From: a virus
Taxonomy: Duplodnaviria > Caudoviricetes
Reading direction: 5' to 3' (one strand)
Length of the DNA stretch: 61,313 bases
IMG/VR virus record: IMGVR_UViG_3300024431_000003
Span: 1 to 61,313 of that record
Position 1 is the stretch's first letter. Each line of letters begins with the position of its first letter. The notes below the pieces were generated by a model that saw nothing but the letters and a program-made list of their open reading frames with translations, had not been told where the DNA came from and ran no database searches. This document shows, in pieces, positions 1 through 61,313 of this stretch. The position numbers and the translations under genes are program-made.

Positions 1-126
1 ACATCATCAGCAGCAATGGAACACTCGCTGGTCAGAATGACAGAACTCCGGCTGGATTCACATCAGAGCTAGATCATCTGTGGCAGTTTGATCACTTCTT
101 TGATGCACTCGCTGTCGTAACAGATG
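1..126. repeat. Terminal direct repeat, copy 1 (circular assembly overlap)
   Basis: Nucleotides 1-126 are identical to 61186-61311, and a CDS reads in frame across the junction. Confidence 0.95.
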
Positions 127-1313
127 TCATCGCTCATCCAGGTAGGAACCTGACGAACATAGATAGCACAGCAGAGACACCGATCTATCTTGGAACGGCG
201 ACGGCTTCTGGTCTTCTGATAGACTCCACCATGATCAGTGTCAGCGGAGGTATCGTCACACTCGGTCCGTACCTGTTCGCGTTTGGAAACGACGGAGGTA
301 TCTCTTGGTCAAACGTCAATGACCCCACGACGTTAGATGCTACGGCGAACGTCACGCAACAGAAAGTCGTTGCAGGGAAACCTCTTCGCGGAGCAGGTCA
401 AGGTCCGGCCGGATTGTTCTGGTCGTTAGATGCACTGGTTCGTGCGACGTTCGTTGGAGGGGGAGTTGTCTGGCAGTTTGATACGCTCGCCAATGAGATC
501 AGCATTTTGAGCAGTCAGGGTGTCGTGGAGTACGATGGAACGTTCTTCTGGCCTGGAGTAGACAGATGGATGATGTTCAATGGTGTCGTACGCGATATCC
601 CGAATGACTTCAACGTCAATTACTTCTACGACAACTTGAACTTCAGTCAGCGACAGAAGGTCTTCGGGTTCAAGGTGCCTCGGTTCGGTGAGATCTGGTG
701 GTGCTATCCACGCGGCACTGCGACTGAGTGTACTCACGCGGTCATCTTCAACGTGAAGGAAGGATACTGGTATGACACTGAGCTTCCGTTGGACATAGGA
801 ATGGAACCATCTTCATCATTCCCTGGAAGGACTGCTGGAGTGTTCGCGAAGGTATATAACAAGCCATTCATGGTCGATGCTCAGAATGCCGGTACTTTCA
901 GCACACCTTTATATACACTCTGGCAGCATGAGACTGGAGTGGATCGTGTGCAGATGTCAACCATCAACCCGATAGAATCGTTCTTTGAAACGGCAGAGAT
1001 TGGAATGCCGGTCGACGATCAGCAGCCGAACAACAAGGAATTGAGAGTGGCACGGATAGAGCCGGACTTCGTTCAGGCTGGTCCCATGACGGTCAACGTC
1101 CGTGGTCGTGTCAATGCGAAGGCTCCGTTCATTGAAGATGCTGCGCAGACAATCGTAGAGACGGCATCGTCCGGGACAGAAGAGACTGTAAAGATGAAGA
1201 CCATTCGGCGACTGATGAGCTTCAAGTTTACGAGCAACGTCCAAGGCGGCAACTATGAGTTCGGTGAAACACTAGCTCACGTTGAACCGACAGGAGAAAG
1301 GTTAGAGTCATGA
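1..1313 (+). CDS. 3' part of tail tubular/nozzle protein (P22 gp10-like, tail tubular protein B); gene starts at 60945
   Basis: The frame of 231..1313 is open back to position 3 and continuous with the ORF starting MPELPIKIRSMPGIKRDGT at 60945. Beta-rich sequence with an EIWWCYP motif, located between tail and ejection genes. Confidence 0.75.
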   Translation, partial: IISSNGTLAGQNDRTPAGFTSELDHLWQFDHFFDALAVVTDVIAHPGRNLTNIDSTAETPIYLGTATASGLLIDSTMISVSGGIVTLGPYLFAFGNDGGISWSNVNDPTTLDATANVTQQKVVAGKPLRGAGQGPAGLFWSLDALVRATFVGGGVVWQFDTLANEISILSSQGVVEYDGTFFWPGVDRWMMFNGVVRDIPNDFNVNYFYDNLNFSQRQKVFGFKVPRFGEIWWCYPRGTATECTHAVIFNVKEGYWYDTELPLDIGMEPSSSFPGRTAGVFAKVYNKPFMVDAQNAGTFSTPLYTLWQHETGVDRVQMSTINPIESFFETAEIGMPVDDQQPNNKELRVARIEPDFVQAGPMTVNVRGRVNAKAPFIEDAAQTIVETASSGTEETVKMKTIRRLMSFKFTSNVQGGNYEFGETLAHVEPTGERLES

Positions 1314-1546
1314 TACTCGATCCGACATACATGGACGTCATTGAATGGACTGATGAGATGGCGAAGTTCACAGAGATCGGTAACGGTACGACACAGAAAT
1401 TGTTAGACCCTGCTGAGTGGCAGAGTTGGGCGATGAACTTAATTGGTGATCCGGATGAGATAGGTAGAGATGCTCCGGTCCCATATGATTTTGATGACTG
1501 GCGAAAGTGGGCGTTTGCTTTCTTTCTAACACAAGACTTGATGTAG
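1310..1546 (+). CDS. Hypothetical virion-associated protein
   Basis: ATGA overlap with the upstream stop; Trp-rich 78 aa in the structural operon. Confidence 0.7.
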   Translation: MILDPTYMDVIEWTDEMAKFTEIGNGTTQKLLDPAEWQSWAMNLIGDPDEIGRDAPVPYDFDDWRKWAFAFFLTQDLM

Positions 1547-1564
1547 AACAAAGGTGGAACGGAT

Positions 1565-4039
1565 ATGACTTATAGAAAAGGTGGCGCGGTTCAGCTCGAA
1601 GGACCTGGAGCAGAGAAGCGAGGCAAAGAAATGACCGAGCAGATCGGAGCCATCGCTCAAGTCCCTGGAGGCCTTGAGATGCTGATGACGATCGCGGCTG
1701 AAGAGCTCGGTGGTCCGAAGGGTGGACAGACGAAACAACTTCGCCTCTACAATATGGGCGGAGAGGTCCATGGATATCAGCAAGGTGGTCTGTCGCAGAT
1801 CATGGATCAAGCGCAGAATGTTCAAGCAGCCGGTCGCGGTGATGACGAGATGCTCTTACACGTATCCCCTGAAGAGTATGAAGCGCTCACTGGGATGTGG
1901 GGAGAACCTGATATCAACCCGGATACAGGGATACCCGAGTATGGATTCCTGTCTAAGTTGTGGAAGGGAATTAAGAAGACAGTCAAGAAGATTGTCAAGT
2001 CTCCACTCTTTGCTTTCATTGCACCGATCGCGCTGAACATCTTTGCTCCAGGTCTAGGTTCAGCGATCGGTGGATGGCTCGGTGCTACCGGCAAAGTAGC
2101 CGCGACCATCGGAAATACTATTGTCCGCTCTGGCATCGGTGCGATCAGTGGCGGAAAAGCAGGTGCAATCTCTGGCGCGTTGAGCGGTCTGACTTCTGCC
2201 GGTGTCGGCGCCGACATCGGTAAGAAGCTCGGGCTGTCAGGTGCGACTGCGAGGATTGCCGGCGATGCGATCATGGGAGGCGTAGCAGGTGAAGGCACAG
2301 GAGTCGGGTTCAAACAAGGTGCGCTCGGTGCTGGGATGCAGTCGCTCATGGGAGATCCGATGCGCGCAATGGAGGAGAAGCTCACTGGTATCGGTAAGGA
2401 TATCTTCAGCCCACAAGGTGAGTTCGATGTTACTCCAGGTTCCATGACCCTTGATCCTAGTCAGCAGGATCCATTCGGCTTCGGATCTGAAACACTTCCG
2501 CAGACAACGCTGTCGGGAGCAGTGCTGGATAGTGGTGTTGGAGAAGTCTTAGATCCAAGTATGTGGGACAGAGCGAAGGGATGGATGGGAGAGCATCCGT
2601 GGCTCACAGCCGGAGGCGCAATCGCAGGAGCAGGAGCGCTCGGTCTGTTTGATACTCCGGGAGAACAAGGACCGCCGGACTTCTCGGCAGGACTGCCTCC
2701 AGGGTTCAATGACCCGTTGCCGAACCTGTCGTTTGACCGCGAGCAGATGCCGATCCAAGATTATTATAACTACGGTCGTGGAGAGGATGCCGGTGAAGCT
2801 CTGTTCTTCGGAAACAATGCTATCCCATCAACGACTCCTCCGGGAGCCGGTCCGCAAGCGTCCGCCGGTCCAGGTCCGGGAGGTCCGGGAGGTCCACAGC
2901 CGATAAGACTCAAAGGGATCTATGATAAGCTGAGGATTCCAAAGCTACAGGGAGAGGGTTGGACATACGATGAATCGACTGAGACAATGTATCCACCGGG
3001 GAGCTTCGGTCCTGTCGGTCAGTATGCTGCGATGGGTGGATACGTTCACGGCGGATACATCGATGAGTATGATCAAGGCGGATACGCTGAATACAAGCTC
3101 GGCGGTCTAGTTCGTAAGTATCAATCCGGCGGTCATGTTCGTGGACCGGGGACAGGTAGGAGTGATGATATCCCAGCAGTGTTGAGCGACGGTGAGTATG
3201 TGATAGACAGTGAGTCTGTCGCACTGCTCGGCGATGGTAGCACTGACGCCGGAGCGCGTCGTCTGGATGAGATGCGAGAGAAGCTCCGGAAGCACAAGGC
3301 GAAGAAGCTTGCGAAGGGAGGCTTCAGTGACGAAGCCAGAGAGCCGATGGAGTACATGGCGAAGGGTGGAAGGGCTAAGAAGAAGAAGTCTACGCGAGAA
3401 GCTAAGATCGCAGAGCTTATGAAGAAGGGTCTGTCTCGCCGGAATGCTACAGACTACGCTGATGGGTTCATAAAATCTAAAGATGGAAAGATGTACAACG
3501 TGAGGACGAACAAAGTAGTGGAGATGCAGGAGGGTGGATACGTTCCTCCGGATGAGAACCCGTACAAGAAAGGATCGGCGCGATACAAGATGTGGGAGCG
3601 CAAGTACGGCAAGAAGAAGGAAGAGAGCAAGGCTAAGGAGAAGACAGATCAGCTCACCACGAAAGAGACGGAGAGTCTCTTGGCGAAGGCAAGACGGTGG
3701 AAGAGCCGGACTGAACGTGAGCTTGAGAAGCTCGGCGAGAAGGCGGAAGGTGGAAACGTCAACAGGTCAGGGCTCCTAGCAATCAAGAGGCTCGCTTCTA
3801 AGCTGGAGTTCGCAATCACTTCCGGCAATAAGAAGCGAGTGAAGCAGATAGCAGACCAACTGAAGTCTCTGGATGGAGGTGGTGGAATTGAAGGCTTCGC
3901 TTACGGAGGTCTTGTAAGGAATCTTACAGACAACGACATCACGAATATTGCAGATGACCTTGGAGGGTTTAAGAATGATCGTGCGTTCATGCGCAAGTTC
4001 AAAGCGCGGATTAGAGAAGAATCTGCGAGGAGAGGATAA
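1565..4039 (+). CDS. Internal virion/ejection protein with about 13 xxGG motifs and an amphipathic/hydrophobic segment
   Basis: Contains INPDTGIPEYGFLSKLWKGIKK, Gly/Ala-rich hydrophobic helices and a GPGTGRSDDIPAVLSDGEYV motif; follows the tail nozzle gene. Confidence 0.65.
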   Translation: MTYRKGGAVQLEGPGAEKRGKEMTEQIGAIAQVPGGLEMLMTIAAEELGGPKGGQTKQLRLYNMGGEVHGYQQGGLSQIMDQAQNVQAAGRGDDEMLLHVSPEEYEALTGMWGEPDINPDTGIPEYGFLSKLWKGIKKTVKKIVKSPLFAFIAPIALNIFAPGLGSAIGGWLGATGKVAATIGNTIVRSGIGAISGGKAGAISGALSGLTSAGVGADIGKKLGLSGATARIAGDAIMGGVAGEGTGVGFKQGALGAGMQSLMGDPMRAMEEKLTGIGKDIFSPQGEFDVTPGSMTLDPSQQDPFGFGSETLPQTTLSGAVLDSGVGEVLDPSMWDRAKGWMGEHPWLTAGGAIAGAGALGLFDTPGEQGPPDFSAGLPPGFNDPLPNLSFDREQMPIQDYYNYGRGEDAGEALFFGNNAIPSTTPPGAGPQASAGPGPGGPGGPQPIRLKGIYDKLRIPKLQGEGWTYDESTETMYPPGSFGPVGQYAAMGGYVHGGYIDEYDQGGYAEYKLGGLVRKYQSGGHVRGPGTGRSDDIPAVLSDGEYVIDSESVALLGDGSTDAGARRLDEMREKLRKHKAKKLAKGGFSDEAREPMEYMAKGGRAKKKKSTREAKIAELMKKGLSRRNATDYADGFIKSKDGKMYNVRTNKVVEMQEGGYVPPDENPYKKGSARYKMWERKYGKKKEESKAKEKTDQLTTKETESLLAKARRWKSRTERELEKLGEKAEGGNVNRSGLLAIKRLASKLEFAITSGNKKRVKQIADQLKSLDGGGGIEGFAYGGLVRNLTDNDITNIADDLGGFKNDRAFMRKFKARIREESARRG

Positions 4040-5100
4040 TGCCAGTCAATGATTTTCTATTTGAAGGAAGACCGCCACCATCGGTTTCAACGTATGGTCA
4101 GACTGTTGAGTCTATGCCGAAGTGGTTGTCTGATTATACACAAGGACTGATCGCTCGCGCGAATGCAATCGGCGCCGAAGGGTATCAACCCTACGGAGGC
4201 CCGAGGATCGCAGACTTCACTCCAGAGGAAGAACAAGCGTTCGGTATGGTTGAAGAGAACGTCGGTGCCTATCAACCGTATCTTGATCAGGCCGGAGGTG
4301 TCCTCGGCGGAGGACTCAGTCAGGCATTCGGTCAGCTCGGTGAAGGAACTCGTGGGTTCCCCGGAGCGGTCGGCGAGTACATGGATCCGTTCATCGGTCA
4401 CGTACTGGCTCGCCAGAATCAATTGGCGCAAAGACAGTTCCGGGAAGAGACTCTTCCAGGTGTCGGCGATGCGTTCACTCGTTCTGGTCACTTCGGTAGT
4501 GATCGGATGATGGAGATGGCTGGCCGAGCGACGCGTGACTTCAGTGAGAACCTCACTGCTCAGCAACTCGCGGCTCTGTCTGGAGCATACGGACAGGCCG
4601 GAGAACTGTACGGTGCGGACGCAGGACGCAATCTCCAGGCAGCGGGAATCGCCGGCGAACTCGGCATACAAGGGTCACGACAGTATGGAGCGCTCGGTGA
4701 GATGGCTTCCCGAATGGGATACGGTGATGCGGCTGCTATGGAAGCAATCGGTCGGACGCAACGTGGTATGGAGCAGGGAAGCTTGGATCTTGCTTACGGT
4801 GACTTCAGGCAGCAGCGCGACTATCCACGGAACACGATTGACTGGATGTCCAGTGTTATCCGCGGACTGCCGTACGACAGAGCGAGAACAGAACAGTCCT
4901 ATGGACCGATGGCTAATCTGTCTTATCAACCTTCTCAGGCCAGTCAGCTCGGAAGTCTGTTCGCTACCGGCATGGGAGTCTACGATCAATTCAGGAATCC
5001 GGGCGCGAAGGGCGGACTCGTACAGTATTACGAGGGAGGCTTCGCAGAGAAGGAAGCTGATCCTCCGTACTGGAAACCTCAAGATGGATGGGAGATGTAA
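4039..5100 (+). CDS. Putative DNA ejection/pilot protein
   Basis: Gln/Gly/Ala-rich, with YQPYGGPRIADFTPEEEQAF and YMDPF motifs typical of podovirus internal proteins; start overlaps the upstream stop. Confidence 0.6.
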   Translation: MPVNDFLFEGRPPPSVSTYGQTVESMPKWLSDYTQGLIARANAIGAEGYQPYGGPRIADFTPEEEQAFGMVEENVGAYQPYLDQAGGVLGGGLSQAFGQLGEGTRGFPGAVGEYMDPFIGHVLARQNQLAQRQFREETLPGVGDAFTRSGHFGSDRMMEMAGRATRDFSENLTAQQLAALSGAYGQAGELYGADAGRNLQAAGIAGELGIQGSRQYGALGEMASRMGYGDAAAMEAIGRTQRGMEQGSLDLAYGDFRQQRDYPRNTIDWMSSVIRGLPYDRARTEQSYGPMANLSYQPSQASQLGSLFATGMGVYDQFRNPGAKGGLVQYYEGGFAEKEADPPYWKPQDGWEM

Positions 5101-6545
5101 TGTCAATCAGTCAAGAAGATCTTACTGCATCACTGGCTGAAGTCTTCGGCGGCGGACCATCGTCCCCCGAAGGAATAGACTACGCCAGACGCGTGATGGA
5201 ACAGGGTTTGAAGAGTCCTGGGATCCCACGAGATGTCGTAGAAGATGTACGAGGTCAGCAAGAAGACATCCTCGGTGCGCTACAGCAAGCTCGCGAACGC
5301 ATCATGGAACAACGTGCTGTGAGCAAGTCAGAGAAGTGGTTCGCGCTCGCGGCCGGACTCGGCGCTCCTACGAAGGCAGGAGGGTTCGGTGAGACTGCTG
5401 CGAACGTCGCTGAACAGTTCCAGCCTCTTGCAGCACGACAGAGCGAGTTTGATATTGGACGTGATGAAACATTGTCTAAGCTGGATATCGCAGAGGCAGG
5501 AGTCTTCGGTCCCGTCCATACGCTTCAGGCTGAGTTTGATCAACTGGAGTATGAGCAGACGCAACTGAACATGCGACAGGCGATGAAGACCATCGCTCGT
5601 GGGACGACAGGAGCCGGTGGAGCAGCGCGCGAAGCAAGGATCCAAGACCTGATACACGGATGGGGATACAACAGACCTGACGCGGCAGCGCTCGTTGATG
5701 GCTTCGTTGACATTGAGATCGTAGAGGCGACTGGGATGGCTCGGTTGATCAATGAGATTGACCAGTCTGTTGTTGAAGTGCCGATTGGTTCGCTTGAAGG
5801 GTACTTTAAGAACAGCCCTCGTGATTACCAGACTCCGCCTGGAGGGACATCAACTCCGGGAGAACAAGATCTTAGAACTGATGCTGAGATAGAAGCGGAT
5901 ATCTACGTTGGCAATATGATCAAGGAAGGCAGATCGATGTGGTCGATGGCTGCGCTAGGAACAGGTCCGATCTCCAGCATCAAAGCCGGACTGTCATTCG
6001 CATCCAGCTTATTCGGTGGTCCGGTCGCAACGGAAACGCTCATCGCACGACAGGGTCTAGTTATGAGAACGAAGCACTTAGTTGGAATCCTCATCGCCAA
6101 TGATAGCGCTCGCATGTCTATACCTTTAATAGAGATGACAATGAAAGAAGCAGCAACGTCGCCGGAGCTCATGGACACTGGTCCGATGATGCAAGCAAGG
6201 ATGATCGAGCTTGACGGATTCCTGTACAATCAATACGTGAAGGCAAGACAGGATGCCGCCGATCCCAACATCGGACACAAGCTTCGCGTCAAACAACAGA
6301 CAGTCGCTGAAGCATTCGGTACGTTCCTGCGCGATCTTGGTGTCCCAAGAGACCTTCGGCGCCGAGGATTGATAGTCCCAAAAGATTACATGGATCCGAA
6401 GAACTTCCCGGGTGAACTGCCAGAACTACCAGACTCTCCGCCGAAGAACCTAGGAATGTCACAGGGAGCGTGGGATGCAATGACCCCACAGCAGAAGGCG
6501 AGGATAACATTTCTACAAGAACAACTAGATAGGGAGCGAGAGTGA
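5100..6545 (+). CDS. Putative internal virion protein
   Basis: Long helical ORF translationally coupled (TAATG) within the ejection-gene block. Confidence 0.55.
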   Translation: MSISQEDLTASLAEVFGGGPSSPEGIDYARRVMEQGLKSPGIPRDVVEDVRGQQEDILGALQQARERIMEQRAVSKSEKWFALAAGLGAPTKAGGFGETAANVAEQFQPLAARQSEFDIGRDETLSKLDIAEAGVFGPVHTLQAEFDQLEYEQTQLNMRQAMKTIARGTTGAGGAAREARIQDLIHGWGYNRPDAAALVDGFVDIEIVEATGMARLINEIDQSVVEVPIGSLEGYFKNSPRDYQTPPGGTSTPGEQDLRTDAEIEADIYVGNMIKEGRSMWSMAALGTGPISSIKAGLSFASSLFGGPVATETLIARQGLVMRTKHLVGILIANDSARMSIPLIEMTMKEAATSPELMDTGPMMQARMIELDGFLYNQYVKARQDAADPNIGHKLRVKQQTVAEAFGTFLRDLGVPRDLRRRGLIVPKDYMDPKNFPGELPELPDSPPKNLGMSQGAWDAMTPQQKARITFLQEQLDRERE

Positions 6546-8962
6546 TGGCTGCTAATATGGAAGATCTTCAGGCTGAACTTGACCAGATCAAAGCGAACGC
6601 TGAAGAGCGATCAGGATTGGTACAAGCAGCAGAAGACCGATCGAAGTTCCTTGATGATCCGGTGAATGAGTTCGGTCACGGGTTCACGATGGGGATATCT
6701 AACTCGCTCGGCATCCCCGTTGATATTGTCAATGGCATGTTGAACGCAGTGGGAATTCAAGTAGACCAGCCTCTGGGGAGTGGCGATAGCATCCATGATG
6801 TCATGGCTGAGCTTCAAGGCTATCCCGAAGGATTGGAGTCGGAGCCAACGACAGTCATTGAAGGTGCCGGTGAAGCACTCGGCGTCGCTGCTATCATGAC
6901 TCCGGCTATGCTTGCTCCGTTCATGGATGCTGCGTTTGATCCTAACCTGACTGACAGGCAGAACGTGGAGTATGCGAAGTTCAAAGGTTCAATGCCGAAC
7001 GAGTACCCTCGTGGTCGTGCTGCTCGGGCTGCGTTCTTACTGAAGCAGATCGGTCAGCGCATTGCGAAGACAGCAGTTGAACAGCCGAAGACCTTCATAG
7101 CGTCTGAGGCTGCTGCTTCGATGGCTGCTGGTGCTGCGATGGAGTACACTGAACAGCTAGGAGCCCGTCCAGCCGAACAGATGGCAGCGGGACTCGGTGC
7201 TGGAATGATTGCTGGTCTATCTCCTAGTGCTCTCCCTCGCATGGCGAAGAATGCCTGGAGATGGGGGATGAAGAACTTCAATCCCTTCCGTGAGTCTGGT
7301 GCGATGCCACGAGCAGCCGAACAGATGCAGTTGAGGGTGGAAGATCAACCCGGAGCAGCAGAAAAAGTAGCTGGGATGCTCGACGAGACTGGCAAGATCA
7401 AGCCAGAGATGGAAGGACTGACTCCTGCTCGTGTGACTGGTGAAGAGCGGCTCATGGCACAGGAAGCTCGCGTACTGGCAGACGATGCTGTGCTAGATAA
7501 GCAAGTGCGCGACGACCTCCTCTCTGCGATCAAACGCGCCGAGGGAGAACTTCGTAGTCTGTACGGTACTCCGCGCGGGAAACAGAACTGGGAACAGGCA
7601 GTCTTTCAACGTGTCGCGCCGGATGGAGTAGAGATCACTCCAGGTACGTCCGAAGAAATGCTGGATCAACTCTATAAATCCTTCAAGCCTTTATACGCTG
7701 AGTTCAAAGGATGGCCGATCGTACCTAACCTAGTCGGCACTCGCAGGACAACGCTAGAGACTATGATCTTGAACGTCCCACAGACGAACAGGATCATGGT
7801 TGAAGAGTCTACCCGTCTTAAAGTTGGGCGCAGACTAGAGAGTATGATGGACGGCTTGACCCGTCGCCTGAAGACTATGAAGGGAGCAGGTGATACGAAG
7901 GTCTGGGACAGTGGTGATATCCTGGCATTCCGTTCTGATCTGCGCGGGGAAGCTCGCCGAGCAAGTTCACGCGGCGATATAGAAGCGGCAGACCTCTTCC
8001 GGATCGCAGAAGAGAAGGTGAGCATGCTACTGAAGACTCAGCTCAAGCCTGAAGTGCTGCAAGAACTCCAGATCGTTGATTCGTACTATCGCAATTATAA
8101 GATCGCTGAGAACGCAGTGTTCCGTGGAGCAGCCGGAGATAAAGGATTGACACCGGATGGTCTGCTCGGCGCACTGAGGGGATCAGCATCTTCGAAGGGA
8201 GCATACGCCAGAGGTGAGCAACTTGAGCTTCGTTCACTCGCTGCGTCTGGTCGTCCCGTTGCCAAGTTGCTCAACGATCCTGAGCGGCTTCGTCGCAGCG
8301 TAGCGAACATGACAGATGAGGATCTGCTCAATACTCAGCAGGACTTCTTTGAAACAGTGCTGCAGAAGTCTACGATCACCGATAGTGATGGCTTGGAAGT
8401 GATCTCCGGCATGAAGCTGAAGAAGGTCTTGCAGACCCTGGATGAATCAGCGCGAGCAGTACGCATGGATGATGACGCCATCGGTAGAGCTAATGAGATC
8501 GCTGACCGTCTGATCATGGCACAACGAAAGTCTCCGGCTGCTGTCGCGCAACTATATGAAGATGGACCGGCAGATATCCTTCAGCTCATTGCAACGATCC
8601 TCGGTGCGAAGCACGGACAGAAAGTAGCAGGACGAGGAATGGGAAGCAGTTTAGTTCTCGCCGGATGGTTCGCTAAGAAAGCTCGTGTCATGTTAGAGAA
8701 GCTCACAACGAATCAGGCGCGGGTAATCCTAGCCAGAGCGCAGACTGACCCCGTACTCTATGGGAAGCTCCTGACGACACCGACTAGTGAGCGTGTCTTC
8801 CAGGATGAAGCGACGCAGTACCTGAAGGTCTTCCTTGCGAATGTAGCGCAGCGAACGATGAGGGAAGAGAAGCAAGCTCAAGAGCCGGACACGAAGGCAG
8901 AGTACCGCAAAGAACTTGAGCGTCTCCGCAAAGAAGCCGAGGCACTGGGACCGACCTTCTAA
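6545..8962 (+). CDS. Large internal virion (DNA transfer) protein
   Basis: About 805 aa, helical, with a GIPVDIVNGMLNAVG motif and Ala/Gly hydrophobic stretches; genomic context. Confidence 0.55.
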   Translation: MAANMEDLQAELDQIKANAEERSGLVQAAEDRSKFLDDPVNEFGHGFTMGISNSLGIPVDIVNGMLNAVGIQVDQPLGSGDSIHDVMAELQGYPEGLESEPTTVIEGAGEALGVAAIMTPAMLAPFMDAAFDPNLTDRQNVEYAKFKGSMPNEYPRGRAARAAFLLKQIGQRIAKTAVEQPKTFIASEAAASMAAGAAMEYTEQLGARPAEQMAAGLGAGMIAGLSPSALPRMAKNAWRWGMKNFNPFRESGAMPRAAEQMQLRVEDQPGAAEKVAGMLDETGKIKPEMEGLTPARVTGEERLMAQEARVLADDAVLDKQVRDDLLSAIKRAEGELRSLYGTPRGKQNWEQAVFQRVAPDGVEITPGTSEEMLDQLYKSFKPLYAEFKGWPIVPNLVGTRRTTLETMILNVPQTNRIMVEESTRLKVGRRLESMMDGLTRRLKTMKGAGDTKVWDSGDILAFRSDLRGEARRASSRGDIEAADLFRIAEEKVSMLLKTQLKPEVLQELQIVDSYYRNYKIAENAVFRGAAGDKGLTPDGLLGALRGSASSKGAYARGEQLELRSLAASGRPVAKLLNDPERLRRSVANMTDEDLLNTQQDFFETVLQKSTITDSDGLEVISGMKLKKVLQTLDESARAVRMDDDAIGRANEIADRLIMAQRKSPAAVAQLYEDGPADILQLIATILGAKHGQKVAGRGMGSSLVLAGWFAKKARVMLEKLTTNQARVILARAQTDPVLYGKLLTTPTSERVFQDEATQYLKVFLANVAQRTMREEKQAQEPDTKAEYRKELERLRKEAEALGPTF

Positions 8963-11883
8963 TGTCAGCAAGAGCATCAGCAGTCGCTCAGGCGATACGT
9001 CGTCTTGAGCAGTACAGAGCCGGGAGAACCGTTCAGCCTGGAGTGTTCTCTACTCTGGACGAAGCGATCCTGGATGCTCCGTTTGAAGTAAACAGTGGGG
9101 ATCAGTGGCTGAACTACCTCAAGCCTGGACGTATGGTCAGACGCGAAGGTGTCCAGTTCCCATTGAAGAAAGAGGAGCTTGATTGGGCTGGCGAGTTCGG
9201 AATTGAAGATCTCATTGGTGGACAGGACAAGCTGACGAGGGAAGAGGTTCGTAATCTGATTCGCGGAAATCGGGCAGTCTTTGAGATAGACGTGGCGAGG
9301 GAAAGCTACGGAGACCGTCCGCACCATCTAATTCCACAATCTGATGACGCAGAGAAGGGACCGTTGGGTCGAGCGTACACAGACACGATACTCGCGGGAA
9401 ATGTTGAAGGCGATAAGCTCCTTGGTCTTAATCGCATCAGGCACGTTGACCCAGAATTCGGAACAGAGTATGGTGGAAGAGAGCGCTACCACCACACGTC
9501 CCCGGGAAGCACGTACGAAGAAAGTATTACTCGGTTGAGAGGACTTCAATCTGGAGGTCACTTCGGTCCGGATACACTTTCATGGTCACGCACAACGACT
9601 CATCTGTTACCGCAGAAGAGTTTTGAAATAGGAATACAAGATCCAAAGAGAGTACGGATCGTTGAGGAAATCCAATCAGACGTTAATCGTAGAGCAGCAC
9701 AGAAGATGTTCCACGATCCAAAGACCGGCAAGACTTACGAATCTGAGTGGGCAGTCGGTCAGGCAGACCTCGAGATAGAAGACATGATCCCCGAGCGCAG
9801 AGGGTATCTTGGGATAGACGATAGTATAGAACTTGAAGACACGATAGACGAACTCGCCAGGATCAATAAAGAAATTGAAGCGACGAGTCCCATCAATAAA
9901 GATAAGATGGCGGACATCCGTCACTTCCAACTGAATGAAGAGTTTGATAAGCTGGCGAACATCAAGGAGCGGCTTGAAGCCAAAGTGCAGAATGTTCCAT
10001 TTAAGAATCCGGGGGACTATGCTCAAATGGAACTGCGAAAGCAGTTGATGAACGCAGTGGATGAAGGAGAAGACTACCTTGCTCTCGCGCGCGGCAAAGA
10101 CCAGATAGAAAGGTACTCCAACATCAATCAAGGACAGATGCCAGCGAAGAGCGAAAAGGGTATGGTGAGAATGTACGACGAAGTCTATCGCGGCGAACTA
10201 GACAAGCTCGCGCGAAGGTATGGTGCCGTCGTAGAAGATATTGAGTTTGAAGTTGATGCCGGAACAGAGGTACGTCCACTCACAATGGCAGTTGAAGACT
10301 ACGAAGATCCAATTGACCTTATGCACTCTATGATTGACTACGTCCAGGAAGGTTCTAGCAAGACAGACGCGATAACTGGTATGGGAGACTTTGAACGCAT
10401 CGTCGCAGAAATGATAGATGATGTTCCTAGTGACGTTGCTGATTGGAGTTTGCTGGATGTGCCGCCGATGGAGCTACTGAATAGGAACTCTGCGATCCGT
10501 AGGTTCGTCCTCGAAAACTGGGAGGGTGTCGCTGCGGATGATCCGACTGCGATGGCACGATGGGCTGAGTTCAAGCCAGAGAACCAGATCAAGAACTTAA
10601 TAGAAGACTTCAGTATCGCGTACGATGAATACACAAATCTGATGGGAGCCGGAGGAAGGAGTGTATCTGTAAAGAGCTTCCCGGCAATGAAGCTGACCCC
10701 GGAAGTGAGGGAGAAGATCAAGCTGCTCGGCGTTCCTCAGTTCAAGAAGGGTGGACTCGTCAAGTATAGCGCTCAGGCATTTCAGATGGGAGGGCTCGCT
10801 GGTCTTAGACGGCCGAGCAAAGACTTCTACGAGATCATCCCATCCAAAGAATTCAGGGAGAGCCTGGACGAAGAAGGACTGGAGGAGCTGAAGAAGCTCA
10901 ACAAAGAACTGTCAGGTGGCGAGCAAGGTGAGTGGCTCCAAAAGTACCACGAGGAGCAGGAAGACTCGCGGAAGTACAATGAACTCAAGTATTGGACGGA
11001 CGCACTGAAGTTCATTCCGGCATACGCGGCCGGACAATGGAAGACCCTTGACCCAGAGACAGGGAAACCGAAGTGGCACTTCGGACACTCAGCTCCACCG
11101 TTTGAAATGGTAGAGATGGGCGTCATGACGATGGATGAATGGCAGGAGATGAAGGAGTTTGCCAACAAGAAGAACAAGGAAGATCCGTTTCATCCTGGCA
11201 TCATTGATGACCTGAAGGCAGTCGCCGCTCTACCGGCAATTATCGGCAACGTATTCGGCGGCGACTTCACTCCTCCCGCGTTCTCAATAGAGGGAGCGGA
11301 GCGAATGGAGCAGATGGCTCGTGGTCAGGAAGAAGAGTGGGGTCTTGATCGGCCGCAAGGTTTCCCTCAGCACTTGATGGGAGCGCTCGGTACGATGGTG
11401 GCTCAAGTTCCTACTCCTGCGTCTGTCACGAAGGGACTCGTAACGAAGGTAGATGATGTACTGTTGCCTCTGACCACTCGCATTCCACAAGTAGTGAAGA
11501 CAGCGACAGCAGCACCAAGAGCAATCGCTGGAGCCGGAGTAGAGTTCTTCAACCCCACGATCGTTCCATCACCGAAGAGCTACATGATGGGAGCAGGGTT
11601 CGGCGGAACACTCGGTACGGCAATGGAACCGTCAGATGAAGAATTTGAGCAGATGGAACAGCAACGTAATCAGATGCGGTTCTTTGAAGAGAACGCTATG
11701 CGTGTCACATCGCACGTGGAAACACACTGGGACGATATGAATTTAGAGGAGAAGGTAGAGTGGGTGAACTCACCATACAACGACGCCGTCTTTGGCGCAC
11801 TGTCCGATGACCAGTATAGGCAGATGATGCAAGACTTTGAAGAGGCTGGATTACTGGAGGAAGACAATGCCGAGCAAGAGTAA
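8962..11883 (+). CDS. Large, probably virion-delivered polyvalent-type protein
   Basis: N-terminal FSTLDEAI..SGDQWLNYL..KKEELDW and a VEEIQSD motif resembling large phage polyvalent proteins; central GG motifs. Confidence 0.5.
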   Translation: MSARASAVAQAIRRLEQYRAGRTVQPGVFSTLDEAILDAPFEVNSGDQWLNYLKPGRMVRREGVQFPLKKEELDWAGEFGIEDLIGGQDKLTREEVRNLIRGNRAVFEIDVARESYGDRPHHLIPQSDDAEKGPLGRAYTDTILAGNVEGDKLLGLNRIRHVDPEFGTEYGGRERYHHTSPGSTYEESITRLRGLQSGGHFGPDTLSWSRTTTHLLPQKSFEIGIQDPKRVRIVEEIQSDVNRRAAQKMFHDPKTGKTYESEWAVGQADLEIEDMIPERRGYLGIDDSIELEDTIDELARINKEIEATSPINKDKMADIRHFQLNEEFDKLANIKERLEAKVQNVPFKNPGDYAQMELRKQLMNAVDEGEDYLALARGKDQIERYSNINQGQMPAKSEKGMVRMYDEVYRGELDKLARRYGAVVEDIEFEVDAGTEVRPLTMAVEDYEDPIDLMHSMIDYVQEGSSKTDAITGMGDFERIVAEMIDDVPSDVADWSLLDVPPMELLNRNSAIRRFVLENWEGVAADDPTAMARWAEFKPENQIKNLIEDFSIAYDEYTNLMGAGGRSVSVKSFPAMKLTPEVREKIKLLGVPQFKKGGLVKYSAQAFQMGGLAGLRRPSKDFYEIIPSKEFRESLDEEGLEELKKLNKELSGGEQGEWLQKYHEEQEDSRKYNELKYWTDALKFIPAYAAGQWKTLDPETGKPKWHFGHSAPPFEMVEMGVMTMDEWQEMKEFANKKNKEDPFHPGIIDDLKAVAALPAIIGNVFGGDFTPPAFSIEGAERMEQMARGQEEEWGLDRPQGFPQHLMGALGTMVAQVPTPASVTKGLVTKVDDVLLPLTTRIPQVVKTATAAPRAIAGAGVEFFNPTIVPSPKSYMMGAGFGGTLGTAMEPSDEEFEQMEQQRNQMRFFEENAMRVTSHVETHWDDMNLEEKVEWVNSPYNDAVFGALSDDQYRQMMQDFEEAGLLEEDNAEQE

Positions 11884-12544
11884 GAAACAAGCGAAGTTCA
11901 TGCGAGCAGTTGCGCATGGATGGAAGCCAGATAGAATGAAGGGTCCGACCATAGCGGTCGCGAAGGAATTTGTAAACGCAGATAGGAGAAAGAAAGTGAA
12001 CGGGTATCAATTTGGTGGAATGGCAGGGATGATGAACAGGTTTCAAGGACAGAGAGGAGCCTTCGGTGGAAGAGACCCGAGAGCGATGCCGCCTCAGGGT
12101 GGAGGAGGAGCTCTTTCACAGGTCAGAGCTCAGGCTCAGGCTCAGAGAGGACAGGTAGGAATGAGGAACCCGCGTCAGCGCATGATGCCTCCAGGTCGTG
12201 GTCCTCGTGGTCCGGTCAGACCCGGGATGCGTGGTCGTGGTCCGGGAGGTCGTGGAGCGCTCGGTCAGATGCAGCAGCAGTTCCAACGTCAGCGCGGAGC
12301 CTTCGGTGGAAGAGACCCGAGAGCAATGCCGCCGAGAGCAATGCCAGCAGTGCCGCCTCAACGTGGTGGTGGAAAGTACGGTTCCCTGTTCCCGGGGAAA
12401 GGACCGAGACCAATGGTTCCTCCGAGTCCGCCGCGTGGATATCCCGGTGGAGGGAACCCGAACGTCGGCGGACGTAATCCGATCATGCGAGGAGCTCGCG
12501 CTCGCATCGGAGGCGGAGGACGCGGTCGAACTTCTCTGTACTAG
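11867..12544 (+). CDS. Basic protein with a MPSKSKKQAKFMRAVAH head and an RGG/Pro/Gln low-complexity tail
   Basis: GGAGG RBS upstream of ATG 11867; last gene of the + arm. Confidence 0.7.
   Translation: MPSKSKKQAKFMRAVAHGWKPDRMKGPTIAVAKEFVNADRRKKVNGYQFGGMAGMMNRFQGQRGAFGGRDPRAMPPQGGGGALSQVRAQAQAQRGQVGMRNPRQRMMPPGRGPRGPVRPGMRGRGPGGRGALGQMQQQFQRQRGAFGGRDPRAMPPRAMPAVPPQRGGGKYGSLFPGKGPRPMVPPSPPRGYPGGGNPNVGGRNPIMRGARARIGGGGRGRTSLY
12056..12333 (+). repeat. 38-bp intragenic direct repeat (12056-12093 and 12296-12333, one mismatch)
   Basis: ggagccttcggtggaagagacccgagagcRatgccgcc occurs twice, 240 nt apart, encoding GAFGGRDPRAMPP. Confidence 0.9.
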
Positions 12545-12824
12545 GCACAGGGAGGGAAGTTTACCAGATGGACAGCTTAATACTGCTCACTTTTTGGACA
12601 GCCACTAGGACGCCTGTAGAGGCTCTGGCTGGTCGTTCGGGTACTATGGGGATGTGTGGTGCAGGGTAGGCAGAACGCCGATTTGGGGGATGCTGGGACA
12701 GTGTGCTGGCGGAGGGTGCTGCGCGGGTACGTGCCACGCTGCCTGTAGGACCGCACAGCACCCGCTCCCCCGGCACCCGGTACAGGTGCCAAGCAGAGCG
12801 GTCGCGGACAGTACGCGGGTTCGA

Positions 12825-12956
12825 CTATGTGGACAGCCAGAATGTGAACGCGCAGATGAGATAGAGACCGAGCAAGGATAAGACGACTTCCCAGTCATCG
12901 ACCATAACCACGCCGATCAATGCGAAGATGCTCATGGCAATCAAGTTCTCATTCAT
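12825..12956 (-). CDS. Small membrane protein
   Basis: 43 aa with two short hydrophobic stretches; AGGAGG upstream. Confidence 0.55.
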   Translation of the reverse strand: MNENLIAMSIFALIGVVMVDDWEVVLSLLGLYLICAFTFWLST

Positions 12957-12957
12957 A

Positions 12958-13329
12958 TCAGCCCTCCTTATCTTGGTCGACGTAGTCAGGTCCCGGCTCG
13001 CCGGACTGATCAAGATCAAGGATAGCATGTAGTCTGTCCGGCATCTGCATCGGTACGGTGTACGTCTCCATCAGTGTCAGCAGTGCGTATGCGATCAGGT
13101 CTTCAAGCGAGTCTCTTCCTTCTTCTAACTCAATGGTCGCCTTGAACAGATCAAACTGGAACTGCTCAGCTCCAGCTTCAACGCGACTATACTTGCGGTC
13201 CAGGTTGAAGAACGCACTGTATCCGCCGTGCGACTTCCAGCTTGAACCGTATGCTTCATCTTTCTTTATGATCGTCTGTACGATCTCGTCGGCTATCTTC
13301 TGTAGCCTTTCCTTCTCATGTGGCTTCAT
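12958..13329 (-). CDS. Nucleotide modification-associated domain 1 (Nmad1/DUF1599-like, all-alpha NTP pyrophosphatase-like)
   Basis: KKDEAYGSSW...NLDRKYSR...DSLEDLIAYALL motif; adjacent to the TS homolog. Confidence 0.7.
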   Translation of the reverse strand: MKPHEKERLQKIADEIVQTIIKKDEAYGSSWKSHGGYSAFFNLDRKYSRVEAGAEQFQFDLFKATIELEEGRDSLEDLIAYALLTLMETYTVPMQMPDRLHAILDLDQSGEPGPDYVDQDKEG

Positions 13330-14323
13330 GGTTCTTCCTCCTCGTCATCCACTGAGTACATGCAAGAGACCAGTCCTGCGACGCGATGTTCTTGCACAGA
13401 TGCAACGCAGATTCCATATCGCCTCTCTTGTAACATCTCCAGGCATCGCGCATTGGATACGCGGTCTTGCTGAAGAATAGATCTTGGTACATAATCGGGT
13501 CATCCCAGTCATCACCGAAGAACCGATTCAGGTCTGTGTCCCAGATGTTCGTGGACTGATTGATGATGGCAGACGATGAGATGCGGCTCGGAGTGTATCC
13601 GTGACCGGCATAGTAATCCTGCTCACCATACGCGGCTCCCATGAACAACTTCTTGATCGTCGGGTTCTCCATGTAGTAGTGCCACGAATCGCTGATGTGA
13701 TAGTACAGTCCCATCTTGCATCCGATCTTCCGTGCCATGTATTCCTGAAGCACACTGAAGTGAACTGCGTTCGCACCGTAGCATCCCCAGATGATATCGT
13801 TGCTCCGACAACAGACTGTCATGTTCAGCTTCCCACCACGGATCTTGAAGTAGATGTGCGTGTTGCATGGGATGTCTCGCTTGTCCGCGTTGAGATCGGC
13901 GACCGGACTCCACATGTCAACCACTGCACGGCGACTGTCAGGGTTCTTGCGAAGTAGATTGGCAACACCAATCAACTGATCGATGCCTCTGCGCCATCGG
14001 TATCCATACGCTCCGTGGAATCTGCCATCATCTTCAGCGAACTGCGTGATGTTCTTACTGAACTGACCAATCCACTGTGCATCATCGCGTCCTTGCAACA
14101 TCCAGAGTGCTTCCATCAAGTGGAAGAATGGATTGGCATCACGCACGTCGCAGAACAGAACACGTCTCCACGGCTTTCGGTACACGGTAATGACTGGCTC
14201 CAGGTACTCGCGCGTCTCCTTGCCTTCGCGCGGAGTTATCTCGCACCAGTTATCATCGTTCAGGATAATCTGCGCTGCCTTCCTGAACGCTTCGTTCACG
14301 TTGTCAACGTCTATTAGCATCAT
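13316..14323 (-). CDS. Thymidylate synthase-family enzyme, likely dUMP hydroxymethylase
   Basis: SRRAVV, DIPCN (catalytic Cys), RSNDIIWGCYGAN (Asn indicates dUMP specificity) and SWHYY; neighbours are hmU-modification genes. Confidence 0.85.
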   Translation of the reverse strand: MMLIDVDNVNEAFRKAAQIILNDDNWCEITPREGKETREYLEPVITVYRKPWRRVLFCDVRDANPFFHLMEALWMLQGRDDAQWIGQFSKNITQFAEDDGRFHGAYGYRWRRGIDQLIGVANLLRKNPDSRRAVVDMWSPVADLNADKRDIPCNTHIYFKIRGGKLNMTVCCRSNDIIWGCYGANAVHFSVLQEYMARKIGCKMGLYYHISDSWHYYMENPTIKKLFMGAAYGEQDYYAGHGYTPSRISSSAIINQSTNIWDTDLNRFFGDDWDDPIMYQDLFFSKTAYPMRDAWRCYKRGDMESALHLCKNIASQDWSLACTQWMTRRKNHEAT

Positions 14324-15204
14324 GTCGTACTCCTTTTGTATTTGGATCGTGGTCGACCCTCGTTTCTATACACTCGCATCCACTTGTCAAACTCGCACAA
14401 CGAATGCTCTATCTCGCGCATCTCCAGGGGAGGTACATGCTTCCCCCGGTACTTCGGCGACGTCTTCAGCATCTCCTGCATGAACTCGATGTACGGACCG
14501 GCTCCTTTGAACACGTTCTTCTGTGCGTCATTGCCGACGATCCGGTTGATGCCTCGCCTCGCTCCCGGTCCTAGGTTCGCCCACTTCTTTCTGTCGGGAG
14601 CCTTGTCTAGCATCCCGGGCTGATAGCGCATATCGCAGATGACTTCGTACGCTGTGAACATACCTTGCATCGGGTACGCTGATAGGATCTTCGTGCATCC
14701 TTCCATCGTGCCGTCGGCCATCATCTCCTCCCAGATCTTACGACGTCCACGCCACTGAACACCGAGCGCATCGCACACCAGATCTATCTTGGGTTCAGTG
14801 CGACCAGCGTTCGTGATGATGTATGCTCCGGTGAATATCTTCTTCCCCCGGTCTGCGTTCAGGTGCAAGATACGCTTCATCTTCGCGGGTCTGTTGTGCG
14901 TAGTCTTGCCGCGTGTCAGCAGGTCATACGTTGACGCAAGGTTGAACGCGCGGAACATGATCATGCTGTAGAGCTTGTCGGCTGGCATCAGATCCAGTAT
15001 GTCTATCCGCTCGTGGAACCTGATGGTCTCTGCATCTAGCTCACGGAATACGTTCGTGAACTTGTACTCCTGCAAGATCTTATCGTTCGTCCAAGGCCAA
15101 GGACGGTCAGCCTTCTTGTGGACGTAGATCTGGTGTCGCTCGTTGATCCACCAGTAGAACTTCGCGAGCCGTGAAGATGGCGTCTTCATATCCTGTTCTC
15201 CCAT
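14320..15204 (-). CDS. 5-hmdU DNA kinase helical domain (aGPT-Pplase1 family)
   Basis: WINERHQIY..PWPWTNDKILQEYKFTNVFRELD, G.FTAYEVICD, NLGPGARRG and EIEHSLCEFDK motifs. Confidence 0.85.
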   Translation of the reverse strand: MGEQDMKTPSSRLAKFYWWINERHQIYVHKKADRPWPWTNDKILQEYKFTNVFRELDAETIRFHERIDILDLMPADKLYSMIMFRAFNLASTYDLLTRGKTTHNRPAKMKRILHLNADRGKKIFTGAYIITNAGRTEPKIDLVCDALGVQWRGRRKIWEEMMADGTMEGCTKILSAYPMQGMFTAYEVICDMRYQPGMLDKAPDRKKWANLGPGARRGINRIVGNDAQKNVFKGAGPYIEFMQEMLKTSPKYRGKHVPPLEMREIEHSLCEFDKWMRVYRNEGRPRSKYKRSTT

Positions 15205-15734
15205 AGGAGCTCAATGATTTCCTTAGTCGGCTGGTCCATGTTCAGCACGACGGGATTCGCCTTGTCGTACACTGCTCGCTGGAGATATCGCATGTTCGCC
15301 CAGAAGAGCTTCTCCGTGTTCTCCGTGTTGAACGGCTTCGTATTTCCTGCTGCCTTCCTACGCTTGCGAACCCTGGAGATGCACGTTCGCAGTGGAGTAT
15401 CCAGGAATGCGAAGGCGAACGGCTGCTTCGTGCGGCGATGATGCACTAGGTTCTTCGCGTATCCGTTGCTGATGGTCAGTCCCTCATATATAACGTGACC
15501 GAGCTTGCAATACTTACCGATGCGACGGCGGATCTCATCTTGTGTTTTGATGGTGTCACATCCACCGCAGACGTTGTCGTACCGTCCGATGACATAGATG
15601 GGCTGAGCCCAATGGATTACAACGGCGACGACCTTCCCTTTCACAACGACGTCTCCATGGTCAAACTTCTCCATGAGCTCCCTGATGATGGTGGTCTTTC
15701 CGGCTCCACTCGTTCCGCGTATGTTTATGATCAT
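15186..15734 (-). CDS. P-loop kinase associated with thymine hypermodification
   Basis: Walker A GTSGAGKT, IGRYDNVCGGCD and LDTPLRTCISRVRKRR; coupled to the aGPT-Pplase1 gene. Confidence 0.8.
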   Translation of the reverse strand: MIINIRGTSGAGKTTIIRELMEKFDHGDVVVKGKVVAVVIHWAQPIYVIGRYDNVCGGCDTIKTQDEIRRRIGKYCKLGHVIYEGLTISNGYAKNLVHHRRTKQPFAFAFLDTPLRTCISRVRKRRKAAGNTKPFNTENTEKLFWANMRYLQRAVYDKANPVVLNMDQPTKEIIELLWENRI

Positions 15735-16396
15735 ACTCGTTTCACTCCTTCTTTTAAGTCACTGATAGTTCCCTTGTATCCACTCCGATGGAGCGGTCTT
15801 GTTGCCACGAAGACAGGCTTCTGGAACAGGTGTACGTTATCAAAAATGAACGTGACAGGTCTGCGTCCCTTCGCCTCGTAGTCAATATCCTTATTCCACT
15901 TCGGCACTCCCCACTTCTTATCTATCTCCATACGAACATGACCGTGAGGGATGAAATAGTTCTTCGGATTGTACTTGGTCTTGTCCGTCAGCTTCCGCTT
16001 CGGCATGTAGATGTCGCCGAGGTTATTCTGTGGCGCTATCTTCTGGATCCATGCGTCACGATGATGCTCGTTCATGTACTGCCCGAGATCATAGTTGCTG
16101 TCAAAGACGTTGCTGATGCGAGCGAGGAACAGTAAGTAGCTGTCGCCGCATCCTACCTTCGGCGTGAATCCTGCGATGTACGTGTAGATCCAGTCGACGT
16201 TCGCTGTCCTCATGTAGTGCTTGCATGTTGACAGGGTAAGAACTCCGCCTTGCCAGTTGGGACCGGAGCGCGTCTGTTTGAAGATGCCGTCCTCCAGGTA
16301 GATTTGATGCTGCGGAAAGGTGCGGACGATGTCATCGTCATGCGCTTGGATGGTTCTCTTCTGACCCCATCCTTTGAACGATTGGTAATCTCTCAT
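15731..16396 (-). CDS. Nucleotide modification-associated domain 2 (Nmad2)-like protein
   Basis: PNWQGGVLTLSTCKHYMR and GDIY motifs; GGAGG RBS upstream of ATG 16396. Confidence 0.65.
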   Translation of the reverse strand: MRDYQSFKGWGQKRTIQAHDDDIVRTFPQHQIYLEDGIFKQTRSGPNWQGGVLTLSTCKHYMRTANVDWIYTYIAGFTPKVGCGDSYLLFLARISNVFDSNYDLGQYMNEHHRDAWIQKIAPQNNLGDIYMPKRKLTDKTKYNPKNYFIPHGHVRMEIDKKWGVPKWNKDIDYEAKGRRPVTFIFDNVHLFQKPVFVATRPLHRSGYKGTISDLKEGVKRV

Positions 16397-16407
16397 GTTC
16401 TTCCTCC

Positions 16408-16445
16408 AAAGAAAAGGGGAAGCGCATCCGAAGACACGCCTCCCC
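16408..16445 (-). terminator. Rho-independent terminator with UUCG tetraloop
   Basis: On the - strand: GGGGAGGCGTGTC-TTCG-GATGCGCTTCCCC-TTTTCTTT. Confidence 0.85.
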
Positions 16446-16464
16446 AATCCACGTCACGATAGCC

Positions 16465-17247
16465 TCAGAGATTGTAACGTCCGGCCTCATCCATGGACTT
16501 CGCCTTCAGCGAGCCAAAGAGTTTCCGGACAGACTTCTTGCTGATGCCAACAGAGTCAACGACCTCCATCACTGACGCGCCACTGCGCCGCTTCAACATC
16601 TTGGTCACCTTACCTTCGTGGACCGCAATGCTATTCGCGCGACCGTTGCCGTTCTTCTTCTTCGACGCCGCTTTCTTCGCAGTACGAGTGGCCTTCTTAC
16701 CGACCTTCTTGTTCACTGCTCTCTTACTTGACGCCTTCTTCTTACTTGCTTTCTTGGTAGCCATCTTGGACTTCCTCCTTCGCTTGGGTTTCAGCCGGAC
16801 TTTCCCCGGCCACATCTTCCACTTTGAATCGTAACGCAGGAGAGCCGCTTGTGACGTATCTTCTGTGTCAGTGAATAGTGCGTGGAATATACACTTCACA
16901 GTTCCGAGCAATGAAGCGTGTTCACGATGCTTCGGCTGCTCTCCTGTGATTTCTTCAATGAAAGTACTCAGGTGACTGTAGCTCCAGCTTGCGACCTCCG
17001 CATACATATTGATGCTGAAGTCCGCGCATGGATCATCCATGAACAAGTTTATCGCTGGAGCTTTGTGACCCTGAACTTTGATGAAGTCATAGAACAACTC
17101 CATCGCTCTCTTGTCACCTATCCCCGGCCTGAACTTGATCCCACGATGGAGACACTGTTCCTGCGTCGGTACTCTCTTCTTGCGCTTCTTGCGCTTCACC
17201 TTCTCCTTAGTCGGTGTCGTCATCATCTTGTTTAACTTCTTCGTCAT
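16465..17247 (-). CDS. Protein with a Lys-rich linker and a C-terminal winged-HTH-like domain; probable internal start at 16764
   Basis: MATKKASKKK... is preceded by AAGGAGGA; C-terminus is similar to ORF 29213-29413. Confidence 0.65.
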   Translation of the reverse strand: MTKKLNKMMTTPTKEKVKRKKRKKRVPTQEQCLHRGIKFRPGIGDKRAMELFYDFIKVQGHKAPAINLFMDDPCADFSINMYAEVASWSYSHLSTFIEEITGEQPKHREHASLLGTVKCIFHALFTDTEDTSQAALLRYDSKWKMWPGKVRLKPKRRRKSKMATKKASKKKASSKRAVNKKVGKKATRTAKKAASKKKNGNGRANSIAVHEGKVTKMLKRRSGASVMEVVDSVGISKKSVRKLFGSLKAKSMDEAGRYNL

Positions 17248-18656
17248 AGTTTATACCTCCTCTTCAGTGCCTTCAGAAGATCCCGCTGAGTCCTACTCCT
17301 TCCATCAAGCACATCAAGCATCACATCATCCACTGTATCTTCAGCGACCAGATGGTATGCGATGACACTGTGTTCCTGACCGTCTCGCCAGACACGCTGA
17401 TAGAACTGCTCGTACGTGTCCAGGTCAAAGGTCAGTCCGTAGTATAACACGTTCCTTCCACCGTACTGAAAGTTCAGCCCGTGACTCATCGACTGTATCT
17501 GACCAACGAGAGTCGTGAGACGACCTTCGTCCCAATCTTTTTTCAAATCCTTCTTGTGTTTGCGCGAACCTTTGTACCGGGGGATCTTCAATCCAGCCCG
17601 GTTCATCATCTCTATGTCATGTTCAAACTCCGTGGCAATGAGCAGAGGCTGACCCTGTAGTTCATCTATCAGTTCGCCGAGTGCCTGTACCTTCCGCTCA
17701 TGTATCATGGTCCAGTTCTTATGCCGGTCATGGTAGATGGCTCCGTTCGCCGCCTGACGTAGCTTGGCAGTCGCGACGGCTGCGTTCGCTGCGATGAGCG
17801 TCTTGCCTTTCCATTCTGCAATGAACTCCTTCTCCAGTTCATCGTACACTCTGCGCGGTCCAGGCGGAAGCTTGACCACCAGATCAAAGAACTCAATCGG
17901 CGTCTTGTTATCACGCTCGGCTCGGTGGATGCGCGGAGCGATAGCTTCCTGGATCTCTTCTGCCGCTCCCTCACGTATGACGTAGTCGTATCCCTTGTAT
18001 CCGGCCGGATTGAAGTACCTGTTCCTGAACCCTGTGATCGTGCTGCCAAGACAACGACCCTGATCCACGATGTACATCTGAGGCCAGAGATTCAGGTAGC
18101 TCTTCGGGATCGGTGTTCCCGTGAGGATGTAACGTCGCTTGAAGCTTGGGATCATCCTACAGATTGCGCTGAACGCATTCTTCTGAAGGTGCTTCCCTCC
18201 TGTCTTGGTCTTCTTCCGTCGGCGCCGAATCCTACCGTTGCGAAACTTACTGCTCTCATCCACCACGAACATATCTATCTGCTCTGTCTTGAACTTCTTA
18301 CTGAACTTCTCCTTGAGCCACCAGAGATTTTCGTAGTTGACAATGTACACGTCAGCATCCATATCCCACGCGTCTAGTCGGCGAGCTTCACTGCCGGTCA
18401 TCACCGAGTACGACAGGTCAAGGTCGCTGAACTTTTCTATCTCCTCCGGCCAGACGTCCTCACATATGTTGACGCTCGCAGTGACCAGCAACTTGTGAGC
18501 CAGTCCTTCCTCCTTGAGGATCTGGAATGCTTCCAGTGTTGTGATGGTCTTGCCTCTGCCCGGATCCCAGAACAATCCAGCGAAGGATAGCTTCAGCATC
18601 CATTCAATCCCTTCCAGTTGCGGTCCTCTAGGCGAGAAGCTTATTTCTGAGCTCAT
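17244..18656 (-). CDS. SNF2-family (DEAD/DExx) helicase
   Basis: DPGRGKT, VVDESS, LTGTP, HGLNFQ and QFYQRVWRDGQ motifs. Confidence 0.92.
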   Translation of the reverse strand: MSSEISFSPRGPQLEGIEWMLKLSFAGLFWDPGRGKTITTLEAFQILKEEGLAHKLLVTASVNICEDVWPEEIEKFSDLDLSYSVMTGSEARRLDAWDMDADVYIVNYENLWWLKEKFSKKFKTEQIDMFVVDESSKFRNGRIRRRRKKTKTGGKHLQKNAFSAICRMIPSFKRRYILTGTPIPKSYLNLWPQMYIVDQGRCLGSTITGFRNRYFNPAGYKGYDYVIREGAAEEIQEAIAPRIHRAERDNKTPIEFFDLVVKLPPGPRRVYDELEKEFIAEWKGKTLIAANAAVATAKLRQAANGAIYHDRHKNWTMIHERKVQALGELIDELQGQPLLIATEFEHDIEMMNRAGLKIPRYKGSRKHKKDLKKDWDEGRLTTLVGQIQSMSHGLNFQYGGRNVLYYGLTFDLDTYEQFYQRVWRDGQEHSVIAYHLVAEDTVDDVMLDVLDGRSRTQRDLLKALKRRYKL

Positions 18657-18945
18657 TGGCTTCCTCCTTCCCTATGATCTTGTGCGTTTCAAATCCGAGG
18701 GCTCTGAACTCCGCTCGGTAGTAGTCCTGGAGCTTTTCCCCGCGTCGTTTCTTCTTGGCTCCCTTGCGCTTGAACTCAATGATAACAGTTCGCGCTCCGG
18801 GTCCGAAGCAGAACCTATCAGGGAATCCCCGCTTGATCTTGTCGCCCTTAATTGTAATCCATCCAGCATCCTCTATCTCCTTTACGAAGTCATCCTCGAC
18901 GACCCACTCTAACCACTCGTCTTTGCTTTCTTCCATTCGTGACAT
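18628..18945 (-). CDS. VRR-NUC endonuclease
   Basis: E..RGFPDR..IEFKR..LQ motif; next to the SNF2 helicase. Confidence 0.85.
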   Translation of the reverse strand: MSRMEESKDEWLEWVVEDDFVKEIEDAGWITIKGDKIKRGFPDRFCFGPGARTVIIEFKRKGAKKKRRGEKLQDYYRAEFRALGFETHKIIGKEEANELRNKLLA

Positions 18946-19643
18946 GGTCCAGGCCTCCCGTTCTCAAGCTTCTTATCGCTGCGCATAGGACAGCCTCCAT
19001 ACTTTTGACAGGCTGCTCCAGGGTTCGACGGCCACTTGCGATCGCTCAGCATAGCCTTCGCTCGCTTCACCCATCGGTCCCAGAGTTCGCGGCTATCTTT
19101 TGGAGTGTAGTCCTGTCCTTCTATCTCACCGTGATCGCTGAACCATAACTCAACACGAATGCTCTTCGCTTCAGGGTAGTAGAACTGACTCATCGCCGCG
19201 TACAGATCCATCTGTGCCTGAGCTATGTTCACACGTCCTGTCTTCAGGTCAACGATCAGCAGTTCTTCATCGTCCTCAAAGTAATGGTGAGCATCAAGCT
19301 TCGCTCGCAGCCACGCTCCCTTCCAATCTCTTGGGTGAGTGTGTTGTAGATCTTCAGTCAGCGTCCAGTCCATCTCTGGATTGCCGCCGAGCTTCGCTAA
19401 GTTATTGATCTCCTTCTTCAACCCTGCAAGATCGTCAGGCATTCCTGTGACGTTCCCCTTCAGCTTCTCCTCAAACAATTTGTGAATGCGTATGCCACGA
19501 TCCATCGCTCTGTTCTTTGGCGCACGATACTTCAGTATGCTTTCGAGCAGATACTGATACGCGCACCCTCTCCACTTGTTATACCTGGAGATGGACCAGA
19601 AGTTTGGAATCCTCGTACCCTTTGGAATTCTTACTCTCTTCAT
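18909..19643 (-). CDS. Cas4/RecB-like PD-(D/E)XK exonuclease
   Basis: WSISRY..C, KLD, VDLKTG, QMDLY and a C-terminal Cys cluster; ATGA overlap with the polymerase stop. Confidence 0.85.
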   Translation of the reverse strand: MKRVRIPKGTRIPNFWSISRYNKWRGCAYQYLLESILKYRAPKNRAMDRGIRIHKLFEEKLKGNVTGMPDDLAGLKKEINNLAKLGGNPEMDWTLTEDLQHTHPRDWKGAWLRAKLDAHHYFEDDEELLIVDLKTGRVNIAQAQMDLYAAMSQFYYPEAKSIRVELWFSDHGEIEGQDYTPKDSRELWDRWVKRAKAMLSDRKWPSNPGAACQKYGGCPMRSDKKLENGRPGPCHEWKKAKTSG

Positions 19644-21508
19644 CGGATGTCCCTGTGTTTTTTCATTCTTGCCCAAGATCGTACACCGATCTCACCATCG
19701 GATAGCATTGGCAACTTGAACTTCACGTCTTCCATCGCCTCCCTCATCCGATCCATTTCTGCCAGCGCATGTTCCTTCGGCACACTGCAAACGAGTTCGT
19801 CGTGTACCTGTAGCACGATGCGTCCGTGCTGCATGTTCTCCCAGACGTTGATCATACCTTGCTTCGTGCAGTCAGCGGCACTGCCTTGAATTTTCGTGTT
19901 GAGCATCTTGTATTCAAACGTTCGCTTCTCCCTCCCTCCGTCGGCCGTCTCAACGTAGATGGGTTCTTCGCAGTAGTACTCGCGTCCTCCCCATGTATAA
20001 AACGGTTCGCCGTTCTTTGCCAGAGCGCGCAGTTCACGCATCACCTTTGAGATCCCCGGGACCGCGCGGAGTACTGCCTTCTTCAGCGTTCGCGCTGCCG
20101 TCTTCTCTAGCTCCAGGCGAGCGGCGAGCTTCGCGATCCCCATCCCGTAGATGATGCCGAAGTTCGTTTGCTTGATGTGCTTCCGTGGGAAGTTCATGCC
20201 TGTATCCTGCGCCACTAAGAACCTCACAGCATCGTGCGCATCCATCGTCGGATCCTCGTGGTACATGGCAAGGAACGCTCCCTCTTCAAAGTGCGCGAGG
20301 ATGCGAAGCTCCTGCTGATTGTAATCGCGTCTCAGGAAGACGTGTCCTTCATCCGGCTCAAAGTAATCACGGAGCCCAATGAAGTTCACTCCCTGCTTCT
20401 TCAGCAAGACCTGGAGCTTCTGCAAGATCTTCCAGTGCGGTGAACCGTCAACTGACGAAGGCACGTTTTGAAAGTTCGGGTCACTACTACTGAGCCGACC
20501 AGTCCGCGCTCCTTTGCCTTTGCCTCCACCGTACTCGTCCGACGACCGGACAGTGTTGAACGATGGCTGAATGTACCTGTCATTGATCTCACCGATGTCC
20601 AGCCAGTTCTGCAGGAACGTGCCGATGTACGTTTGACAGGTGCCGTAGATCGCAAGCATCTCAAGCAACTTGGGATCGGTGCAGTTCGCTTCCAGCACTG
20701 CTCGAGCGGTACTCACCTTCCCTGTCTTAGTCTTAACGATGTGGCTCAGCAAGTCGTTCTTGATCAGTGCGTCTGCGAGCTGAGGTCCGCTGCTCGGGTT
20801 GAACTTCATGCCGAGTCGGCGCTGAATGGATCGCTCCATATTGTTCTTCACCTTTATATACGCACCGATCTCACGCTTGAGCTTCGGCAGTCGTACTCGG
20901 ATACCATGCTGCTCCATGTGAAGCTTGATGGGGATCAGCTTCATCTCTCGCTCGTACGCTTCAGGCATGTATCTGATCACTTCCTTTTCCCATAGCTTGA
21001 ACAGACCCATCGTGCGATGAACGTCTCCCTTCGCATACGGACTGACGATAGAGCCGGGAGCCTTGCAGATGTACTCTCCCCATCGTGTCTTCCGCCGCTT
21101 CGCTTCGGGTACGTTCTCAAGGATCCAGTTCTTCAGCATGTTCTGTTCTTCCGGCGGCTCACCGAGCCACTCTTCAGCCTGAGGCTTGAGTGATAGCGTC
21201 AATGCTCGTGGTTCATTTAGAAACGCAAGACGAAGCGTATCATGATAAGGCTTGTTGACTTCAATGCCGTCTTGCGCCATGACCTCCAGGTCGAAGTCAG
21301 CGTTGTGAAACACTGGCGTATGATCTCGTATTACTTTCTTCACCTCTCTAACTGCTTGTGCTTTCGTGCAGTTGTTTCCTGATGGATGACCGAACGCTAG
21401 ATACTTCTTCGTTCGGCCGTACTTGATCGCATACCCGACGGCTCGTGGTGGATACTCCGGCCGCGAACGTATCGGGTGCGTCTCTGCGTCAATCGCTGCT
21501 AGGCTCAT
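19640..21508 (-). CDS. polA: DNA polymerase family A with 3'-5' exonuclease
   Basis: Exonuclease motifs IDAET, FHNADFD and YAKGD; polymerase motifs TGRLSSSDPNFQN, DYNQQELR, KQTNFGIIYG and QVHDE. Confidence 0.95.
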   Translation of the reverse strand: MSLAAIDAETHPIRSRPEYPPRAVGYAIKYGRTKKYLAFGHPSGNNCTKAQAVREVKKVIRDHTPVFHNADFDLEVMAQDGIEVNKPYHDTLRLAFLNEPRALTLSLKPQAEEWLGEPPEEQNMLKNWILENVPEAKRRKTRWGEYICKAPGSIVSPYAKGDVHRTMGLFKLWEKEVIRYMPEAYEREMKLIPIKLHMEQHGIRVRLPKLKREIGAYIKVKNNMERSIQRRLGMKFNPSSGPQLADALIKNDLLSHIVKTKTGKVSTARAVLEANCTDPKLLEMLAIYGTCQTYIGTFLQNWLDIGEINDRYIQPSFNTVRSSDEYGGGKGKGARTGRLSSSDPNFQNVPSSVDGSPHWKILQKLQVLLKKQGVNFIGLRDYFEPDEGHVFLRRDYNQQELRILAHFEEGAFLAMYHEDPTMDAHDAVRFLVAQDTGMNFPRKHIKQTNFGIIYGMGIAKLAARLELEKTAARTLKKAVLRAVPGISKVMRELRALAKNGEPFYTWGGREYYCEEPIYVETADGGREKRTFEYKMLNTKIQGSAADCTKQGMINVWENMQHGRIVLQVHDELVCSVPKEHALAEMDRMREAMEDVKFKLPMLSDGEIGVRSWARMKKHRDIR

Positions 21509-21717
21509 TCAAGTTCCCTCCTGATCTCTTCGCCTCGGATACCGTTGTATCTCTGCGTCAATCGCTTGAGGAAGGTTCCTCTTGGTTTTCTTCGCTCGTT
21601 CTCCAACTCTAATGCAAAGATTACCTCTTCGGCATTCATGTCCGCGAGGCACTCGTTGAGCGTAGTCCAATTCTTCACAGCCTTCGCGACGAATCGTTTT
21701 CTTACTTCCATGCTCAT
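21505..21717 (-). CDS. Hypothetical protein
   Basis: AGGAGG RBS; coupled to polA. Confidence 0.7.
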   Translation of the reverse strand: MSMEVRKRFVAKAVKNWTTLNECLADMNAEEVIFALELENERRKPRGTFLKRLTQRYNGIRGEEIRRELE

Positions 21718-21730
21718 CCTCCTAAAGAAA

Positions 21731-21809
21731 TGAGACCGGCCCGACTTTCACGGGCAGTGTCATTGTCCCGGACTAAGGGTGACAAAGTCCTAGGCTGACA
21801 GCGATCTCA
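21731..21809 (-). ncRNA. Predicted multi-stem cis-regulatory RNA
   Basis: Nested pairings on the - strand: TGAGATCG/CGGTCTCA, TGTCA/TGACA, GGACT/AGTCC and GCCCG/CGGGC. Confidence 0.5.
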
Positions 21810-21818
21810 ATTAGTTTA

Positions 21819-22115
21819 CTACCGACCGAACTTACGGAACTGACGGTCACAAGTTTCCGCCATCTGACGGACTCCTGATGCCTGTCGTTTGCGTTCCTTA
21901 CCGGAGTCGGCGATTGCCTTCCCCATGTACCCAGACGCGATCATCGTGCGCATGAAGCGTTCGATGCGTTCTTGGTTCGGCTCATACGGAGGCAACTTCT
22001 TCCGCGCACTACGAGTCCTCTCGCGCTTCTTGCCATCCTTGTTCTTCACCGCTGTCTTCTTGCTTGACGCCTTCTTACTTGCGGTCTTCTTCTTTCCTGC
22101 TTTCTTGGTAGCCAT
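21819..22115 (-). CDS. Histone H1-like basic protein
   Basis: MATKKAGKKKTASKKASSKK; AGGAGAACG RBS. Confidence 0.7.
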   Translation of the reverse strand: MATKKAGKKKTASKKASSKKTAVKNKDGKKRERTRSARKKLPPYEPNQERIERFMRTMIASGYMGKAIADSGKERKRQASGVRQMAETCDRQFRKFGR

Positions 22116-22128
22116 CTTTCGTTCTCCT

Positions 22129-22944
22129 TTAACTTACACGTGAACGGCGACGCGTCTTCTTCGCTGCCTTCTTTGAAGTCTTCTTCTTAGACTTCTTCTT
22201 CTTGGCTCGCTTGCCGTTCCCCTTCTCATACCCTGACACATCGTAGGGTTCCATGAGTACTTCTCTTGCTTCCTTTCGCTTGCCGAACGGTCCGGCCAGA
22301 AGCTTCTCAGGTACTTCCTCCAGGAAGGAGAAGATCAGCTTCTGGTAATCCGCATGCTCGTCCATCTCCAGGCGCGTGATGACAGCGTAGCATGGAAGCT
22401 CTGCTGCCTTCGTCAACCCTTTGATGTACTTATTGAACGCGGCTCCGGACGTCACGGGTACTTCTATGAAGAACAGATCGCCATCCAAGTCGTCGACGTG
22501 CATACATGCAAGACGGTTCTTGTCACTGCATGCTTTCCCGCGACCGCGACCACTCGCCCACTCATTCGCCCAACAATCAGCGCAGACTTCCGCTTGCTGA
22601 TCAGGAGCGTCAGGGTGAGGAGCGATGTTGTTCGCGTTCGGCTTCAATGCGAAACACGCTGGCGGAACCGGATTGTCTTCGTCGTAGTCTTGGTCAAAGT
22701 ACAACTTCGCCACGACATGATCAACAATCACTACGTCAATAGATTCCCCAAGATCTGCACCTTGGAAGCTGAACTGACCGTTCCTTTTCAGCGTCACTCT
22801 GTTTCCGCTGCCGACTGGTGTCCGCTCGCTTTCCTCCGCCGCGTCTTCCTTCAACTGGTCGCGCCAGTTTGCAGGTAGAGTTGACTTCCGGATCGCGACG
22901 GTCTTGCCCGTCTTCTTCTTGCTTGTCTTCTTTTTTCTAGCCAC
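22129..22944 (-). CDS. Putative ssDNA-binding/annealing protein with a Cys cluster and Lys-rich tails
   Basis: PACF..CADCWANEWASG.GKACS..VPVTS motif seen in phage replication modules; upstream of polA. Confidence 0.6.
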   Translation of the reverse strand: MARKKKTSKKKTGKTVAIRKSTLPANWRDQLKEDAAEESERTPVGSGNRVTLKRNGQFSFQGADLGESIDVVIVDHVVAKLYFDQDYDEDNPVPPACFALKPNANNIAPHPDAPDQQAEVCADCWANEWASGRGRGKACSDKNRLACMHVDDLDGDLFFIEVPVTSGAAFNKYIKGLTKAAELPCYAVITRLEMDEHADYQKLIFSFLEEVPEKLLAGPFGKRKEAREVLMEPYDVSGYEKGNGKRAKKKKSKKKTSKKAAKKTRRRSRVS

Positions 22945-22964
22945 TTTGTCTTCCTCCTATAGGA

Positions 22965-23354
22965 CTATCGTTTTCTTGTACGGAAGTTGACCGACGTGTA
23001 GATCTCCACTCCGGCTGGCTTCTTGCGTTGAGCAAGTAACTCCCGATACGCTTCAGCACTGACACGGTTCTGAAACAGTTCCATATGACCAGTGCGTTTG
23101 ACATAGGCATCCAGCGCACGACGGTCAGACACACGAACATGATCACGCTCTTCAACGTAACCTGTTGCGACCCTTCCCTTCGCACCCTCAATACCTTCCT
23201 TGCCGAACTTGTGCAATGCTTCGGCCTCAATTTTAGTGATGTCTGCCTTGACGTCGTTCACCTTGTCAAGCAGTGCATCACGTTTCATCTTCAGCTTATA
23301 GTGAGCGTCGACAAACCAGTTGACGTTCCTCACCACTCGTTTCTTCTTAGCCAT
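22965..23354 (-). CDS. Conserved phage replication-module protein (coiled coil plus beta domain)
   Basis: D..ALDAYVKRTGHMELFQNRVS..PAGVE motif; strong RBS. Confidence 0.6.
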   Translation of the reverse strand: MAKKKRVVRNVNWFVDAHYKLKMKRDALLDKVNDVKADITKIEAEALHKFGKEGIEGAKGRVATGYVEERDHVRVSDRRALDAYVKRTGHMELFQNRVSAEAYRELLAQRKKPAGVEIYTSVNFRTRKR

Positions 23355-23373
23355 GATACTTCCTCCATCATCG

Positions 23374-23679
23374 TCATGTGATTATGGCATTGTCCTTCCG
23401 CTTGTACACGAAAAGAATCGGTACTGCCAAGATGTAACTGAGGTATTCATATCCTCGCGGGATGTTATCCCCTTGTCGGAGTATGGTTACATCAATCTTC
23501 TGCATCGGCAGGTTCATCGGTGACACTTCACAGAAGACAACCATCTCCCCTTTCGGGGGGACGGCGCCGACGTGAATTACTTTCGCTCCCTCAGGCATCT
23601 CAACGTACCCTTTGATCTTGTCATCGGGTGCTTGTCGTTCAGATGACTGTAACGGATAGGCCTCAATCTTCACTCTCAT
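23374..23679 (-). CDS. Conserved phage hypothetical protein
   Basis: MPEGAKVIHVG..GDNIP motif; GGAGG RBS. Confidence 0.6.
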   Translation of the reverse strand: MRVKIEAYPLQSSERQAPDDKIKGYVEMPEGAKVIHVGAVPPKGEMVVFCEVSPMNLPMQKIDVTILRQGDNIPRGYEYLSYILAVPILFVYKRKDNAIIT

Positions 23680-23896
23680 CCTCCTTCGGCCATAGGGTTT
23701 CGGAAAGGACTAGACTCGCTAGTGTTTCGTCCTTCCATATTTCATCGCTACCTGTTATCAGGACAGCGACACCATTGCGATGAACCACTTTGCCCAGAGA
23801 GCAATGAAGATCATCCTGCTCAGCAACATCCCCGATACGAATTTCCGTATCCTCGGGAAGCGAACTGAGTACTTGCGTCAGCTCCTTGACGTTCAT
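23663..23896 (-). CDS. Hypothetical protein
   Basis: MNVKELTQVLSSLPEDTEI start typical of small phage proteins; GAGGAGG RBS. Confidence 0.65.
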   Translation of the reverse strand: MNVKELTQVLSSLPEDTEIRIGDVAEQDDLHCSLGKVVHRNGVAVLITGSDEIWKDETLASLVLSETLWPKEDESED

Positions 23897-24174
23897 CAGC
23901 AGCCCTCCTCTGGTGCGACAACGACCCTCACTGCGATACATGCCCGGTCTTTGTCCAGGTAAGCTATCTCACCCGTCCTCAGGTTGGACACGCAGATCTT
24001 GCCGCTATACTTACGTTCCTCCGGTCGGTACGACCCGCACACTGCGTTGACCATGAACAGGTCAGTCGCTGCATGCTTGTCGTGGAACGGACGTGCGAAA
24101 CGCAAAGGAGTTCCCGCCTTGAATGTTTCAAGCGGACTGTACTTCACACTGTCTTCACTGCTGATGATCCTCAC
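23896..24174 (-). CDS. Hypothetical protein
   Basis: GTG start after GAGGAGG; coupled to its neighbours. Confidence 0.55.
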   Translation of the reverse strand: MRIISSEDSVKYSPLETFKAGTPLRFARPFHDKHAATDLFMVNAVCGSYRPEERKYSGKICVSNLRTGEIAYLDKDRACIAVRVVVAPEEGC

Positions 24175-24398
24175 GCTTCCTCCTCGCCGCAATAATGCAC
24201 GGCAATCAGTTGAGCAGCCTTCGTCTTGATGACATGAGGGACGCCGTCTCCATAGCGATCATGGATGTAGTCGCAAGCGTAGTCGTAGATGCTATCTCTA
24301 AGACCTTCCTGCTCTTCGTCCTCCATACCATCAGCGAGGTCAGGGATGACACCTTCTATCTTCGGCCGAACGAGGTCGGCTATCTGTTGTGGTGTCAT
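24171..24398 (-). CDS. Hypothetical protein
   Basis: RBS and ATGA overlap. Confidence 0.6.
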   Translation of the reverse strand: MTPQQIADLVRPKIEGVIPDLADGMEDEEQEGLRDSIYDYACDYIHDRYGDGVPHVIKTKAAQLIAVHYCGEEEA

Positions 24399-24703
24399 GA
24401 CTGTTCCTCCTCGCAGATGAAGCCGAGCAGCGCACCGAGCGAAGCGTACTCACGCGTCACACTTTTGAAGTACCGAACTGCGCGGTCAATGCACGACTGG
24501 CGTGAGCTGAACTTAGTGGGGAGGTCATACATATCCTCCTCATAGACCAGCGTCATTTCCCACTCGCATACTTCTGCTCTGTCAAAAGCATAGCAGTCCG
24601 GATCCATCTTCGGAACAGCTTCGCCGTAGTCTTCCACGTTGAACTCTTCTGTGGCTGCTACCTGCATGAACATCATCATCGTCATTGCTATTAGCATCTT
24701 CAC
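24395..24703 (-). CDS. Putative secreted protein (signal peptide, 4 Cys)
   Basis: MKMLIAMTMMMFMQVAA signal-like N-terminus. Confidence 0.55.
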   Translation of the reverse strand: MKMLIAMTMMMFMQVAATEEFNVEDYGEAVPKMDPDCYAFDRAEVCEWEMTLVYEEDMYDLPTKFSSRQSCIDRAVRYFKSVTREYASLGALLGFICEEEQS

Positions 24704-24966
24704 TTGTTTTCTCCTGTCCTCTTGAACGCACCAGTCATTGAACTGATAGCATCCTTCGCGGACTTAGTATCCCAGCCGTATACATCCACGAGGATCTCAT
24801 AGACCTCGCTGACAAGGGAGTCGCCGAGTCGGGCACGATTGCCTGTATCAGCCTTGCAGAAGCACTCAGTGAGAGCCAGTGCGGTCTCGCCGAGCTTCTG
24901 CTTGAAGTGTCCACCGTTCGCCATGCGCTTCAGGTATCCACCCGTCCTAGTTTGCGTCGTCATCAT
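24700..24966 (-). CDS. Hypothetical protein
   Basis: AGGAGAACA RBS with ATGATG start. Confidence 0.6.
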   Translation of the reverse strand: MMTTQTRTGGYLKRMANGGHFKQKLGETALALTECFCKADTGNRARLGDSLVSEVYEILVDVYGWDTKSAKDAISSMTGAFKRTGENK

Positions 24967-24973
24967 TGTTCTC

Positions 24974-25351
24974 CTAGTTTGCCTGTAAGAATCCGCCCTT
25001 GATCAACTGACCAATCACGGTCGTATCTATTGACAGTCCGCCGATCTGCTTGTTCAGCATCCTGCGCGTCACACTGCCAATCCCATGCTTCTTCTCCAGC
25101 TTCTCATGCTCGAGCAAGATGCGCTCGCGCTGGCTTCCCTTCTGTGCAGTCTTGCCCGTCAAGATCAGAGGCGTGTCAGGACTCATTCTCTTGCCGTGCT
25201 TCGTGCCGTTCAACTTCTTCGCTGATGCATCCATGTCCACATCGGCGGCGAGCTCGTACTTTAGATTGCTCTCCTTCAATGCAGCAAGTATCGGACGCAT
25301 CTGCGTTTCGCGCATACCCGTTATCGTTATCGTGTATGTGATCTTCATCAT
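24974..25351 (-). CDS. Hypothetical, possibly DNA-binding protein
   Basis: Basic 125 aa; coupled start. Confidence 0.55.
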   Translation of the reverse strand: MMKITYTITITGMRETQMRPILAALKESNLKYELAADVDMDASAKKLNGTKHGKRMSPDTPLILTGKTAQKGSQRERILLEHEKLEKKHGIGSVTRRMLNKQIGGLSIDTTVIGQLIKGGFLQAN

Positions 25352-25560
25352 CTCTTCCTCTTAGGTGCGTGTCGTGGGTTATCAATCATGAACTCCATCC
25401 GCGATTGCAGACGGTCAATGAGTCCAAGACGCCATCGCTTATCCGCGACTGAGCGTCCCCTCCAGTGTGCGAGCCCTCCATAACAGGCTGCGCACACTCC
25501 GAGGTGATGATAGCGAACGTCGTTCTTACAGTTGTCTATCAAACACTTCTTCCTTCCCAT
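25348..25560 (-). CDS. Small Zn-finger-like protein
   Basis: CLIDNC...CAAC; GAGGAGG RBS. Confidence 0.6.
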   Translation of the reverse strand: MGRKKCLIDNCKNDVRYHHLGVCAACYGGLAHWRGRSVADKRWRLGLIDRLQSRMEFMIDNPRHAPKRKR

Positions 25561-25584
25561 CGTACTTCCTCCTCGTCATCGTCA

Positions 25585-25992
25585 TCAGTAACATCCGTCC
25601 TCGTCAAACCGAACGGCTGATACTATGTGAGCGTGACCATCCTCGAATGCTTCCAAGGCTAAGTCCCTGCTCACGTACTCTGCCTTCGCTTCCGGTGTAT
25701 CGATGCTGATCCAATACACTGGTCCCTCGGCGTTATTGTAGATCTCTTGGATCTCCCGTTCCACCAGACGCGGGATCGCTCTTACGAGCGACCCAGACGT
25801 CCACCTTGCGCAGTCACAGTCCATCTGGTCCACACTGAGGGACACCATACCGTCTCTCTGTGCTGCCACCACAGACGCCACAAGCTCCGATCGGCGGCCG
25901 ATGTCACTGGTGTCTCCCTGTAGGAAGTGACCGCACTGCTGGAGCGCCCTCTTGGTGTGCGCGTACCAGGACTTCCTCTTCGCGTCACACAT
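25585..25992 (-). CDS. Hypothetical protein
   Basis: 135 aa ORF in the early gene run. Confidence 0.55.
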   Translation of the reverse strand: MCDAKRKSWYAHTKRALQQCGHFLQGDTSDIGRRSELVASVVAAQRDGMVSLSVDQMDCDCARWTSGSLVRAIPRLVEREIQEIYNNAEGPVYWISIDTPEAKAEYVSRDLALEAFEDGHAHIVSAVRFDEDGCY

Positions 25993-26290
25993 GGGAGTCT
26001 CCTGTCAGCGCGTCATCTATCCGGGCATCGCGCGCATCTTCTAGCTGACACTCGCGGCACTCCGGACACTGATCACCTTCGTCCTTGACGTACTCATCTC
26101 CACAGGACTTGCACATCGGAACGTCCTCCATGACACCGTTGTCCGCGTCAGTACCGCACGACGGACAGTATCCGGTGTACTCCGGCGGCTCTTCTCTGTT
26201 GCCTACGAACGTGCAGACGACAGCAACATCAGCGTCACTGCCTTCCCATCCGCACTCGCATCGTACTCGTCTTGAGTTTTCCATCATCAT
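25985..26290 (-). CDS. Multi-CxxC Zn-ribbon protein
   Basis: CECGW, CPSCG, CKSCG and CPEC motifs. Confidence 0.65.
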   Translation of the reverse strand: MMMENSRRVRCECGWEGSDADVAVVCTFVGNREEPPEYTGYCPSCGTDADNGVMEDVPMCKSCGDEYVKDEGDQCPECRECQLEDARDARIDDALTGDSHV

Positions 26291-26526
26291 TCTCCATCAT
26301 CATCGTTGGTGAACTTCACTAAGCCGAAGTTCATTGACGCAAGCATCTCGCCAATAAAAGAACTCAACTGGTCCACTGCATCTACCTCCGAGTCGGCGAA
26401 GCAATAGCGATCGCCGTCTTGGTCTAAGACCTCCCAGTCTTTCGTTCCACTTGCTTCAGGGAATCGTGCTTTGACTTCGTCGGACGTCTCTTGCACAATA
26501 TAATCAATCTGCACTTGAATCCGCAT
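26287..26526 (-). CDS. Hypothetical protein
   Basis: RBS; overlaps its neighbours. Confidence 0.55.
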   Translation of the reverse strand: MRIQVQIDYIVQETSDEVKARFPEASGTKDWEVLDQDGDRYCFADSEVDAVDQLSSFIGEMLASMNFGLVKFTNDDDGE

Positions 26527-26812
26527 GACGGGGTCCTCCCATGTACAGGTACTCGGCGCCGATCACGCTGGCATAGTACTCCATGCTCCATACGTTGTCG
26601 CCTGTACCACGGACGCAGACCTTCCCTTGCGAACTACACTTGTGCGGAGGGCTGAGCCATGTGATCTCCACGCGCTCACCATCACTGGTGTGAGCGTAGT
26701 CGCCGACCTTCAACTTCTTCTGCGTCTCTGTGTCAACAAGAGTCCAGCCATCGCTGGATGCGTACCGACCATCGTCGGCGAGTGGTGCTAGTATCATCGT
26801 CTTCATTATCAT
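26504..26812 (-). CDS. Hypothetical protein (SH3-like beta barrel)
   Basis: LKVGD..GE..I..PPHKCSSQGKV..EYYASVIG; AGGAG RBS. Confidence 0.6.
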   Translation of the reverse strand: MIMKTMILAPLADDGRYASSDGWTLVDTETQKKLKVGDYAHTSDGERVEITWLSPPHKCSSQGKVCVRGTGDNVWSMEYYASVIGAEYLYMGGPRHADSSAD

Positions 26813-26816
26813 GCTC

Positions 26817-27059
26817 CTAGTCGTTGGTGATGGCACGGATGTTCATCTTGTGTGCCGTGATGCGGTCCAGCAGGTAGTGGAGTTCTTGCTCTGATCCCTT
26901 CGCACGAACCTCTCTATGCTTGCTGACCGCAAAGTCTTGCTGATCCTTACGGAACGTCACGCGTCTGTTCAGCAGGTCAATCAAGTCCTGTACTGTCAGC
27001 TCACCGAAGCGTTCATAAGGTGCGTCTCCTTCGTCGTACATACGTTGCGTCGTACTCAT
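26817..27059 (-). CDS. Hypothetical protein
   Basis: AAGGAGAACGACATG start. Confidence 0.6.
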   Translation of the reverse strand: MSTTQRMYDEGDAPYERFGELTVQDLIDLLNRRVTFRKDQQDFAVSKHREVRAKGSEQELHYLLDRITAHKMNIRAITND

Positions 27060-27430
27060 GTCGTTCTCCTTGTCATCGTCATCATCGCATCCATTTCAAG
27101 ATGCATCTGTTGGTTCACGTAGAACTGGATCCAATCGTACAGGTCACAGGCATCCACATCAAAGCGTTCAGCGACGTGGTCTACTGTCGTATGCTCTGCG
27201 TCCTCCCAGTTCTTCGCCCATGCAGGTCCAGACCATTCTCCGTCATCGTACTGACGGTCGCAGCCCTCGGCCTCCCACCATCCTTCAGTACGGATGGCGA
27301 AGAGACGGAGGTAGCTGCGCACGGCAGTCAGGTTCCATACATCGTTCACGTCTGGGCCTGACACGTTCGGTTCGTCCTGATGCTCGTGCATGAACTGGCT
27401 CTGTCGTGCGTTGCTGTCGGCGATATCCAT
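27056..27430 (-). CDS. Hypothetical acidic, Trp-rich protein
   Basis: ORF in the early gene run. Confidence 0.55.
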   Translation of the reverse strand: MDIADSNARQSQFMHEHQDEPNVSGPDVNDVWNLTAVRSYLRLFAIRTEGWWEAEGCDRQYDDGEWSGPAWAKNWEDAEHTTVDHVAERFDVDACDLYDWIQFYVNQQMHLEMDAMMTMTRRTT

Positions 27431-27431
27431 A

Positions 27432-27779
27432 TCAGTACCCGATGGAGTAGCGTTTAATGCTCTTCGCTACACTCTCGCTCACCAGTGGGAGCAACTGATT
27501 GTAGATCCGCAGACAGGTTCCTAGATAGTACAGACCGAACGTTCCGGTACATGCCTGTCCAAAGAACTCGTCGACCTCTGCTTGGTTCTCCAGGTACACG
27601 ACCGTCTTGAACGGCGAGCGGTCAATCAACTCTACGATGTGTAGTGTGCCATCATCGTAAGGTGTATCTCGGCTGTCGTCGGCGTGTATGTGGTCTTCGT
27701 AGCTACCATACTCGCAGCTATGAAGTTCCTCTAGCGCACTGCTGCGCATCTTTATCTTCACAGGATATGTCATCATCAT
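27432..27779 (-). CDS. Hypothetical protein
   Basis: AAGGAGA RBS with ATGATGATG start. Confidence 0.6.
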   Translation of the reverse strand: MMMTYPVKIKMRSSALEELHSCEYGSYEDHIHADDSRDTPYDDGTLHIVELIDRSPFKTVVYLENQAEVDEFFGQACTGTFGLYYLGTCLRIYNQLLPLVSESVAKSIKRYSIGY

Positions 27780-27906
27780 TCTCCTTAGCTTCTACTTCGT
27801 TTAATAGCATTTCAACGGCTCGGCTCCGCGGATACTGTCTACCGTAGAGTGCTTCCAGTCGTTCATGCGTTCCCTTGTTTACACAGATCGTGCGTGACAT
27901 CATCAC
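27718..27906 (-). CDS. Small ribbon-helix-helix-like protein
   Basis: SRTICVNKGTHERLEAL..SRAVEMLL pattern; GGAGGTG RBS. Confidence 0.45.
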   Translation of the reverse strand: MMMSRTICVNKGTHERLEALYGRQYPRSRAVEMLLNEVEAKENDDDISCEDKDAQQCARGTS

Positions 27907-27909
27907 CTC

Positions 27910-28107
27910 CTATGGCATGTCACAGAGGACGTCGCCGTTGAAAGTTACTGGACCAGTCCACTCGGCACCATCGCCATCGCAGTGAACATAGTAACAGTTC
28001 TCTTCTACCGACCGGATCGTTGCCATAACATCTGGCGTTCCTAGCACGTTGTTCGCTAGTACCTTGATCCGGTCTCCTACCTTCTTCTTTGCTTCCGTCA
28101 TCATCAT
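27910..28107 (-). CDS. Hypothetical SH3-like small protein
   Basis: KVGDRIKV; AGGAG RBS with tandem ATG. Confidence 0.55.
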   Translation of the reverse strand: MMMTEAKKKVGDRIKVLANNVLGTPDVMATIRSVEENCYYVHCDGDGAEWTGPVTFNGDVLCDMP

Positions 28108-28110
28108 CTC

Positions 28111-28359
28111 CTAGAATTCAAACGTCCGCTTGTTCGCAGCGAAATCTGCGCTGCCCATCTGGTGATCTTCACCGTTCACAATGTAGCTGATCCAGAGCTT
28201 GCTGTACCTGTCCCACCATGAGACACGTCGGTAACCTCCGGCGACATACGTTTCGCTGTCGTCTAGCTCAGCCAGTTCTTCCTCTGTTATATCTACCGGC
28301 ATTTCATACCACCGATCCGTTCCGTTCCAGTTCTTCCTAGTTAGCATTGTCATCATCAT
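28111..28359 (-). CDS. Hypothetical protein
   Basis: AAGGAGATGATGATG start. Confidence 0.55.
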   Translation of the reverse strand: MMMTMLTRKNWNGTDRWYEMPVDITEEELAELDDSETYVAGGYRRVSWWDRYSKLWISYIVNGEDHQMGSADFAANKRTFEF

Positions 28360-28498
28360 CTCCTTCCAGGAACAGGTCGCGCTGAGTTGCGCTCCTGTCA
28401 CACGTCATGCAGACGTAGTCCTTGCCGGACTCGTCCCATGTAATTTCCCCGTCACACTTGGGGTCCACGCAATCTTGCGGCTCAAGTTGGATTGCCAT
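28337..28498 (-). CDS. Small Zn-ribbon protein (not in the ORF track)
   Basis: MAIQLEPQDCVDPKCDGEITWDESGKDYVCMTC..., 53 aa, AGGAG RBS. Confidence 0.55.
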   Translation of the reverse strand: MAIQLEPQDCVDPKCDGEITWDESGKDYVCMTCDRSATQRDLFLEGDDDDNAN

Positions 28499-28680
28499 TA
28501 CAGATCTCCTACTTTGCCCATCAGGTCGTCAGCCGCATCTATCTTCTCGATCATCTTGTTGTGCTGCGTCACGGTGACGCCGTCGTACTTGCGTTCCCGC
28601 TCCAGACCGTTCCGGTAGCTTTGCAAAGCATCCATCAGTACCTTCTCTTCTCCTGCGTACAGTTTAAGAGTTATCATCAT
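28498..28680 (-). CDS. Hypothetical protein
   Basis: AAGGAGAACGATGATG start. Confidence 0.6.
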   Translation of the reverse strand: MMITLKLYAGEEKVLMDALQSYRNGLERERKYDGVTVTQHNKMIEKIDAADDLMGKVGDL

Positions 28681-28776
28681 CGTTCTCCTTCGTCATCATT
28701 ACAGGTATCAGCATCTGTGCGCCGAACCAAAGTATAAACACAATCTCAATCACACTCATTGCTGTTATCGGTTGCA

Positions 28777-29004
28777 TTAGTTGAGCCCTCCGGTCGTCGG
28801 AAGGTACGTCAGTCCGTGTCCTAGCAACTTTGCCTCTTCGTATCCGTGTTCCGCTTCTGCTAACCAGAGCGGAGCCGCGTCACCATCAGTACGATGGAAC
28901 GGAGTCTTGCCGTGTTTCTGTTGCGGTCGTTGTTCGCAGATCACCATCATGTCTAACCATGCCTGTCTGCTCGCGTCGTTACTTGGTTGAGTCATCATCA
29001 TCAT
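28777..29004 (-). CDS. Hypothetical protein
   Basis: GGGAG RBS with four tandem ATG codons. Confidence 0.5.
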   Translation of the reverse strand: MMMMTQPSNDASRQAWLDMMVICEQRPQQKHGKTPFHRTDGDAAPLWLAEAEHGYEEAKLLGHGLTYLPTTGGLN

Positions 29005-29009
29005 GCTCC

Positions 29010-29138
29010 CTAGATTGGATACGTGGACCAGCGTTGCTGGCGTTCAAAGATCTCACGGAGTTCGCGTTCGTCTTGCTGCGCCTCCAAGAGTGCGTCGTCG
29101 TACTGTGGTATCTCTACCAGTTTCTTTTCGTTGCTCAT
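29010..29138 (-). CDS. Small hypothetical protein (not in the ORF track)
   Basis: MSNEKKLVEIPQYDDALLEAQQ..., 42 aa, AAAGGAGAACGACATG start. Confidence 0.55.
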   Translation of the reverse strand: MSNEKKLVEIPQYDDALLEAQQDERELREIFERQQRWSTYPI

Positions 29139-29212
29139 GTCGTTCTCCTTTCATCATCATCATAGTTAAAGGTTCCAACACCTCACATCTCCTATCGCTC
29201 ACTCACTCAGGT

Positions 29213-29413
29213 CTACGAAACGTAGTAGCCTTGATAATCTCCAGGCTTCGCCTTCAGCTCACGCAGCAGTATGCGAACAGACTTCTTGCAGATGTCAAGT
29301 GCATCCACTGCTTCAAAGACAGACACACCATCTTTGCGTTTCAGAAGTTTGCGCAGTGCTGGGATGTTACTGCTGATTGCGTTCTCTCTCGTTGTCGTTG
29401 TTGTCTTACTCAT
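29213..29413 (-). CDS. Small winged-HTH-like protein, paralog of the C-terminus of 16465-17247
   Basis: KLLKRKDGVSVFEAVDALDICKKSVRILLRELKAK aligns with KMLKRRSGASVMEVVDSVGISKKSVRKLFGSLKAK. Confidence 0.7.
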   Translation of the reverse strand: MSKTTTTTRENAISSNIPALRKLLKRKDGVSVFEAVDALDICKKSVRILLRELKAKPGDYQGYYVS

Positions 29414-29499
29414 GTCGTACTCCTTATCATCGTTGTTGAAGCGAGCGCTTCTAAATGCAGACGGCAGTAGTGAGGGCTCAGTTCAGCCCGATTGGTTTC

Positions 29500-29757
29500 T
29501 TAGTTGCCTAAGACTTGGGTCTTCGTGTCGTACATTACCTTGCCGATCTCGTCGGTGTCGGTGTACTGCCATACACACAGAGTCCGTCCGGCCACCAGAT
29601 CGTGGACCGCGACGTTATGAGAAGGCTCGCTGTAGTTATCAGCCACGCTGCGATAGAATGCTTCCATCGCCTCGTCTAGATCTCTGAAGCCAGTCCTTGT
29701 CTCAGGGTACTCCGGGTCTTGCGTTTCCAACTCATACCTTTCACTTTCGTATGTCAT
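29500..29757 (-). CDS. Hypothetical protein
   Basis: GGAG RBS before MTYESERY. Confidence 0.5.
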   Translation of the reverse strand: MTYESERYELETQDPEYPETRTGFRDLDEAMEAFYRSVADNYSEPSHNVAVHDLVAGRTLCVWQYTDTDEIGKVMYDTKTQVLGN

Positions 29758-30379
29758 TAGCTTTACTCCGCTGCCTGTTCGCAGCATTGTTCCGCCGTCT
29801 GCATATAGGAACACTCGCTATGCGTTCCGCTACTAACTGTCTTCGTGGTCTGTCGTTGCCTCGTACACTGTTCTCGCGTCCAATCATGGTCGGCTCAGCC
29901 GTCAGCAACGACGCGCGTCCTCACACTGCCACGTCGTCGTCAATTTTAGTAGCGCACGGCTCCGCCAGAGTTAGTGGCATCCCGTGCTCCGATCTTGGTA
30001 AGGTACTTTGCCTGGACTCAGTTTGCTTTGGATGCTCCGGAGAGACTGACACCGCACACTTGCTCTAAGTTTCGCTGTACCACGTTCTCGGTAGAGAACT
30101 GTTCGCCATCGGTCCGACAATATACAGTGCCGTTCTGTTTCCGAATTTGAATACGCTGGATCTCTGGGCGCAATGCAGACCGATCGCCAGTGGGCGTCTG
30201 TTGGGTGCCAAATTTGGGTCGGTGCTGTGCATGCCCATATAATAAGGTGTATTACGGGTGCTTGTAAAGGACCCGTAACACGTTGTATTACAAAGGAAAA
30301 AAGGGAGAAATCTGCCTGTTTTGGGGTCGGGTACAGGCAAACCACGGTTTGGACACTTATTGGACAGTCGGCGTTCGAG

Positions 30380-30685
30380 CTATGTATGGAGCGAAACGGC
30401 CGACTCAATCGCGTCGTCGTCAGTACACCATGAGATCTTCGTGCGTCCATCGTGTCCGTGTATCTTTATGATCTCTTCAGCGTTCGGATAGACCGCGACG
30501 CTCGTGTACTCAGTGAGCCAACTGATGACGCACTGACCGTTCGTGAACCGAACTCCTTCAGCTACTATCCCCGTCCCCGACACTCCCGTCTCGTCCTCCT
30601 CCCTCACCAGCAGGAACCGGGTCAGCCTCGGCTCTTTCTGTCGCTTCGTTCCAGCTACCTCGTACGTCTGTGTGTCCTCCGTCAT
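30380..30685 (-). CDS. Conserved phage protein
   Basis: FLLVREEDETGVSGTGIVAEGVRF..HGHDGRT motif; AGGAGAACG RBS. Confidence 0.7.
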   Translation of the reverse strand: MTEDTQTYEVAGTKRQKEPRLTRFLLVREEDETGVSGTGIVAEGVRFTNGQCVISWLTEYTSVAVYPNAEEIIKIHGHDGRTKISWCTDDDAIESAVSLHT

Positions 30686-30771
30686 GCCCGTTCTCCTTGC
30701 TACAGTGTATGGATGCTCCGCTCACTACATAGACCGTCGTGCATTGTGGCACGATGTCGCCGTTCGTATTC

Positions 30772-31392
30772 CTAACCATTGCGTTCTCCTGTCGTTGTTG
30801 GTGCTGCGTTCCATAACCTTATGTCTTCCGCATAGAACTCGTTCAGTTCATCTAGTCGGTACGTCACCGTCGGCTTCTCTTCTATCGTCTTATTACTATG
30901 TGGAAGCGTGAGTCCATGGATCTTACCGATACCCTCCAGGCGGATCCAGATAGGGTTCTTCACTTTACTATACAGTTCACTCTGAGGCTGCCATGCGAAC
31001 GCATGAGCGCTGTTCCCTATCTTCGCGTTGAACCACTCTTCCCCATCGTCATCAAGCACTGCGTCAATCGTCTCTTCAAACGGTGGACGTCCAATCGTTT
31101 TGAAGTTCGTTACCGGGTCGCGTGAGTTGATGCCTTCAGCGAGCAGGATGTACGCCGAAGCGATGCGCTTGATGGGGTCACGGATGATGCAGACTGCCGT
31201 GTCCGGCGCTTCCGTCAACTCAACAGCAGATACTCCAAGCTTCTTCACAAGGAAGTAGAGAGACGTACTCCCTGACCTCGGCGCTGCTCCAATGTTGAAC
31301 TCGCCCTGACTGATGTGATAATACTGTGGGATGTAGAACCCTTTGATACATGGTGGTCCCTTCGTTCGTTTGCCGTCTGTCATTGTTCCCAT
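30772..31392 (-). CDS. Sulfotransferase family protein
   Basis: PAPS-binding 5'-PSB motif PRSGSTSL, 3'-PB motif IRDPIKRIASAY, WQPQ and a C-terminal YAEDIRLW. Confidence 0.75.
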   Translation of the reverse strand: MGTMTDGKRTKGPPCIKGFYIPQYYHISQGEFNIGAAPRSGSTSLYFLVKKLGVSAVELTEAPDTAVCIIRDPIKRIASAYILLAEGINSRDPVTNFKTIGRPPFEETIDAVLDDDGEEWFNAKIGNSAHAFAWQPQSELYSKVKNPIWIRLEGIGKIHGLTLPHSNKTIEEKPTVTYRLDELNEFYAEDIRLWNAAPTTTGERNG

Positions 31393-31517
31393 CCTCCGCT
31401 GCCACGATCTTCCAATTCCTCAATCCTCCAGGTCAGTTGCTTGATGCTGGCAGTGTTGACCATGATGGTCACCAACGAACCGAGTACGAACAGCGATTGG
31501 AATAGTTCCCACCACAT
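31380..31517 (-). CDS. Small membrane protein (not in the ORF track)
   Basis: MWWELFQSLFVLGSLVTIMVN..., 45 aa, fills the gap between two genes. Confidence 0.5.
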   Translation of the reverse strand: MWWELFQSLFVLGSLVTIMVNTASIKQLTWRIEELEDRGSGGWEQ

Positions 31518-31518
31518 A

Positions 31519-31980
31519 TCATGTCTCCTTTGATTCCAGGTCGTGCTTTGTTTCGTACTGTTGGTTCTGCACAGTACCGTACTGATCGACGTGACCTGGA
31601 TGTCCAGGTGTCATCATCTGAGTACGCAAGATAGAGTTCCTAAAGATCAACTCGACCATTGCTACATGATCCTTCACGCGGATGGCACTGTACTCAGCCA
31701 GCAGTTCAAGCTTCGTCATCTCCTTCTCGCGCTCTATCATCTTCAGTTCGGCTTCGGCTGCTACCTTGACAAGTGTGTTCGCTATGCCAAGCTCTATCTT
31801 CAACCTGTCGCGGTCCTTGTTCGCTAATCCAAGGTCGTCACGGAGGCTGCTCAACTGCTTGGTCTGCGAGTCGTTCGCCTCCACCAGTTCATGGAACTGC
31901 TTCACTGCATCCTGCGTCAGTGCGCCGTCGAGCGCTGCCTTCTGGATCATTGTGTCTAACTGCTCTGTCAACTTGTTCAT
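31519..31980 (-). CDS. Coiled-coil hypothetical protein
   Basis: Heptad-rich 153 aa. Confidence 0.6.
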   Translation of the reverse strand: MNKLTEQLDTMIQKAALDGALTQDAVKQFHELVEANDSQTKQLSSLRDDLGLANKDRDRLKIELGIANTLVKVAAEAELKMIEREKEMTKLELLAEYSAIRVKDHVAMVELIFRNSILRTQMMTPGHPGHVDQYGTVQNQQYETKHDLESKET

Positions 31981-32125
31981 GGTGCTTCCTCTTCGTTCAG
32001 GTTATCTAACATCTCATTGAGCTTCCTTATCTCTGCTTCCGCTTCTTCAAGTAGACCAATGAGGTCTCGGTACATGGACACGGCATTCGTAGGGAGATAC
32101 TCTGGCCTCCATAGATGTCTGTCCA

Positions 32126-32761
32126 TCACGTCAGCCGGTCCCCCGGCACCACGTCTCTATCGTACGTCGCCCATTTCCGGTGAGGAATGAACGCATTATC
32201 TTTCGGCCAGAATCCCCAGTCCCTCTTCAGTGGTCCGGTCAGGATGATGGTCCGGAATGTATTCGCCGGCTTCAATACGAAGTGTCGGTGTGTCGCTCGC
32301 CGAAAGTGCGGCAGGAACGCGCGGACCTTGCGTATCCGTCTCCTCCAGTACGTCGGGTGATCTCCAGGTCGGCGCTGACGCCAGTCGTACCACGGAAACG
32401 GGCTCGGTATCTGTTCCTCCACCGTTTCATAGTACGTGGTGAACGGTATCGTGATGAACCACCACGGATGGTCATGCACTGCGCTGTCGTCGTCACCCTG
32501 ATAGAACGTGTGAAGCCTGATGTGGAACCACTTGAACCAGAACATCCGTCGGTCCAGGTAGAGACGGTAATACGTGTTCCCCGCTATCGTGTGCTTCACC
32601 ATGTACTCAGGGCTCGGTCGCTCCTGCATGTACTCGTTCCCCGATACCGGGAACCAGACCTGATCGTGCAAGAAGCCTATCTTCCTCTTGTACGTTCCCT
32701 TCGGCCAGTCACTGACGGTTTCAACGTGGCTCCTACTCTTCTCTGATAATAGTGCCATCAC
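32126..32761 (-). CDS. Cupin-fold (cysteine dioxygenase-like) protein
   Basis: RLHTFYQGDDD..HDHPW..YYE...HRHFV..TIILTGP..DWGF motifs. Confidence 0.65.
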   Translation of the reverse strand: MMALLSEKSRSHVETVSDWPKGTYKRKIGFLHDQVWFPVSGNEYMQERPSPEYMVKHTIAGNTYYRLYLDRRMFWFKWFHIRLHTFYQGDDDSAVHDHPWWFITIPFTTYYETVEEQIPSPFPWYDWRQRRPGDHPTYWRRRIRKVRAFLPHFRRATHRHFVLKPANTFRTIILTGPLKRDWGFWPKDNAFIPHRKWATYDRDVVPGDRLT

Positions 32762-33434
32762 GCCTCTCCAGTTCGTTCAGTTGTATCAGGTACTCTACCA
32801 TCCCCGTCACGTCCTTCGCGTTGATAAATGGTGTGACGTACCCGCTCCACTCATGTAAGTACACGTGAGACTTCACTACGATGCCATCGTTGTCGGCTAC
32901 CTCCACGTCGTATCCCTCGCGCTCATGGTTCTGCATGAACGTGATCTGGCAGTTGAGCCACTCATACTTCACAGAGCCTCGCTTGTCAGCCAGTCGCGCG
33001 TCTTCCTTCAGTGCTGCTGTGACGTGTTCCTCTTCATCGGCGTCATCAATGCCGTTCATTATCTCGTTGACGAATCCCGCTGTCCAGGGACGGAAGCATC
33101 GCATCTCTATGATGCTCGGGAACGTGCCGTTGAAGCAGATGCATCGGTCGTCAATGGTCAGCCACGCTGGAGGCTTCTGCGTCGGGAAGCCTATGACGTC
33201 CCAGTATTCAAAGGTATGATCACGCAGCCACGCTCGCATCGCATCAACGCCTCCGGGTTCCTTGCTCCGGCTGCTGTATATCACCGGATCGAAGTCCTCC
33301 ATCTCGTAGAGCAATCCCAGCCAATCTATCGCTCCCTTCACTGGTGGATCCGGGATGATGTCCGCTCCCTTCCATCCGCTGATGTAAGAGTGTATCACTC
33401 CGTCAAAGTCTATACAGATTATCTTCTTAGTCAT
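32733..33434 (-). CDS. HAD-superfamily phosphatase/nucleotidase with a C-terminal extension
   Basis: IDFDGVIH (motif I), YSSR and KPPAWLTIDDR. Confidence 0.8.
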   Translation of the reverse strand: MTKKIICIDFDGVIHSYISGWKGADIIPDPPVKGAIDWLGLLYEMEDFDPVIYSSRSKEPGGVDAMRAWLRDHTFEYWDVIGFPTQKPPAWLTIDDRCICFNGTFPSIIEMRCFRPWTAGFVNEIMNGIDDADEEEHVTAALKEDARLADKRGSVKYEWLNCQITFMQNHEREGYDVEVADNDGIVVKSHVYLHEWSGYVTPFINAKDVTGMVEYLIQLNELERRDGTIIREE

Positions 33435-33745
33435 GGTCTTCCTCCTCGTTTGATATCTACTTCAATTCTTTCTAGCGACACGGGAGACAGATCAAATGTT
33501 CTGTTCAAAACGTTCGCCAATGTTACGTCACGCGTCTGCATCATGCTCCGTGCGAGCGCTCTTGCCATCTGACAGCCGAGGTCCCTCGTGTGTTCCGTTG
33601 CTATTCCGTACGTCTTATACTTGTAGATCGTCGGATGCGCTATGCTCTGCAGTGCAACTCCATCTCCTCCAGGCAGTGCCGCGCTCACCGCGACAGCGAC
33701 CGCTCCTTGAATGAACCTCCTACGTGTCGTCATCTTCGTACTCAT
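33431..33745 (-). CDS. Tat-signal protein composed of major-capsid-like fragments
   Basis: TRRRFIQ twin-arginine signal; four segments match the MCP at 47101-48015. Confidence 0.65.
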   Translation of the reverse strand: MSTKMTTRRRFIQGAVAVAVSAALPGGDGVALQSIAHPTIYKYKTYGIATEHTRDLGCQMARALARSMMQTRDVTLANVLNRTFDLSPVSLERIEVDIKRGGRP

Positions 33746-33878
33746 CTATTGCCTTGTTCAAGAACACTCGTAGCATCATAACCAGTGCGCGAGCCAGTCG
33801 CTCTATTTCGCTGTCCGCTTCCCAGTCCAGGGAGTTCCTCGTTTCAATCAGCGCTTCTTTACTGATAATCTCTTCCAT
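33720..33878 (-). CDS. Small hypothetical protein
   Basis: GAGGAGG RBS; start overlaps the primase stop. Confidence 0.5.
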   Translation of the reverse strand: MEEIISKEALIETRNSLDWEADSEIERLARALVMMLRVFLNKAIDEYEDDDT

Positions 33879-35866
33879 CAGGTCTTCCTCCTCCTCGTTG
33901 CCTTGCCTATCGGCGTGAGTTTCTTTTCGTAGTTCGCTGCCCACTCACGGTTCCTTCCCACCCTCTCCTTCCAATACTCTATATTCTTTATCGCGAACAG
34001 CTTCACCTGTCTGCCGTCGTGCATCTTCACCGGACTACTGTTGCGCACGGCACCGAGCGTCGTCAACGCACCACTGAGCGTCACTCTTATGTTCCCACGC
34101 TTCAGGTCCTCCGGTATCCAGTGGAGCATCTGCTCGATGCTGAACACGTCACGCTTCAATGCTTCCTTCGCCAGACCTACATCACCAACGACGGTCGCTA
34201 TCGCCACGATCGGGTCAAGTAGCAGGTCAGAAACCCACTGCTGGAGGCTGGTCATTGCTGCGTCTTGCATCTGCTTCTTCTCTGTTGTTTCCGGAGCGGC
34301 TGCGCGCGGATTGAACTGGGAGCAGTCCACTGAGTTCACAAGGTAGTACATGAACGCGCTCGGTCCTCCTTCCTTCTTCCTCCAGGCGTCCAGATGGTTC
34401 CAGAACTTCATCGGCCGTTCCCTGTCCAGCTTGCCAACGAAGAACCGTCGGTCGTTCTGGTCTAGGATGATCGCGTCTGGCTTGTTACTGGTGAACATCA
34501 GGTTCGCGCAGTTCGGTAGCTTGAAGGTCGGCACGTACTTCTCGTTGATGGTGATGGTGTCACCCGTGATGATGTGCTTCAGCATTCCGCTCTCCGCCTT
34601 GCTGCGCATCTGCATGACCTCTTCCCCGAGGATGAACTGCTTGTTCCGCATCCATACGAAGCTGTCGTCATGCAGTTCCACCGATGTGATGACGTTGCTG
34701 TTCAACCCGTAGATGTCACGCATCACGTCACCGATGAAGGTCTTGCCGGTTCCCTGTTCAATGCTCCAGATGAGTACACTGCTGAACATCTTCACTCCCG
34801 GGTTCTGTATCGGGTATGCCAGCCACTGAAGCAGCCAATCCCAGTTGTCAATCGTCTTGATGACGTCCAGGAACTCTTTGCAGTTCCCTCGCTTCGGTTC
34901 AGCTCCCCATCCAGGCCAGTCGTTCAGCTCGCCGTTGATAAACTGCGCTTCGCCTGGAGCATAGGTCATGCGATCAACCTTCCGCATGTGAGGCCACTGA
35001 GTCCACTCGTCTATCGCGGCTATCTGCTTCCCGCTCTCGCTCAGTATCTTGATGTGACCGTAGTTACGCTTCAGTCTGCCGATGTCACCGTAGAGGATAC
35101 GATCGTACGTTGAATAGTATGTCTGCGTGTCCTTGATATATACAAGGTCATCGTTCAGGTTCGTCATCTGCGCACTGTTGTCCGCCTCATAGCACTCTAA
35201 CTTCTGGTATGCGTTCACTCCCCTCGCCACTAGGAAGTCATCTAACTTGCTCAGTCCCTCCGTCATCTGTAAGTAGCGGATGAACACTCGCGCTCCACGC
35301 TTCGTCAGCATCATTGTGAGCGCATCAAGTGCCTTCGCTACGTTGTCGTTCGTGTACATATCCCCATCGTAACAGATCTCAATCTCGCGGTCCTTCAGTT
35401 CAAACCAGTCCCAGTCCGGGATCACCTTCATATGCCACTTCTTCGCCGTGAACGACCAGACTCCACCGAGAGCGATGCACGGCAATCCCATGTTCGTCGC
35501 GCATGCTGCCTTCTTTTCGCCTTCAGTAATGATGATGCGAATGCTCGGGTCCGCGCATACCTTCTTCCAGTCAATGAGCGGAGGCAGATAGAGCCTCGGT
35601 ATCGTCTTCTCTTCCTGGATGTACTTCGGTTGATTGGTTTCCGTGATTGGAAAGAGCTTCCATCGCGTGTAGTTCAAAGGGTTTCCGGCCGGATCAAAGT
35701 ACGGTATCTCGTAGGAGACAGCGTCTTCAACTGCCGTTGCATCGTACGTCTGTGCCTTGGATAACATCTCGCCGTATCGCAGCTTTCGGACGGTCGTTGG
35801 TTTACCTAGTCCGCTGCGATCGAGATCGTCCTTGCGCAATACGCGCATGACCTCTTTCTGTGACAT
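33878..35866 (-). CDS. Primase-helicase (DUF3854/Toprim plus SF3/D5-like helicase)
   Basis: ITEGEKKA, CYDGD and KLDDFL; Walker A QGTGKT, LKHIITG..INEKY and TSN..DRRF. Confidence 0.9.
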   Translation of the reverse strand: MSQKEVMRVLRKDDLDRSGLGKPTTVRKLRYGEMLSKAQTYDATAVEDAVSYEIPYFDPAGNPLNYTRWKLFPITETNQPKYIQEEKTIPRLYLPPLIDWKKVCADPSIRIIITEGEKKAACATNMGLPCIALGGVWSFTAKKWHMKVIPDWDWFELKDREIEICYDGDMYTNDNVAKALDALTMMLTKRGARVFIRYLQMTEGLSKLDDFLVARGVNAYQKLECYEADNSAQMTNLNDDLVYIKDTQTYYSTYDRILYGDIGRLKRNYGHIKILSESGKQIAAIDEWTQWPHMRKVDRMTYAPGEAQFINGELNDWPGWGAEPKRGNCKEFLDVIKTIDNWDWLLQWLAYPIQNPGVKMFSSVLIWSIEQGTGKTFIGDVMRDIYGLNSNVITSVELHDDSFVWMRNKQFILGEEVMQMRSKAESGMLKHIITGDTITINEKYVPTFKLPNCANLMFTSNKPDAIILDQNDRRFFVGKLDRERPMKFWNHLDAWRKKEGGPSAFMYYLVNSVDCSQFNPRAAAPETTEKKQMQDAAMTSLQQWVSDLLLDPIVAIATVVGDVGLAKEALKRDVFSIEQMLHWIPEDLKRGNIRVTLSGALTTLGAVRNSSPVKMHDGRQVKLFAIKNIEYWKERVGRNREWAANYEKKLTPIGKATRRRKT

Positions 35867-35868
35867 GA

Positions 35869-36177
35869 CTAGGCTCTCTTCTTAGTTGCTATGCGCCTCT
35901 TCCGTGGTTTCTTCATGGTTCGCTCGGTGATGAACTCATCCATCCGGTTCCGTATGAGTTCCTGAACACTTACTCCATCGAACTCCGCTATCGCCTTCAG
36001 TATGAGTATGCTCCTCGCTTCGAGATACAATGGATACTGTGTCTTGGTGCGCAAGGGAACCGCTTCAGCTACGCGCAGAGCCTCGCGGAACTTTGGCTCG
36101 GCTGTCTTGAGCCGGTCTTTCTGCTCTTGCTCTCGTAGTTCTTCACGCCAGTTGTCACTCGCTCTTGCCTGTTTCAT
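35869..36177 (-). CDS. Ribbon-helix-helix (CopG/Arc-like) DNA-binding protein
   Basis: KTQYPLYL...LKAIAEFDGVSVQELIRNRMDEFI; GAGGAG RBS. Confidence 0.6.
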   Translation of the reverse strand: MKQARASDNWREELREQEQKDRLKTAEPKFREALRVAEAVPLRTKTQYPLYLEARSILILKAIAEFDGVSVQELIRNRMDEFITERTMKKPRKRRIATKKRA

Positions 36178-36234
36178 GGTACTCCTCCTCGGGTATGTAC
36201 TGGTGTTATCGGCCAGATGTGCGGCCGGATGCGT

Positions 36235-36264
36235 AGTATATAGGCTACCCCGATCTGATGGCAA
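36235..36264 (-). promoter_or_regulatory. Sigma70-like leftward promoter
   Basis: TTGCCA-N18-TATACT upstream of the RHH/primase operon. Confidence 0.5.
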
Positions 36265-36314
36265 GTGACTAATTTTACAGGGTATCTTGCCGAGCGCTCA
36301 ATGCCGCGCGACAC

Positions 36315-36512
36315 GATACGATGCTCATACGCCGATACGGATCATACGCTTGATCTGCATTGTATTACAGTCTGCGCAGTACCCTTGACAGTACATGGTG
36401 TACTACTACTCTTTCAACTAACTATAGTACCTCTATAAGTATAAGTAGCGTATCAGCGTATGAGTAGTATTACCGGCACTCCCAGTCGTATCGTCATCGT
36501 ATCGTTCGTATC
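36315..36512. repeat. Inverted arrays of SATACG/CGTATS hexamers around an AT-rich core (candidate origin or operator)
   Basis: Four copies at 36315, 36326, 36334 and 36343; five inverted copies at 36449, 36457, 36487, 36498 and 36507. Confidence 0.6.
36385..36412 (+). promoter_or_regulatory. Possible sigma70-like rightward promoter
   Basis: TTGACA-N16-TACTCT upstream of terS. Confidence 0.4.
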
Positions 36513-36700
36513 GCATTGCTGCGCGCCCTCGCACGGTACATCATTCTTGCCCAAGGAGAGCGGGTCACTCAACAGTTCCACTCCGCTGCAATGAGTCAAC
36601 GGTACTTCCTCCTCGTTGTCGCACAGTGAGCTTCGGCTCACGTCGAGTTCCCGCTGGACAGTGGTCTGCTCTCCCCTTCATTCAACTGGGAACTCAATGC

Positions 36701-37387
36701 GTGACACGCAAGAAGACATCGAAGAAGGCAGCGAAGAAGCGCAAGTCGGCGCCGAGCGCCGGTCGGAACACTTCGCGCGCGAGGCAGAAGAAGAAGGTCG
36801 TCAAGAAGGCGAGGACGAAGGCAACGAAAGCGGAGAGGAGAGCGTCACGACCACAGAACAGAAAGCCTCAGACGAACGGCTCAGCTCACGGCGAGATCGT
36901 GGACCTGTTCCCATGCGAAACGAACATCACGGACATGACCCCGAAGCAACTGCACGAGCTGAAGATGGCGTTCTGCCGGACCTACGCTACGAGAGGCATC
37001 ATCCGAGACGCTTGCATAGCGAGCGGCATCTCCAGGCAGACGTACTATCGGTGGAGGAAGAAGGACGAATCCTTTCACGATGCTTGCGTGATGGCAGAGG
37101 AGATGTCTGCCGACCTTATAGAAGGCGAGGCGATGCGGAGAGCGGTGGATGGCTACGACAAGCCGGTCATCTATCAGGGGGAGATCACCGACACGTACAC
37201 GGAGTACAGCGACAGCCTCATGTCCATGCTCTTACGAGGGAACAAGAAAGAGAAGTACAAGGAGCGCACCGAACACAGTGGAGCAATCGGCAGACCTATG
37301 ACCTTGGACACCGAGACGAAGGAGGACGTCGTGGCAAGCATACTGAGCATGATCAAGAACAAGCCGGACCCGGAGGTGACGAGATGA
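36701..37387 (+). CDS. terS: Terminase small subunit with a Lys-rich N-terminus
   Basis: HTH ACIASGISRQTYYRW, EAMRRAVDG..PVIYQG and YSDSL..LLRG..EKYKER; GTG start. Confidence 0.8.
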   Translation: MTRKKTSKKAAKKRKSAPSAGRNTSRARQKKKVVKKARTKATKAERRASRPQNRKPQTNGSAHGEIVDLFPCETNITDMTPKQLHELKMAFCRTYATRGIIRDACIASGISRQTYYRWRKKDESFHDACVMAEEMSADLIEGEAMRRAVDGYDKPVIYQGEITDTYTEYSDSLMSMLLRGNKKEKYKERTEHSGAIGRPMTLDTETKEDVVASILSMIKNKPDPEVTR

Positions 37388-37499
37388 CGTGTCCGACGTG
37401 CGGAAGAACGAAGTATCATTGGGGAGGATGCGCGGATCAGAACGCTCTGCTCGGCTATCCTTATGGGAAGCACCCGATACCATATCCGAGGAGACGAGC

Positions 37500-37856
37500 A
37501 TGAAGAAGCTACTGATACTCGGAGCGCTGCTCCTGTCACCGCTCGTCCTGGCTGTCGGGGAGAAGACGTTCACGTTCACTCCGCCGACGGAGTACGAGGA
37601 TGGGACGCCGCTGCCTCAGTCTGCGATAGAGTCGTATGACATAGAGTGTGACGGCTCACTGCTGGTGAACCTGCTGAACATACCTTTGAACCGCGAGGAG
37701 TACGTGGCTCCTCCGGGGACCTTCGCTGTCGGGACGCATGCGTGTCAAGCGTTCACCATCACAACGGAGGGAGAGCGCTCGGGTCCGAGTAACACCGTAA
37801 ATTTTACTGTCGACCCGGGAGTACCGGGTCCTCCAATCAACTTTGTCGTTCAGTGA
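37500..37856 (+). CDS. Secreted FN3/Ig-like protein
   Basis: MKKLLILGALLLSPLVLA signal; PTEYEDGTPL and ERSGPSN..PGPP FN3-like motifs. Confidence 0.65.
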   Translation: MKKLLILGALLLSPLVLAVGEKTFTFTPPTEYEDGTPLPQSAIESYDIECDGSLLVNLLNIPLNREEYVAPPGTFAVGTHACQAFTITTEGERSGPSNTVNFTVDPGVPGPPINFVVQ

Positions 37857-37895
37857 CACCAAGGAAACGAAGCGGATGCTCGTTCTTCAGATGAC

Positions 37896-38054
37896 ATGAC
37901 AACGAAGGCTATACTGCCGAGGAGACAGGGAACGGGGAAGCACCGAACCGTCGGCATGAGTGAAGAGACACCTGAGTTCAAGGCTCGGGTGAAGAAGAAC
38001 CGAAGACGCAACAAGCTCGCGAAGAAAGCGAAGCAAGCGAATAGGAGGAAGTGA
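37896..38054 (+). CDS. Small basic protein (not in the ORF track)
   Basis: ...KKNRRRNKLAKKAKQANRRK; stop overlaps the next start. Confidence 0.5.
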   Translation: MTTKAILPRRQGTGKHRTVGMSEETPEFKARVKKNRRRNKLAKKAKQANRRK

Positions 38055-38680
38055 TGCAAGAGGAAGAGACGACAGCAGTAGAACAGGCACCCGAGTACGA
38101 ACCGTCCGAGCAAGACATAGCGGCGGGAGTGTGTCCGGAGTGCAAGGGAACGGGAGGACACCATCACATGAACTGTGAGCATCTGAAGAAGGAGGATGGA
38201 GCAGACCTGCATGGTCTGGGTGAGCAGAGTGAGCTTCCGGATGGTCACTACGATGAGGAGAGGACAACGAGCGCGAAGCTTCCGCCGAGCGCGGAGGCGT
38301 TGATGGGGAGTGACATGCTCTGGCTGATAGCGAAGCTCTGTCATGAAGTGAACCGACAGTTCTGTGCCGGAGTGACCCAGGACTTCAGTCACAAGCCGTG
38401 GGATGACGCTCCAGCATGGCAACGTCAGAGCGTGTACTCCGGCGTCGTTCACTACCTGGAGAACCCGGGACTGACACCAGAGCAGAGCCATCAAGCGTGG
38501 CTCGACTATAAGGTGGCGGATGGATGGACGTTCGGCAACACGAAGAACGCGGCTGCGAAGACGCATCCGAACCTCGTGCCGTTCGCTCAGCTTCATATCC
38601 ACGAGAGAGCGAAGGATGCTCTCTTCACGGCTATCTGCAAGACGATGCTCGGAAGCGTGATAGCAGAGGACGAAGGATGA
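38051..38680 (+). CDS. RyR domain-containing protein with an N-terminal Zn motif
   Basis: IAKLCHEVNR..PEQSHQAW..GWTFG..KTHPNLVPFAQL..KDALF. Confidence 0.8.
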   Translation: MMQEEETTAVEQAPEYEPSEQDIAAGVCPECKGTGGHHHMNCEHLKKEDGADLHGLGEQSELPDGHYDEERTTSAKLPPSAEALMGSDMLWLIAKLCHEVNRQFCAGVTQDFSHKPWDDAPAWQRQSVYSGVVHYLENPGLTPEQSHQAWLDYKVADGWTFGNTKNAAAKTHPNLVPFAQLHIHERAKDALFTAICKTMLGSVIAEDEG

Positions 38681-38802
38681 TGTGGTTCATCACAACGAGT
38701 TACTCGTACGTGAATCCGCGCGGAGTGATGGAGCATGTCAGCTTCGTTGCTAGGTTCCCTCGTGCCGCGTGGATATACTGGAGACTGATGCGCAATGCCT
38801 GA
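38677..38802 (+). CDS. Small hypothetical protein
   Basis: Coupled ATGATG start; fills the gap to terL. Confidence 0.4.
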   Translation: MMWFITTSYSYVNPRGVMEHVSFVARFPRAAWIYWRLMRNA

Positions 38803-40357
38803 CCTCGCTCAATTCAGCGCGTTCGATTACAGAGCTATCCCGAAGATAGACCTGGACGCGTTGCCGAAGGCTCTCGTGCAGTACAAGACAGACCTGCTCG
38901 CATTCAGCGAGGAGGAGTTACTCTACCTTCGGTGGCGTATGATGTGGAAGTCGCTCGCACGACAGAAGCAACTGCCACCGAAGGAGTTTGAGGAACTAGA
39001 GAAAACGATTTGGGGAATCCGGAGTGGACGAGGCTTCGGCAAAACACTAGCGGCGGCGAACTGGCTCGGTGGAGAGGCGGCAGAATTGCCTGGACTATAC
39101 GCGATAGTCGCTCCGACACATGACGACGTTCGCTATACATGCTTTGAAGGACCGACAGGCCTCTACTCTGTGATTCCCCACTCTCTCATCGCTGACACGA
39201 ACAGTCAGCTCCCGTCATGCACACTATGGAACGGCTCATTCATACGTGGCTTCGCCGGCGATACTCCGGAACGATTACGTGGACCTCAGCATCACAAGGC
39301 ATGGTGTGATGAGATCGCTTCGTGGAAGTACCCTCAGGATGCGTGGGACAACCTCTGGTTCGGCCTTCGTCTCGGTGATAACCCTCAGGTCCTCTGGACC
39401 GGAACACCGAAGCCGACGCCGTTCATGCGCCGACTGGTCGCTGATGTGAACAGTGTCACCGTCGTCGGCAGCACCTACGAGAACCGCGAGAACCTGACGA
39501 AGGTCTTCTTCCAGAACGTGGCGAAGTACGAGGGGACGAAGGTCGGGCGTCAGGAACTATGGGGTGAGATACTGGATCCTGAAGAAGAAGGCATAGTGAA
39601 GCGTAGTCAGTGGAGACTATGGCCGACGAAGAAGCCTCTGCCGAAGTTCACGGTCATCATCATGTCGCTGGACACTGCGTTCAGTGAACGACAGCACGAC
39701 AAGAAGAAGCAGGAGAACGACCCGACAGCGTGTTCAGTGTGGGGATTGTTCATGTACAAGAAGGAGAGCCACGTCATGCTCCTGGATTGCTGGGAGGAGT
39801 GGCTTGGATTACCTGAGCTCATCAAGAGAGTGAAGCGAGAACGTCGGTTGACGTACGGAGACAGTGATGAGCCGCTCCTGCGACCGAAGGGTATCCGTGC
39901 GAAGAACAAGCCGAAGCATCAAGGCAAGAAGGTTGACATGATACTCATCGAGGAGAAGGCGAGTGGTATCAGCCTGAGACAGAGCCTCGCTGTTGAGGAC
40001 GTCCTCACTCACGGATACAATCCAGGCAAAGCAGACAAGCTCACGCGTCTACATCTGACCTCACCGATGTGGGCGCATGGTCGTGTCTGGGCTGTTGAGA
40101 GCGACAGCGTACCTGATACTCCGAAGACGTACATGGATCCACTGATCACTCAGGTCTGTTCGTTCATCGGGGAGGGAAGCATTGAGCGCGATGACCTGCT
40201 GGACACCACGACCCAAGTGATGCGCGTCTTCATGGATGAGTACATCGGAGCGCTGACTATCAAGAAGGATCCGGTGGAAATGAAGAGGCAAGAGGCTCGG
40301 ATGAGAGCAGAGAAAGCTAAGAGAGCCGCGAAGGGAGGGAACCCGTATGACGGTTGA
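38795..40357 (+). CDS. terL: Terminase large subunit
   Basis: SGRGFGKT, RLRGPQ, WCDE, TGTP; nuclease motifs SLDTA, IEEKASG and DDLLD. Confidence 0.95.
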   Translation: MPDLAQFSAFDYRAIPKIDLDALPKALVQYKTDLLAFSEEELLYLRWRMMWKSLARQKQLPPKEFEELEKTIWGIRSGRGFGKTLAAANWLGGEAAELPGLYAIVAPTHDDVRYTCFEGPTGLYSVIPHSLIADTNSQLPSCTLWNGSFIRGFAGDTPERLRGPQHHKAWCDEIASWKYPQDAWDNLWFGLRLGDNPQVLWTGTPKPTPFMRRLVADVNSVTVVGSTYENRENLTKVFFQNVAKYEGTKVGRQELWGEILDPEEEGIVKRSQWRLWPTKKPLPKFTVIIMSLDTAFSERQHDKKKQENDPTACSVWGLFMYKKESHVMLLDCWEEWLGLPELIKRVKRERRLTYGDSDEPLLRPKGIRAKNKPKHQGKKVDMILIEEKASGISLRQSLAVEDVLTHGYNPGKADKLTRLHLTSPMWAHGRVWAVESDSVPDTPKTYMDPLITQVCSFIGEGSIERDDLLDTTTQVMRVFMDEYIGALTIKKDPVEMKRQEARMRAEKAKRAAKGGNPYDG

Positions 40358-40697
40358 ACAACTGATCTGTCCTGATTGCGGTGACGAGCATGAAGGTGAT
40401 GTAGAGATGGGAGAGATTGAGTTCTGCGAACTGCATGACGGCGAGATACGGATGGCTCTCATTCAGCGTGGCTTCGGGGAGGACCTGGAGCTTGATAAGG
40501 AAGAGCGAAGGGATCGGTTCCTTGATGGTCATCCTGACGCGCTCGTAGCTATCAAGAACCGTCTGGTCATGGGATGCCTCCAGACGTTCGGCGGCGACAT
40601 GATACTCTCGAACAATGGATGCCCGGTCTGCGTGTTTCATAGTGTGATTGAACAGGCTGCGGACGGGGTCGCAGTGGAACGGACGAGGAAGAACTGA
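40347..40697 (+). CDS. Hypothetical Zn-binding protein
   Basis: CPDC, CELH and CPVC motifs. Confidence 0.6.
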   Translation: MTVEQLICPDCGDEHEGDVEMGEIEFCELHDGEIRMALIQRGFGEDLELDKEERRDRFLDGHPDALVAIKNRLVMGCLQTFGGDMILSNNGCPVCVFHSVIEQAADGVAVERTRKN

Positions 40698-41320
40698 TGG
40701 CTAAACTCGCCGGCCTCAAACGGTTCATCCCGCTCCCTCCGAAGCATGAGGAGCTGAAGCGACTGAGGAAGCTCCAGGAGAAGTACATCACGAGCCTGGA
40801 CAAGGATCAGCTCGGAGCTCTGGAGAGCCATCTCATTGGACCATACGAGAGCATGGAGTTCGGATACACGGGAGGATACGGCACAGAGGAACTCGCACAG
40901 AGAATGGATGCCATCATCTCCGGAGCTCCACGAATGAAAGACCCGATGACGGTGTACCGTGGTTCATCCCGGAGGAGAATGATACCGGAGAACGAGTACC
41001 CGCTCACAACGACCATTGATCCCACTCACGCGGAAACGTATGCCGAAGGATGGGCAGGAGACCGAGGTCTGTTCAATGAGATTGAAGTACCTGCGGATGC
41101 TCCGGCTCTGGCGATACCTGATGAGAAAACGCTTCGCAGACTGACTGGAGAATTGCCTCCGTTCGGTGACGAGATGGAGATCCTGCTACCGAAGAGTGAT
41201 CTTGATCTATTGAAGAAGTACGAACATGGAGAAGCGTGGCCGATGGAGCCTGAACGATTCATAGAATATGAGAAGGTCCGATACAAATCACCATACAAGG
41301 CAGAAGGAGGTCTGGTGTAA
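40697..41320 (+). CDS. ADP-ribosyltransferase (R-S-E clade, Alt/Mod/VIP2-like)
   Basis: TVYRG, LTTT (STS-equivalent), A..Y and EMEILL (ExE). Confidence 0.7.
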   Translation: MAKLAGLKRFIPLPPKHEELKRLRKLQEKYITSLDKDQLGALESHLIGPYESMEFGYTGGYGTEELAQRMDAIISGAPRMKDPMTVYRGSSRRRMIPENEYPLTTTIDPTHAETYAEGWAGDRGLFNEIEVPADAPALAIPDEKTLRRLTGELPPFGDEMEILLPKSDLDLLKKYEHGEAWPMEPERFIEYEKVRYKSPYKAEGGLV

Positions 41321-43905
41321 TGGCAGTTCCACAAGACGAAGTATTTGAGCCGGTCCCCGACAAGGTAACTGACACTGATGATGGCGGAGCCATCGTACAG
41401 ATCAGTGACGAGGAAGGTACTAACAAGACATATGAGTTCTACGATAACATCGTTGAGATGTTGCCGGAGGATGAACTGACGCGGCTCGCCACGCGATTGC
41501 AGAAGAGCATTGACAACGATAAGAAGTCACGCGAGCGTCGCGATAAGGAATACGCCGAAGCGATCAAACGCACGGGACTCGGGAAGGAAGCTCCAGGTGG
41601 CGCGGAGTTCACCGGAGCATCACGAGTAGTCCATCCGATGCTGACCGATGCTGCCGTGGACTACTCTGCTCGTGCGATCAAGGAATTGATGCCACCGAAC
41701 GGTCCAGTGAAGTCGTACATACCTGGAGAGCATACGAGTCCGGACCGATTGAAGAAGGCTGATCGCGTCAAGGACTATATGAACTGGCAGTTCCTGAAGC
41801 AGATGAAAGCCTTCCGTCCAGAGCTTGAGCAGCTACTTCCTCAGCTCGCTCTGTCGGGGTCTCAGTACATGCGACTGACGCCTGACTGGTCCAGAAAGAA
41901 GACACGTCCGGTTCCGCAGTACATTCCGCAAGACCTGATCTACATTCCGTACTCGGCGAGCAACTTCTACACGGCAGAGCGACAGACCTACGCCGAGCCG
42001 GTCACTCAGCTTGAGTTTGAAGACCGAGTGAAGGATGGCATGTACCGTGATATCATGCCGCTCGTTCACGCGCAGCTACCGGAAGAGACCGAAGCACAGA
42101 AGGCAACGGACAAGATAGAAGGGAAGGACAGATACGACTACTATAATGAAGACGGTCTGCGCATAGTATTTGAGATCAACCTGTTCGTTGACATGGAGGG
42201 AGACAGCGAAGGAGACGGCGTCGCTCCGTACCTAGTGAGCATTGATCAGCCGACGAATAAGATCGTCGCGGTCATACGCAACTGGGAACAGGATGATGAA
42301 TACTTCGAACGGATGCAGTGGATCATTGAGTTTCCGTTCATTCCTTGGCGCGGAGCGTACTCTGTCGGTCTCGGTCAGATGATTGGTAGCCTATCGGGTG
42401 CGGCGACAGGTGCGCTCCGAGCCCTTTTAGATAGCGCTCACGTGAACAACATCCCGACGGCCATCCGGCTGAGAGGTGCGAACTTCATGGGTCAGAGTAA
42501 GACTGAGATCCAGGCAACGCAGATCGCAGAGATAGACGGAGGGATTGCCGGCGATGACATCCGGAAGCTACTCATGCCTCTGCCGTTCAATCCGCCGTCA
42601 CCGACTCTGTTCTCACTGCTCGGGTTCCTTGTTGATGCAGGGAAGGGAATGGTTCGTACTACGTTTGAACAGCTAGGCAGTCAGAGTCCGAACATGCCTG
42701 TCGGCACTACCCTCGCGATGATTGAAGAGGGGATGCAGGTCATGTCGGCCATCCATCTCCGAACGTATCACGCGATGAGCATGGTCATTGAGGTACTGTA
42801 TCGCATCAATAAGATGTACCTCACTGATGACGAAGTGGTAGATGAGCTCGGTGAAGTCCTGGCGTATCGTGAAGACTTCCAGGGACCGATGGATGTCGTG
42901 CCGACTGCTGACCCGCAAGTCTTCAGTGATGTTCAACGGCTCGCTCAGCTTCAGATTGTTTCGGAGCGAGCAGCCGCGATGCCTGATCTTTACAATCAGC
43001 GAGCCGTTGAGAAGAGGCTGCTTGAGCGTACGAAGATACCGAATCCGGATGAGTTGCTCATACCGGAAGATGTACCACAGAACCAGAACGCAGTGAATGA
43101 GAATGCAGCAATGAGTCTCGCTCGCCCGGTCGCTGCGTTCCCAGAGCAAGATCACCTCGGGCATCTCCAGGTTCATCTGGACTACCTGCTGAGCAAGGAG
43201 TTCGGGCAGAACCCCGTCATCTCACCGTCATTCATGCCAGCAGTTCTCGCGCACATCAAGGAACACATGGTTCTCTGGTATGTGAACTCCAACTATGAAC
43301 TGTTGATGCAAGCATCAGAGACCGACGAGGAAGGGATGGCATTGATCATGCAAGACCAGGACCCGAAGACGCGCAAGGAGTTGGACAAGACGCTCGCGGC
43401 TGCGTCACCGATGGTCATGGAGCGCTCCGGCGAAGTGTTTGAAGCTCTGCCGCAGATCATCCAGCAGACCATGGAAGCGATGCAGCAGTTCGCTCCGCAG
43501 CCTCCGCCGATACCGATTGATCCGAACGCTCAGGCAGAGACGCAGCGGAAGACGCAGCAGGATGCAATGAAGGCTGAGGCTGAAGCTCGCAAGGATGAGA
43601 CCAAACGTAATGAGCTCGATAAGAAGGAAGGCATCGAGTTCGCTAAACTTTCCGCGGACGAACGCGAACAGTCCGTCGTAACGGCACGTGAACAAGCGAA
43701 GATGGCTTCTGACAGGTCTGCTCGGCTTGAAGAGCTACTCGTGAAGGAACGTGCTGAGGACGAACGTATCGCTACTCAATTAGAGTCTGATGAGCGCAGA
43801 AATACTCAGGACAACCTGACGGCGCTCACTATCTCTGCCGCTGAATTGGAGGCTGGAAACAAGTCGAACCTCAGCACCGGAACGGGAATTAATCCCTCGG
43901 GTTGA
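41320..43905 (+). CDS. Portal protein
   Basis: 861 aa after terL; GASRVVHPML, RVKDYMNWQ, AFPEQDH..H and a coiled-coil barrel C-terminus. Confidence 0.9.
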   Translation: MAVPQDEVFEPVPDKVTDTDDGGAIVQISDEEGTNKTYEFYDNIVEMLPEDELTRLATRLQKSIDNDKKSRERRDKEYAEAIKRTGLGKEAPGGAEFTGASRVVHPMLTDAAVDYSARAIKELMPPNGPVKSYIPGEHTSPDRLKKADRVKDYMNWQFLKQMKAFRPELEQLLPQLALSGSQYMRLTPDWSRKKTRPVPQYIPQDLIYIPYSASNFYTAERQTYAEPVTQLEFEDRVKDGMYRDIMPLVHAQLPEETEAQKATDKIEGKDRYDYYNEDGLRIVFEINLFVDMEGDSEGDGVAPYLVSIDQPTNKIVAVIRNWEQDDEYFERMQWIIEFPFIPWRGAYSVGLGQMIGSLSGAATGALRALLDSAHVNNIPTAIRLRGANFMGQSKTEIQATQIAEIDGGIAGDDIRKLLMPLPFNPPSPTLFSLLGFLVDAGKGMVRTTFEQLGSQSPNMPVGTTLAMIEEGMQVMSAIHLRTYHAMSMVIEVLYRINKMYLTDDEVVDELGEVLAYREDFQGPMDVVPTADPQVFSDVQRLAQLQIVSERAAAMPDLYNQRAVEKRLLERTKIPNPDELLIPEDVPQNQNAVNENAAMSLARPVAAFPEQDHLGHLQVHLDYLLSKEFGQNPVISPSFMPAVLAHIKEHMVLWYVNSNYELLMQASETDEEGMALIMQDQDPKTRKELDKTLAAASPMVMERSGEVFEALPQIIQQTMEAMQQFAPQPPPIPIDPNAQAETQRKTQQDAMKAEAEARKDETKRNELDKKEGIEFAKLSADEREQSVVTAREQAKMASDRSARLEELLVKERAEDERIATQLESDERRNTQDNLTALTISAAELEAGNKSNLSTGTGINPSG

Positions 43906-43958
43906 TCTGGAGTATCGAGAGTTTACAGTCATCATTTTAATGTAACAGGAGAACGACC

Positions 43959-44126
43959 ATGTATGCACGACAGCACTACGTCCTCGCGACGACAGGTAAG
44001 CTCGGCCAGAAGATAGATGGCAAGGGTGCGCCGAAAAGCGGTTCCTCCACTCACGCATCGCATGGGAAGTCCATGAAGAGCGGGGGAAGTGGATCGTACG
44101 GAAGAAAAGGATCGAGCCGAGCATAG
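43959..44126 (+). CDS. Small basic Gly/Ser-rich protein (not in the ORF track)
   Basis: AGGAGAACG RBS; MYARQHYVLATTGKLG...MKSGGSG. Confidence 0.55.
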   Translation: MYARQHYVLATTGKLGQKIDGKGAPKSGSSTHASHGKSMKSGGSGSYGRKGSSRA

Positions 44127-44157
44127 ATACTTGCTCGCTCGTATATAAAGGTGTACG

Positions 44158-44355
44158 ATGCAGATTGAATTGGAACTCTACCTGAGGAAACTCAAGGATA
44201 TGCAAGTTGAGATGGCAGATGCCGCACTCCGACAGCCGAATGAGAAGTCTGAATTCGGATACGGACAGGCGTCAGGAAAGTATCAAGGCTTGTTACTCGC
44301 CGAGCAGTTGTTGATGAATGTGATTGAGGAAATAGCGAATGAACCAGACAAGTAA
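44158..44355 (+). CDS. Hypothetical protein
   Basis: FGYGQASGKYQGL motif, between portal and GroES. Confidence 0.7.
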   Translation: MQIELELYLRKLKDMQVEMADAALRQPNEKSEFGYGQASGKYQGLLLAEQLLMNVIEEIANEPDK

Positions 44356-44812
44356 TCTCTCACTGGCTGATGTCGGAGCGGAAGACCAGCATACGAAGAG
44401 GATATCTCTAGCGTATGAATCTATCGATCAAGCGTTCCCAGACGTTGATCCCGGCTTGAGGCCTTTCGGGTCCAAGGTACTGGTGCAGATCAGGACCCCT
44501 ATGAAGAGAACACGAGGCGGGATTGTAATTCCAGAAGAATCCCGCGATACAGAGTTATGGAACACTCAAGTATCCAAAGTCATAACGCTAGGACCAGTCG
44601 CGTTCCGCGATCGAGATACCCTGAAAGAGTGGCCCGAGGGTCAGTGGGTTCAACCTGGAGCCTTCGTTCGATGCCCGAAGTATGGCGGAGATCGTTGGGA
44701 GGTTCCAGTTCCTAATTCCCAAGATGCAGCGTTGTTCTGCTTGTTCAACGACCTGGAACTTGGTGGAGAAATTACAGGCGACCCGTTAGAGATGGTCGCC
44801 TTCTTGAAGTGA
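44339..44812 (+). CDS. GroES-like co-chaperonin
   Basis: RPFGSKVLV..TRGGIVIP..VITLGP..VQPG..KYGG..FND pattern. Confidence 0.85.
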   Translation: MNQTSNLSLADVGAEDQHTKRISLAYESIDQAFPDVDPGLRPFGSKVLVQIRTPMKRTRGGIVIPEESRDTELWNTQVSKVITLGPVAFRDRDTLKEWPEGQWVQPGAFVRCPKYGGDRWEVPVPNSQDAALFCLFNDLELGGEITGDPLEMVAFLK

Positions 44813-44835
44813 CGCAGACTGAAGGAGTCTAGACA

Positions 44836-45849
44836 ATGGCACAGGAAGACAAAAAAGACGACGACCTAGTTATGGTCGGCGATGGCGTCGATAAGGAGGA
44901 TCAAGTAATGATCCCCGCAGACGACGATGAAGACGGTGGTGAGGGATCCGGAGAAGACGAAGACGGTGAACTCGCGGCGGGAAGTGATGACCAACGACTC
45001 GGTGGAGGTGAAGCAGTAGACGACGAGAAGATTGCTGCTCGTAGGACAGAGCGCAAGACGCGTCGTCAGCGGCAGAAGGATGCAAGGGATCGCGATCAAC
45101 GCGAACTAGGATTCCTTCGTAGTCGCAATGAGCAGGTCGAGAAGCAACTCGGTGAGTTATCTCGTCGTGTGGACGCGAGCGAAAATGCTTCTATCGATGG
45201 TCGTATCTCGCAGATAGATCGGGCGATTGAAAGTGCTGAAGATGTGTATGCGAAGGCGATGGACGCGGGAGAAGGGAAGGACGCTGTAGAAGCTCAGCGC
45301 ATCCGTGACGGACTGCGAGATCAGAAGAACTACCTCACTCAGTACAAGGAGCAAGGCGGAGCAAGATCACAGGCTGAAGCCGAAGGACCAGATCCAATGC
45401 TCGTAGAGCAGGTGCGAACGTGGCACGAACGGAATACATGGTTTGACTTCGGACGTCGGGATGAAGACTCTGCTATCGCTGGTGCGATCGACGATATGTT
45501 GATGCGTGATGGTTATGACCCAAGGACGCCAGAGTATTATGATGAGTTGGACAAGCGTGTCGGAAGACGTCTACCTCATCTAGCGCAAGGCGGAGGCAAA
45601 GGGAACGGGATAGACGACGATGATGACCTGGATGATACGGGTGATCAACGAGGAGGGGAAAGGAAACCTGGAGGACCGAGATTCCGCGTCGGCGGTAAAG
45701 AACGTCCTCTGAGAAGTAATGAAGTCCACATCAGCCGTGAACGTCGTGAAGCGATGGAAGAGGCGGGTGTCTGGGAAGATCCGGTACTCAGGAAGAAGTA
45801 TCTAAAACGATACTCCGAATGGGACCGCGAGCATGCTTCAGACGCATAG
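44836..45849 (+). CDS. Capsid scaffolding protein
   Basis: Acidic N-terminus, coiled coil, WHERNTWF and YDPRTPEYYDELDKR; position in the head operon. Confidence 0.65.
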   Translation: MAQEDKKDDDLVMVGDGVDKEDQVMIPADDDEDGGEGSGEDEDGELAAGSDDQRLGGGEAVDDEKIAARRTERKTRRQRQKDARDRDQRELGFLRSRNEQVEKQLGELSRRVDASENASIDGRISQIDRAIESAEDVYAKAMDAGEGKDAVEAQRIRDGLRDQKNYLTQYKEQGGARSQAEAEGPDPMLVEQVRTWHERNTWFDFGRRDEDSAIAGAIDDMLMRDGYDPRTPEYYDELDKRVGRRLPHLAQGGGKGNGIDDDDDLDDTGDQRGGERKPGGPRFRVGGKERPLRSNEVHISRERREAMEEAGVWEDPVLRKKYLKRYSEWDREHASDA

Positions 45850-45885
45850 TGTGGACAGCAATCCACTGAATGAGAGGGTTAGAAA

Positions 45886-46503
45886 ATGAGTGACAGTAGA
45901 GTAGGTAAACCAAGCACGAGACGGAAGAAAGCTCCGAGTAAAGTACGGAAGAGTCGTGCGGCCTCTGATCGTAAGAGTGCCGAGACAGTAAGAGTACTAT
46001 CAGACGAAGAGCGTTTGGATGAGTTTCGTAAATCTTTTTTCCAGTCTGTACTCCCGGATCTTCCTACAATTCCGGGATACCATGTTTGCTGGTTGACAAC
46101 CACAAATCCCAGAGACTCGATTCCATCTCGAGTGCGTCTAGGTTACGCGCCAGTCAAGAGTGAAGACATTCCCGGATGGGAACATGCTACGCTCAAAGGC
46201 GGCGAGTGGGCAGGATGTATCGGTGTGAACGAGATGATCGCATTCAAGCTTCCCATGCACTTGTATGAAGCTTACATGCGTGAAGCGCATCATTCGCAAC
46301 CTCTGTACGAGGAGCAGAAGCTTTCATCGGTCATTGACGTGATCAGAGAAGAGGCAGCAGCAGCCGCGAAGAGTGGCTCTCGTGGGATTAGGTTTGAGCT
46401 AGAAGAAGGCATGGAAGAACTGGGACAGGTCCTGGAGCCGGGATCCTTCGCTGAGAATTTGGGAGAAGTCCCAGAAGGCGAAGGGGAAGCGGCGACAGGT
46501 TAA
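45886..46503 (+). CDS. Head-associated hypothetical protein
   Basis: LPTIPGYHVCWL..RLGYAPV motif upstream of the capsid gene. Confidence 0.65.
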   Translation: MSDSRVGKPSTRRKKAPSKVRKSRAASDRKSAETVRVLSDEERLDEFRKSFFQSVLPDLPTIPGYHVCWLTTTNPRDSIPSRVRLGYAPVKSEDIPGWEHATLKGGEWAGCIGVNEMIAFKLPMHLYEAYMREAHHSQPLYEEQKLSSVIDVIREEAAAAAKSGSRGIRFELEEGMEELGQVLEPGSFAENLGEVPEGEGEAATG

Positions 46504-46529
46504 TCAATCTGTATCAGGAGTAATAAGCA

Positions 46530-47087
46530 ATGAGTCTTCTCGCTGCTCCGTTCGGATTGCGACCATCGTACAGTCCTTCTGGGGCTGTTCGTCCGGGTCC
46601 ACTTGGCACTATCGTCTCTGCTCACCCTGCGACTATTTTTCAGTATGAGCCGATTCAGATAAATGCCGCTGGATTCATAGTCGGTGCCGCTGCCGGTGCA
46701 AGAGCCATAGGTTCTTTCATGGGAGTGGAGTGGGATGATGTCGAAGGACGTCATCGTGTCTCCAATCGGTGGATAGCCAACACGGTCGCTACGAACATTC
46801 GTGCCTATTACATCCAAGGTCAAGATCAAGTTGTATATGAGATTCAGGCAAACGCCGGTCTCGTTCAAGCTGACATCGGTCAGCAATACAACTGGACTGC
46901 ACTCGCAGGATCTACGATCACTGGCTTGTCCAGTGTCGCCTTGGATACGGCAACTGCTGGTGCCAACGCTGGTCTGCGAATCTTGGGTCTCAATCCAGGT
47001 CCGGACAATGAACTGACGGATGCATTTCCGATTGTTCTTGTTCAGATCTCTGAGCATCAACTAGTCGCTGACCAAGCTTCAATCTAA
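46530..47087 (+). CDS. Capsid decoration/cement-like protein
   Basis: APFGLRP motif, beta-rich, immediately upstream of the MCP. Confidence 0.55.
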   Translation: MSLLAAPFGLRPSYSPSGAVRPGPLGTIVSAHPATIFQYEPIQINAAGFIVGAAAGARAIGSFMGVEWDDVEGRHRVSNRWIANTVATNIRAYYIQGQDQVVYEIQANAGLVQADIGQQYNWTALAGSTITGLSSVALDTATAGANAGLRILGLNPGPDNELTDAFPIVLVQISEHQLVADQASI

Positions 47088-47100
47088 GGAGGACTAGACT

Positions 47101-48015
47101 ATGGCTGTTCCAATGCGCAGCACTGACTTCAGGTCAGTAGTAGAGCCCATCTTGAACGAGGTTTTCGATGGCATCTACAATCAAAGAGCCGATGAATGGA
47201 AGGCATGCTTTGTGGAACGTCCGGGTATCCCCCGTTCGTACCATGAAGAGCCTGTCCTTTACGGGTTCGGGGCTGCTCCAGAGCTCCCCGATGGTCTGCC
47301 GGTAACTTATCAATCCGGTGGAGTGCTCTTCATCCAGCGTTATGTCTATCGAGTGTATGGACTCGCCTTCGCCTTGACGAAAGTCTTGGTGGAAGACGGT
47401 GATCATATCAAGATCGGCACGATCTACGCTGAGCATCTCGCTCAGTCCATGATCGAAACGAAGGAGACGTTGACCGCCAACATCTTCAATCGTGCCTTCA
47501 ATGGTGCGTTTGTCGGTGGCGACGGTGTCTCTCTAGTCAACGCTGCTCACCCGATCGCTAACGGAACGTTCAGTAACTTGCTCTCAACGTCTGCTGCTCT
47601 ATCGCAGACGTCCCTGGAGCAGATGCTGATTCAGGTCCGGAACGCGGTCGACAACAACGGTAAACGAATCCGGTTGACGCCGAAGAAGATTGTGGCTGGT
47701 CCCAGTCAGGTCTTCCAGGCTGAAGTTCTGCTGAAGAGCGTTCTTCGTGCCGGAACCGCGAACAACGACATCAACCCGGTCAAGTCCATGGGTCTGTTGA
47801 GTGACGGTCAGGCTAATCTTAGCCGGATCACCTCAACGACTGCATGGTGGATCGGTACTGATGCTCCTCGCGGTCTTCAGTTGCTCATGCGACGCAAGAT
47901 GGAGAAGTCAATGGAAGGCGACTTCGAAACTGATTCCATGCGTTACAAGGCGACGGAGCGGTATTGGCCGTCATGGACCGATCCTCGGACGGTCTTCGGT
48001 ACTCCGGGTCTGTAA
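47101..48015 (+). CDS. Major capsid protein (Mu gpT-like HK97 fold)
   Basis: GFGAAP, LAQSM..TKE..ANIFN, GGDG.SL..AHP, NNDINP and GDFETDSMRYKATERY..WTDPR. Confidence 0.9.
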   Translation: MAVPMRSTDFRSVVEPILNEVFDGIYNQRADEWKACFVERPGIPRSYHEEPVLYGFGAAPELPDGLPVTYQSGGVLFIQRYVYRVYGLAFALTKVLVEDGDHIKIGTIYAEHLAQSMIETKETLTANIFNRAFNGAFVGGDGVSLVNAAHPIANGTFSNLLSTSAALSQTSLEQMLIQVRNAVDNNGKRIRLTPKKIVAGPSQVFQAEVLLKSVLRAGTANNDINPVKSMGLLSDGQANLSRITSTTAWWIGTDAPRGLQLLMRRKMEKSMEGDFETDSMRYKATERYWPSWTDPRTVFGTPGL

Positions 48016-48041
48016 GATCGGAGAGTAAGTAAAAAGAGGGT

Positions 48042-48093
48042 GGGAGCCCAACGTGAACGGGCTCCCTAACTCCTCCGGACGTGAAACGGAGGA
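48042..48093 (+). promoter_or_regulatory. Tandem hairpins sharing an ACGTGAA loop
   Basis: GGGAGCCC-aACGTGAAc-GGGCTCCC and TCCTCCG-gACGTGAAa-CGGAGGA. Confidence 0.65.
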
Positions 48094-48113
48094 ACCAACT
48101 TTAGGAGAACGAA

Positions 48114-48809
48114 ATGGCATTACGAGATAGCATTATTACGAACTTCGGAAACGGTCTAACTAACCGTCCCGATGACAGCCTCTTCCAAGCGATGGCGATG
48201 TTGGATCCAACTCGTCATCACACGTACATGGAAGACTTTGACTATTACCTCGCCGCCGATTGGGTGGTCACTGAGGTAGGAGTCGCGACTCAGGCACTGG
48301 CAGACGCTGATGGTGGCGTTCTGTTGATTACGAACGCAGCAGCGGACAACGATTCGTCCTTCTCCAATAAGGTCGGAGAAGCTTGGGTGATTGAAGCAAG
48401 CCGGAAGTCTTACTTCCGAGCAAGGTTAGCGATCAACGAAGTGCTTCAGTCTGAATTTATTGCCGGTCTACAGATTACTGATACGAGTCCGCTCGCGGTC
48501 TCCGATGGTATCTGGTTCCAGAGTGATGACGGTGACGCCAGCCTGGACATCCATCACGCTATCGGTAGCGTCGTGACTGAGGACTTGGCGATCGCCACTC
48601 TTGTGGACGATACATTCCTCACGATGGAATGGTACTGGGATGGAATCTCGCGGTTCTATTACGGTGTCAACGGCATTCCACTCGGCTTCTTGGAACCGGC
48701 GAATCCGGTCACGACTGAGCTGACCGTCAGCTTCGGTGTACAGAATGGCGAAGCAGTAGCCAAGACGATGAGTCTGGATTATATCTTCGCAGCGAAAGAG
48801 AGGGCATAA
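48114..48809 (+). CDS. Structural protein (beta-sandwich/lectin-like)
   Basis: Follows the MCP; YMEDFD..MSLDYIFAAKER. Confidence 0.6.
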   Translation: MALRDSIITNFGNGLTNRPDDSLFQAMAMLDPTRHHTYMEDFDYYLAADWVVTEVGVATQALADADGGVLLITNAAADNDSSFSNKVGEAWVIEASRKSYFRARLAINEVLQSEFIAGLQITDTSPLAVSDGIWFQSDDGDASLDIHHAIGSVVTEDLAIATLVDDTFLTMEWYWDGISRFYYGVNGIPLGFLEPANPVTTELTVSFGVQNGEAVAKTMSLDYIFAAKERA

Positions 48810-48811
48810 TC

Positions 48812-49447
48812 ATGAGACCCGTCATTCAATCTAGACAACTGGACTTAGCGGATCCCAATGGGATCTTCGAGGATCAGCAGATTGGTGGTGCGGGAAACCT
48901 TGTACTTGATGGTGCCTTCGTAACTGATGGTGTCGCATTCTTGGATGTTCAGAGACAAGTAATACTTGATTCTGCTGGCAACTTGAGTGCGATCACCTTC
49001 ACTATCACAGGCACGGATGAACAAGGTCGCACTATCAGCGAGGCCATCGCAGGTCCGAACGCTGGATCCGTTGCGACATCTCTGGACTTCTTCACGGTGA
49101 CGCAGATCGCGGTTTCGGCTGCTGTCGGCACTGACGTGGACGGTGGAACGAATGGACTAGGAGGTTCAATTCCTATCCCCATTGATCAGTATCTCAATCC
49201 GACTAACATCGGTCTGGCGGTCACGGTCACAGGGACGGTGGATGTTACCGTTCAGCATACGTTCGATGATGTCTTCAGCGATGATCCGTCTACTCTCTTT
49301 GCGTGGTTCGATCACCCGACACTGGTGAACGTCGTCGCGAACGGAGATGGAAACTTAGCTTTTCCACCGAAGGCAGTTCGGCTCTTTACTAACTCAGGCG
49401 TCGGAACAGCAGGGTTCAGCCTGATTCAAGCAGGAGCAGTCTCATGA
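48812..49447 (+). CDS. Structural protein
   Basis: FTITGTD..TISE.IAGPN..VQHTFDD; beta-rich. Confidence 0.6.
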   Translation: MRPVIQSRQLDLADPNGIFEDQQIGGAGNLVLDGAFVTDGVAFLDVQRQVILDSAGNLSAITFTITGTDEQGRTISEAIAGPNAGSVATSLDFFTVTQIAVSAAVGTDVDGGTNGLGGSIPIPIDQYLNPTNIGLAVTVTGTVDVTVQHTFDDVFSDDPSTLFAWFDHPTLVNVVANGDGNLAFPPKAVRLFTNSGVGTAGFSLIQAGAVS

Positions 49448-49986
49448 GCATCGCGCAAGATATGTCAGGCAGAACTGTCGATCCGACGTTGCGTCTGTTG
49501 GCTAATCCGGATCTTCTACAGAAGCGGATTGATCAATTGGATGCTGCTACGGCGAAGGCTCAGGCTGTCATCGACAGAGTTGGTCCCATTGAGGACTTGG
49601 AGAAAGTCAGAGCTCAGGCAGACGCTGAACTCGCAAAGCAGAAGGAGATAACAAAGGAAGCGCATGAAGAATGCGAACGGCTGATATCCGAGGCGAATGA
49701 ACAGGCAACGCAAATCCGTGAACGAGCGGATGTCAGTGCATCGGAGACAGTATCCAAGGCGAATAGCCTTGCGAAGCAAGCAGAAGCGATCAGCGCTGGC
49801 GCGAAGCAAGAAGCGTCAGTAGCGAACCGAGAGATGACGGTCTTATCCGCTCGGAAGAGCGAGTATGATCATAAAGACACCGCACTCCAGCAGAGAGCTG
49901 ATGCACTTGACATTCAAGAGCAGGAGCTTACAGGGGAAAAGACGAGGCTCGCAGATTTGCGCGACCTCATTCAAAAAGCTCTCTGA
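49444..49986 (+). CDS. Coiled-coil protein
   Basis: Ala/Glu/Lys heptads. Confidence 0.6.
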   Translation: MSIAQDMSGRTVDPTLRLLANPDLLQKRIDQLDAATAKAQAVIDRVGPIEDLEKVRAQADAELAKQKEITKEAHEECERLISEANEQATQIRERADVSASETVSKANSLAKQAEAISAGAKQEASVANREMTVLSARKSEYDHKDTALQQRADALDIQEQELTGEKTRLADLRDLIQKAL

Positions 49987-49994
49987 GGTAGCCT

Positions 49995-51245
49995 ATGACT
50001 GCTCAGTCAGGATTAGGATTCGCCGGGATTGTTGCCATCAACATCCCTGATGATGGTGCGACCGGCGAAGTCCTTACTAAACTCACTCCCGATAACTACG
50101 ACTACGACTGGGCTGCCGGGGGAGGAGGCGGAGCTCCAGCCGATGCTGAGTATGTAGTCATCTCTCTGGATCCCACGCTCACCGACGAGCGTGTTCTTAC
50201 AGCAGGAGCCGACATTGACATCGTTGATGGTGGAGCGGGTGGAGCCGTCACCATCAGTGTCACTCCAGGAGCTTTCGGCGATGTCTTCAAGGTCGGCACT
50301 CCGGTCGATAATCAGGTTGGTGTTTGGACAGGCGACGGCACGATAGAAGGCACGGTCAATCTCACTGCTGTTGACGGTGTGAGGTTCGACTTAATAGTTA
50401 CGACACCAGCACCCGACGCTCTGGATGAGCGAGGGTACATGATCGTCAATACCAATTCGGTCTCCAACCCGGATGGATGGTCGATTGTACCGGGAGTGCC
50501 GGGACTGTTTGATGGTGAACTTATCATCAGTGACGAACCGACCGATGTTGTCAACAACCTCAATGTTCGGTTCCTTAAAAACAACGCAACGACATTCGGT
50601 ATTGGTGCTCGCGTTCCCATCAACTCTACATTCGGAGCAACAGCAGCCGGAGCGCTTGCGTTCTTCATGCCGCAAGACACGACTGGACGCGAGGAAACTA
50701 AGATTTCCTTCGTCGGCTTCGTTGGTGGCACTGGACACGAAGGCGTTTTCAGCATCGAAGGATTTGCATACGGTGACGCCGGTCTGCAATTCCATCGGCT
50801 TGCCCACTTCGTCATTGATGCTGACTACCGGACACACGTTGATATTCTTGGAATTTTATCCGTAGAAACGGAGACAGTCCTTGCGGGTGATTTAGCGTGT
50901 ATGGGACATACCGCAGCAGATGGTCTACAACTGATAGGACAGGGCTCAGTCAACGATGTAACCATCTTCAACGATCTCGCCGTTGCGGTCATTGAGATCC
51001 CGACTGGCACTACTGAGGTGAACTTCGCAGGAACGGTGAGGATTGTAACAGGCTTTCTTCAGACTACGACAGTCACGGATGCACTACTGAATGATATCAC
51101 TGATCCGGTCAATACGAATGCCGACAAGATTCAAGGAGCGCAACTTTATAACTCCTCACAAGACGTTCCGGTCTGGGCTGTCGGTGCGGCTGATGGTGAT
51201 GTCTGGGTGGACGGTGCTGGTACGACCGTCAACACTCCGGTATAG
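49995..51245 (+). CDS. Fibre/spike-like structural protein
   Basis: GATGEVLTK motif; modules shared with 53501-55915. Confidence 0.6.
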   Translation: MTAQSGLGFAGIVAINIPDDGATGEVLTKLTPDNYDYDWAAGGGGGAPADAEYVVISLDPTLTDERVLTAGADIDIVDGGAGGAVTISVTPGAFGDVFKVGTPVDNQVGVWTGDGTIEGTVNLTAVDGVRFDLIVTTPAPDALDERGYMIVNTNSVSNPDGWSIVPGVPGLFDGELIISDEPTDVVNNLNVRFLKNNATTFGIGARVPINSTFGATAAGALAFFMPQDTTGREETKISFVGFVGGTGHEGVFSIEGFAYGDAGLQFHRLAHFVIDADYRTHVDILGILSVETETVLAGDLACMGHTAADGLQLIGQGSVNDVTIFNDLAVAVIEIPTGTTEVNFAGTVRIVTGFLQTTTVTDALLNDITDPVNTNADKIQGAQLYNSSQDVPVWAVGAADGDVWVDGAGTTVNTPV

Positions 51246-51254
51246 GAAAACGAT

Positions 51255-51569
51255 ATGGCAAGACCAGAACAAGAAGGAATCAAATGGTGGAAGTGCTGCC
51301 CGACTTGTCTGTGGGCTGCGAACACGAAGAATGCTGACAATGACAATCCGAAGTGTCCGAACTGTAATAACCCGAATCTCGATGTCTGCACAGACTTTGA
51401 AGTATTCAGGGAACTGAGATACGATGTTTCTGTTCGCAACGACAGACAGCAAGTCGTGGCAGATCAAGTGCGACAGGATGCAGGTCGACCACCAGCACCA
51501 CCAGATACAGTGAACACACAGAATCAGGGTTTCAACTACGGATCAGGTCCAAGACCTTTTCCACCATAG
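51255..51569 (+). CDS. Zn-ribbon protein
   Basis: CPTC...CPNC. Confidence 0.6.
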   Translation: MARPEQEGIKWWKCCPTCLWAANTKNADNDNPKCPNCNNPNLDVCTDFEVFRELRYDVSVRNDRQQVVADQVRQDAGRPPAPPDTVNTQNQGFNYGSGPRPFPP

Positions 51570-51578
51570 GAGAAAGAG

Positions 51579-52043
51579 ATGGAAGGTTTCAAGCAAGGCG
51601 CACAGACAGGCGGACTAGTGTCCCATGGAAAGACGATGGGATTCAAGCATGGCGGACAGGTGAAGCAGTCTCCGCAGTTTTTACAGAAGACCAGCACGAT
51701 GAAGCAGAAGCCGACAGGCGAGCAACGAACGCAGCCGTCTAGTGAAGACGACAAGGCGCTCGGCGGAAAGTCTACGCTCATGCCTGGATACAACGAAGGT
51801 GGATACGTCAAGTGCAAGCACGGCGGAAAGATGGCGTACAAGAAAGGCGGCAAGTATTACATGAAGAAAGGTGGGAAGATGATTCCGTACGCGCACGGTG
51901 GAAAGGTCGCATCGGCTGCTCACAAGACTCACACGATGCCTGATCGTAGTCAGGGTGAGGGAGTTCAGCCAGCGCAACGCGGAGCGAAGATGGTCGGCAA
52001 GGGTGGAAAGACTGGCGCTCACAAGTATCTCCATAAGAACTAA
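51579..52043 (+). CDS. Basic protein built from xxGG repeats
   Basis: FKHGGQV, YNEGGYV, YKKGGKY, MKKGGKM and YAHGGKV. Confidence 0.7.
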   Translation: MEGFKQGAQTGGLVSHGKTMGFKHGGQVKQSPQFLQKTSTMKQKPTGEQRTQPSSEDDKALGGKSTLMPGYNEGGYVKCKHGGKMAYKKGGKYYMKKGGKMIPYAHGGKVASAAHKTHTMPDRSQGEGVQPAQRGAKMVGKGGKTGAHKYLHKN

Positions 52044-52054
52044 GGAGCGGGTAG

Positions 52055-53128
52055 ATGGCAACATCAGGAACAGTCGGCCAGACGGTCTTTGAAACGAGGA
52101 AGGTGATAGACCATGCCTTCCGTCGTTGCAAAGTTCCGCCTCAGGCTATCACTCCGGAACATATAGACACGGCTCTGGATCTGCTGTGGTTGAATCTGTC
52201 TTCGCTGTCTTCGTACGGAATCCCTCTCTGGGTTCTTGAGAAGACTATCTTGCCCATCTACAGAGGTGAGCGGTCAGTTCCGTTACCAGTCGGAAGCGTT
52301 GACGTGCAGAGTATGAACCTTCGTGATCTCAACCGAACGCTCGGTACGAACAGCGCGAGTGAGGGAGTTGCGGACAATGCCTTTGACACTGATCTGACGA
52401 CAGCGTGTGTCCAGGTAGCTCCGGCTGGAAATATTCAGGTGGACTTCGGTGCTGACAATCAAACTCAGGTCGATACATTCGGTATCTTCTTCAATGCGAC
52501 TGCGACGTGGGACATTATCATTCAAGGATCGCAGGATGGAGTGTCTTATACGGACCTCTATACGAACGCGACTCTCGCAGCCGTCGCCGGAGACTGGTTC
52601 TGGGTAGATTTGGAGCAGCAAATCCCGTTCAGGTTCTTCCGACTGCTCGCTCAAGGTACAACAGTCCTCAATGTAGCTGAATTCTTCCTTGGAAACACTG
52701 CAAATGAAGTTCCAATGCCGAAAATCAGCCTGGACTCGTACTCGAACCTCCCGGATAAGCAGTTTCTGAGCCGTCCGACGGAGTATTGGTTTGATAAATC
52801 AGCAGCCGCGCAAGGTGGAAGGATGATTGCGACGGTCTGGCCTCCTCCGGACACTGAATTCACGTTCTTTCAGTACGTTCTCTACATCAAACGTCAGATT
52901 CAGGACGTCGGCACGATGCAGCAGGAGATTGAAGTGCCGCAACGATGGTATGAGTTCGTGATTACGGACTTATCGCGGAAGCTCGTGCGTGAAATACCTG
53001 AAGCGGACATCAGTCGCCTTCCTATTCTGGACCAAGACTTCATGATTGAGTCTAAGAACGCTTGGACCGGAGAGGATGACGGTTCTCCAGTGCGGATTAC
53101 CCCAAGGATCGGAGTCTACACGCGATGA
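52055..53128 (+). CDS. Head-tail adaptor with an inserted discoidin/galactose-binding-like domain
   Basis: MATSGT..IDHAFRRC, NAFD..QGSQDG..FRFFRL, RPTEYWFD, VWPPPD and EVPQRWY. Confidence 0.65.
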   Translation: MATSGTVGQTVFETRKVIDHAFRRCKVPPQAITPEHIDTALDLLWLNLSSLSSYGIPLWVLEKTILPIYRGERSVPLPVGSVDVQSMNLRDLNRTLGTNSASEGVADNAFDTDLTTACVQVAPAGNIQVDFGADNQTQVDTFGIFFNATATWDIIIQGSQDGVSYTDLYTNATLAAVAGDWFWVDLEQQIPFRFFRLLAQGTTVLNVAEFFLGNTANEVPMPKISLDSYSNLPDKQFLSRPTEYWFDKSAAAQGGRMIATVWPPPDTEFTFFQYVLYIKRQIQDVGTMQQEIEVPQRWYEFVITDLSRKLVREIPEADISRLPILDQDFMIESKNAWTGEDDGSPVRITPRIGVYTR

Positions 53129-53490
53129 GTCTATTTATAGATCCTTCTGGCTCGTCATCTTTCGGAATTGGCATCTGTGCGCGATGCAGCCGAAAGATGA
53201 AGCTGGAAGATCTATACGATGACCCGAATGCTCCGGGTCTCAAAGTATGCCTGGACGATCTGGATGACTTTGATCCGTATCGTCTTGCAGCGCGACCAAC
53301 TGAGGAGATCAATCTTCTGTATGTTCGGCCGGATAGACAGTTGACTGACCTCGGTAGTGATCCGACGACTACACTACTATATACGCGCAGCACAAGCGGG
53401 AACGACACGAACATTCGAATAACAGAGTCTGGCGATTATCGTGAAATTGAACAGGCACCAGATGGCGGAATTCCGCCGTGGACACTCTAG
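53125..53490 (+). CDS. Conserved Zn-binding structural-region protein
   Basis: GICARC..PGLKVC..DPYRL..RPD. Confidence 0.65.
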   Translation: MSLFIDPSGSSSFGIGICARCSRKMKLEDLYDDPNAPGLKVCLDDLDDFDPYRLAARPTEEINLLYVRPDRQLTDLGSDPTTTLLYTRSTSGNDTNIRITESGDYREIEQAPDGGIPPWTL

Positions 53491-53500
53491 GAGTTAACAG

Positions 53501-55915
53501 ATGGCGATCAAGATTACAGATCTAGGACCTGCGACACTTCCGCTCGGGGGGACTGAACAACTTGAAATCGTCCAGGACGGTGATAGTAGAAGAGTATCGG
53601 CTGACGATCTAGCATCATCAGCAGCCGGATTGGACGCAACGTTCGTCACGGTAACTGCGAACCCGAATCTACCGAACGAGCGGATACTGACTGCTGGGAC
53701 TAACGTCAGCATCGTTGATGATGGACCCGGATTGCCCATCACGATCAGTGTATCTATCCCAGATCAGAATCCGTTCGCTACTCCACTCGGCGTCTTGGGT
53801 GATATCAATACGGCGACTCCTCCGGTAGCTGAAGCGATCACGGCTCTGTTGGAGTTACGTGATCTCGCAGACGTCAACATCATCGGCTCGCTTGGTTACA
53901 ACGGCGACAATCATCTTGTGATGCAGAATGAAATGCGCGGCGGAGACATACGATTACAGATGCGGGATGCAAGTGGAAACCAATTCTTTGCGTTCATATC
54001 TGATCCGGACGGTGCGTTCAACCTTCGCCATGGAGCTACCGATCAGACTTGCATCATCTCAGTCGGCACTGCTCTGGGAGGAATCTTTGTCCCGAATGCT
54101 GTCACGGGTTCAGGTCTTAATGGAAGAGTCAGAACTCCCCCTGATCATGCTGCTGTTGAAATAGAATGGGAGTTTGATACTAGCACAGATATGGGAACTG
54201 CTCCAGACCTGCAAGACCTCAGGATGAACAACGTCAATCCTGCGTCGGTGACAGAGATTGCCGTCAATCAAAGTGATGTGGCTGGACAGGTCTTCGATTT
54301 ATTCTGGGGTGCGGAATTAGTATCTGGCGATAAGATATTCATCATTCAACCGAACAGCCAGGACAACTGGATACAACTTGAATTGACTGGTGTCCCGGTT
54401 GATCAAGGAGTGTATTGGACTATCCCAGTAAGCGTGATATCCAACGGAACTATCTTTGACAGCGGAAGATTGTGTCGTGCGTATTTCTCTCTCGTCAGTC
54501 TTGGACAAGGTGGTGGTGGCGTCGCAGATCCACTGATCATCGGTTCGATCAACTTGACCAGTGCGTTATCTGTATCGAGTACCGGATCTCCGTACGACAA
54601 CGTTCCGCTTAACATAGGTGCAAATCTGACCGGCACGATGCCGATGACGCAGATGTCTCGTCAGAACATTCAAACGAAGCCTAGTGCATTCGGCTTCAAT
54701 GCTACGCTGTTCATCAACATCAATGGTTCCGGTACAAGTGGATCCGATACGATCATCGGCGGTTTGAACAGTGCGCAACTTGAAGTTGCGTTCGGCGTCG
54801 CGGTCAGGATGCAGCATGGTCTTTCGTCTGCGGTCGTAGCTGAAACTAACTCGCCATCAGCGGGAGGCTTCTTGGTCAACAATACATTGACCGGAGGTGG
54901 ACTGGAGCGTGTTCTGACCATAGGTGATCTCGGTGGTGGTGGTGGCGACGTATCCAAAGTCGGTACTCCGGTCAATGATCAACTCGGTGTTTGGACTGGT
55001 GACGGTACACTTGAAGGTGATCCTGATCTTACTTGGGATGGGAACTGGCTCGTACTGACTAATTTTCCCAGCGGAGTTCGGATAGAAGACGGTGGAGCGC
55101 TGAGGCTACTCGCTGACGGAGCTCCAGACAACGCTTCGTTTCAGGTGGACATCAACAGCGACCTCGTCACTACCTTTTCGGCAGGAGTGACGGTGTGGCT
55201 GATCTCTGGTGGCCGCGATATACGAATAGGTGATTCCACTTTCGCTGATTACTTTCAAATGCAGCACGATGGAACCTTTATAAACTTCAGCGCTATCAAC
55301 ACGACTGGCCTGAAGATCAACGATATTCCTTTGTACCTGGAAGAACGAACTGCCGTGGCAGCAGACGCGACTAACTACGGTCAACTCTGGGTGAGAGATG
55401 ATGCCTTTGACCAGAGCTTAAGATTCCGAACTGCGAGTGGACTTGATTTTTCTATTGCTGCCATCAACGAGTCAGATGTAAATGACAATACGATTCTTGT
55501 TGCGGGAGTTAGCTTTGTTGAAATCCTAGTCTCTCAACCGAAACAAAATCAGAAGTATGTCTATCAAGCTTCGCTTCAGGTTAGCTCACCAGCAGCAGAT
55601 GACATTGCTATAGAGATGGTCATTGACACACTCGCTACTTTCAGTGGAATGGTATCTTGGACGGGTGGTGGAGGCTCAGGTCAAGAGCGGCTTCACTCAG
55701 CCATAGGTGAGGTCATAACGAATATCGTTAACATCTCCACCGATGGATCAGTTAGTCCTGATGGAACATTCATCACCATCGTTGGCTGCTTGATCAATGG
55801 TAATCAGTCAACCACTACAATGTCTGTTCGGGTAGCGAAGCAGTTAGACACCGGAGCAGATGCTTTCGTGTATCTAGGCTCCGGGCATTCGTGGAGAGCA
55901 GTGCAGTCATTTTAA
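53501..55915 (+). CDS. Tail fibre/receptor-binding protein
   Basis: KITDL..LGGTE N-terminus, Gly linkers and beta-rich modules. Confidence 0.7.
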   Translation: MAIKITDLGPATLPLGGTEQLEIVQDGDSRRVSADDLASSAAGLDATFVTVTANPNLPNERILTAGTNVSIVDDGPGLPITISVSIPDQNPFATPLGVLGDINTATPPVAEAITALLELRDLADVNIIGSLGYNGDNHLVMQNEMRGGDIRLQMRDASGNQFFAFISDPDGAFNLRHGATDQTCIISVGTALGGIFVPNAVTGSGLNGRVRTPPDHAAVEIEWEFDTSTDMGTAPDLQDLRMNNVNPASVTEIAVNQSDVAGQVFDLFWGAELVSGDKIFIIQPNSQDNWIQLELTGVPVDQGVYWTIPVSVISNGTIFDSGRLCRAYFSLVSLGQGGGGVADPLIIGSINLTSALSVSSTGSPYDNVPLNIGANLTGTMPMTQMSRQNIQTKPSAFGFNATLFININGSGTSGSDTIIGGLNSAQLEVAFGVAVRMQHGLSSAVVAETNSPSAGGFLVNNTLTGGGLERVLTIGDLGGGGGDVSKVGTPVNDQLGVWTGDGTLEGDPDLTWDGNWLVLTNFPSGVRIEDGGALRLLADGAPDNASFQVDINSDLVTTFSAGVTVWLISGGRDIRIGDSTFADYFQMQHDGTFINFSAINTTGLKINDIPLYLEERTAVAADATNYGQLWVRDDAFDQSLRFRTASGLDFSIAAINESDVNDNTILVAGVSFVEILVSQPKQNQKYVYQASLQVSSPAADDIAIEMVIDTLATFSGMVSWTGGGGSGQERLHSAIGEVITNIVNISTDGSVSPDGTFITIVGCLINGNQSTTTMSVRVAKQLDTGADAFVYLGSGHSWRAVQSF

Positions 55916-55946
55916 CGGCGAAAGCCTTAACCAAGAGGAAGTAGAA

Positions 55947-56216
55947 ATGAACGGACAACAGAAAATGAATCTTGAACTACCGCAGATTTTACAAGCGGCA
56001 CGAGCAGGTCTCACCCTGTTGAACACTCCTGGAGCGGTCAGCGTTCCAAGTCAGATGGCTATCACTGGTGATGTTCAGATATTGAATGCGCTACTCACGG
56101 CAATCGTTCAGCAGCAAGTCATGGTCGTCAACGCTCCACCACTTCCGGTCCAGCCGGAAGATGCCGGTGATGATGAACTGAAGCCTGAGCTGAAGGCAGT
56201 CGGCGAAGAGGAATAA
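55947..56216 (+). CDS. Hypothetical protein (possible fibre chaperone)
   Basis: Follows the fibre gene; GAGG RBS. Confidence 0.5.
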   Translation: MNGQQKMNLELPQILQAARAGLTLLNTPGAVSVPSQMAITGDVQILNALLTAIVQQQVMVVNAPPLPVQPEDAGDDELKPELKAVGEEE

Positions 56217-56220
56217 GGAA

Positions 56221-56580
56221 ATGGCAACAGTGAAAGAGCGCGGGATTCGCATTGGGATCAATCAGATCGTGACTTATGCGACGCTCGTTCCTATCTTCTG
56301 GTTCGTCGTTCAGCCTGTCTTGGTGAATGCTCTGGCGGAAGAGATGCAGGGTACGATCAAGCAGACTGTCGCAGCCGAGGTCGCTCCGATTAGCCTTGCG
56401 TTCGTCGCTCTTTTGCAACGGGACATCAACGCCACGAAGAAAGATATTGCGGCGTTGAAGTTCCGTGAACGTCAGGCAGTAGATTGGACAGCCGAGGATG
56501 CTGCGTACTTAGTAGATCTGGACATTCAGTTGGATGCGTTGGAAGAAGCGAAGGCAGCACTACAGGCGAACACGACGTGA
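56221..56580 (+). CDS. Membrane-anchored coiled-coil protein (lysis module)
   Basis: One N-terminal TM helix followed by a coiled coil. Confidence 0.5.
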   Translation: MATVKERGIRIGINQIVTYATLVPIFWFVVQPVLVNALAEEMQGTIKQTVAAEVAPISLAFVALLQRDINATKKDIAALKFRERQAVDWTAEDAAYLVDLDIQLDALEEAKAALQANTT

Positions 56581-57068
56581 TGCTGATCACACTTGAAAGA
56601 CATTCTTATGGACCGAAGGCTACTGAGGGCTATCTTATGGTCGGCGATCATCGTCTGGCTACTATTGAACGTCCTTGGATTGCTCATGATTCTCCAGGTG
56701 GTATGCCTTTCAAATCCTGCATCCCAGACGGAGAGTATCTGCTCCAGCCGTTCACTCGGTCTCGTGGATCTAAAGTCTATCGTCTCTTCGGAAAGGAGTA
56801 CGGAGTCTATCACAACGAGTCCAGGATGCTTCTTGAAAAGGGAGGTCGGTACGCTATTCTCATTCACATAGGAAATTGGGTCACGGACATAGTGGGATGC
56901 ATCGCGCCTGGAATGCGTCATGCGATAATGAGGAACCCGAAGACTGATCGTCAAGAGCGAGCGGTCTCAAGCAGTGGTGAAGCAATGCGTATCATCACTG
57001 GACAGCTAGGTGATGAAGAACATAACCTATCTATTCGTTCTAAGTGTGGTACAGGAGAAGCAAGATGA
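56580..57068 (+). CDS. DUF5675-like (L,D-transpeptidase fold) putative endolysin
   Basis: TIERPW..SCIPDGEY..ILIHIGN..GCIAPG. Confidence 0.75.
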   Translation: MLITLERHSYGPKATEGYLMVGDHRLATIERPWIAHDSPGGMPFKSCIPDGEYLLQPFTRSRGSKVYRLFGKEYGVYHNESRMLLEKGGRYAILIHIGNWVTDIVGCIAPGMRHAIMRNPKTDRQERAVSSSGEAMRIITGQLGDEEHNLSIRSKCGTGEAR

Positions 57069-57301
57069 ATACGAATACACTCGTAGGAGCTTTAATCGCG
57101 GCATTGATTCTGTTCGGATCAACCGTCGTGACGTTGTTTGCCAGCAATCCAGAACTGACGTTCGCCGATCTAACGACAGCGACGTGGGTGTCGATCCTCG
57201 GTGGTGCGGCAGTAGCGTTCTTCAAAGACTATCAGGCGATATCCACCCGACGTCTGGTAAACAAAGTCACAGGATCGGGTGATGGAGGAGGTACGTTATG
57301 A
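57065..57301 (+). CDS. Putative holin
   Basis: 78 aa with two TM helices, next to the endolysin. Confidence 0.6.
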   Translation: MNTNTLVGALIAALILFGSTVVTLFASNPELTFADLTTATWVSILGGAAVAFFKDYQAISTRRLVNKVTGSGDGGGTL

Positions 57302-57720
57302 AGTATCTAGTACAGACGCGTCAGCTCTTCGCGTTCTATTGTCTGCTCTTACTGATCGGGCTGGAAGGATGTGCTGCATCTAACCCGCTCGCTCAGGCAG
57401 AGACGGTCGAACAGAAGGCGTATGCCGCGTATGGATCATTCGTAATCGCCGAGGAGCAAGCTGCGAAGCTGGTCTCCAGTGGTCAACTGACTAACAGTCA
57501 GAAGATCAGTATCGGTAGAGCGGATCAACGAGCGAAGGCAGTCGTAGATGATTTGATTGCGGCAGTCCTGGAGTTCGAAACGATCAAGGATGAATACAAG
57601 AGGTTCGGTACTGGTGAACAACGATACATCAACGCTATGAACAACCTCAACAACTGGACTGAACGACTTGTCCCGCTCATCAACAACTTACTAGCGTCAA
57701 CTCGAGGAGCTGAACAATGA
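57298..57720 (+). CDS. Lipoprotein (spanin-like)
   Basis: Hydrophobic signal with an LEGC lipobox. Confidence 0.6.
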   Translation: MKYLVQTRQLFAFYCLLLLIGLEGCAASNPLAQAETVEQKAYAAYGSFVIAEEQAAKLVSSGQLTNSQKISIGRADQRAKAVVDDLIAAVLEFETIKDEYKRFGTGEQRYINAMNNLNNWTERLVPLINNLLASTRGAEQ

Positions 57721-58121
57721 ATCCAATCCAACTAATCTTGATCGCACTGCGCGGTCTGTCAGTGCTGACTAGCAGTCCAGCACTCGGCGGAGGTTCAAGC
57801 GTCAAGCTTCAGGAGACATCTAAGCTCCTAGCCTTCCTTGGCGAGTTACTTGAACGCGGCGATGAAGCTCACACCGAACTGACTGAGTTCGCAGAGTCCA
57901 TCAAACGAATGGCCGACGAGAACAGAGCTCCGACTCCATCAGAGTGGGAAGCTATGGAAGCTCGGAGTAACGCAGCCCATGACATCATTCAGGGAGCTAT
58001 GCGTGAAGCTGAAGCTGAAGAGGCTGCGAGTGAGCCGGAGCCGGAGCCGACGCCTGAGCCTGAGTCCCGACGAGGACTTGAGCCGACGTCAGAACCTGAG
58101 CCGGATCCGAACGAAGCATAA
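57717..58121 (+). CDS. Hypothetical protein with a PE-rich tail (possible spanin partner)
   Basis: Hydrophobic N-terminus and EPEP repeats. Confidence 0.5.
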   Translation: MNPIQLILIALRGLSVLTSSPALGGGSSVKLQETSKLLAFLGELLERGDEAHTELTEFAESIKRMADENRAPTPSEWEAMEARSNAAHDIIQGAMREAEAEEAASEPEPEPTPEPESRRGLEPTSEPEPDPNEA

Positions 58122-58133
58122 GGAGCTAGACCG

Positions 58134-58778
58134 ATGCCTACTGCAATGACATTCAATTCTCTTCAGGATGACCTGAGGGACTACCTTGAGCGCGGATCTT
58201 CCGTTGACCCGACAGTGTTTGATCAGCTCCCCCGTTTGATCAACCTCGGGGAACGTGACCTCGCTCGTGCGCTGAAGATACAGGGTTTCATCAACGTCGT
58301 GTCTAGCACGATGGCGATAGGAACTTCTGTCTATCAGAAGCCAGATCGTTGGAGAGATACAGTAAGCATCAACTTCGGCGTGGGAGCGACGGAGATTCGT
58401 ACTCCGTTGTTCCCGCGTTCTTACGAGTACTGTCGGCTATACCATCCTGACGAGGACTTAACTTCGCAGCCGAAGTTCTACGCGGACTACGATTACTTCA
58501 ATTATCTGTTCAGTCCGACGCCGGATGCAGCATATCCATTTGAACTGCTGTACTACGAGCTTCCGCCGCTTCTTGACAACACGAACCAGACGAACTGGTC
58601 GACAGACTATGCGCCGAACGCACTGCTCCACGCTTGTCTGCTCCAGGCAACAAGATTCTTGAAGAACGATGAGCGAGTTCCATTGTGGCAATCAACGTAT
58701 GACCGCGACTTGGGATTACTCAATGGTGAAGACTTACAGAAGATCATAGATAGGTCTTCCACTAGGAAGGAGGCATAG
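58134..58778 (+). CDS. Tail tubular protein A/adaptor-like protein
   Basis: LRDYLER, PKFYA, SPTPDAAY.ELLYY and TNW...APNALL. Confidence 0.7.
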   Translation: MPTAMTFNSLQDDLRDYLERGSSVDPTVFDQLPRLINLGERDLARALKIQGFINVVSSTMAIGTSVYQKPDRWRDTVSINFGVGATEIRTPLFPRSYEYCRLYHPDEDLTSQPKFYADYDYFNYLFSPTPDAAYPFELLYYELPPLLDNTNQTNWSTDYAPNALLHACLLQATRFLKNDERVPLWQSTYDRDLGLLNGEDLQKIIDRSSTRKEA

Positions 58779-58779
58779 C

Positions 58780-60942
58780 ATGACATATTCAGAAGTCTTT
58801 GGCGGAGGAACTATCAATCCCGCACAGAGGACGTATCTATCACTCGTCACTGCTGTTGACGTCACGCTTAACTGGCCGACTAATACAGTCGCGACGGATG
58901 ACGTAGCAGCAGACATCATTGATGTCGATGCGACGCAGCCTGGAGTAGACATATCTCTAAGCGATGCGCGACAGGTATCCAACGGATTCACTTCGTTGTT
59001 TGTCAACGTCGGTTCGCAAGAGTTCCAGGTTCTGGATGCGCTCGGTGCGACTATTGTTAGTCCGGCGATTGGAACTGCATGGTTCATCTACCTGACTGAC
59101 AACACTACAGAAGATGGAACGTGGGCGACCTTCCAACTCGGCGCGACGGTATCTGTTGCAGATGCAGCAGCCCTCGCGGGAGCGGGTATCAAAGCGATTA
59201 CGACTTCGCTTAATCAATCCATCCCTCCCACGTTGACATCGGTCACGCCGATCAATTGGGCAGATGCGAATCGTGCGCTGTTCACCGTCTGGACTGGCGG
59301 AGTCGGTGTACTCAATCTTCCTACTGTCGCGTCTGTCGGTAGTGATTGGTTCGGTCTTGTGCGCAACGAGGGTTCAGGTATCCTCACGGTCACTCCTGCC
59401 GCCGGAACGATAGATGGCGCAGCAACGCTCGTGATGAACCCTGGAGATTCGGTCTTCGTTGTCACTGATGGGTTTGACTGGTTCACCATTGGGCTCGGTG
59501 GAAGTACGACCGTCGGCTTTGACTATGTTTCCATTGACATCTCTGGATCCGGCGACTTCATTCTATCTGGCGTTCAACTCAATCGTATCTCATATAACTT
59601 CGTTGGAGCTTTGACCGGCAACCGAAAGGTCGTAGTTCCAAATACGATTCAACAGTATTGGATGGACAACAGTACGACTGGAGCATTCACACTTGAGATT
59701 GCAACAGCGGCTCAAGTCACTCCTGTCCAGATTACGCAGAACAACAGGTCTATCTTCTACTGCGATGGAACAGATGTGGTTGATGCCGAGACAGGTACGT
59801 TCACTCCTCCCATCAGCATCGGTCAAGGTGGTACATCTGCAACGAACGCATCTGATGCGATGGACAACCTCGGTGTCGGTCGTGATGTTCTTACTCCCGC
59901 ACTCGGCGGTCTAGCTGGAGGCGGAGACTTAGGATCTGATCTTAGTCTGGTGTTGGACACTGACAATCTCACGGTTGAGTTGACGATAGATCTAGCGGCG
60001 GATACGATTGCATTCTTTGATGATGATGCTGCTGCCATGCGCAAGACTCCGCTATCTAACATTGCCGCGCTCACCATTGAGGAAGAAGGAGTTCCGCTGG
60101 CAACACTGGCGAACACCCTTGACTTCGTAGGTGGCATCGTCACTGCGTCTGGAGCCGGAGCAACGAAGACCATCTCTATTCCAATTCCTGCAGGATCAAC
60201 GATCAGTCATCTTCTGCGCGCTGATGGTGCGGGAGGATGGATAGATGCTGGAGCAGCGGCTCTGCTTGATGGAGGCGGAAACTTAACACTCGGCGGTGAT
60301 CTTGCGATCAATGCAGGAGCGAACGGTATCCTCATCGGTGCGTCTGGCAATATAGGAGCCATCGTCGAGGGTGCTGGCACGATTACTCACATTCGCACTG
60401 ACGTCGCGTGGAGGTTTGAAGAGCCTGTCTTCTTACAGGAGCGTGGTTCATTCGATGCTTCTGTTCCTGGATTTGGTCAGTTCTTTGTTGACAACAACGT
60501 GCAGCAAGATCTCTACTTCGTGGATGACACTGGTCTTCAGAGGCCGATCATCTCTCCAGTCTTGACGTTCACGCTTAACTGGTCTGTAGGCTTTTCTGAT
60601 TCTAATATCAATACTTACAGTTACATTCGCATCGGCGACCTTGTCTGCTTCTGGTTGGTCACTTCGAACTTGGGTAACTCTAACGCTAACTCCTGCGGAA
60701 CGAGCGATGGTATTCCTTCGTTGATCCGACCTGACTCTATTAGATATTGTCAGGGTCCGATTGTTGATAATGCTTCATCGATAGTCATGGCACAGATAGT
60801 AATCAACCCAGACGGAACGCTTGACGCCTTCGCTCCTGACCTTGCTGGTTCTGATCCGCCAGACTACGGAAACGACTGGACGACGTCTGGAGTCAAGGGT
60901 CCGGTCGCCGGACAGACATTCGTGTACAGCATAACGGATTAA
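58780..60942 (+). CDS. Tail fibre/tail protein
   Basis: ISIGQGGTSATNASDAMDNLG and a C-terminal YIRIGDLV gp53-like tip. Confidence 0.7.
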   Translation: MTYSEVFGGGTINPAQRTYLSLVTAVDVTLNWPTNTVATDDVAADIIDVDATQPGVDISLSDARQVSNGFTSLFVNVGSQEFQVLDALGATIVSPAIGTAWFIYLTDNTTEDGTWATFQLGATVSVADAAALAGAGIKAITTSLNQSIPPTLTSVTPINWADANRALFTVWTGGVGVLNLPTVASVGSDWFGLVRNEGSGILTVTPAAGTIDGAATLVMNPGDSVFVVTDGFDWFTIGLGGSTTVGFDYVSIDISGSGDFILSGVQLNRISYNFVGALTGNRKVVVPNTIQQYWMDNSTTGAFTLEIATAAQVTPVQITQNNRSIFYCDGTDVVDAETGTFTPPISIGQGGTSATNASDAMDNLGVGRDVLTPALGGLAGGGDLGSDLSLVLDTDNLTVELTIDLAADTIAFFDDDAAAMRKTPLSNIAALTIEEEGVPLATLANTLDFVGGIVTASGAGATKTISIPIPAGSTISHLLRADGAGGWIDAGAAALLDGGGNLTLGGDLAINAGANGILIGASGNIGAIVEGAGTITHIRTDVAWRFEEPVFLQERGSFDASVPGFGQFFVDNNVQQDLYFVDDTGLQRPIISPVLTFTLNWSVGFSDSNINTYSYIRIGDLVCFWLVTSNLGNSNANSCGTSDGIPSLIRPDSIRYCQGPIVDNASSIVMAQIVINPDGTLDAFAPDLAGSDPPDYGNDWTTSGVKGPVAGQTFVYSITD

Positions 60943-60944
60943 TC

Positions 60945-61313
60945 ATGCCTGAACTTCCAATCAAAATAAGATCGATGCCCGGTATCAAGCGGGACGGGAC
61001 AGTTCTTGAAGGTGAGAACTACATTGACGGTCAGTGGTGTCGGTTTCAGCGTGGACGTCCGCGGAAGATAGGTGGATACCAGTCTATCAGCAGCACTGTT
61101 CCAGAACTTGCGCGAGGCATGACAAGCTTCAGCGCGAACGGTCAGCGATACCTTCATATCGGTGGTAAGAGTCAGATCAACCAGTACATCATCAGCAGCA
61201 ATGGAACACTCGCTGGTCAGAATGACAGAACTCCGGCTGGATTCACATCAGAGCTAGATCATCTGTGGCAGTTTGATCACTTCTTTGATGCACTCGCTGT
61301 CGTAACAGATGAC
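60945..61313 (+). CDS. 5' part of tail tubular/nozzle protein (continues at 1..1313)
   Basis: MPELPIKIRSMPGIKRDGT..WCRFQRGRPRKIGGY; open to the end of the window. Confidence 0.75.
   Translation, partial: MPELPIKIRSMPGIKRDGTVLEGENYIDGQWCRFQRGRPRKIGGYQSISSTVPELARGMTSFSANGQRYLHIGGKSQINQYIISSNGTLAGQNDRTPAGFTSELDHLWQFDHFFDALAVVTDD
61186..61311. repeat. Terminal direct repeat, copy 2
   Basis: Identical to 1-126. Confidence 0.95.

Follow-up and report, generated by a model that had tools for sequence, protein, structure and literature searches.

Hypermodified thymidine has been described in the Pseudomonas phages M6, YuA and PaMx11, and also in ViI, PhiW-14 and SH-Ab 15599. In their pathway, a dUMP hydroxymethylase and a 5-hydroxymethyl-dU DNA kinase (5-HMUDK) are followed by an amino-acid:DNA transferase (AADT; aGPT-Pplase2/PUGT) and then by PLP, radical-SAM or FAD/acetyltransferase tailoring. 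Phosphorylation of 5-hmdU in duplex DNA has been demonstrated for M6 gp54 and others (PMC8989533). Pelagiphages of the HTVC023P type carry a thymidylate synthase (TS) and aG/PT-PPlase1 as "partner AMGs" near PolA (mSystems 2022, PMC9599517), and this pair is sometimes accompanied by a 5'-deoxynucleotidase and a glucosyltransferase (PMC9599517). In bacteria, an E. coli defence system is reported to combine a thymidylate synthase, a dNMP kinase, a 5-hmdU kinase and an NMAD domain (DefensePredictor, Science 2026, PMC13092281).

The window analysed here is the whole stretch of 61,313 nt, which is the entire viral record of an uncultured marine phage (CheckV estimate 100%). Five minus-strand ORFs span positions 12958-16396, with exactly the coordinates and order given in a first-pass annotation, which had called them coupled. 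This is borne out by the four overlaps between consecutive genes from gA to gE (4, 19, 4 and 14 bases). The features of the locus are the following:

15731-16396, minus strand: gA, 221 aa, divergent Nmad2-like protein, its modelled core probably PUA-like (YTH/EVE/ASCH)
15186-15734, minus strand: gB, 182 aa, P-loop 5-HMUDK, activity predicted
14320-15204, minus strand: gC, 294 aa, HMUDK_hel / aGPT-Pplase clade 1 protein, related to the amino-acid:DNA transferases as an HhH glycosylase-like paralogue
13316-14323, minus strand: gD, 335 aa, TS homologue, predicted dUMP hydroxymethylase
12958-13329, minus strand: gE, 123 aa, small helical Nmad1/DUF1599-like protein
16416-16445, minus strand: GC-rich hairpin of 13 bp, then a T-tract, then the Shine-Dalgarno GGAGGA ahead of the gA start

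The start of gA, an ATG at 16396, matches the starts of its homologues, and the upstream GGAGGA also agrees with it. The RNA fold of the hairpin region has an energy of -28.5 kcal/mol (z -3.26), and the hairpin seems to delimit the five genes on their upstream side in the manner of a terminator or attenuator; the terminator-like sites of the region are not in excess of shuffled sequences (3 vs a shuffle mean of 3.7).

The cluster resembles that of M6 in several respects. The proteins gD and gp58 are 40% identical and gC and gp55 33%, a P-loop 5-HMUDK is present in both, the kinase-HMUDK_hel-...-TS order is the same, and both clusters adjoin a PolA / SNF2 helicase replication module. On the contrary, the window lacks ADDT and the tailoring enzymes, has a Nmad2-like protein of probable PUA-like fold upstream of the kinase where M6 carries gp51-gp53, and is devoid of Nmad5 (gp56 in M6), to which the Nmad2-like profile shows no relation. 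The HTVC023P-type pair finds its counterpart in the presence of TS in 74 of the 80 viral loci with HMUDK_hel and in a sister phage with TAGT, but the window adds a kinase and the Nmad2-like gene to this core, and the available text of PMC9599517 mentions neither kinase nor "Nmad". The E. coli system likewise unites a 5-hmU kinase with a TS homologue and a nucleotide-modification-associated domain (PMC13092281), but it is bacterial and defensive.

For gB, gC and gD, the identities proposed by the first-pass annotation (P-loop kinase, HMUDK_hel/aGPT-Pplase1 and TS homologue) correspond to direct Pfam matches above cut-off. In the case of gB, the match is to HMUDK_HMUD1 (PF18748; E 2.7e-11, 43.8 bits, cut-off 27). 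Its translation contains the P-loop GTSGAGKT, and in the alignment with 14 other viral kinases G7, G10, G12 and K13 are invariant in all 15. By HMM and intact P-loop, gB is a member of the 5-HMUDK family, and by analogy it would phosphorylate 5-hmdU in duplex DNA.

The TS homologue gD matches Thymidylat_synt (PF00303; E 1.6e-22, 80.3 bits, cut-off 24.3) and phrog_5131 (E 8.3e-100). The Cys of its IPCNTH motif aligns with the TS nucleophile. The Asn of GANAVHF corresponds to that of TS, a position occupied by Asp in the CMP hydroxymethylase MilA, and this alignment confirms the dUMP-type Asn recognised earlier. Because the Pfam match extends no further than residue 219 of the 335, gD departs from classical TS in its C-terminal part. 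Its identity to M6 gp58, the lack of DHFR and the linkage to HMUDK_hel suggest that its product is 5-hmdUMP.

The third protein, gC, matches HMUDK_hel (PF18723; E 5.2e-51, 174.1 bits vs a cut-off of 25; profile positions 4-278 of 281) and, in the Pfam search, this family alone and not ADDT. C270, E271, K274 and R277, together with a GPG..RG..R motif, do not vary among 29 viral sequences of its family. The best structural match of its AF2 model (pLDDT 93.5) is PaMx11 gp46/PUGT, a 5-phosphomethyl-dU (5-PmdU) glycinyltransferase, with a Foldseek probability of 0.99 and a VIA Z of 12.2 (rmsd 3.6, 221 of 288 residues aligned), a range (below about 13) in which, for helical proteins, VIA may reflect merely a common arrangement. 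PUGT works through Cys247 (PMC11472151). For gC, it is only a short local alignment that sets Cys270-Glu271 against the Cys region in M6 gp51, and one HMUDK_hel gene shows a sub-threshold ADDT match at profile positions 129-228.

Among the 87 other ORFs, Pfam and PHROGs revealed neither DHFR nor ADDT, and likewise no PLP, radical-SAM, FAD, acetyltransferase or glycosyltransferase family; the window ORFs gave no TIR match (Pfam). ADDT (PF18724) had zero six-frame matches at E<=10 in the complete genome, with the positive control, M6 gp51, at 159.6 bits. Accordingly, two earlier statements hold: the genome has no DHFR (Pfam, 87 other ORFs), and it has no AADT, PLP or radical-SAM enzyme (Pfam and PHROGs, for ADDT also in six frames). 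The HMM search of all ORFs, which the first-pass annotation had proposed, located HMUDK families in gB and gC and no ADDT even among the hypothetical ORFs. Its broader statement, that no transferase is recognisable, stands for the ADDT family model and falls short for gC, which is structurally closest to the 5-PmdU glycinyltransferase and has an invariant Cys-Glu, so that the downstream step has a third candidate. A second correction is that gC is not kinase-specific: no kinase is detectable in 41 of the 50 other viral records bearing HMUDK_hel. It may be a general partner of the hydroxymethylase, acting on 5-hmU DNA whichever decoration comes next.

Since gA and gE are without direct Pfam, NCBIfam or six-frame matches, both Nmad labels were checked by indirect tests. 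For gA, no Pfam, PHROG or NCBIfam family was matched directly, Nmad2 was absent at E<=10 (hmmscan), and Pfam Nmad2 (PF18753) had no six-frame match in the whole genome, gA being below its gathering cut-off of 26.1 bits. A homologue 46% identical to gA reaches 23.6 bits (E 4.2e-5), which is sub-threshold. A profile built from 21 gA homologues retrieved 469 representatives, and 132 of the best 150 of these match Pfam Nmad2 at E<=0.01. The shared motif Q.[GR]S[GA]PN[FW].G..TL.TCK...R occurs in 132 of 145 sequences, and the Atlas structural neighbours of gA are Nmad2 clusters (TM 0.79 and 0.59). By profile-level and structural kinship, gA belongs with Nmad2. Both labels are kept, that of gA on this kinship and, more tentatively, that of gE on a bridging ORF and an Atlas neighbour, in place of the direct Pfam match that neither has.

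Q41, P46, N47, C58, K59, R63, D128, H153 and D170 are the invariant residues of gA; of these, C58, K59, R63, D128, H153 and D170 are unchanged in the 22 close relatives as well as in 144 members of the wider family. Only the phage branch has R43, R155 and K166 fixed, and it has also lost Cys56 and His155, present in most of the Nmad2 family. Conserved aromatics are Y27, W/F48, W73, Y147 and W167. The AF2 model of gA is confident (pLDDT 96.5), and its matches to solved structures are weak (VIA wide: best Z 6.4; Z>=5 for eight chains, Z>=8 for none). YTH, EVE, ASCH and McrB-N domains head the list, and most of the top 23 rows belong to the PUA-like superfamily, with core alignments of 105-147 residues (Z 3.8-6.4, rmsd 3.4-4.5). 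Foldseek gave nothing at E<=0.001, its weak top rows being of the same superfamily. The likeness to YTH, EVE/THYN1, ASCH and McrB-N is therefore one of the model core, with all Z under 8. The wider-Nmad2 alignment had no match in profile searches against the PDB, so that a sequence-level relation to these domains is not seen, and gA differs further in its larger size (221 aa) and in an invariant set of its own (Cys-Lys, His and Asp). The PUA-like superfamily includes base readers as well as ASCH-type enzymes.

The Nmad2-like gene, the kinase and HMUDK_hel are adjacent in all six viral loci with a Nmad2-like gene (the window and L003-L007), and ADDT is found in none of these six whole records, four of which are at least 90% complete by CheckV. 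Among the 50 other HMUDK_hel-bearing viral records, none of which matches the Nmad2 profile, nine carry a kinase. ADDT is above cut-off in seven of these nine and in none of the 41 kinase-less records; of the two kinase-bearing records without it, one is a 5-kb fragment and the other a provirus that is 78% complete. Relatedness among the records means that the Fisher p of 0.007 overstates independence here. The distant carriers G004 and G005 have only HMUDK_hel, the kinase and gA in common with the window (G005 also TS), and G002 and G003 additionally share just replication genes. The genome-wide syntenic sister of the window (G006) lacks exactly gA and the kinase, and carries instead a UDG-like ORF and a TAGT glycosyltransferase, along with one or two ORFs that match no Pfam family. 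The "kinase + Nmad2-like" state changes at least twice, whether on the kinase tree or on a quick tree of HMUDK_hel.

These comparative data link the Nmad2-like gene to the kinase step. The first-pass annotation had offered two outcomes, namely that phosphorylated 5hmU is kept or that Nmad2 supplies a new step; the linkage to the kinase and the exclusion of ADDT fit both alike and do not separate them.

The reading that we tentatively prefer, at somewhat less than an even chance, is that the five genes form a self-contained, mobile module for thymine modification which dispenses with the known AADT, and in which the Nmad2-like protein takes over from AADT on phosphorylated 5-hmU. As judged from homology and context, gD would turn dUMP into 5-hydroxymethyl-dUMP. 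Host kinases and the phage family-A polymerase would then load 5-hmdU into DNA, as in the M6/PhiW-14 pathway, where gB, like its characterised homologues, would convert it to 5-PmdU. The flipped 5-PmdU could be received by gA in its predicted PUA-like base pocket, its phosphate held by the branch-specific Arg43, Arg155 and Lys166 and displaced by a host nucleophile with the aid of the family-wide Cys58, Lys59 and His153. This single step would yield a thymine derivative that needs no subsequent tailoring enzymes. It is conceivable, and put forward with still more reserve, that the phage-branch Nmad2 proteins are a new class of DNA-base-modifying enzymes on a PUA-like "reader" fold, which replaces the HhH transferases on 5-PmdU and yields an undescribed thymine derivative. 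If true, the same chemistry would account for the NMAD partner in bacterial TS/5-hmU-kinase defence systems.

In favour of gA as the enzyme, the genome contains no other candidate enzyme by Pfam and PHROGs. Against it, its fold match is weak, the phage branch is without the Cys56 and His155 of the wider family, and gC, the nearest kin of a solved transferase with its Cys-Glu, could displace the phosphate itself. Moreover, the bacterial Nmad2 family is located beside Nmad3, not beside kinases: 30 of the 46 scanned neighbours at bacterial loci are Nmad3, and among the ORFs of 80 such loci there was no HMUDK_hel or TS local-profile match and a single weak kinase-profile match (E 4.8e-4, in L060).

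It is less likely that 5-PmdU (or 5-hmdU) is the final base and that gA is a non-catalytic reader which binds or shields it, for instance against phosphatases, glycosylases or nucleases, or which recognises the phage's own DNA. The nearest solved structures of the PUA-like core agree with such a role, the best characterised of them (YTH, EVE and McrB-N) being readers, and the conserved aromatics together with the branch-fixed R43, R155 and K166 would suit a cage for a phosphorylated base. The exclusion of ADDT is equally expected here, if the phosphate survives only where no transferase is present. The family-wide invariant Cys-Lys, His and Asp, on the other hand, are more active-site-like than cage-like. 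Furthermore, we know of no phage with a dedicated reader encoded inside its modification operon, nor of any natural DNA reported with phosphomethyl-uracil as the end base, and both points count against a reader.

The assignment of the downstream step to gC, which would attack C6 and displace the phosphate with gA as an accessory, is improbable. In this scheme gC would either add a nucleophile or turn 5-hmdU into thymidine in situ, a conversion for which Lee et al. 2018 state that the route is not known (PMC5889632). Its resemblance to PUGT, its invariant Cys270-Glu271 and the sub-threshold ADDT match within its family are in line with a transferase. But the Z value may reflect only a shared helical arrangement, and the many kinase-less HMUDK_hel records mean that the usual substrate of gC cannot be 5-PmdU. 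Besides, N-alpha-GlyT was formed in lysate reconstitution without need for M6 gp55 (PMC8989533), and the constant companion of the kinase, either ADDT or a Nmad2-like protein, would be left unexplained. Far less credible still is the absence of any DNA modification, in which case gD would simply make dTMP like other thymidylate synthases and its neighbours would serve nucleotide metabolism only. The TS nucleophile and dUMP-type Asn would permit this; against it are the similarity of gD to gp58 of M6, a phage with DNA derived from 5-hmdU (PMC5889632), its clustering with members of a DNA-base kinase family and of an HhH family of DNA enzymes, the missing DHFR and the truncated TS match.

The last gene of the cluster, gE, has no DUF1599 match (PF07659, cut-off 25 bits), either directly or in six frames, and none of its 49 homologues has a Pfam domain. 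They conserve KD.AYGSSWKSHGG.SAFFNL.RKYSR. The rank-3 ESM Atlas neighbour of gE (score 0.92) is a "Nmad1 domain" cluster with DUF1599 on 44% of its members, and in one of 50 records a bridging ORF (L115, 5500-6033) matches both the gE profile (5.9e-6) and, above cut-off, Pfam DUF1599 (3.1e-7). The protein most likely helps to exclude dTTP, dUTP or dTMP from the nucleotide pool. A gE-like gene is located near HMUDK_hel in 61 of the 80 viral loci, and in relatives its slot is taken by an HD domain (L004), MazG (L007) or NT5C (L126).

The cluster is located in a complete IMG/VR viral record (61,313 bases, CheckV completeness 100%), in a neighborhood that resembles the replication module of the M6 and PhiJL001 phages, with PolA, a PD-(D/E)XK nuclease, an SNF2 helicase and a primase. 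Its features are the following:

16445–16416, minus strand: GC-rich 13-bp hairpin with a T-tract, ahead of the first gene (RNA fold z −3.26)
ahead of the first gene (gA): GGAGGA ribosome-binding site
12958–16396, minus strand: five-gene cluster (gA to gE), with successive reading frames overlapping by 4, 19, 4 and 14 bases
gB, in the cluster: P-loop 5-hmdU DNA kinase (Pfam HMUDK_HMUD1, 43.8 bits against 27)
gC, in the cluster: HMUDK_hel, a clade-1 aGPT-Pplase (Pfam, 174.1 bits)
gD, in the cluster: thymidylate synthase (TS) homolog (Pfam, 80.3 bits)

Three of the functions proposed in the first-pass annotation, that is, the kinase, the aGPT-Pplase1 helical domain and the TS homolog, were thus recovered directly by Pfam. 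The TS homolog and gp55 of phage M6 are 40% and 33% identical to gD and gC, respectively. The nucleophilic Cys is kept in gD, and the dUMP-type Asn attributed to it is borne out by the alignment, as this residue falls at the site that holds Asn in thymidylate synthases and Asp in the CMP hydroxymethylase MilA. PHROGs (phrog_800) and the RefSeq annotation of M6 gp54 both label the 5-hmdU kinase family “terminase small subunit” (window 15186–15734; M6 locus 8957–9520), which is a propagated misannotation. A 260-aa protein upstream of the cluster, considered as a relative of M6 gp49, gave no significant match.

To our knowledge, the thymidine hypermodification pathways elucidated to date all pass through the AADT family (amino-acid:DNA transferases, Pfam ADDT) after the DNA kinase. 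The ADDT model, which scored 159.6 bits with M6 gp51 as a positive control, returned nothing at E ≤ 10 in the six-frame search of the window, and the earlier statement that no such transferase is recognizable holds in this search. The 87 further ORFs of the window (Pfam) and the PHROG scans contained no ADDT, PLP enzyme, radical-SAM enzyme, flavin oxidoreductase, acetyltransferase, glycosyltransferase or DHFR, in agreement with the reported absence of DHFR, radical-SAM and PLP enzymes. According to passages of Lee et al. (PMC8989533), only clade-2 aGPT-Pplases are amino-acid:DNA transferases, and M6 gp55, the clade-1 paralog, is dispensable in lysate reconstitution.

Two other ORFs of the window drew matches. 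A 211-aa ORF (32126–32761, minus strand) without a Pfam match resembles phrog_4786, labeled “cysteine dioxygenase” (E 6.7e-22); it is kept in two related phages, G001 (51%) and G006 (47%), and is therefore not tied to the pair of kinase and Nmad2-like genes. The second, of 207 aa (40697–41320, plus strand), lies between the terminase and portal-region genes and shows a weak match to an ADP-ribosyltransferase, below threshold (PF03496, E 0.0095, 15.7 bits against 23.4); the ORF is found in G001 and not in G006.

The names Nmad and aGPT-Pplase reportedly go back to Iyer et al. 2013. Both gA and gE, the last gene of the cluster, lack a match in Pfam, in NCBIfam and to the family models used in six frames. 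The Nmad2-like label given to gA was nevertheless recovered indirectly, through its profile, a shared motif and its Atlas neighbors, and on these grounds gA is classified as a divergent Nmad2. In detail, a profile of 21 homologs found 469 representatives among 1.84 billion proteins, and Pfam Nmad2 was present (E ≤ 0.01) in 132 of the best 150 of these 469 matches. Of 145 sequences, 132 have the motif Q.[GR]S[GA]PN[FW].G..TL.TCK...R in common, a gA homolog of 46% identity has a sub-threshold Nmad2 match, and the structural neighbors of the ESM Atlas model of gA are Nmad2 clusters (TM 0.79 and 0.59). The gA profile proved unrelated to M6 gp56 (Nmad5), which had been considered as a relative.

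For gE the evidence is thinner: the Nmad1 label found no direct family match, and it is retained only insofar as the ESM Atlas neighbor that ranks third by features (score 0.92) is a cluster named “Nmad1 domain”, with DUF1599 on 44% of its members, and one ORF of a viral contig (L115; 1 of 50 records) was matched by the gE profile and also, above cut-off, by DUF1599. The six-frame search of the window showed no Nmad3, Nmad5 or DUF1599. Since the slot of gE holds HD, NT5C or MazG nucleotide hydrolases in relatives, gE likely helps to clear the nucleotide pool.

The AF2 model of gA (pLDDT 96.5, pTM 0.91) gave nothing at E ≤ 0.001 with Foldseek, the weak top rows being AF2351, the THYN1 EVE domain, ZmASCH and McrB-N. 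When 48,161 chains were searched exhaustively with VIA, the best match was 2kku (Z 6.4, 131 aligned residues, rmsd 4.1), followed by YTH domains (Z 5.2–5.6), ZmASCH (5.1), the EVE protein PH1033 (4.8), VcaM4I (4.2), THYN1 (4.1) and McrB-N (4.1 and 3.8); eight chains reached Z ≥ 5 and none Z ≥ 8. The single scores are modest and the rows concordant, and the modeled core of gA is probably PUA-like. PDB sequence searches with the HMUDK_hel, wider-Nmad2 and gE profiles produced nothing meaningful.

Residues Q41, P46, N47, G50, T57, C58, K59, R63, W73, K119, G127, D128, Y147, H153, W167, D170 and R204 are near-invariant across the gA family. Other positions separate the branch of the phage clusters from the wider family: at position 56, Cys is found in the wider family (113/144) and Ser, Thr or Ala in the branch (22/22), at position 155 His (125/144) and Arg (22/22), and at position 43 Gly (125/144) and Arg (22/22), respectively. 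Lys166 is fixed in the phage-cluster branch only. The basic residues specific to this branch would suit a phosphorylated ligand.

Homologs of gA were found on five other viral contigs, at 33–73% identity. In all five, gA adjoins or overlaps the kinase and HMUDK_hel, and a TS accompanies them in four. The whole records of these five carriers, three of which are at least 90% complete, contain no ADDT at E ≤ 1. The viral search with a 150-row alignment gave three loci only, none of them additional (the search of genome contigs used a 22-row alignment), and none of 50,697 cultured phage records was matched by gA in tblastn at E ≤ 1e-3.

The search for HMUDK_hel in viral contigs confirmed 576 stretches, 80 of which were kept and their neighbors counted within 9 kb. 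The usual unit consists of HMUDK_hel, TS (74/80) and a gE-like small protein (61/80); the kinase is present in 10 loci and gA in a single one, which belongs to the known gA contigs. Among 50 of these 80 records, searched over their whole length, 41 have no detectable 5-hmdU kinase. As HMUDK_hel mostly occurs without the kinase, its Pfam name “kinase helical domain” is misleading. A cultured example is PhiJL001 (5547–9396), with an HMUDK_hel homolog in the gp19 region (local profile E 4.5e-69), the TS homolog gp24 and an annotated glucosyltransferase, gp22; in its 12-kb stretch, local profiles detected neither the kinase nor gA.

The kinase is carried by nine of the 50 whole records, seven by Pfam at E ≤ 1e-3 and two (L134 and L164) by the local profile. 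ADDT exceeds the cut-off in seven records, all of them kinase-positive, and the Nmad2 profile matched none of the 50. The kinase is thus accompanied by either ADDT or the Nmad2-like protein and never by both (Fisher p 0.007, for records that are not independent). The two kinase carriers that lack ADDT are L104, which is a fragment of 5 kb, and L126, a provirus of 78% completeness. In the latter, which has neither ADDT nor Nmad2, HMUDK_hel and the kinase are followed by an overlapping 264-aa Cys-rich ORF (10641–11432) without a Pfam match. This ORF is related to neither Nmad2 nor M6 gp51 and may represent a third kind of kinase partner.

Synteny between the window, G001 and G006 extends across the entire genome. 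In G006 (L091, 7414–12453), whose HMUDK_hel is 71% identical to that of the window, exactly gA and the kinase are missing; instead, a UDG-like gene stands upstream of HMUDK_hel together with one or two ORFs that match no Pfam family, and a TET-associated-type glycosyltransferase (TAGT; PF20691, E 6.2e-17) lies between HMUDK_hel and TS. Judged by gene content, this is a cassette swap within a syntenic relative. The distant carriers G004 and G005 detectably share with the window only HMUDK_hel, the kinase and gA (and TS in G005), and in G002 and G003 only replication genes are common beyond the shared cluster genes. The combination of kinase and Nmad2-like gene requires at least two changes on each of two unrooted trees, one of the kinase and a quick one of HMUDK_hel.

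Bacterial Nmad2 genes occur in a context other than the phage thymidine-modification cluster. Around Nmad2 in 80 loci of bacterial and archaeal genomes (Planctomycetota, Chloroflexota, Verrucomicrobiota and others), no ORF was matched by the local HMUDK_hel or phage TS profiles, and a single weak match came from the kinase profile. Nmad3 accounts for 30 of 46 scanned neighbors, often in an overlapping two-gene operon in which it usually comes after Nmad2, and PRiA4_ORF3 genes, directly upstream of Nmad2, for four.

The established pathway, as described in passages of PMC5889632 and PMC8989533, proceeds by hydroxymethylation of dUMP, incorporation, and phosphorylation of 5-hmdU in DNA. Accordingly arranged, gD would convert dUMP to 5-hmdUMP, 5-hmdU would be incorporated into DNA, and gB would phosphorylate it there. 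We tentatively propose that the Nmad2-like gA might then act on the flipped product, 5-phosphomethyl-dU (5-PmdU), and displace its phosphate. An enzymatic gA is favored because it is strictly tied to the kinase, it and ADDT exclude each other, its invariant residues are active-site-like and no other partner is conserved. The main rival, in which 5-PmdU is the end product and is read or shielded by gA, seems rather unlikely to us; the fold of gA favors reading, and the mutual exclusion with ADDT fits it equally well. The complex prediction for the kinase and the Nmad2-like protein (score 0.01, with the mark at 0.32) speaks neither for nor against an interaction.

That gC itself is the transferase, or an enzyme turning 5-hmdU into T, we regard as improbable. 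The best match of its AF2 model (pLDDT 93.5) is indeed the solved structure of a 5-PmdU glycinyltransferase, PaMx11 gp46/PUGT (Foldseek probability 0.98–0.99, TM 0.43–0.46; VIA Z 12.2, rmsd 3.6, 221 of 288 residues aligned), with HhH DNA glycosylases next (Z 7–10.5). The PUGT nucleophile is given as Cys247 in a passage of PMC11472151, and the conversion of 5-hmdU to T is called an unknown step in a passage of Lee et al. 2018 (PMC5889632). In gC, Cys270-Glu271 is invariant in 29 viral sequences, with or without the kinase. However, gC is mostly found without the kinase, and it appears to serve the hydroxymethylase as a general partner.

Pathways of kinase and AADT are already in print, and the pairing of TS with aG/PT-PPlase1 in marine phages is reported in a passage of PMC9599517. 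In titles, abstracts and some passages of the literature, nothing was found to say what Nmad2 or clade-1 aGPT-Pplases do, nor any AADT-less cluster of kinase and Nmad2 in phages, of which an earlier mention may exist. In the window and the five similar clusters of otherwise unrelated phages, the kinase is kept, AADT is dropped and an Nmad2-family protein stands in its place. As an enzyme, this protein would open another path, beside the AADT one, that leads from phosphorylated 5-hmU to a modified thymine, and a new DNA base would be the probable product; as a reader, it would make phospho-hydroxymethyluracil a base that occurs naturally as the end state and has a dedicated binding protein. Either outcome would bear on the bacterial defense system of a TS homolog, a 5-hmU kinase and an NMAD domain, validated in 2026 (PMC13092281). 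With four small genes and existing assays (5-hmdU DNA substrate, nucleoside LC-MS), a direct test is possible without phage culture.

DNA near-identical to window positions 12000–21900 occurs in 20 public runs from 10 studies (2017–2025) of marine, marine sediment and subsurface metagenomes, in all cases as assembled contigs, which indicates that the phage is real and recurrent.

What the first reader, a model, noticed from the sequence alone, without database searches (positions are those of the whole stretch)
33431..33745. Tat-signal 'mini-capsid mosaic': a shuffled digest of the major capsid protein encoded in the replication arm
Seen in sequence: after a twin-arginine signal (TRRRFIQGAVAVAVSAALP), almost all of the remaining ~80 aa consists of four segments matching the phage's own MCP (47101-48015). 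GGDGVALQSIAHP matches MCP 139-151 GGDGVSLVNAAHP (9/13 identical). YKYKTYGIA matches 81-89 YVYRVYGLA (5/9). ARALARSMMQTRDVTLANVLNRTF matches 110-133 AEHLAQSMIETKETLTANIFNRAF (11/24). LSPVSLERIEVDIK matches 167-180 LSQTSLEQMLIQVR (5/14). The order is permuted and the linkers are deleted, so this is not a simple truncated duplicate. The gene lies on the opposite strand, just downstream of primase. Established: several defence systems are triggered by capsid proteins (CapRel SJ46, Lit/Gol peptide, PifA). Inference: it could be a membrane-tethered or exported capsid decoy that titrates a capsid sensor, a dominant-negative inhibitor of competing phages' heads, or a membrane anchor that nucleates prohead assembly.
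Basis: partly seen in the sequence, partly recalled or inferred. Interest (0 to 1): 0.85.

Follow-up and report, generated by a model that had tools for sequence, protein, structure and literature searches.

The report
Tat-signal protein made of capsid motifs
A small phage gene encodes an export signal followed by a string of the most conserved pieces of the phage's major capsid protein in rearranged order; it belongs to a large, fast-changing, undescribed family that looks like a capsid mimic sent to the cell membrane.

Summary
ORF 33431-33745(-) is a real, tightly packed gene. It encodes a twin-arginine (Tat) signal that passes TIGR01409's cut-off, followed by pieces homologous to the Mu gpT-like major capsid protein (MCP, 47101-48015). 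Support: BLASTP E 1e-8, hhalign 98.4% / E 6.4e-15, and segment HMMs A 20.7 bits and C 43.9 bits. Segment A follows the long helix C in the MCP but precedes it here, so the order is permuted.

It is a family, not an oddity. A profile search gave 223 representatives at 50% clustering. Of the 150 listed, 129 are 160 aa or shorter, and 108 of those 129 have the twin-arginine motif. They carry MCP segments N, E, B, C, A, D, G1, F and H in many orders. Of 58 with two or more recognisable segments, 36 are out of MCP order.

A second Tat family carries A-E-D-N. dN/dS is 0.12-0.70. Between two related phages the passenger is swapped as a cassette between the signal and the stop codon. The minis resemble the MCP-family consensus more than their own MCP. 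None was found in cultured phages or prokaryote genomes.

Function is inferred: a Tat-targeted, mostly unfolded MCP-motif mimic that engages something that recognises MCP motifs. Structure and complex predictions gave nothing usable.

The parts
33431..33745 (-). The gene: 104-aa Tat-signal protein built of MCP-derived segments. An alternative start at 33733 gives 100 aa.
   Evidence: ORF. Sequence and overlaps: it overlaps the upstream ORF's end, and its stop overlaps the start of the next gene. Family of 30 close homologues; 223 representatives.
33671..33733 (-). Twin-arginine signal, residues 5-25: n-region, invariant Arg8, Arg9 and Phe11, hydrophobic stretch 14-24, Pro25.
   Evidence: TIGR01409 20.8 bits > 16.7; 22.3 bits in the six-frame search, the only hit in the window. 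Pfam TAT_signal 17.8 bits, below its cut-off. Invariant columns. AF2 helix 8-23.
33632..33670 (-). Segment A, residues 26-38. It is homologous to MCP 139-151, which in the MCP lies after the long helix.
   Evidence: BLASTP HSP2 11/20, E 6e-5. Segment HMM A 20.7 bits, E 4e-5 over 3,702 frames, with no E-segment hit there. 6 of 7 MCP-conserved columns are kept in the minis.
33599..33625 (-). Segment B, residues 41-49. Matches MCP 81-89, the strand region before the helix.
   Evidence: Lies inside BLASTP HSP1. Weak alone (2.4 bits), stronger in relatives (up to 20.3 bits). In strain variants this stretch and the linker after it are the most changed part.
33494..33565 (-). Segment C, residues 61-84. 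Homologous to MCP 110-133, the long helix (by recalled knowledge of the fold, the P-domain spine helix).
   Evidence: Segment HMM C 43.9 bits, E 2e-12. hhalign. Family-invariant residues 63, 64, 67, 68, 70, 71. 9 of 12 MCP-conserved columns are kept. AF2 helix 54-84.
33449..33490 (-). Segment D-like acidic C-terminal motif, residues 86-99. Weak match to MCP 167-180. The last codons also carry the ribosome-binding site of the next gene.
   Evidence: 2.2 bits alone. The same motif recurs at the C-termini of both Tat families, and the internal D segment scores 20-25 bits in L016, L009 and L024. RBS and overlap.
47101..48015 (+). Major capsid protein, 304 aa, Mu gpT-like: the family from which the segments derive.
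   Evidence: 80% identical to Caulobacter phage GB2A gp085c. All nine segment HMMs hit it in native order.
33878..35866 (-). Primase (DUF3854 + DUF5906), upstream in the same leftward operon.
33720..33944 (-). 74-aa acidic ORF between the primase and the mini; its end overlaps the mini's start.
   Evidence: No family hit.
32733..33434 (-). HAD-like gene directly downstream; its start overlaps the mini's stop codon.
   Evidence: (phrog_23773, phrog_1238).

Best explanation
The gene makes a small accessory protein with two modules. The first is a fixed N-terminal twin-arginine (Tat) signal. The second is an exchangeable passenger: a string of the most conserved motifs of the Mu gpT-like major capsid protein, here in the order A, B, C, D against the capsid's B, C, A, D.

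The passenger is probably not an autonomous domain. Apart from the long helix it is predicted disordered. It keeps the same residues that are invariant in the capsid protein. I therefore infer that it works as a molecular mimic of unassembled capsid protein: each motif reproduces a contact that the capsid protein normally makes.

The Tat signal then takes the mimic, and possibly what it has bound in the cytoplasm, to or across the inner membrane. The bound partner is unknown. My favoured candidate is a factor that recognises conserved capsid motifs: a host capsid-sensing defence protein, or an assembly factor or capsid protein of a rival phage.

Shown here: the gene, the signal model match, the homology, the permutation, the family, purifying selection and cassette-like turnover. 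Inferred: export, mimicry, and the identity of the partner.
For: - Homology to the MCP.
- Permutation: A scores 20.7 bits and C 43.9 bits with A upstream of C, while in MCPs A directly follows C.
- Order does not matter across the family: 36 of 58 Tat-bearing representatives with two or more recognised segments are out of MCP order. A second family carries A-E-D-N and variants.
- Same residues constrained: 15 of 19 MCP columns conserved at 90% or more in segments A and C carry the same residue in at least 70% of 30 minis.
- Tat module constant: invariant Arg8, Arg9 and Phe11 in 30/30; motif in 108/129 short representatives and 53/55 of the second family; TIGR01409 above cut-off.
- Not folded alone: AF2 pLDDT 56 with only two helices; Atlas model pLDDT 0.38.
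- Functional gene: dN/dS 0.12-0.70 in 11 pairs, and overlapping starts and stops within an operon.
- Conflict-type evolution: the passenger is swapped exactly between signal codon 16 and the stop codon, between two phages with identical MCPs. In strain variants the mini shows 29 substitutions plus 14 gap letters in 275 nt, against 1/224, 2/201 and 6/179 in neighbouring pieces.
- A Tat review states that small unfolded hydrophilic passengers are exported and cites partner co-export by 'hitchhiking' (PMC13673990, passages read).
Against: - No experiment or prediction shows export or any binding.
- The signal is below Pfam's cut-off. Two relatives tested fall just under TIGR01409's cut-off (13.2 and 15.6 bits).
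- The minis do not track their own MCP: helix identity is 12/30 to the cognate against 17/30 to other clades, and all four window-clade minis behave this way. This weakens any model needing exact mimicry of the phage's own capsid.
- A decoy that binds a capsid sensor might trigger it rather than block it.
- hhalign prefers a collinear alignment, placing residues 24-38 on the E-loop region, so the permutation rests on the segment HMMs and the second BLAST HSP.
- The residue-conservation count is made on alignments fitted to MCP models and leans towards agreement.
- Other stretches of the primase region are also variable (33/568 and 26/173).
- Genome position differs between clades, so timing of expression is not a shared clue.
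Confidence: 0.4

Rival explanations
1. Exaptation without mimicry. The capsid gene only supplied raw material. The protein now acts in the envelope like other small signal-bearing phage proteins: superinfection exclusion, or control of lysis such as an antiholin or outer-membrane disruptor. Its capsid ancestry would be irrelevant to its function.
For: It is a small, fast-evolving, signal-bearing accessory gene sitting in variable regions: between primase and HAD-like gene, between small and large terminase genes, or next to a large variable protein. The minis form their own lineage rather than following their cognate MCP. 45 of 108 Tat-bearing representatives keep only the amphipathic helix segment.
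Against: The residues kept are the MCP-invariant ones (15/19). Nine different MCP segments were recruited repeatedly in many combinations, which is hard to explain if capsid-like contacts do not matter. No similarity to any known exclusion or lysis family was found in Pfam, PHROGs or NCBIfam.
Confidence: 0.25
2. Assembly modulator. The fragment binds capsid protein subunits directly, by complementing or replacing P-domain elements. It would either poison head assembly of competing phages with consensus-type MCPs, or tether or nucleate the phage's own proheads at the membrane.
For: The helix segment is closer to MCPs of clades that lack minis (17/30 to the L018/L025 type) than to its own (12/30). 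Records of that clade carry no mini: G009 at 97% and G008 at 87% complete, and also the 37% and 65% complete G006 and G007. Capsid-protein homologues that redirect assembly exist in satellites: SaPIbov5 Ccm (PMC8569155; only the search listing with the start of the abstract was seen).
Against: Tat export would remove the protein from the cytoplasm, where heads assemble. Order-independent motif strings and predicted disorder do not suggest a lattice-compatible subunit. In the G002/G003 clade the minis resemble their own MCP about as well as others.
Confidence: 0.15
3. Tat jamming. A Tat signal fused to an unfoldable, partly hydrophobic fragment stalls in the translocon. This damages the membrane or blocks host Tat export, serving host takeover or the timing of lysis.
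For: [quoted passage not shown] The passenger is predicted mostly unfolded.
Against: This does not explain why MCP-invariant residues and many different MCP motifs are retained. Any unfoldable sequence would do.
Confidence: 0.08
4. Decaying gene fragment or chance ORF with no function.
For: Parts B and D are individually weak. One close relative (the G005 record) shows no ATG, GTG or TTG start in front of its signal.
Against: The family has 223 representatives. The signal motif is conserved. dN/dS is 0.12-0.70. Indels in variants are in frame. Gene packing is tight. Synonymous divergence from the MCP is old while protein motifs are kept.
Confidence: 0.02

Closest known systems
Twin-arginine (Tat) signal peptides of bacterial exported proteins (TIGR01409, Pfam PF10518)
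   Same: N-terminal basic region, twin arginine followed two residues later by Phe, a moderately hydrophobic stretch of about a dozen residues, and small residues before a possible cleavage site. Scores above the TIGR01409 cut-off.
   Different: It is carried by a roughly 100-aa phage protein whose passenger is not a cofactor enzyme or a folded domain, but a string of capsid motifs. It falls below Pfam's cut-off. Export was not tested.
Mu gpT-like HK97-fold major capsid proteins (Pfam PF10124)
   Same: Significant profile homology of segments A and C, and in relatives N, E, B, D, G1, F and H. The MCP's invariant residues are retained.
   Different: Only about 60 of some 300 residues are represented, the order is permuted and the loops are deleted. 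It cannot form the fold, carries an export signal, and evolves as a separate lineage.
SaPIbov5 Ccm, a satellite-encoded homologue of the helper phage capsid protein that redirects capsid assembly (PMC8569155; search listing only)
   Same: A mobile-element gene derived from a capsid protein and used as an accessory factor.
   Different: Per the start of the abstract seen in the listing, Ccm is a homologue of the helper's capsid protein that redirects capsid assembly; that it is full-length and co-assembles in the cytoplasm is recalled, not read here. This protein is a short, shuffled fragment with a Tat signal.
Capsid-derived triggers of abortive infection: T4 Gol peptide with Lit, and capsid protein with CapRel SJ46 (bioRxiv 10.1101/2022.05.30.493996 seen in listing only; Gol/Lit recalled)
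   Same: Short conserved capsid regions can be what another protein recognises.
   Different: Those are parts of the capsid protein itself and act against the phage. Here a separate phage gene presents such regions. No sensor is known for this MCP family.
Signal-bearing phage exclusion or lysis-control proteins: T4 Imm/Sp, TP-J34 Ltp (recalled), and T4 antiholin RI (named in the reference list of PMC13673990)
   Same: Small, signal-bearing, fast-evolving accessory proteins acting at the envelope.
   Different: No sequence relation was found. As far as I recall, none is built from capsid motifs or uses a Tat signal.

Membership tests
Tat signal peptide (TIGR01409 / PF10518) | Score above the curated model cut-off | tested here: met
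   TIGR01409: 20.8 bits vs 16.7, and 22.3 bits in the six-frame search. Pfam PF10518: 17.8 vs 22.7, not met. The two models disagree.
Tat signal peptide (TIGR01409 / PF10518) | Conserved twin arginine with Phe two residues later, followed by a hydrophobic stretch | tested here: met
   Arg8, Arg9 and Phe11 are invariant in 30/30. Ile12, Gly14, Ala15, Ala19, Val20, Ala22 and Pro25 are conserved at 90% or more. The motif is present in 108/129 and 53/55 relatives.
Tat signal peptide (TIGR01409 / PF10518) | Signal peptidase site, or stable signal-anchor | tested here: inconclusive
   Small residues at positions 21 and 23 fit the -3/-1 rule by eye. The second family has no clear site. No predictor was available.
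Tat signal peptide (TIGR01409 / PF10518) | Tat-dependent export | not testable with these tools
   Needs reporter fusions in wild-type and tat-mutant hosts. The phage itself encodes no TatA-type protein.
Mu gpT-like major capsid protein (PF10124, HK97 fold) | Significant profile similarity | tested here: met
   hhalign 98.4%, E 6.4e-15. The mini HMM hits MCPs at E 1.6e-15 to 1.1e-9.
Mu gpT-like major capsid protein (PF10124, HK97 fold) | Complete fold elements in native order (N-arm, E-loop, P-domain, A-domain) | tested here: not met
   Only segments A, B, C and D are present, in the order A-B-C-D against the native B-C-A-D. N, E, G1, F and H are absent. It is therefore not a capsid protein.
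Capsid-protein homologues that redirect assembly (Ccm type) | Full-length capsid fold able to co-assemble | tested here: not met
   104 aa. AF2 shows two helices and otherwise low confidence.
Known phage exclusion, lysis or anti-defence families | Match to a described family model | tested here: not met
   No PHROG. No Pfam hit beyond the signal. No NCBIfam hit beyond the signal. PADLOC was not searched.

The most novel reading that the evidence does not exclude
The protein is a 'hitchhiker trap'. An early-made string of invariant capsid motifs binds a cytoplasmic host immune sensor, or a rival phage's capsid or assembly protein, that recognises those motifs. Because it carries a Tat signal rather than a Sec signal, it drags the folded complex to the Tat translocon and out of the cytoplasm, or pins it at the membrane. 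The motif composition of each cassette would then record which capsid motifs the local adversaries recognise.
Probability: 0.12. Interest if true: 0.95.

Novelty: categorically new. Interest (0 to 1): 0.8.

Why it matters
If the reading holds, phages export or membrane-target mimics of their own structural protein. No such class of accessory protein turned up in the searches made here.

- **A way to find capsid-recognising factors.** The motif strings could be used to fish for whatever recognises conserved capsid motifs, such as bacterial immune sensors or rival-phage factors, in a phage group widespread in marine and sediment samples.
- **A case study in protein evolution.** Nine conserved motifs of one fold are recombined in many orders behind a fixed signal peptide. 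Whole passengers are exchanged as cassettes between close relatives.
- **A question for Tat biology.** Tat would have a natural class of small, apparently unfolded viral substrates.

Tried and rejected
- **AF2 of the MCP** with my 23-row alignment failed (pLDDT 35.9). I could not map the segments on a model. Calling C the spine helix rests on recalled knowledge of the HK97 fold, plus helix predictions.
- **AF2 of the mini** (30 rows) was of low confidence (56.1), so no fold search was made.
- **Complex prediction** of the MCP with mini residues 24-104 returned no verdict (score 0.00). This is neither support nor evidence against binding.
- **PDB profile search** with the MCP alignment found 0 sequences.
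- **ESM Atlas.** For the mini, the nearest clusters were Tat-signal N-terminal fragments of TldD/PmbA-type proteins at 0.90-0.91 with few shared features. This is a lead to the signal only. For representative P0098 there was no usable hit.
- **PHROGs** gave no family for the mini.
- **tblastn** of three family members against 50,697 phage records found only MCPs or weak unrelated hits, and no mini.
- **The pattern scan of prokaryote genomes** gave 1 relative among 43 pattern matches, covering only the helix, as a capsid gene would. The scan uses two peptide patterns, so divergent members could be missed.
- **Sequencing runs.** No RNA holder is listed. Two runs labelled metatranscriptomic are only guessed to be RNA, so nothing is claimed about expression.
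- **Promoter and terminator scans** were at chance level (6 found vs 4.0 expected).
- **Recent gene conversion from the phage's own MCP** was considered and rejected, on diverged codons and lower identity to the cognate MCP.
- **Segment A as really the E-loop** was considered, since hhalign's collinear alignment suggests it. I rejected it as less likely: the E model gives no hit there and the A model gives 20.7 bits, and relatives carry A and E side by side.
- **A lipoprotein signal** was considered and rejected, because there is no Cys near the end of the signal.
- **Closed or unseen sources.** Supplementary files of papers were not opened. The annotation tables of PMC11053796 might name the Riverwalk-cluster genes differently.
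- **Literature searches.** Searches found no description of Tat-signal capsid-fragment proteins. These are keyword searches of open-access text only.
Full report
**Observation.** The window is a complete 61.3-kb virus record (CheckV 100%). ORF 33431-33745 on the minus strand encodes 104 aa. It lies in a leftward operon: a 131-aa ORF, the primase (DUF3854 + DUF5906), a 74-aa acidic ORF, this gene, a HAD-like gene, then a gene matching a PHROG labelled cysteine dioxygenase. Its start overlaps the end of the 74-aa ORF. Its stop codon overlaps the start of the HAD-like gene, whose ribosome-binding site lies in the mini's last codons.

The MCP (47101-48015, 304 aa) is Mu gpT-like.

**Is it more than chance?** Yes.
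- BLASTP of the two proteins gives E 1e-8 (mini 24-85 vs MCP 62-134), with a second HSP at E 6e-5 (mini 19-38 vs MCP 132-151).
- Among 379 window ORFs of 50 aa or more, only this ORF matches the MCP (E 5.8e-6; next best 0.39).
- tblastn of the mini against 50,697 phage records returns MCP genes of other phages. One is the Alcaligenes phage gene annotated with a Mu GpT note (E 2e-3, 81% of the query). Another is a Caulobacter phage GB2A gene.
- An HMM of 30 close homologues hits full-length MCPs of about 300 aa at E 1.6e-15 to 1.1e-9.
- Profile-profile comparison gives 98.4%, E 6.4e-15.

**Permutation.** I cut the MCP alignment (23 sequences) into nine segments and built an HMM for each:

| Segment | MCP residues |
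|---|---|
| N | 4-36 |
| E | 44-78 |
| B | 79-101 |
| C | 104-135 |
| A | 136-153 |
| D | 160-188 |
| G1 | 189-235 |
| F | 236-268 |
| H | 269-304 |

Against 3,702 stop-to-stop frames of the window and 17 related loci, the window's mini scores A 20.7 bits (E 4e-5) at residues 25-39 and C 43.9 bits (E 2e-12) at residues 56-85. In MCPs the A stretch directly follows C, whereas here it precedes B and C.

hhalign prefers a collinear alignment that lays residues 24-38 on the E-loop region. Against that, the E model gives no hit there, and relatives carry A and E as separate neighbours. I therefore accept the permutation, with that caveat. B and D are weak in this protein (2.4 and 2.2 bits) but are validated through relatives.

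**A family with a motif grammar.** The word-index search gave 30 homologues of 73-117 aa. Arg8, Arg9, Phe11 and six helix residues are invariant among them.

The exhaustive profile search gave 223 representatives at E of 1e-3 or better, at 50% clustering. Of the 150 listed, 129 are 160 aa or shorter, and 108 of those 129 carry the twin-arginine motif in the first 45 residues. The 21 without it are mostly native-order pieces that look like truncated MCP calls.

Architectures among the 108 (segments of 5 bits or more):

| Architecture | Count |
|---|---|
| C only | 45 |
| A-C | 15 |
| B-C | 11 |
| A-B-C | 5 |
| E-C | 5 |
| A only | 4 |
| H-C | 3 |
| C-H | 2 |
| C-B | 2 |
| A-D-C | 2 |
| A-E-C | 2 |
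| Twelve singletons, including B-D-C-A | 12 |

Of the 58 with two or more recognised segments, 36 are out of MCP order.

Viral contigs of the G002/G003 clade carry a second Tat-signal gene about 4 kb away. Its passenger is A-E-D-N and variants such as E-A-N and A-D-E-N. That family has 55 clusters, 53 with the motif. Its N, E and D pieces match the cognate MCP at pairwise E values of 8e-6 to 7e-4.

So every conserved block of the capsid protein is used, in many orders, always behind a Tat signal. A few members also contain a motif shared with a 932-aa tail-fibre-like protein of a related contig.

**The signal.** TIGR01409 scores 20.8 bits against a cut-off of 16.7. In a six-frame search of the whole window this is the only hit (22.3 bits). 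Pfam's model stays below its cut-off. The two Tat families share the motif pattern but not the hydrophobic sequence, which is what one expects of a functional signal. The phage encodes no TatA-type protein.

**Evolution.**
- dN/dS for 11 pairs is 0.12-0.70; window vs L003 is 0.12 and window vs L004 is 0.43. This is purifying but relaxed selection.
- The window's mini is not a recent copy of its own MCP. Nucleotide identity is 0.41-0.50, and identical codons at identical residues are 8/25 and 1/11.
- Its helix segment is closer to other MCP clades (17/30) than to its own (12/30). The same holds for all four window-clade minis.
- Of 19 MCP columns conserved at 90% or more in A and C, 15 keep the same residue in at least 70% of minis. 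That alignment is fitted to MCP models, which favours agreement.
- Two records with identical 309-aa MCPs have different passengers: A-B-C in one and B-D-C-A in the other, which also has a possible F-like tail seen only by eye. Their DNA is 84% identical up to codon 16 of the signal, unalignable across the passenger (210 vs 339 nt), and alignable again right after the stop codon. This is a cassette exchange.
- In near-identical strains from other metagenomes, the mini shows 29 substitutions plus 14 gap letters in 275 nt, with indels in multiples of three. Neighbouring pieces show 6/179, 1/224, 2/201 and 7/336. Two primase pieces are also variable, at 33/568 and 26/173.

**Context and distribution.**
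- In the window and in L004/L005 the gene follows the primase.
- In eight loci of the G002/G003 clade it lies 2-3 nt upstream of the large terminase gene.
- In a third group it lies next to a large variable protein.
- Records of the L025-type MCP clade have no mini, including one that is 97% complete.
- No mini was found in cultured phages.
- The pattern scan of 185,579 prokaryote species genomes found none.
- Near-identical DNA occurs in at least six studies of marine, marine-sediment and subsurface metagenomes, some of which may be the source of this record.
- The MCP is 80% identical to that of the Caulobacter Riverwalk cluster. The primase is only 33% identical to its best match among cultured phages. 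The host is unknown.

**Structure.** AF2 of the mini gives pLDDT 56, with helices at 8-23 (the signal) and 54-84 (segment C). Segments A and B fall below 50. The MCP model failed, PDB has no sequence relative, and the complex job gave no verdict.

**Mechanism (inference).** Four facts constrain it:
1. The Tat signal is constant.
2. The passenger consists of capsid-invariant motifs whose order is free.
3. The passenger is predicted not to fold alone.
4. The passenger turns over like a conflict gene, while remaining close to the family consensus rather than to the phage's own MCP.

I read this as a mimic of unassembled capsid protein that engages a factor recognising those motifs. The use of Tat would then matter, because Tat accepts small unfolded hydrophilic passengers and the review's reference list cites co-translocation of a partner by a hitchhiker mechanism (PMC13673990, passages and reference list read). 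That would let the mimic first meet its partner in the cytoplasm.

Who the partner is stays open: a host sensor, a rival phage's capsid or assembly protein, or the phage's own head proteins. The rival explanations are pure exaptation into an envelope function, assembly modulation, and Tat jamming.

**Comparison and novelty.** It passes one of the two curated Tat-signal models. It fails the defining features of a capsid protein, namely a complete fold in native order. It is therefore capsid-derived, not a capsid protein.

The nearest known ideas differ in form: full-length capsid homologues of satellites (Ccm), capsid regions as triggers of abortive infection, and signal-bearing exclusion or antiholin proteins. 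Four keyword searches of open-access full text found no description of such proteins. I rate the architecture as categorically new, with the function unproven.

Noticed in passing
L002 3761-4675 (Caulobacter phage GB2A gp085c); window 47101-48015: The paper on the Riverwalk cluster says its major capsid gene had not been identified (PMC11053796, passage read). GB2A gp085c is 80% identical to the window's Mu gpT-like MCP, so it is very likely that cluster's capsid gene. A homing endonuclease gene lies next to it.
   Followed up: partly
L007 4917-5186 (+); weaker in L013 4226-4453 and L024 2530-2775: A third kind of small frame carries the capsid protein's C-terminal segment H (30.6 bits, E 4e-8 in L007). 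In L007 it is followed by a hydrophobic C-terminal stretch and has no Tat motif. The L013 and L024 frames look low-complexity and may not be genes.
   Followed up: partly
L004 8967-9317; proteins P0018, P0099, P0127, P0131: Some family members carry, between segments A and C, a motif shared with the middle of a 932-aa tail-fibre-like protein of a related contig (L028 16335-19133). The mosaics may therefore also draw on other virion proteins.
   Followed up: partly
L006, L007, L008, L010, L011, L012, L013, L014, L023, L024 (ends of the minis just upstream of the large terminase gene): A nearly identical C-terminal tail of about 17 residues ends ten frames that lie directly before the large terminase gene. 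In L014 it sits on a separate 74-aa frame. It may reflect a nucleotide-level signal in front of that gene rather than protein function.
   Followed up: no
L005 9977-10429 (record G005, MCP 94% identical to the window's): This close relative's mini has the Tat motif but no ATG, GTG or TTG between the preceding stop and the motif. It also lacks segment B and has a long extra C-terminal part.
   Followed up: partly
window 44339-44812: A GroES-like co-chaperonin gene (phrog_3188, E 5e-5) sits in the head module between the putative portal gene and the MCP. A related Alcaligenes phage has an annotated GroES gene near its MCP.
   Followed up: no
window 32126-32761 and 32733-33434: Downstream of the mini lie a HAD-like gene (phrog_23773; weaker hits to families labelled phosphoheptose isomerase and polynucleotide kinase) and a gene matching a PHROG labelled cysteine dioxygenase. 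These are auxiliary genes of unknown role.
   Followed up: no
window 32700-35900 in other metagenomes: Near-identical copies of this phage region occur in runs from at least six studies, sampled 2017-2025 from marine, sediment and subsurface sites. A strain variant differs mainly inside the mini and in two primase patches.
   Followed up: partly
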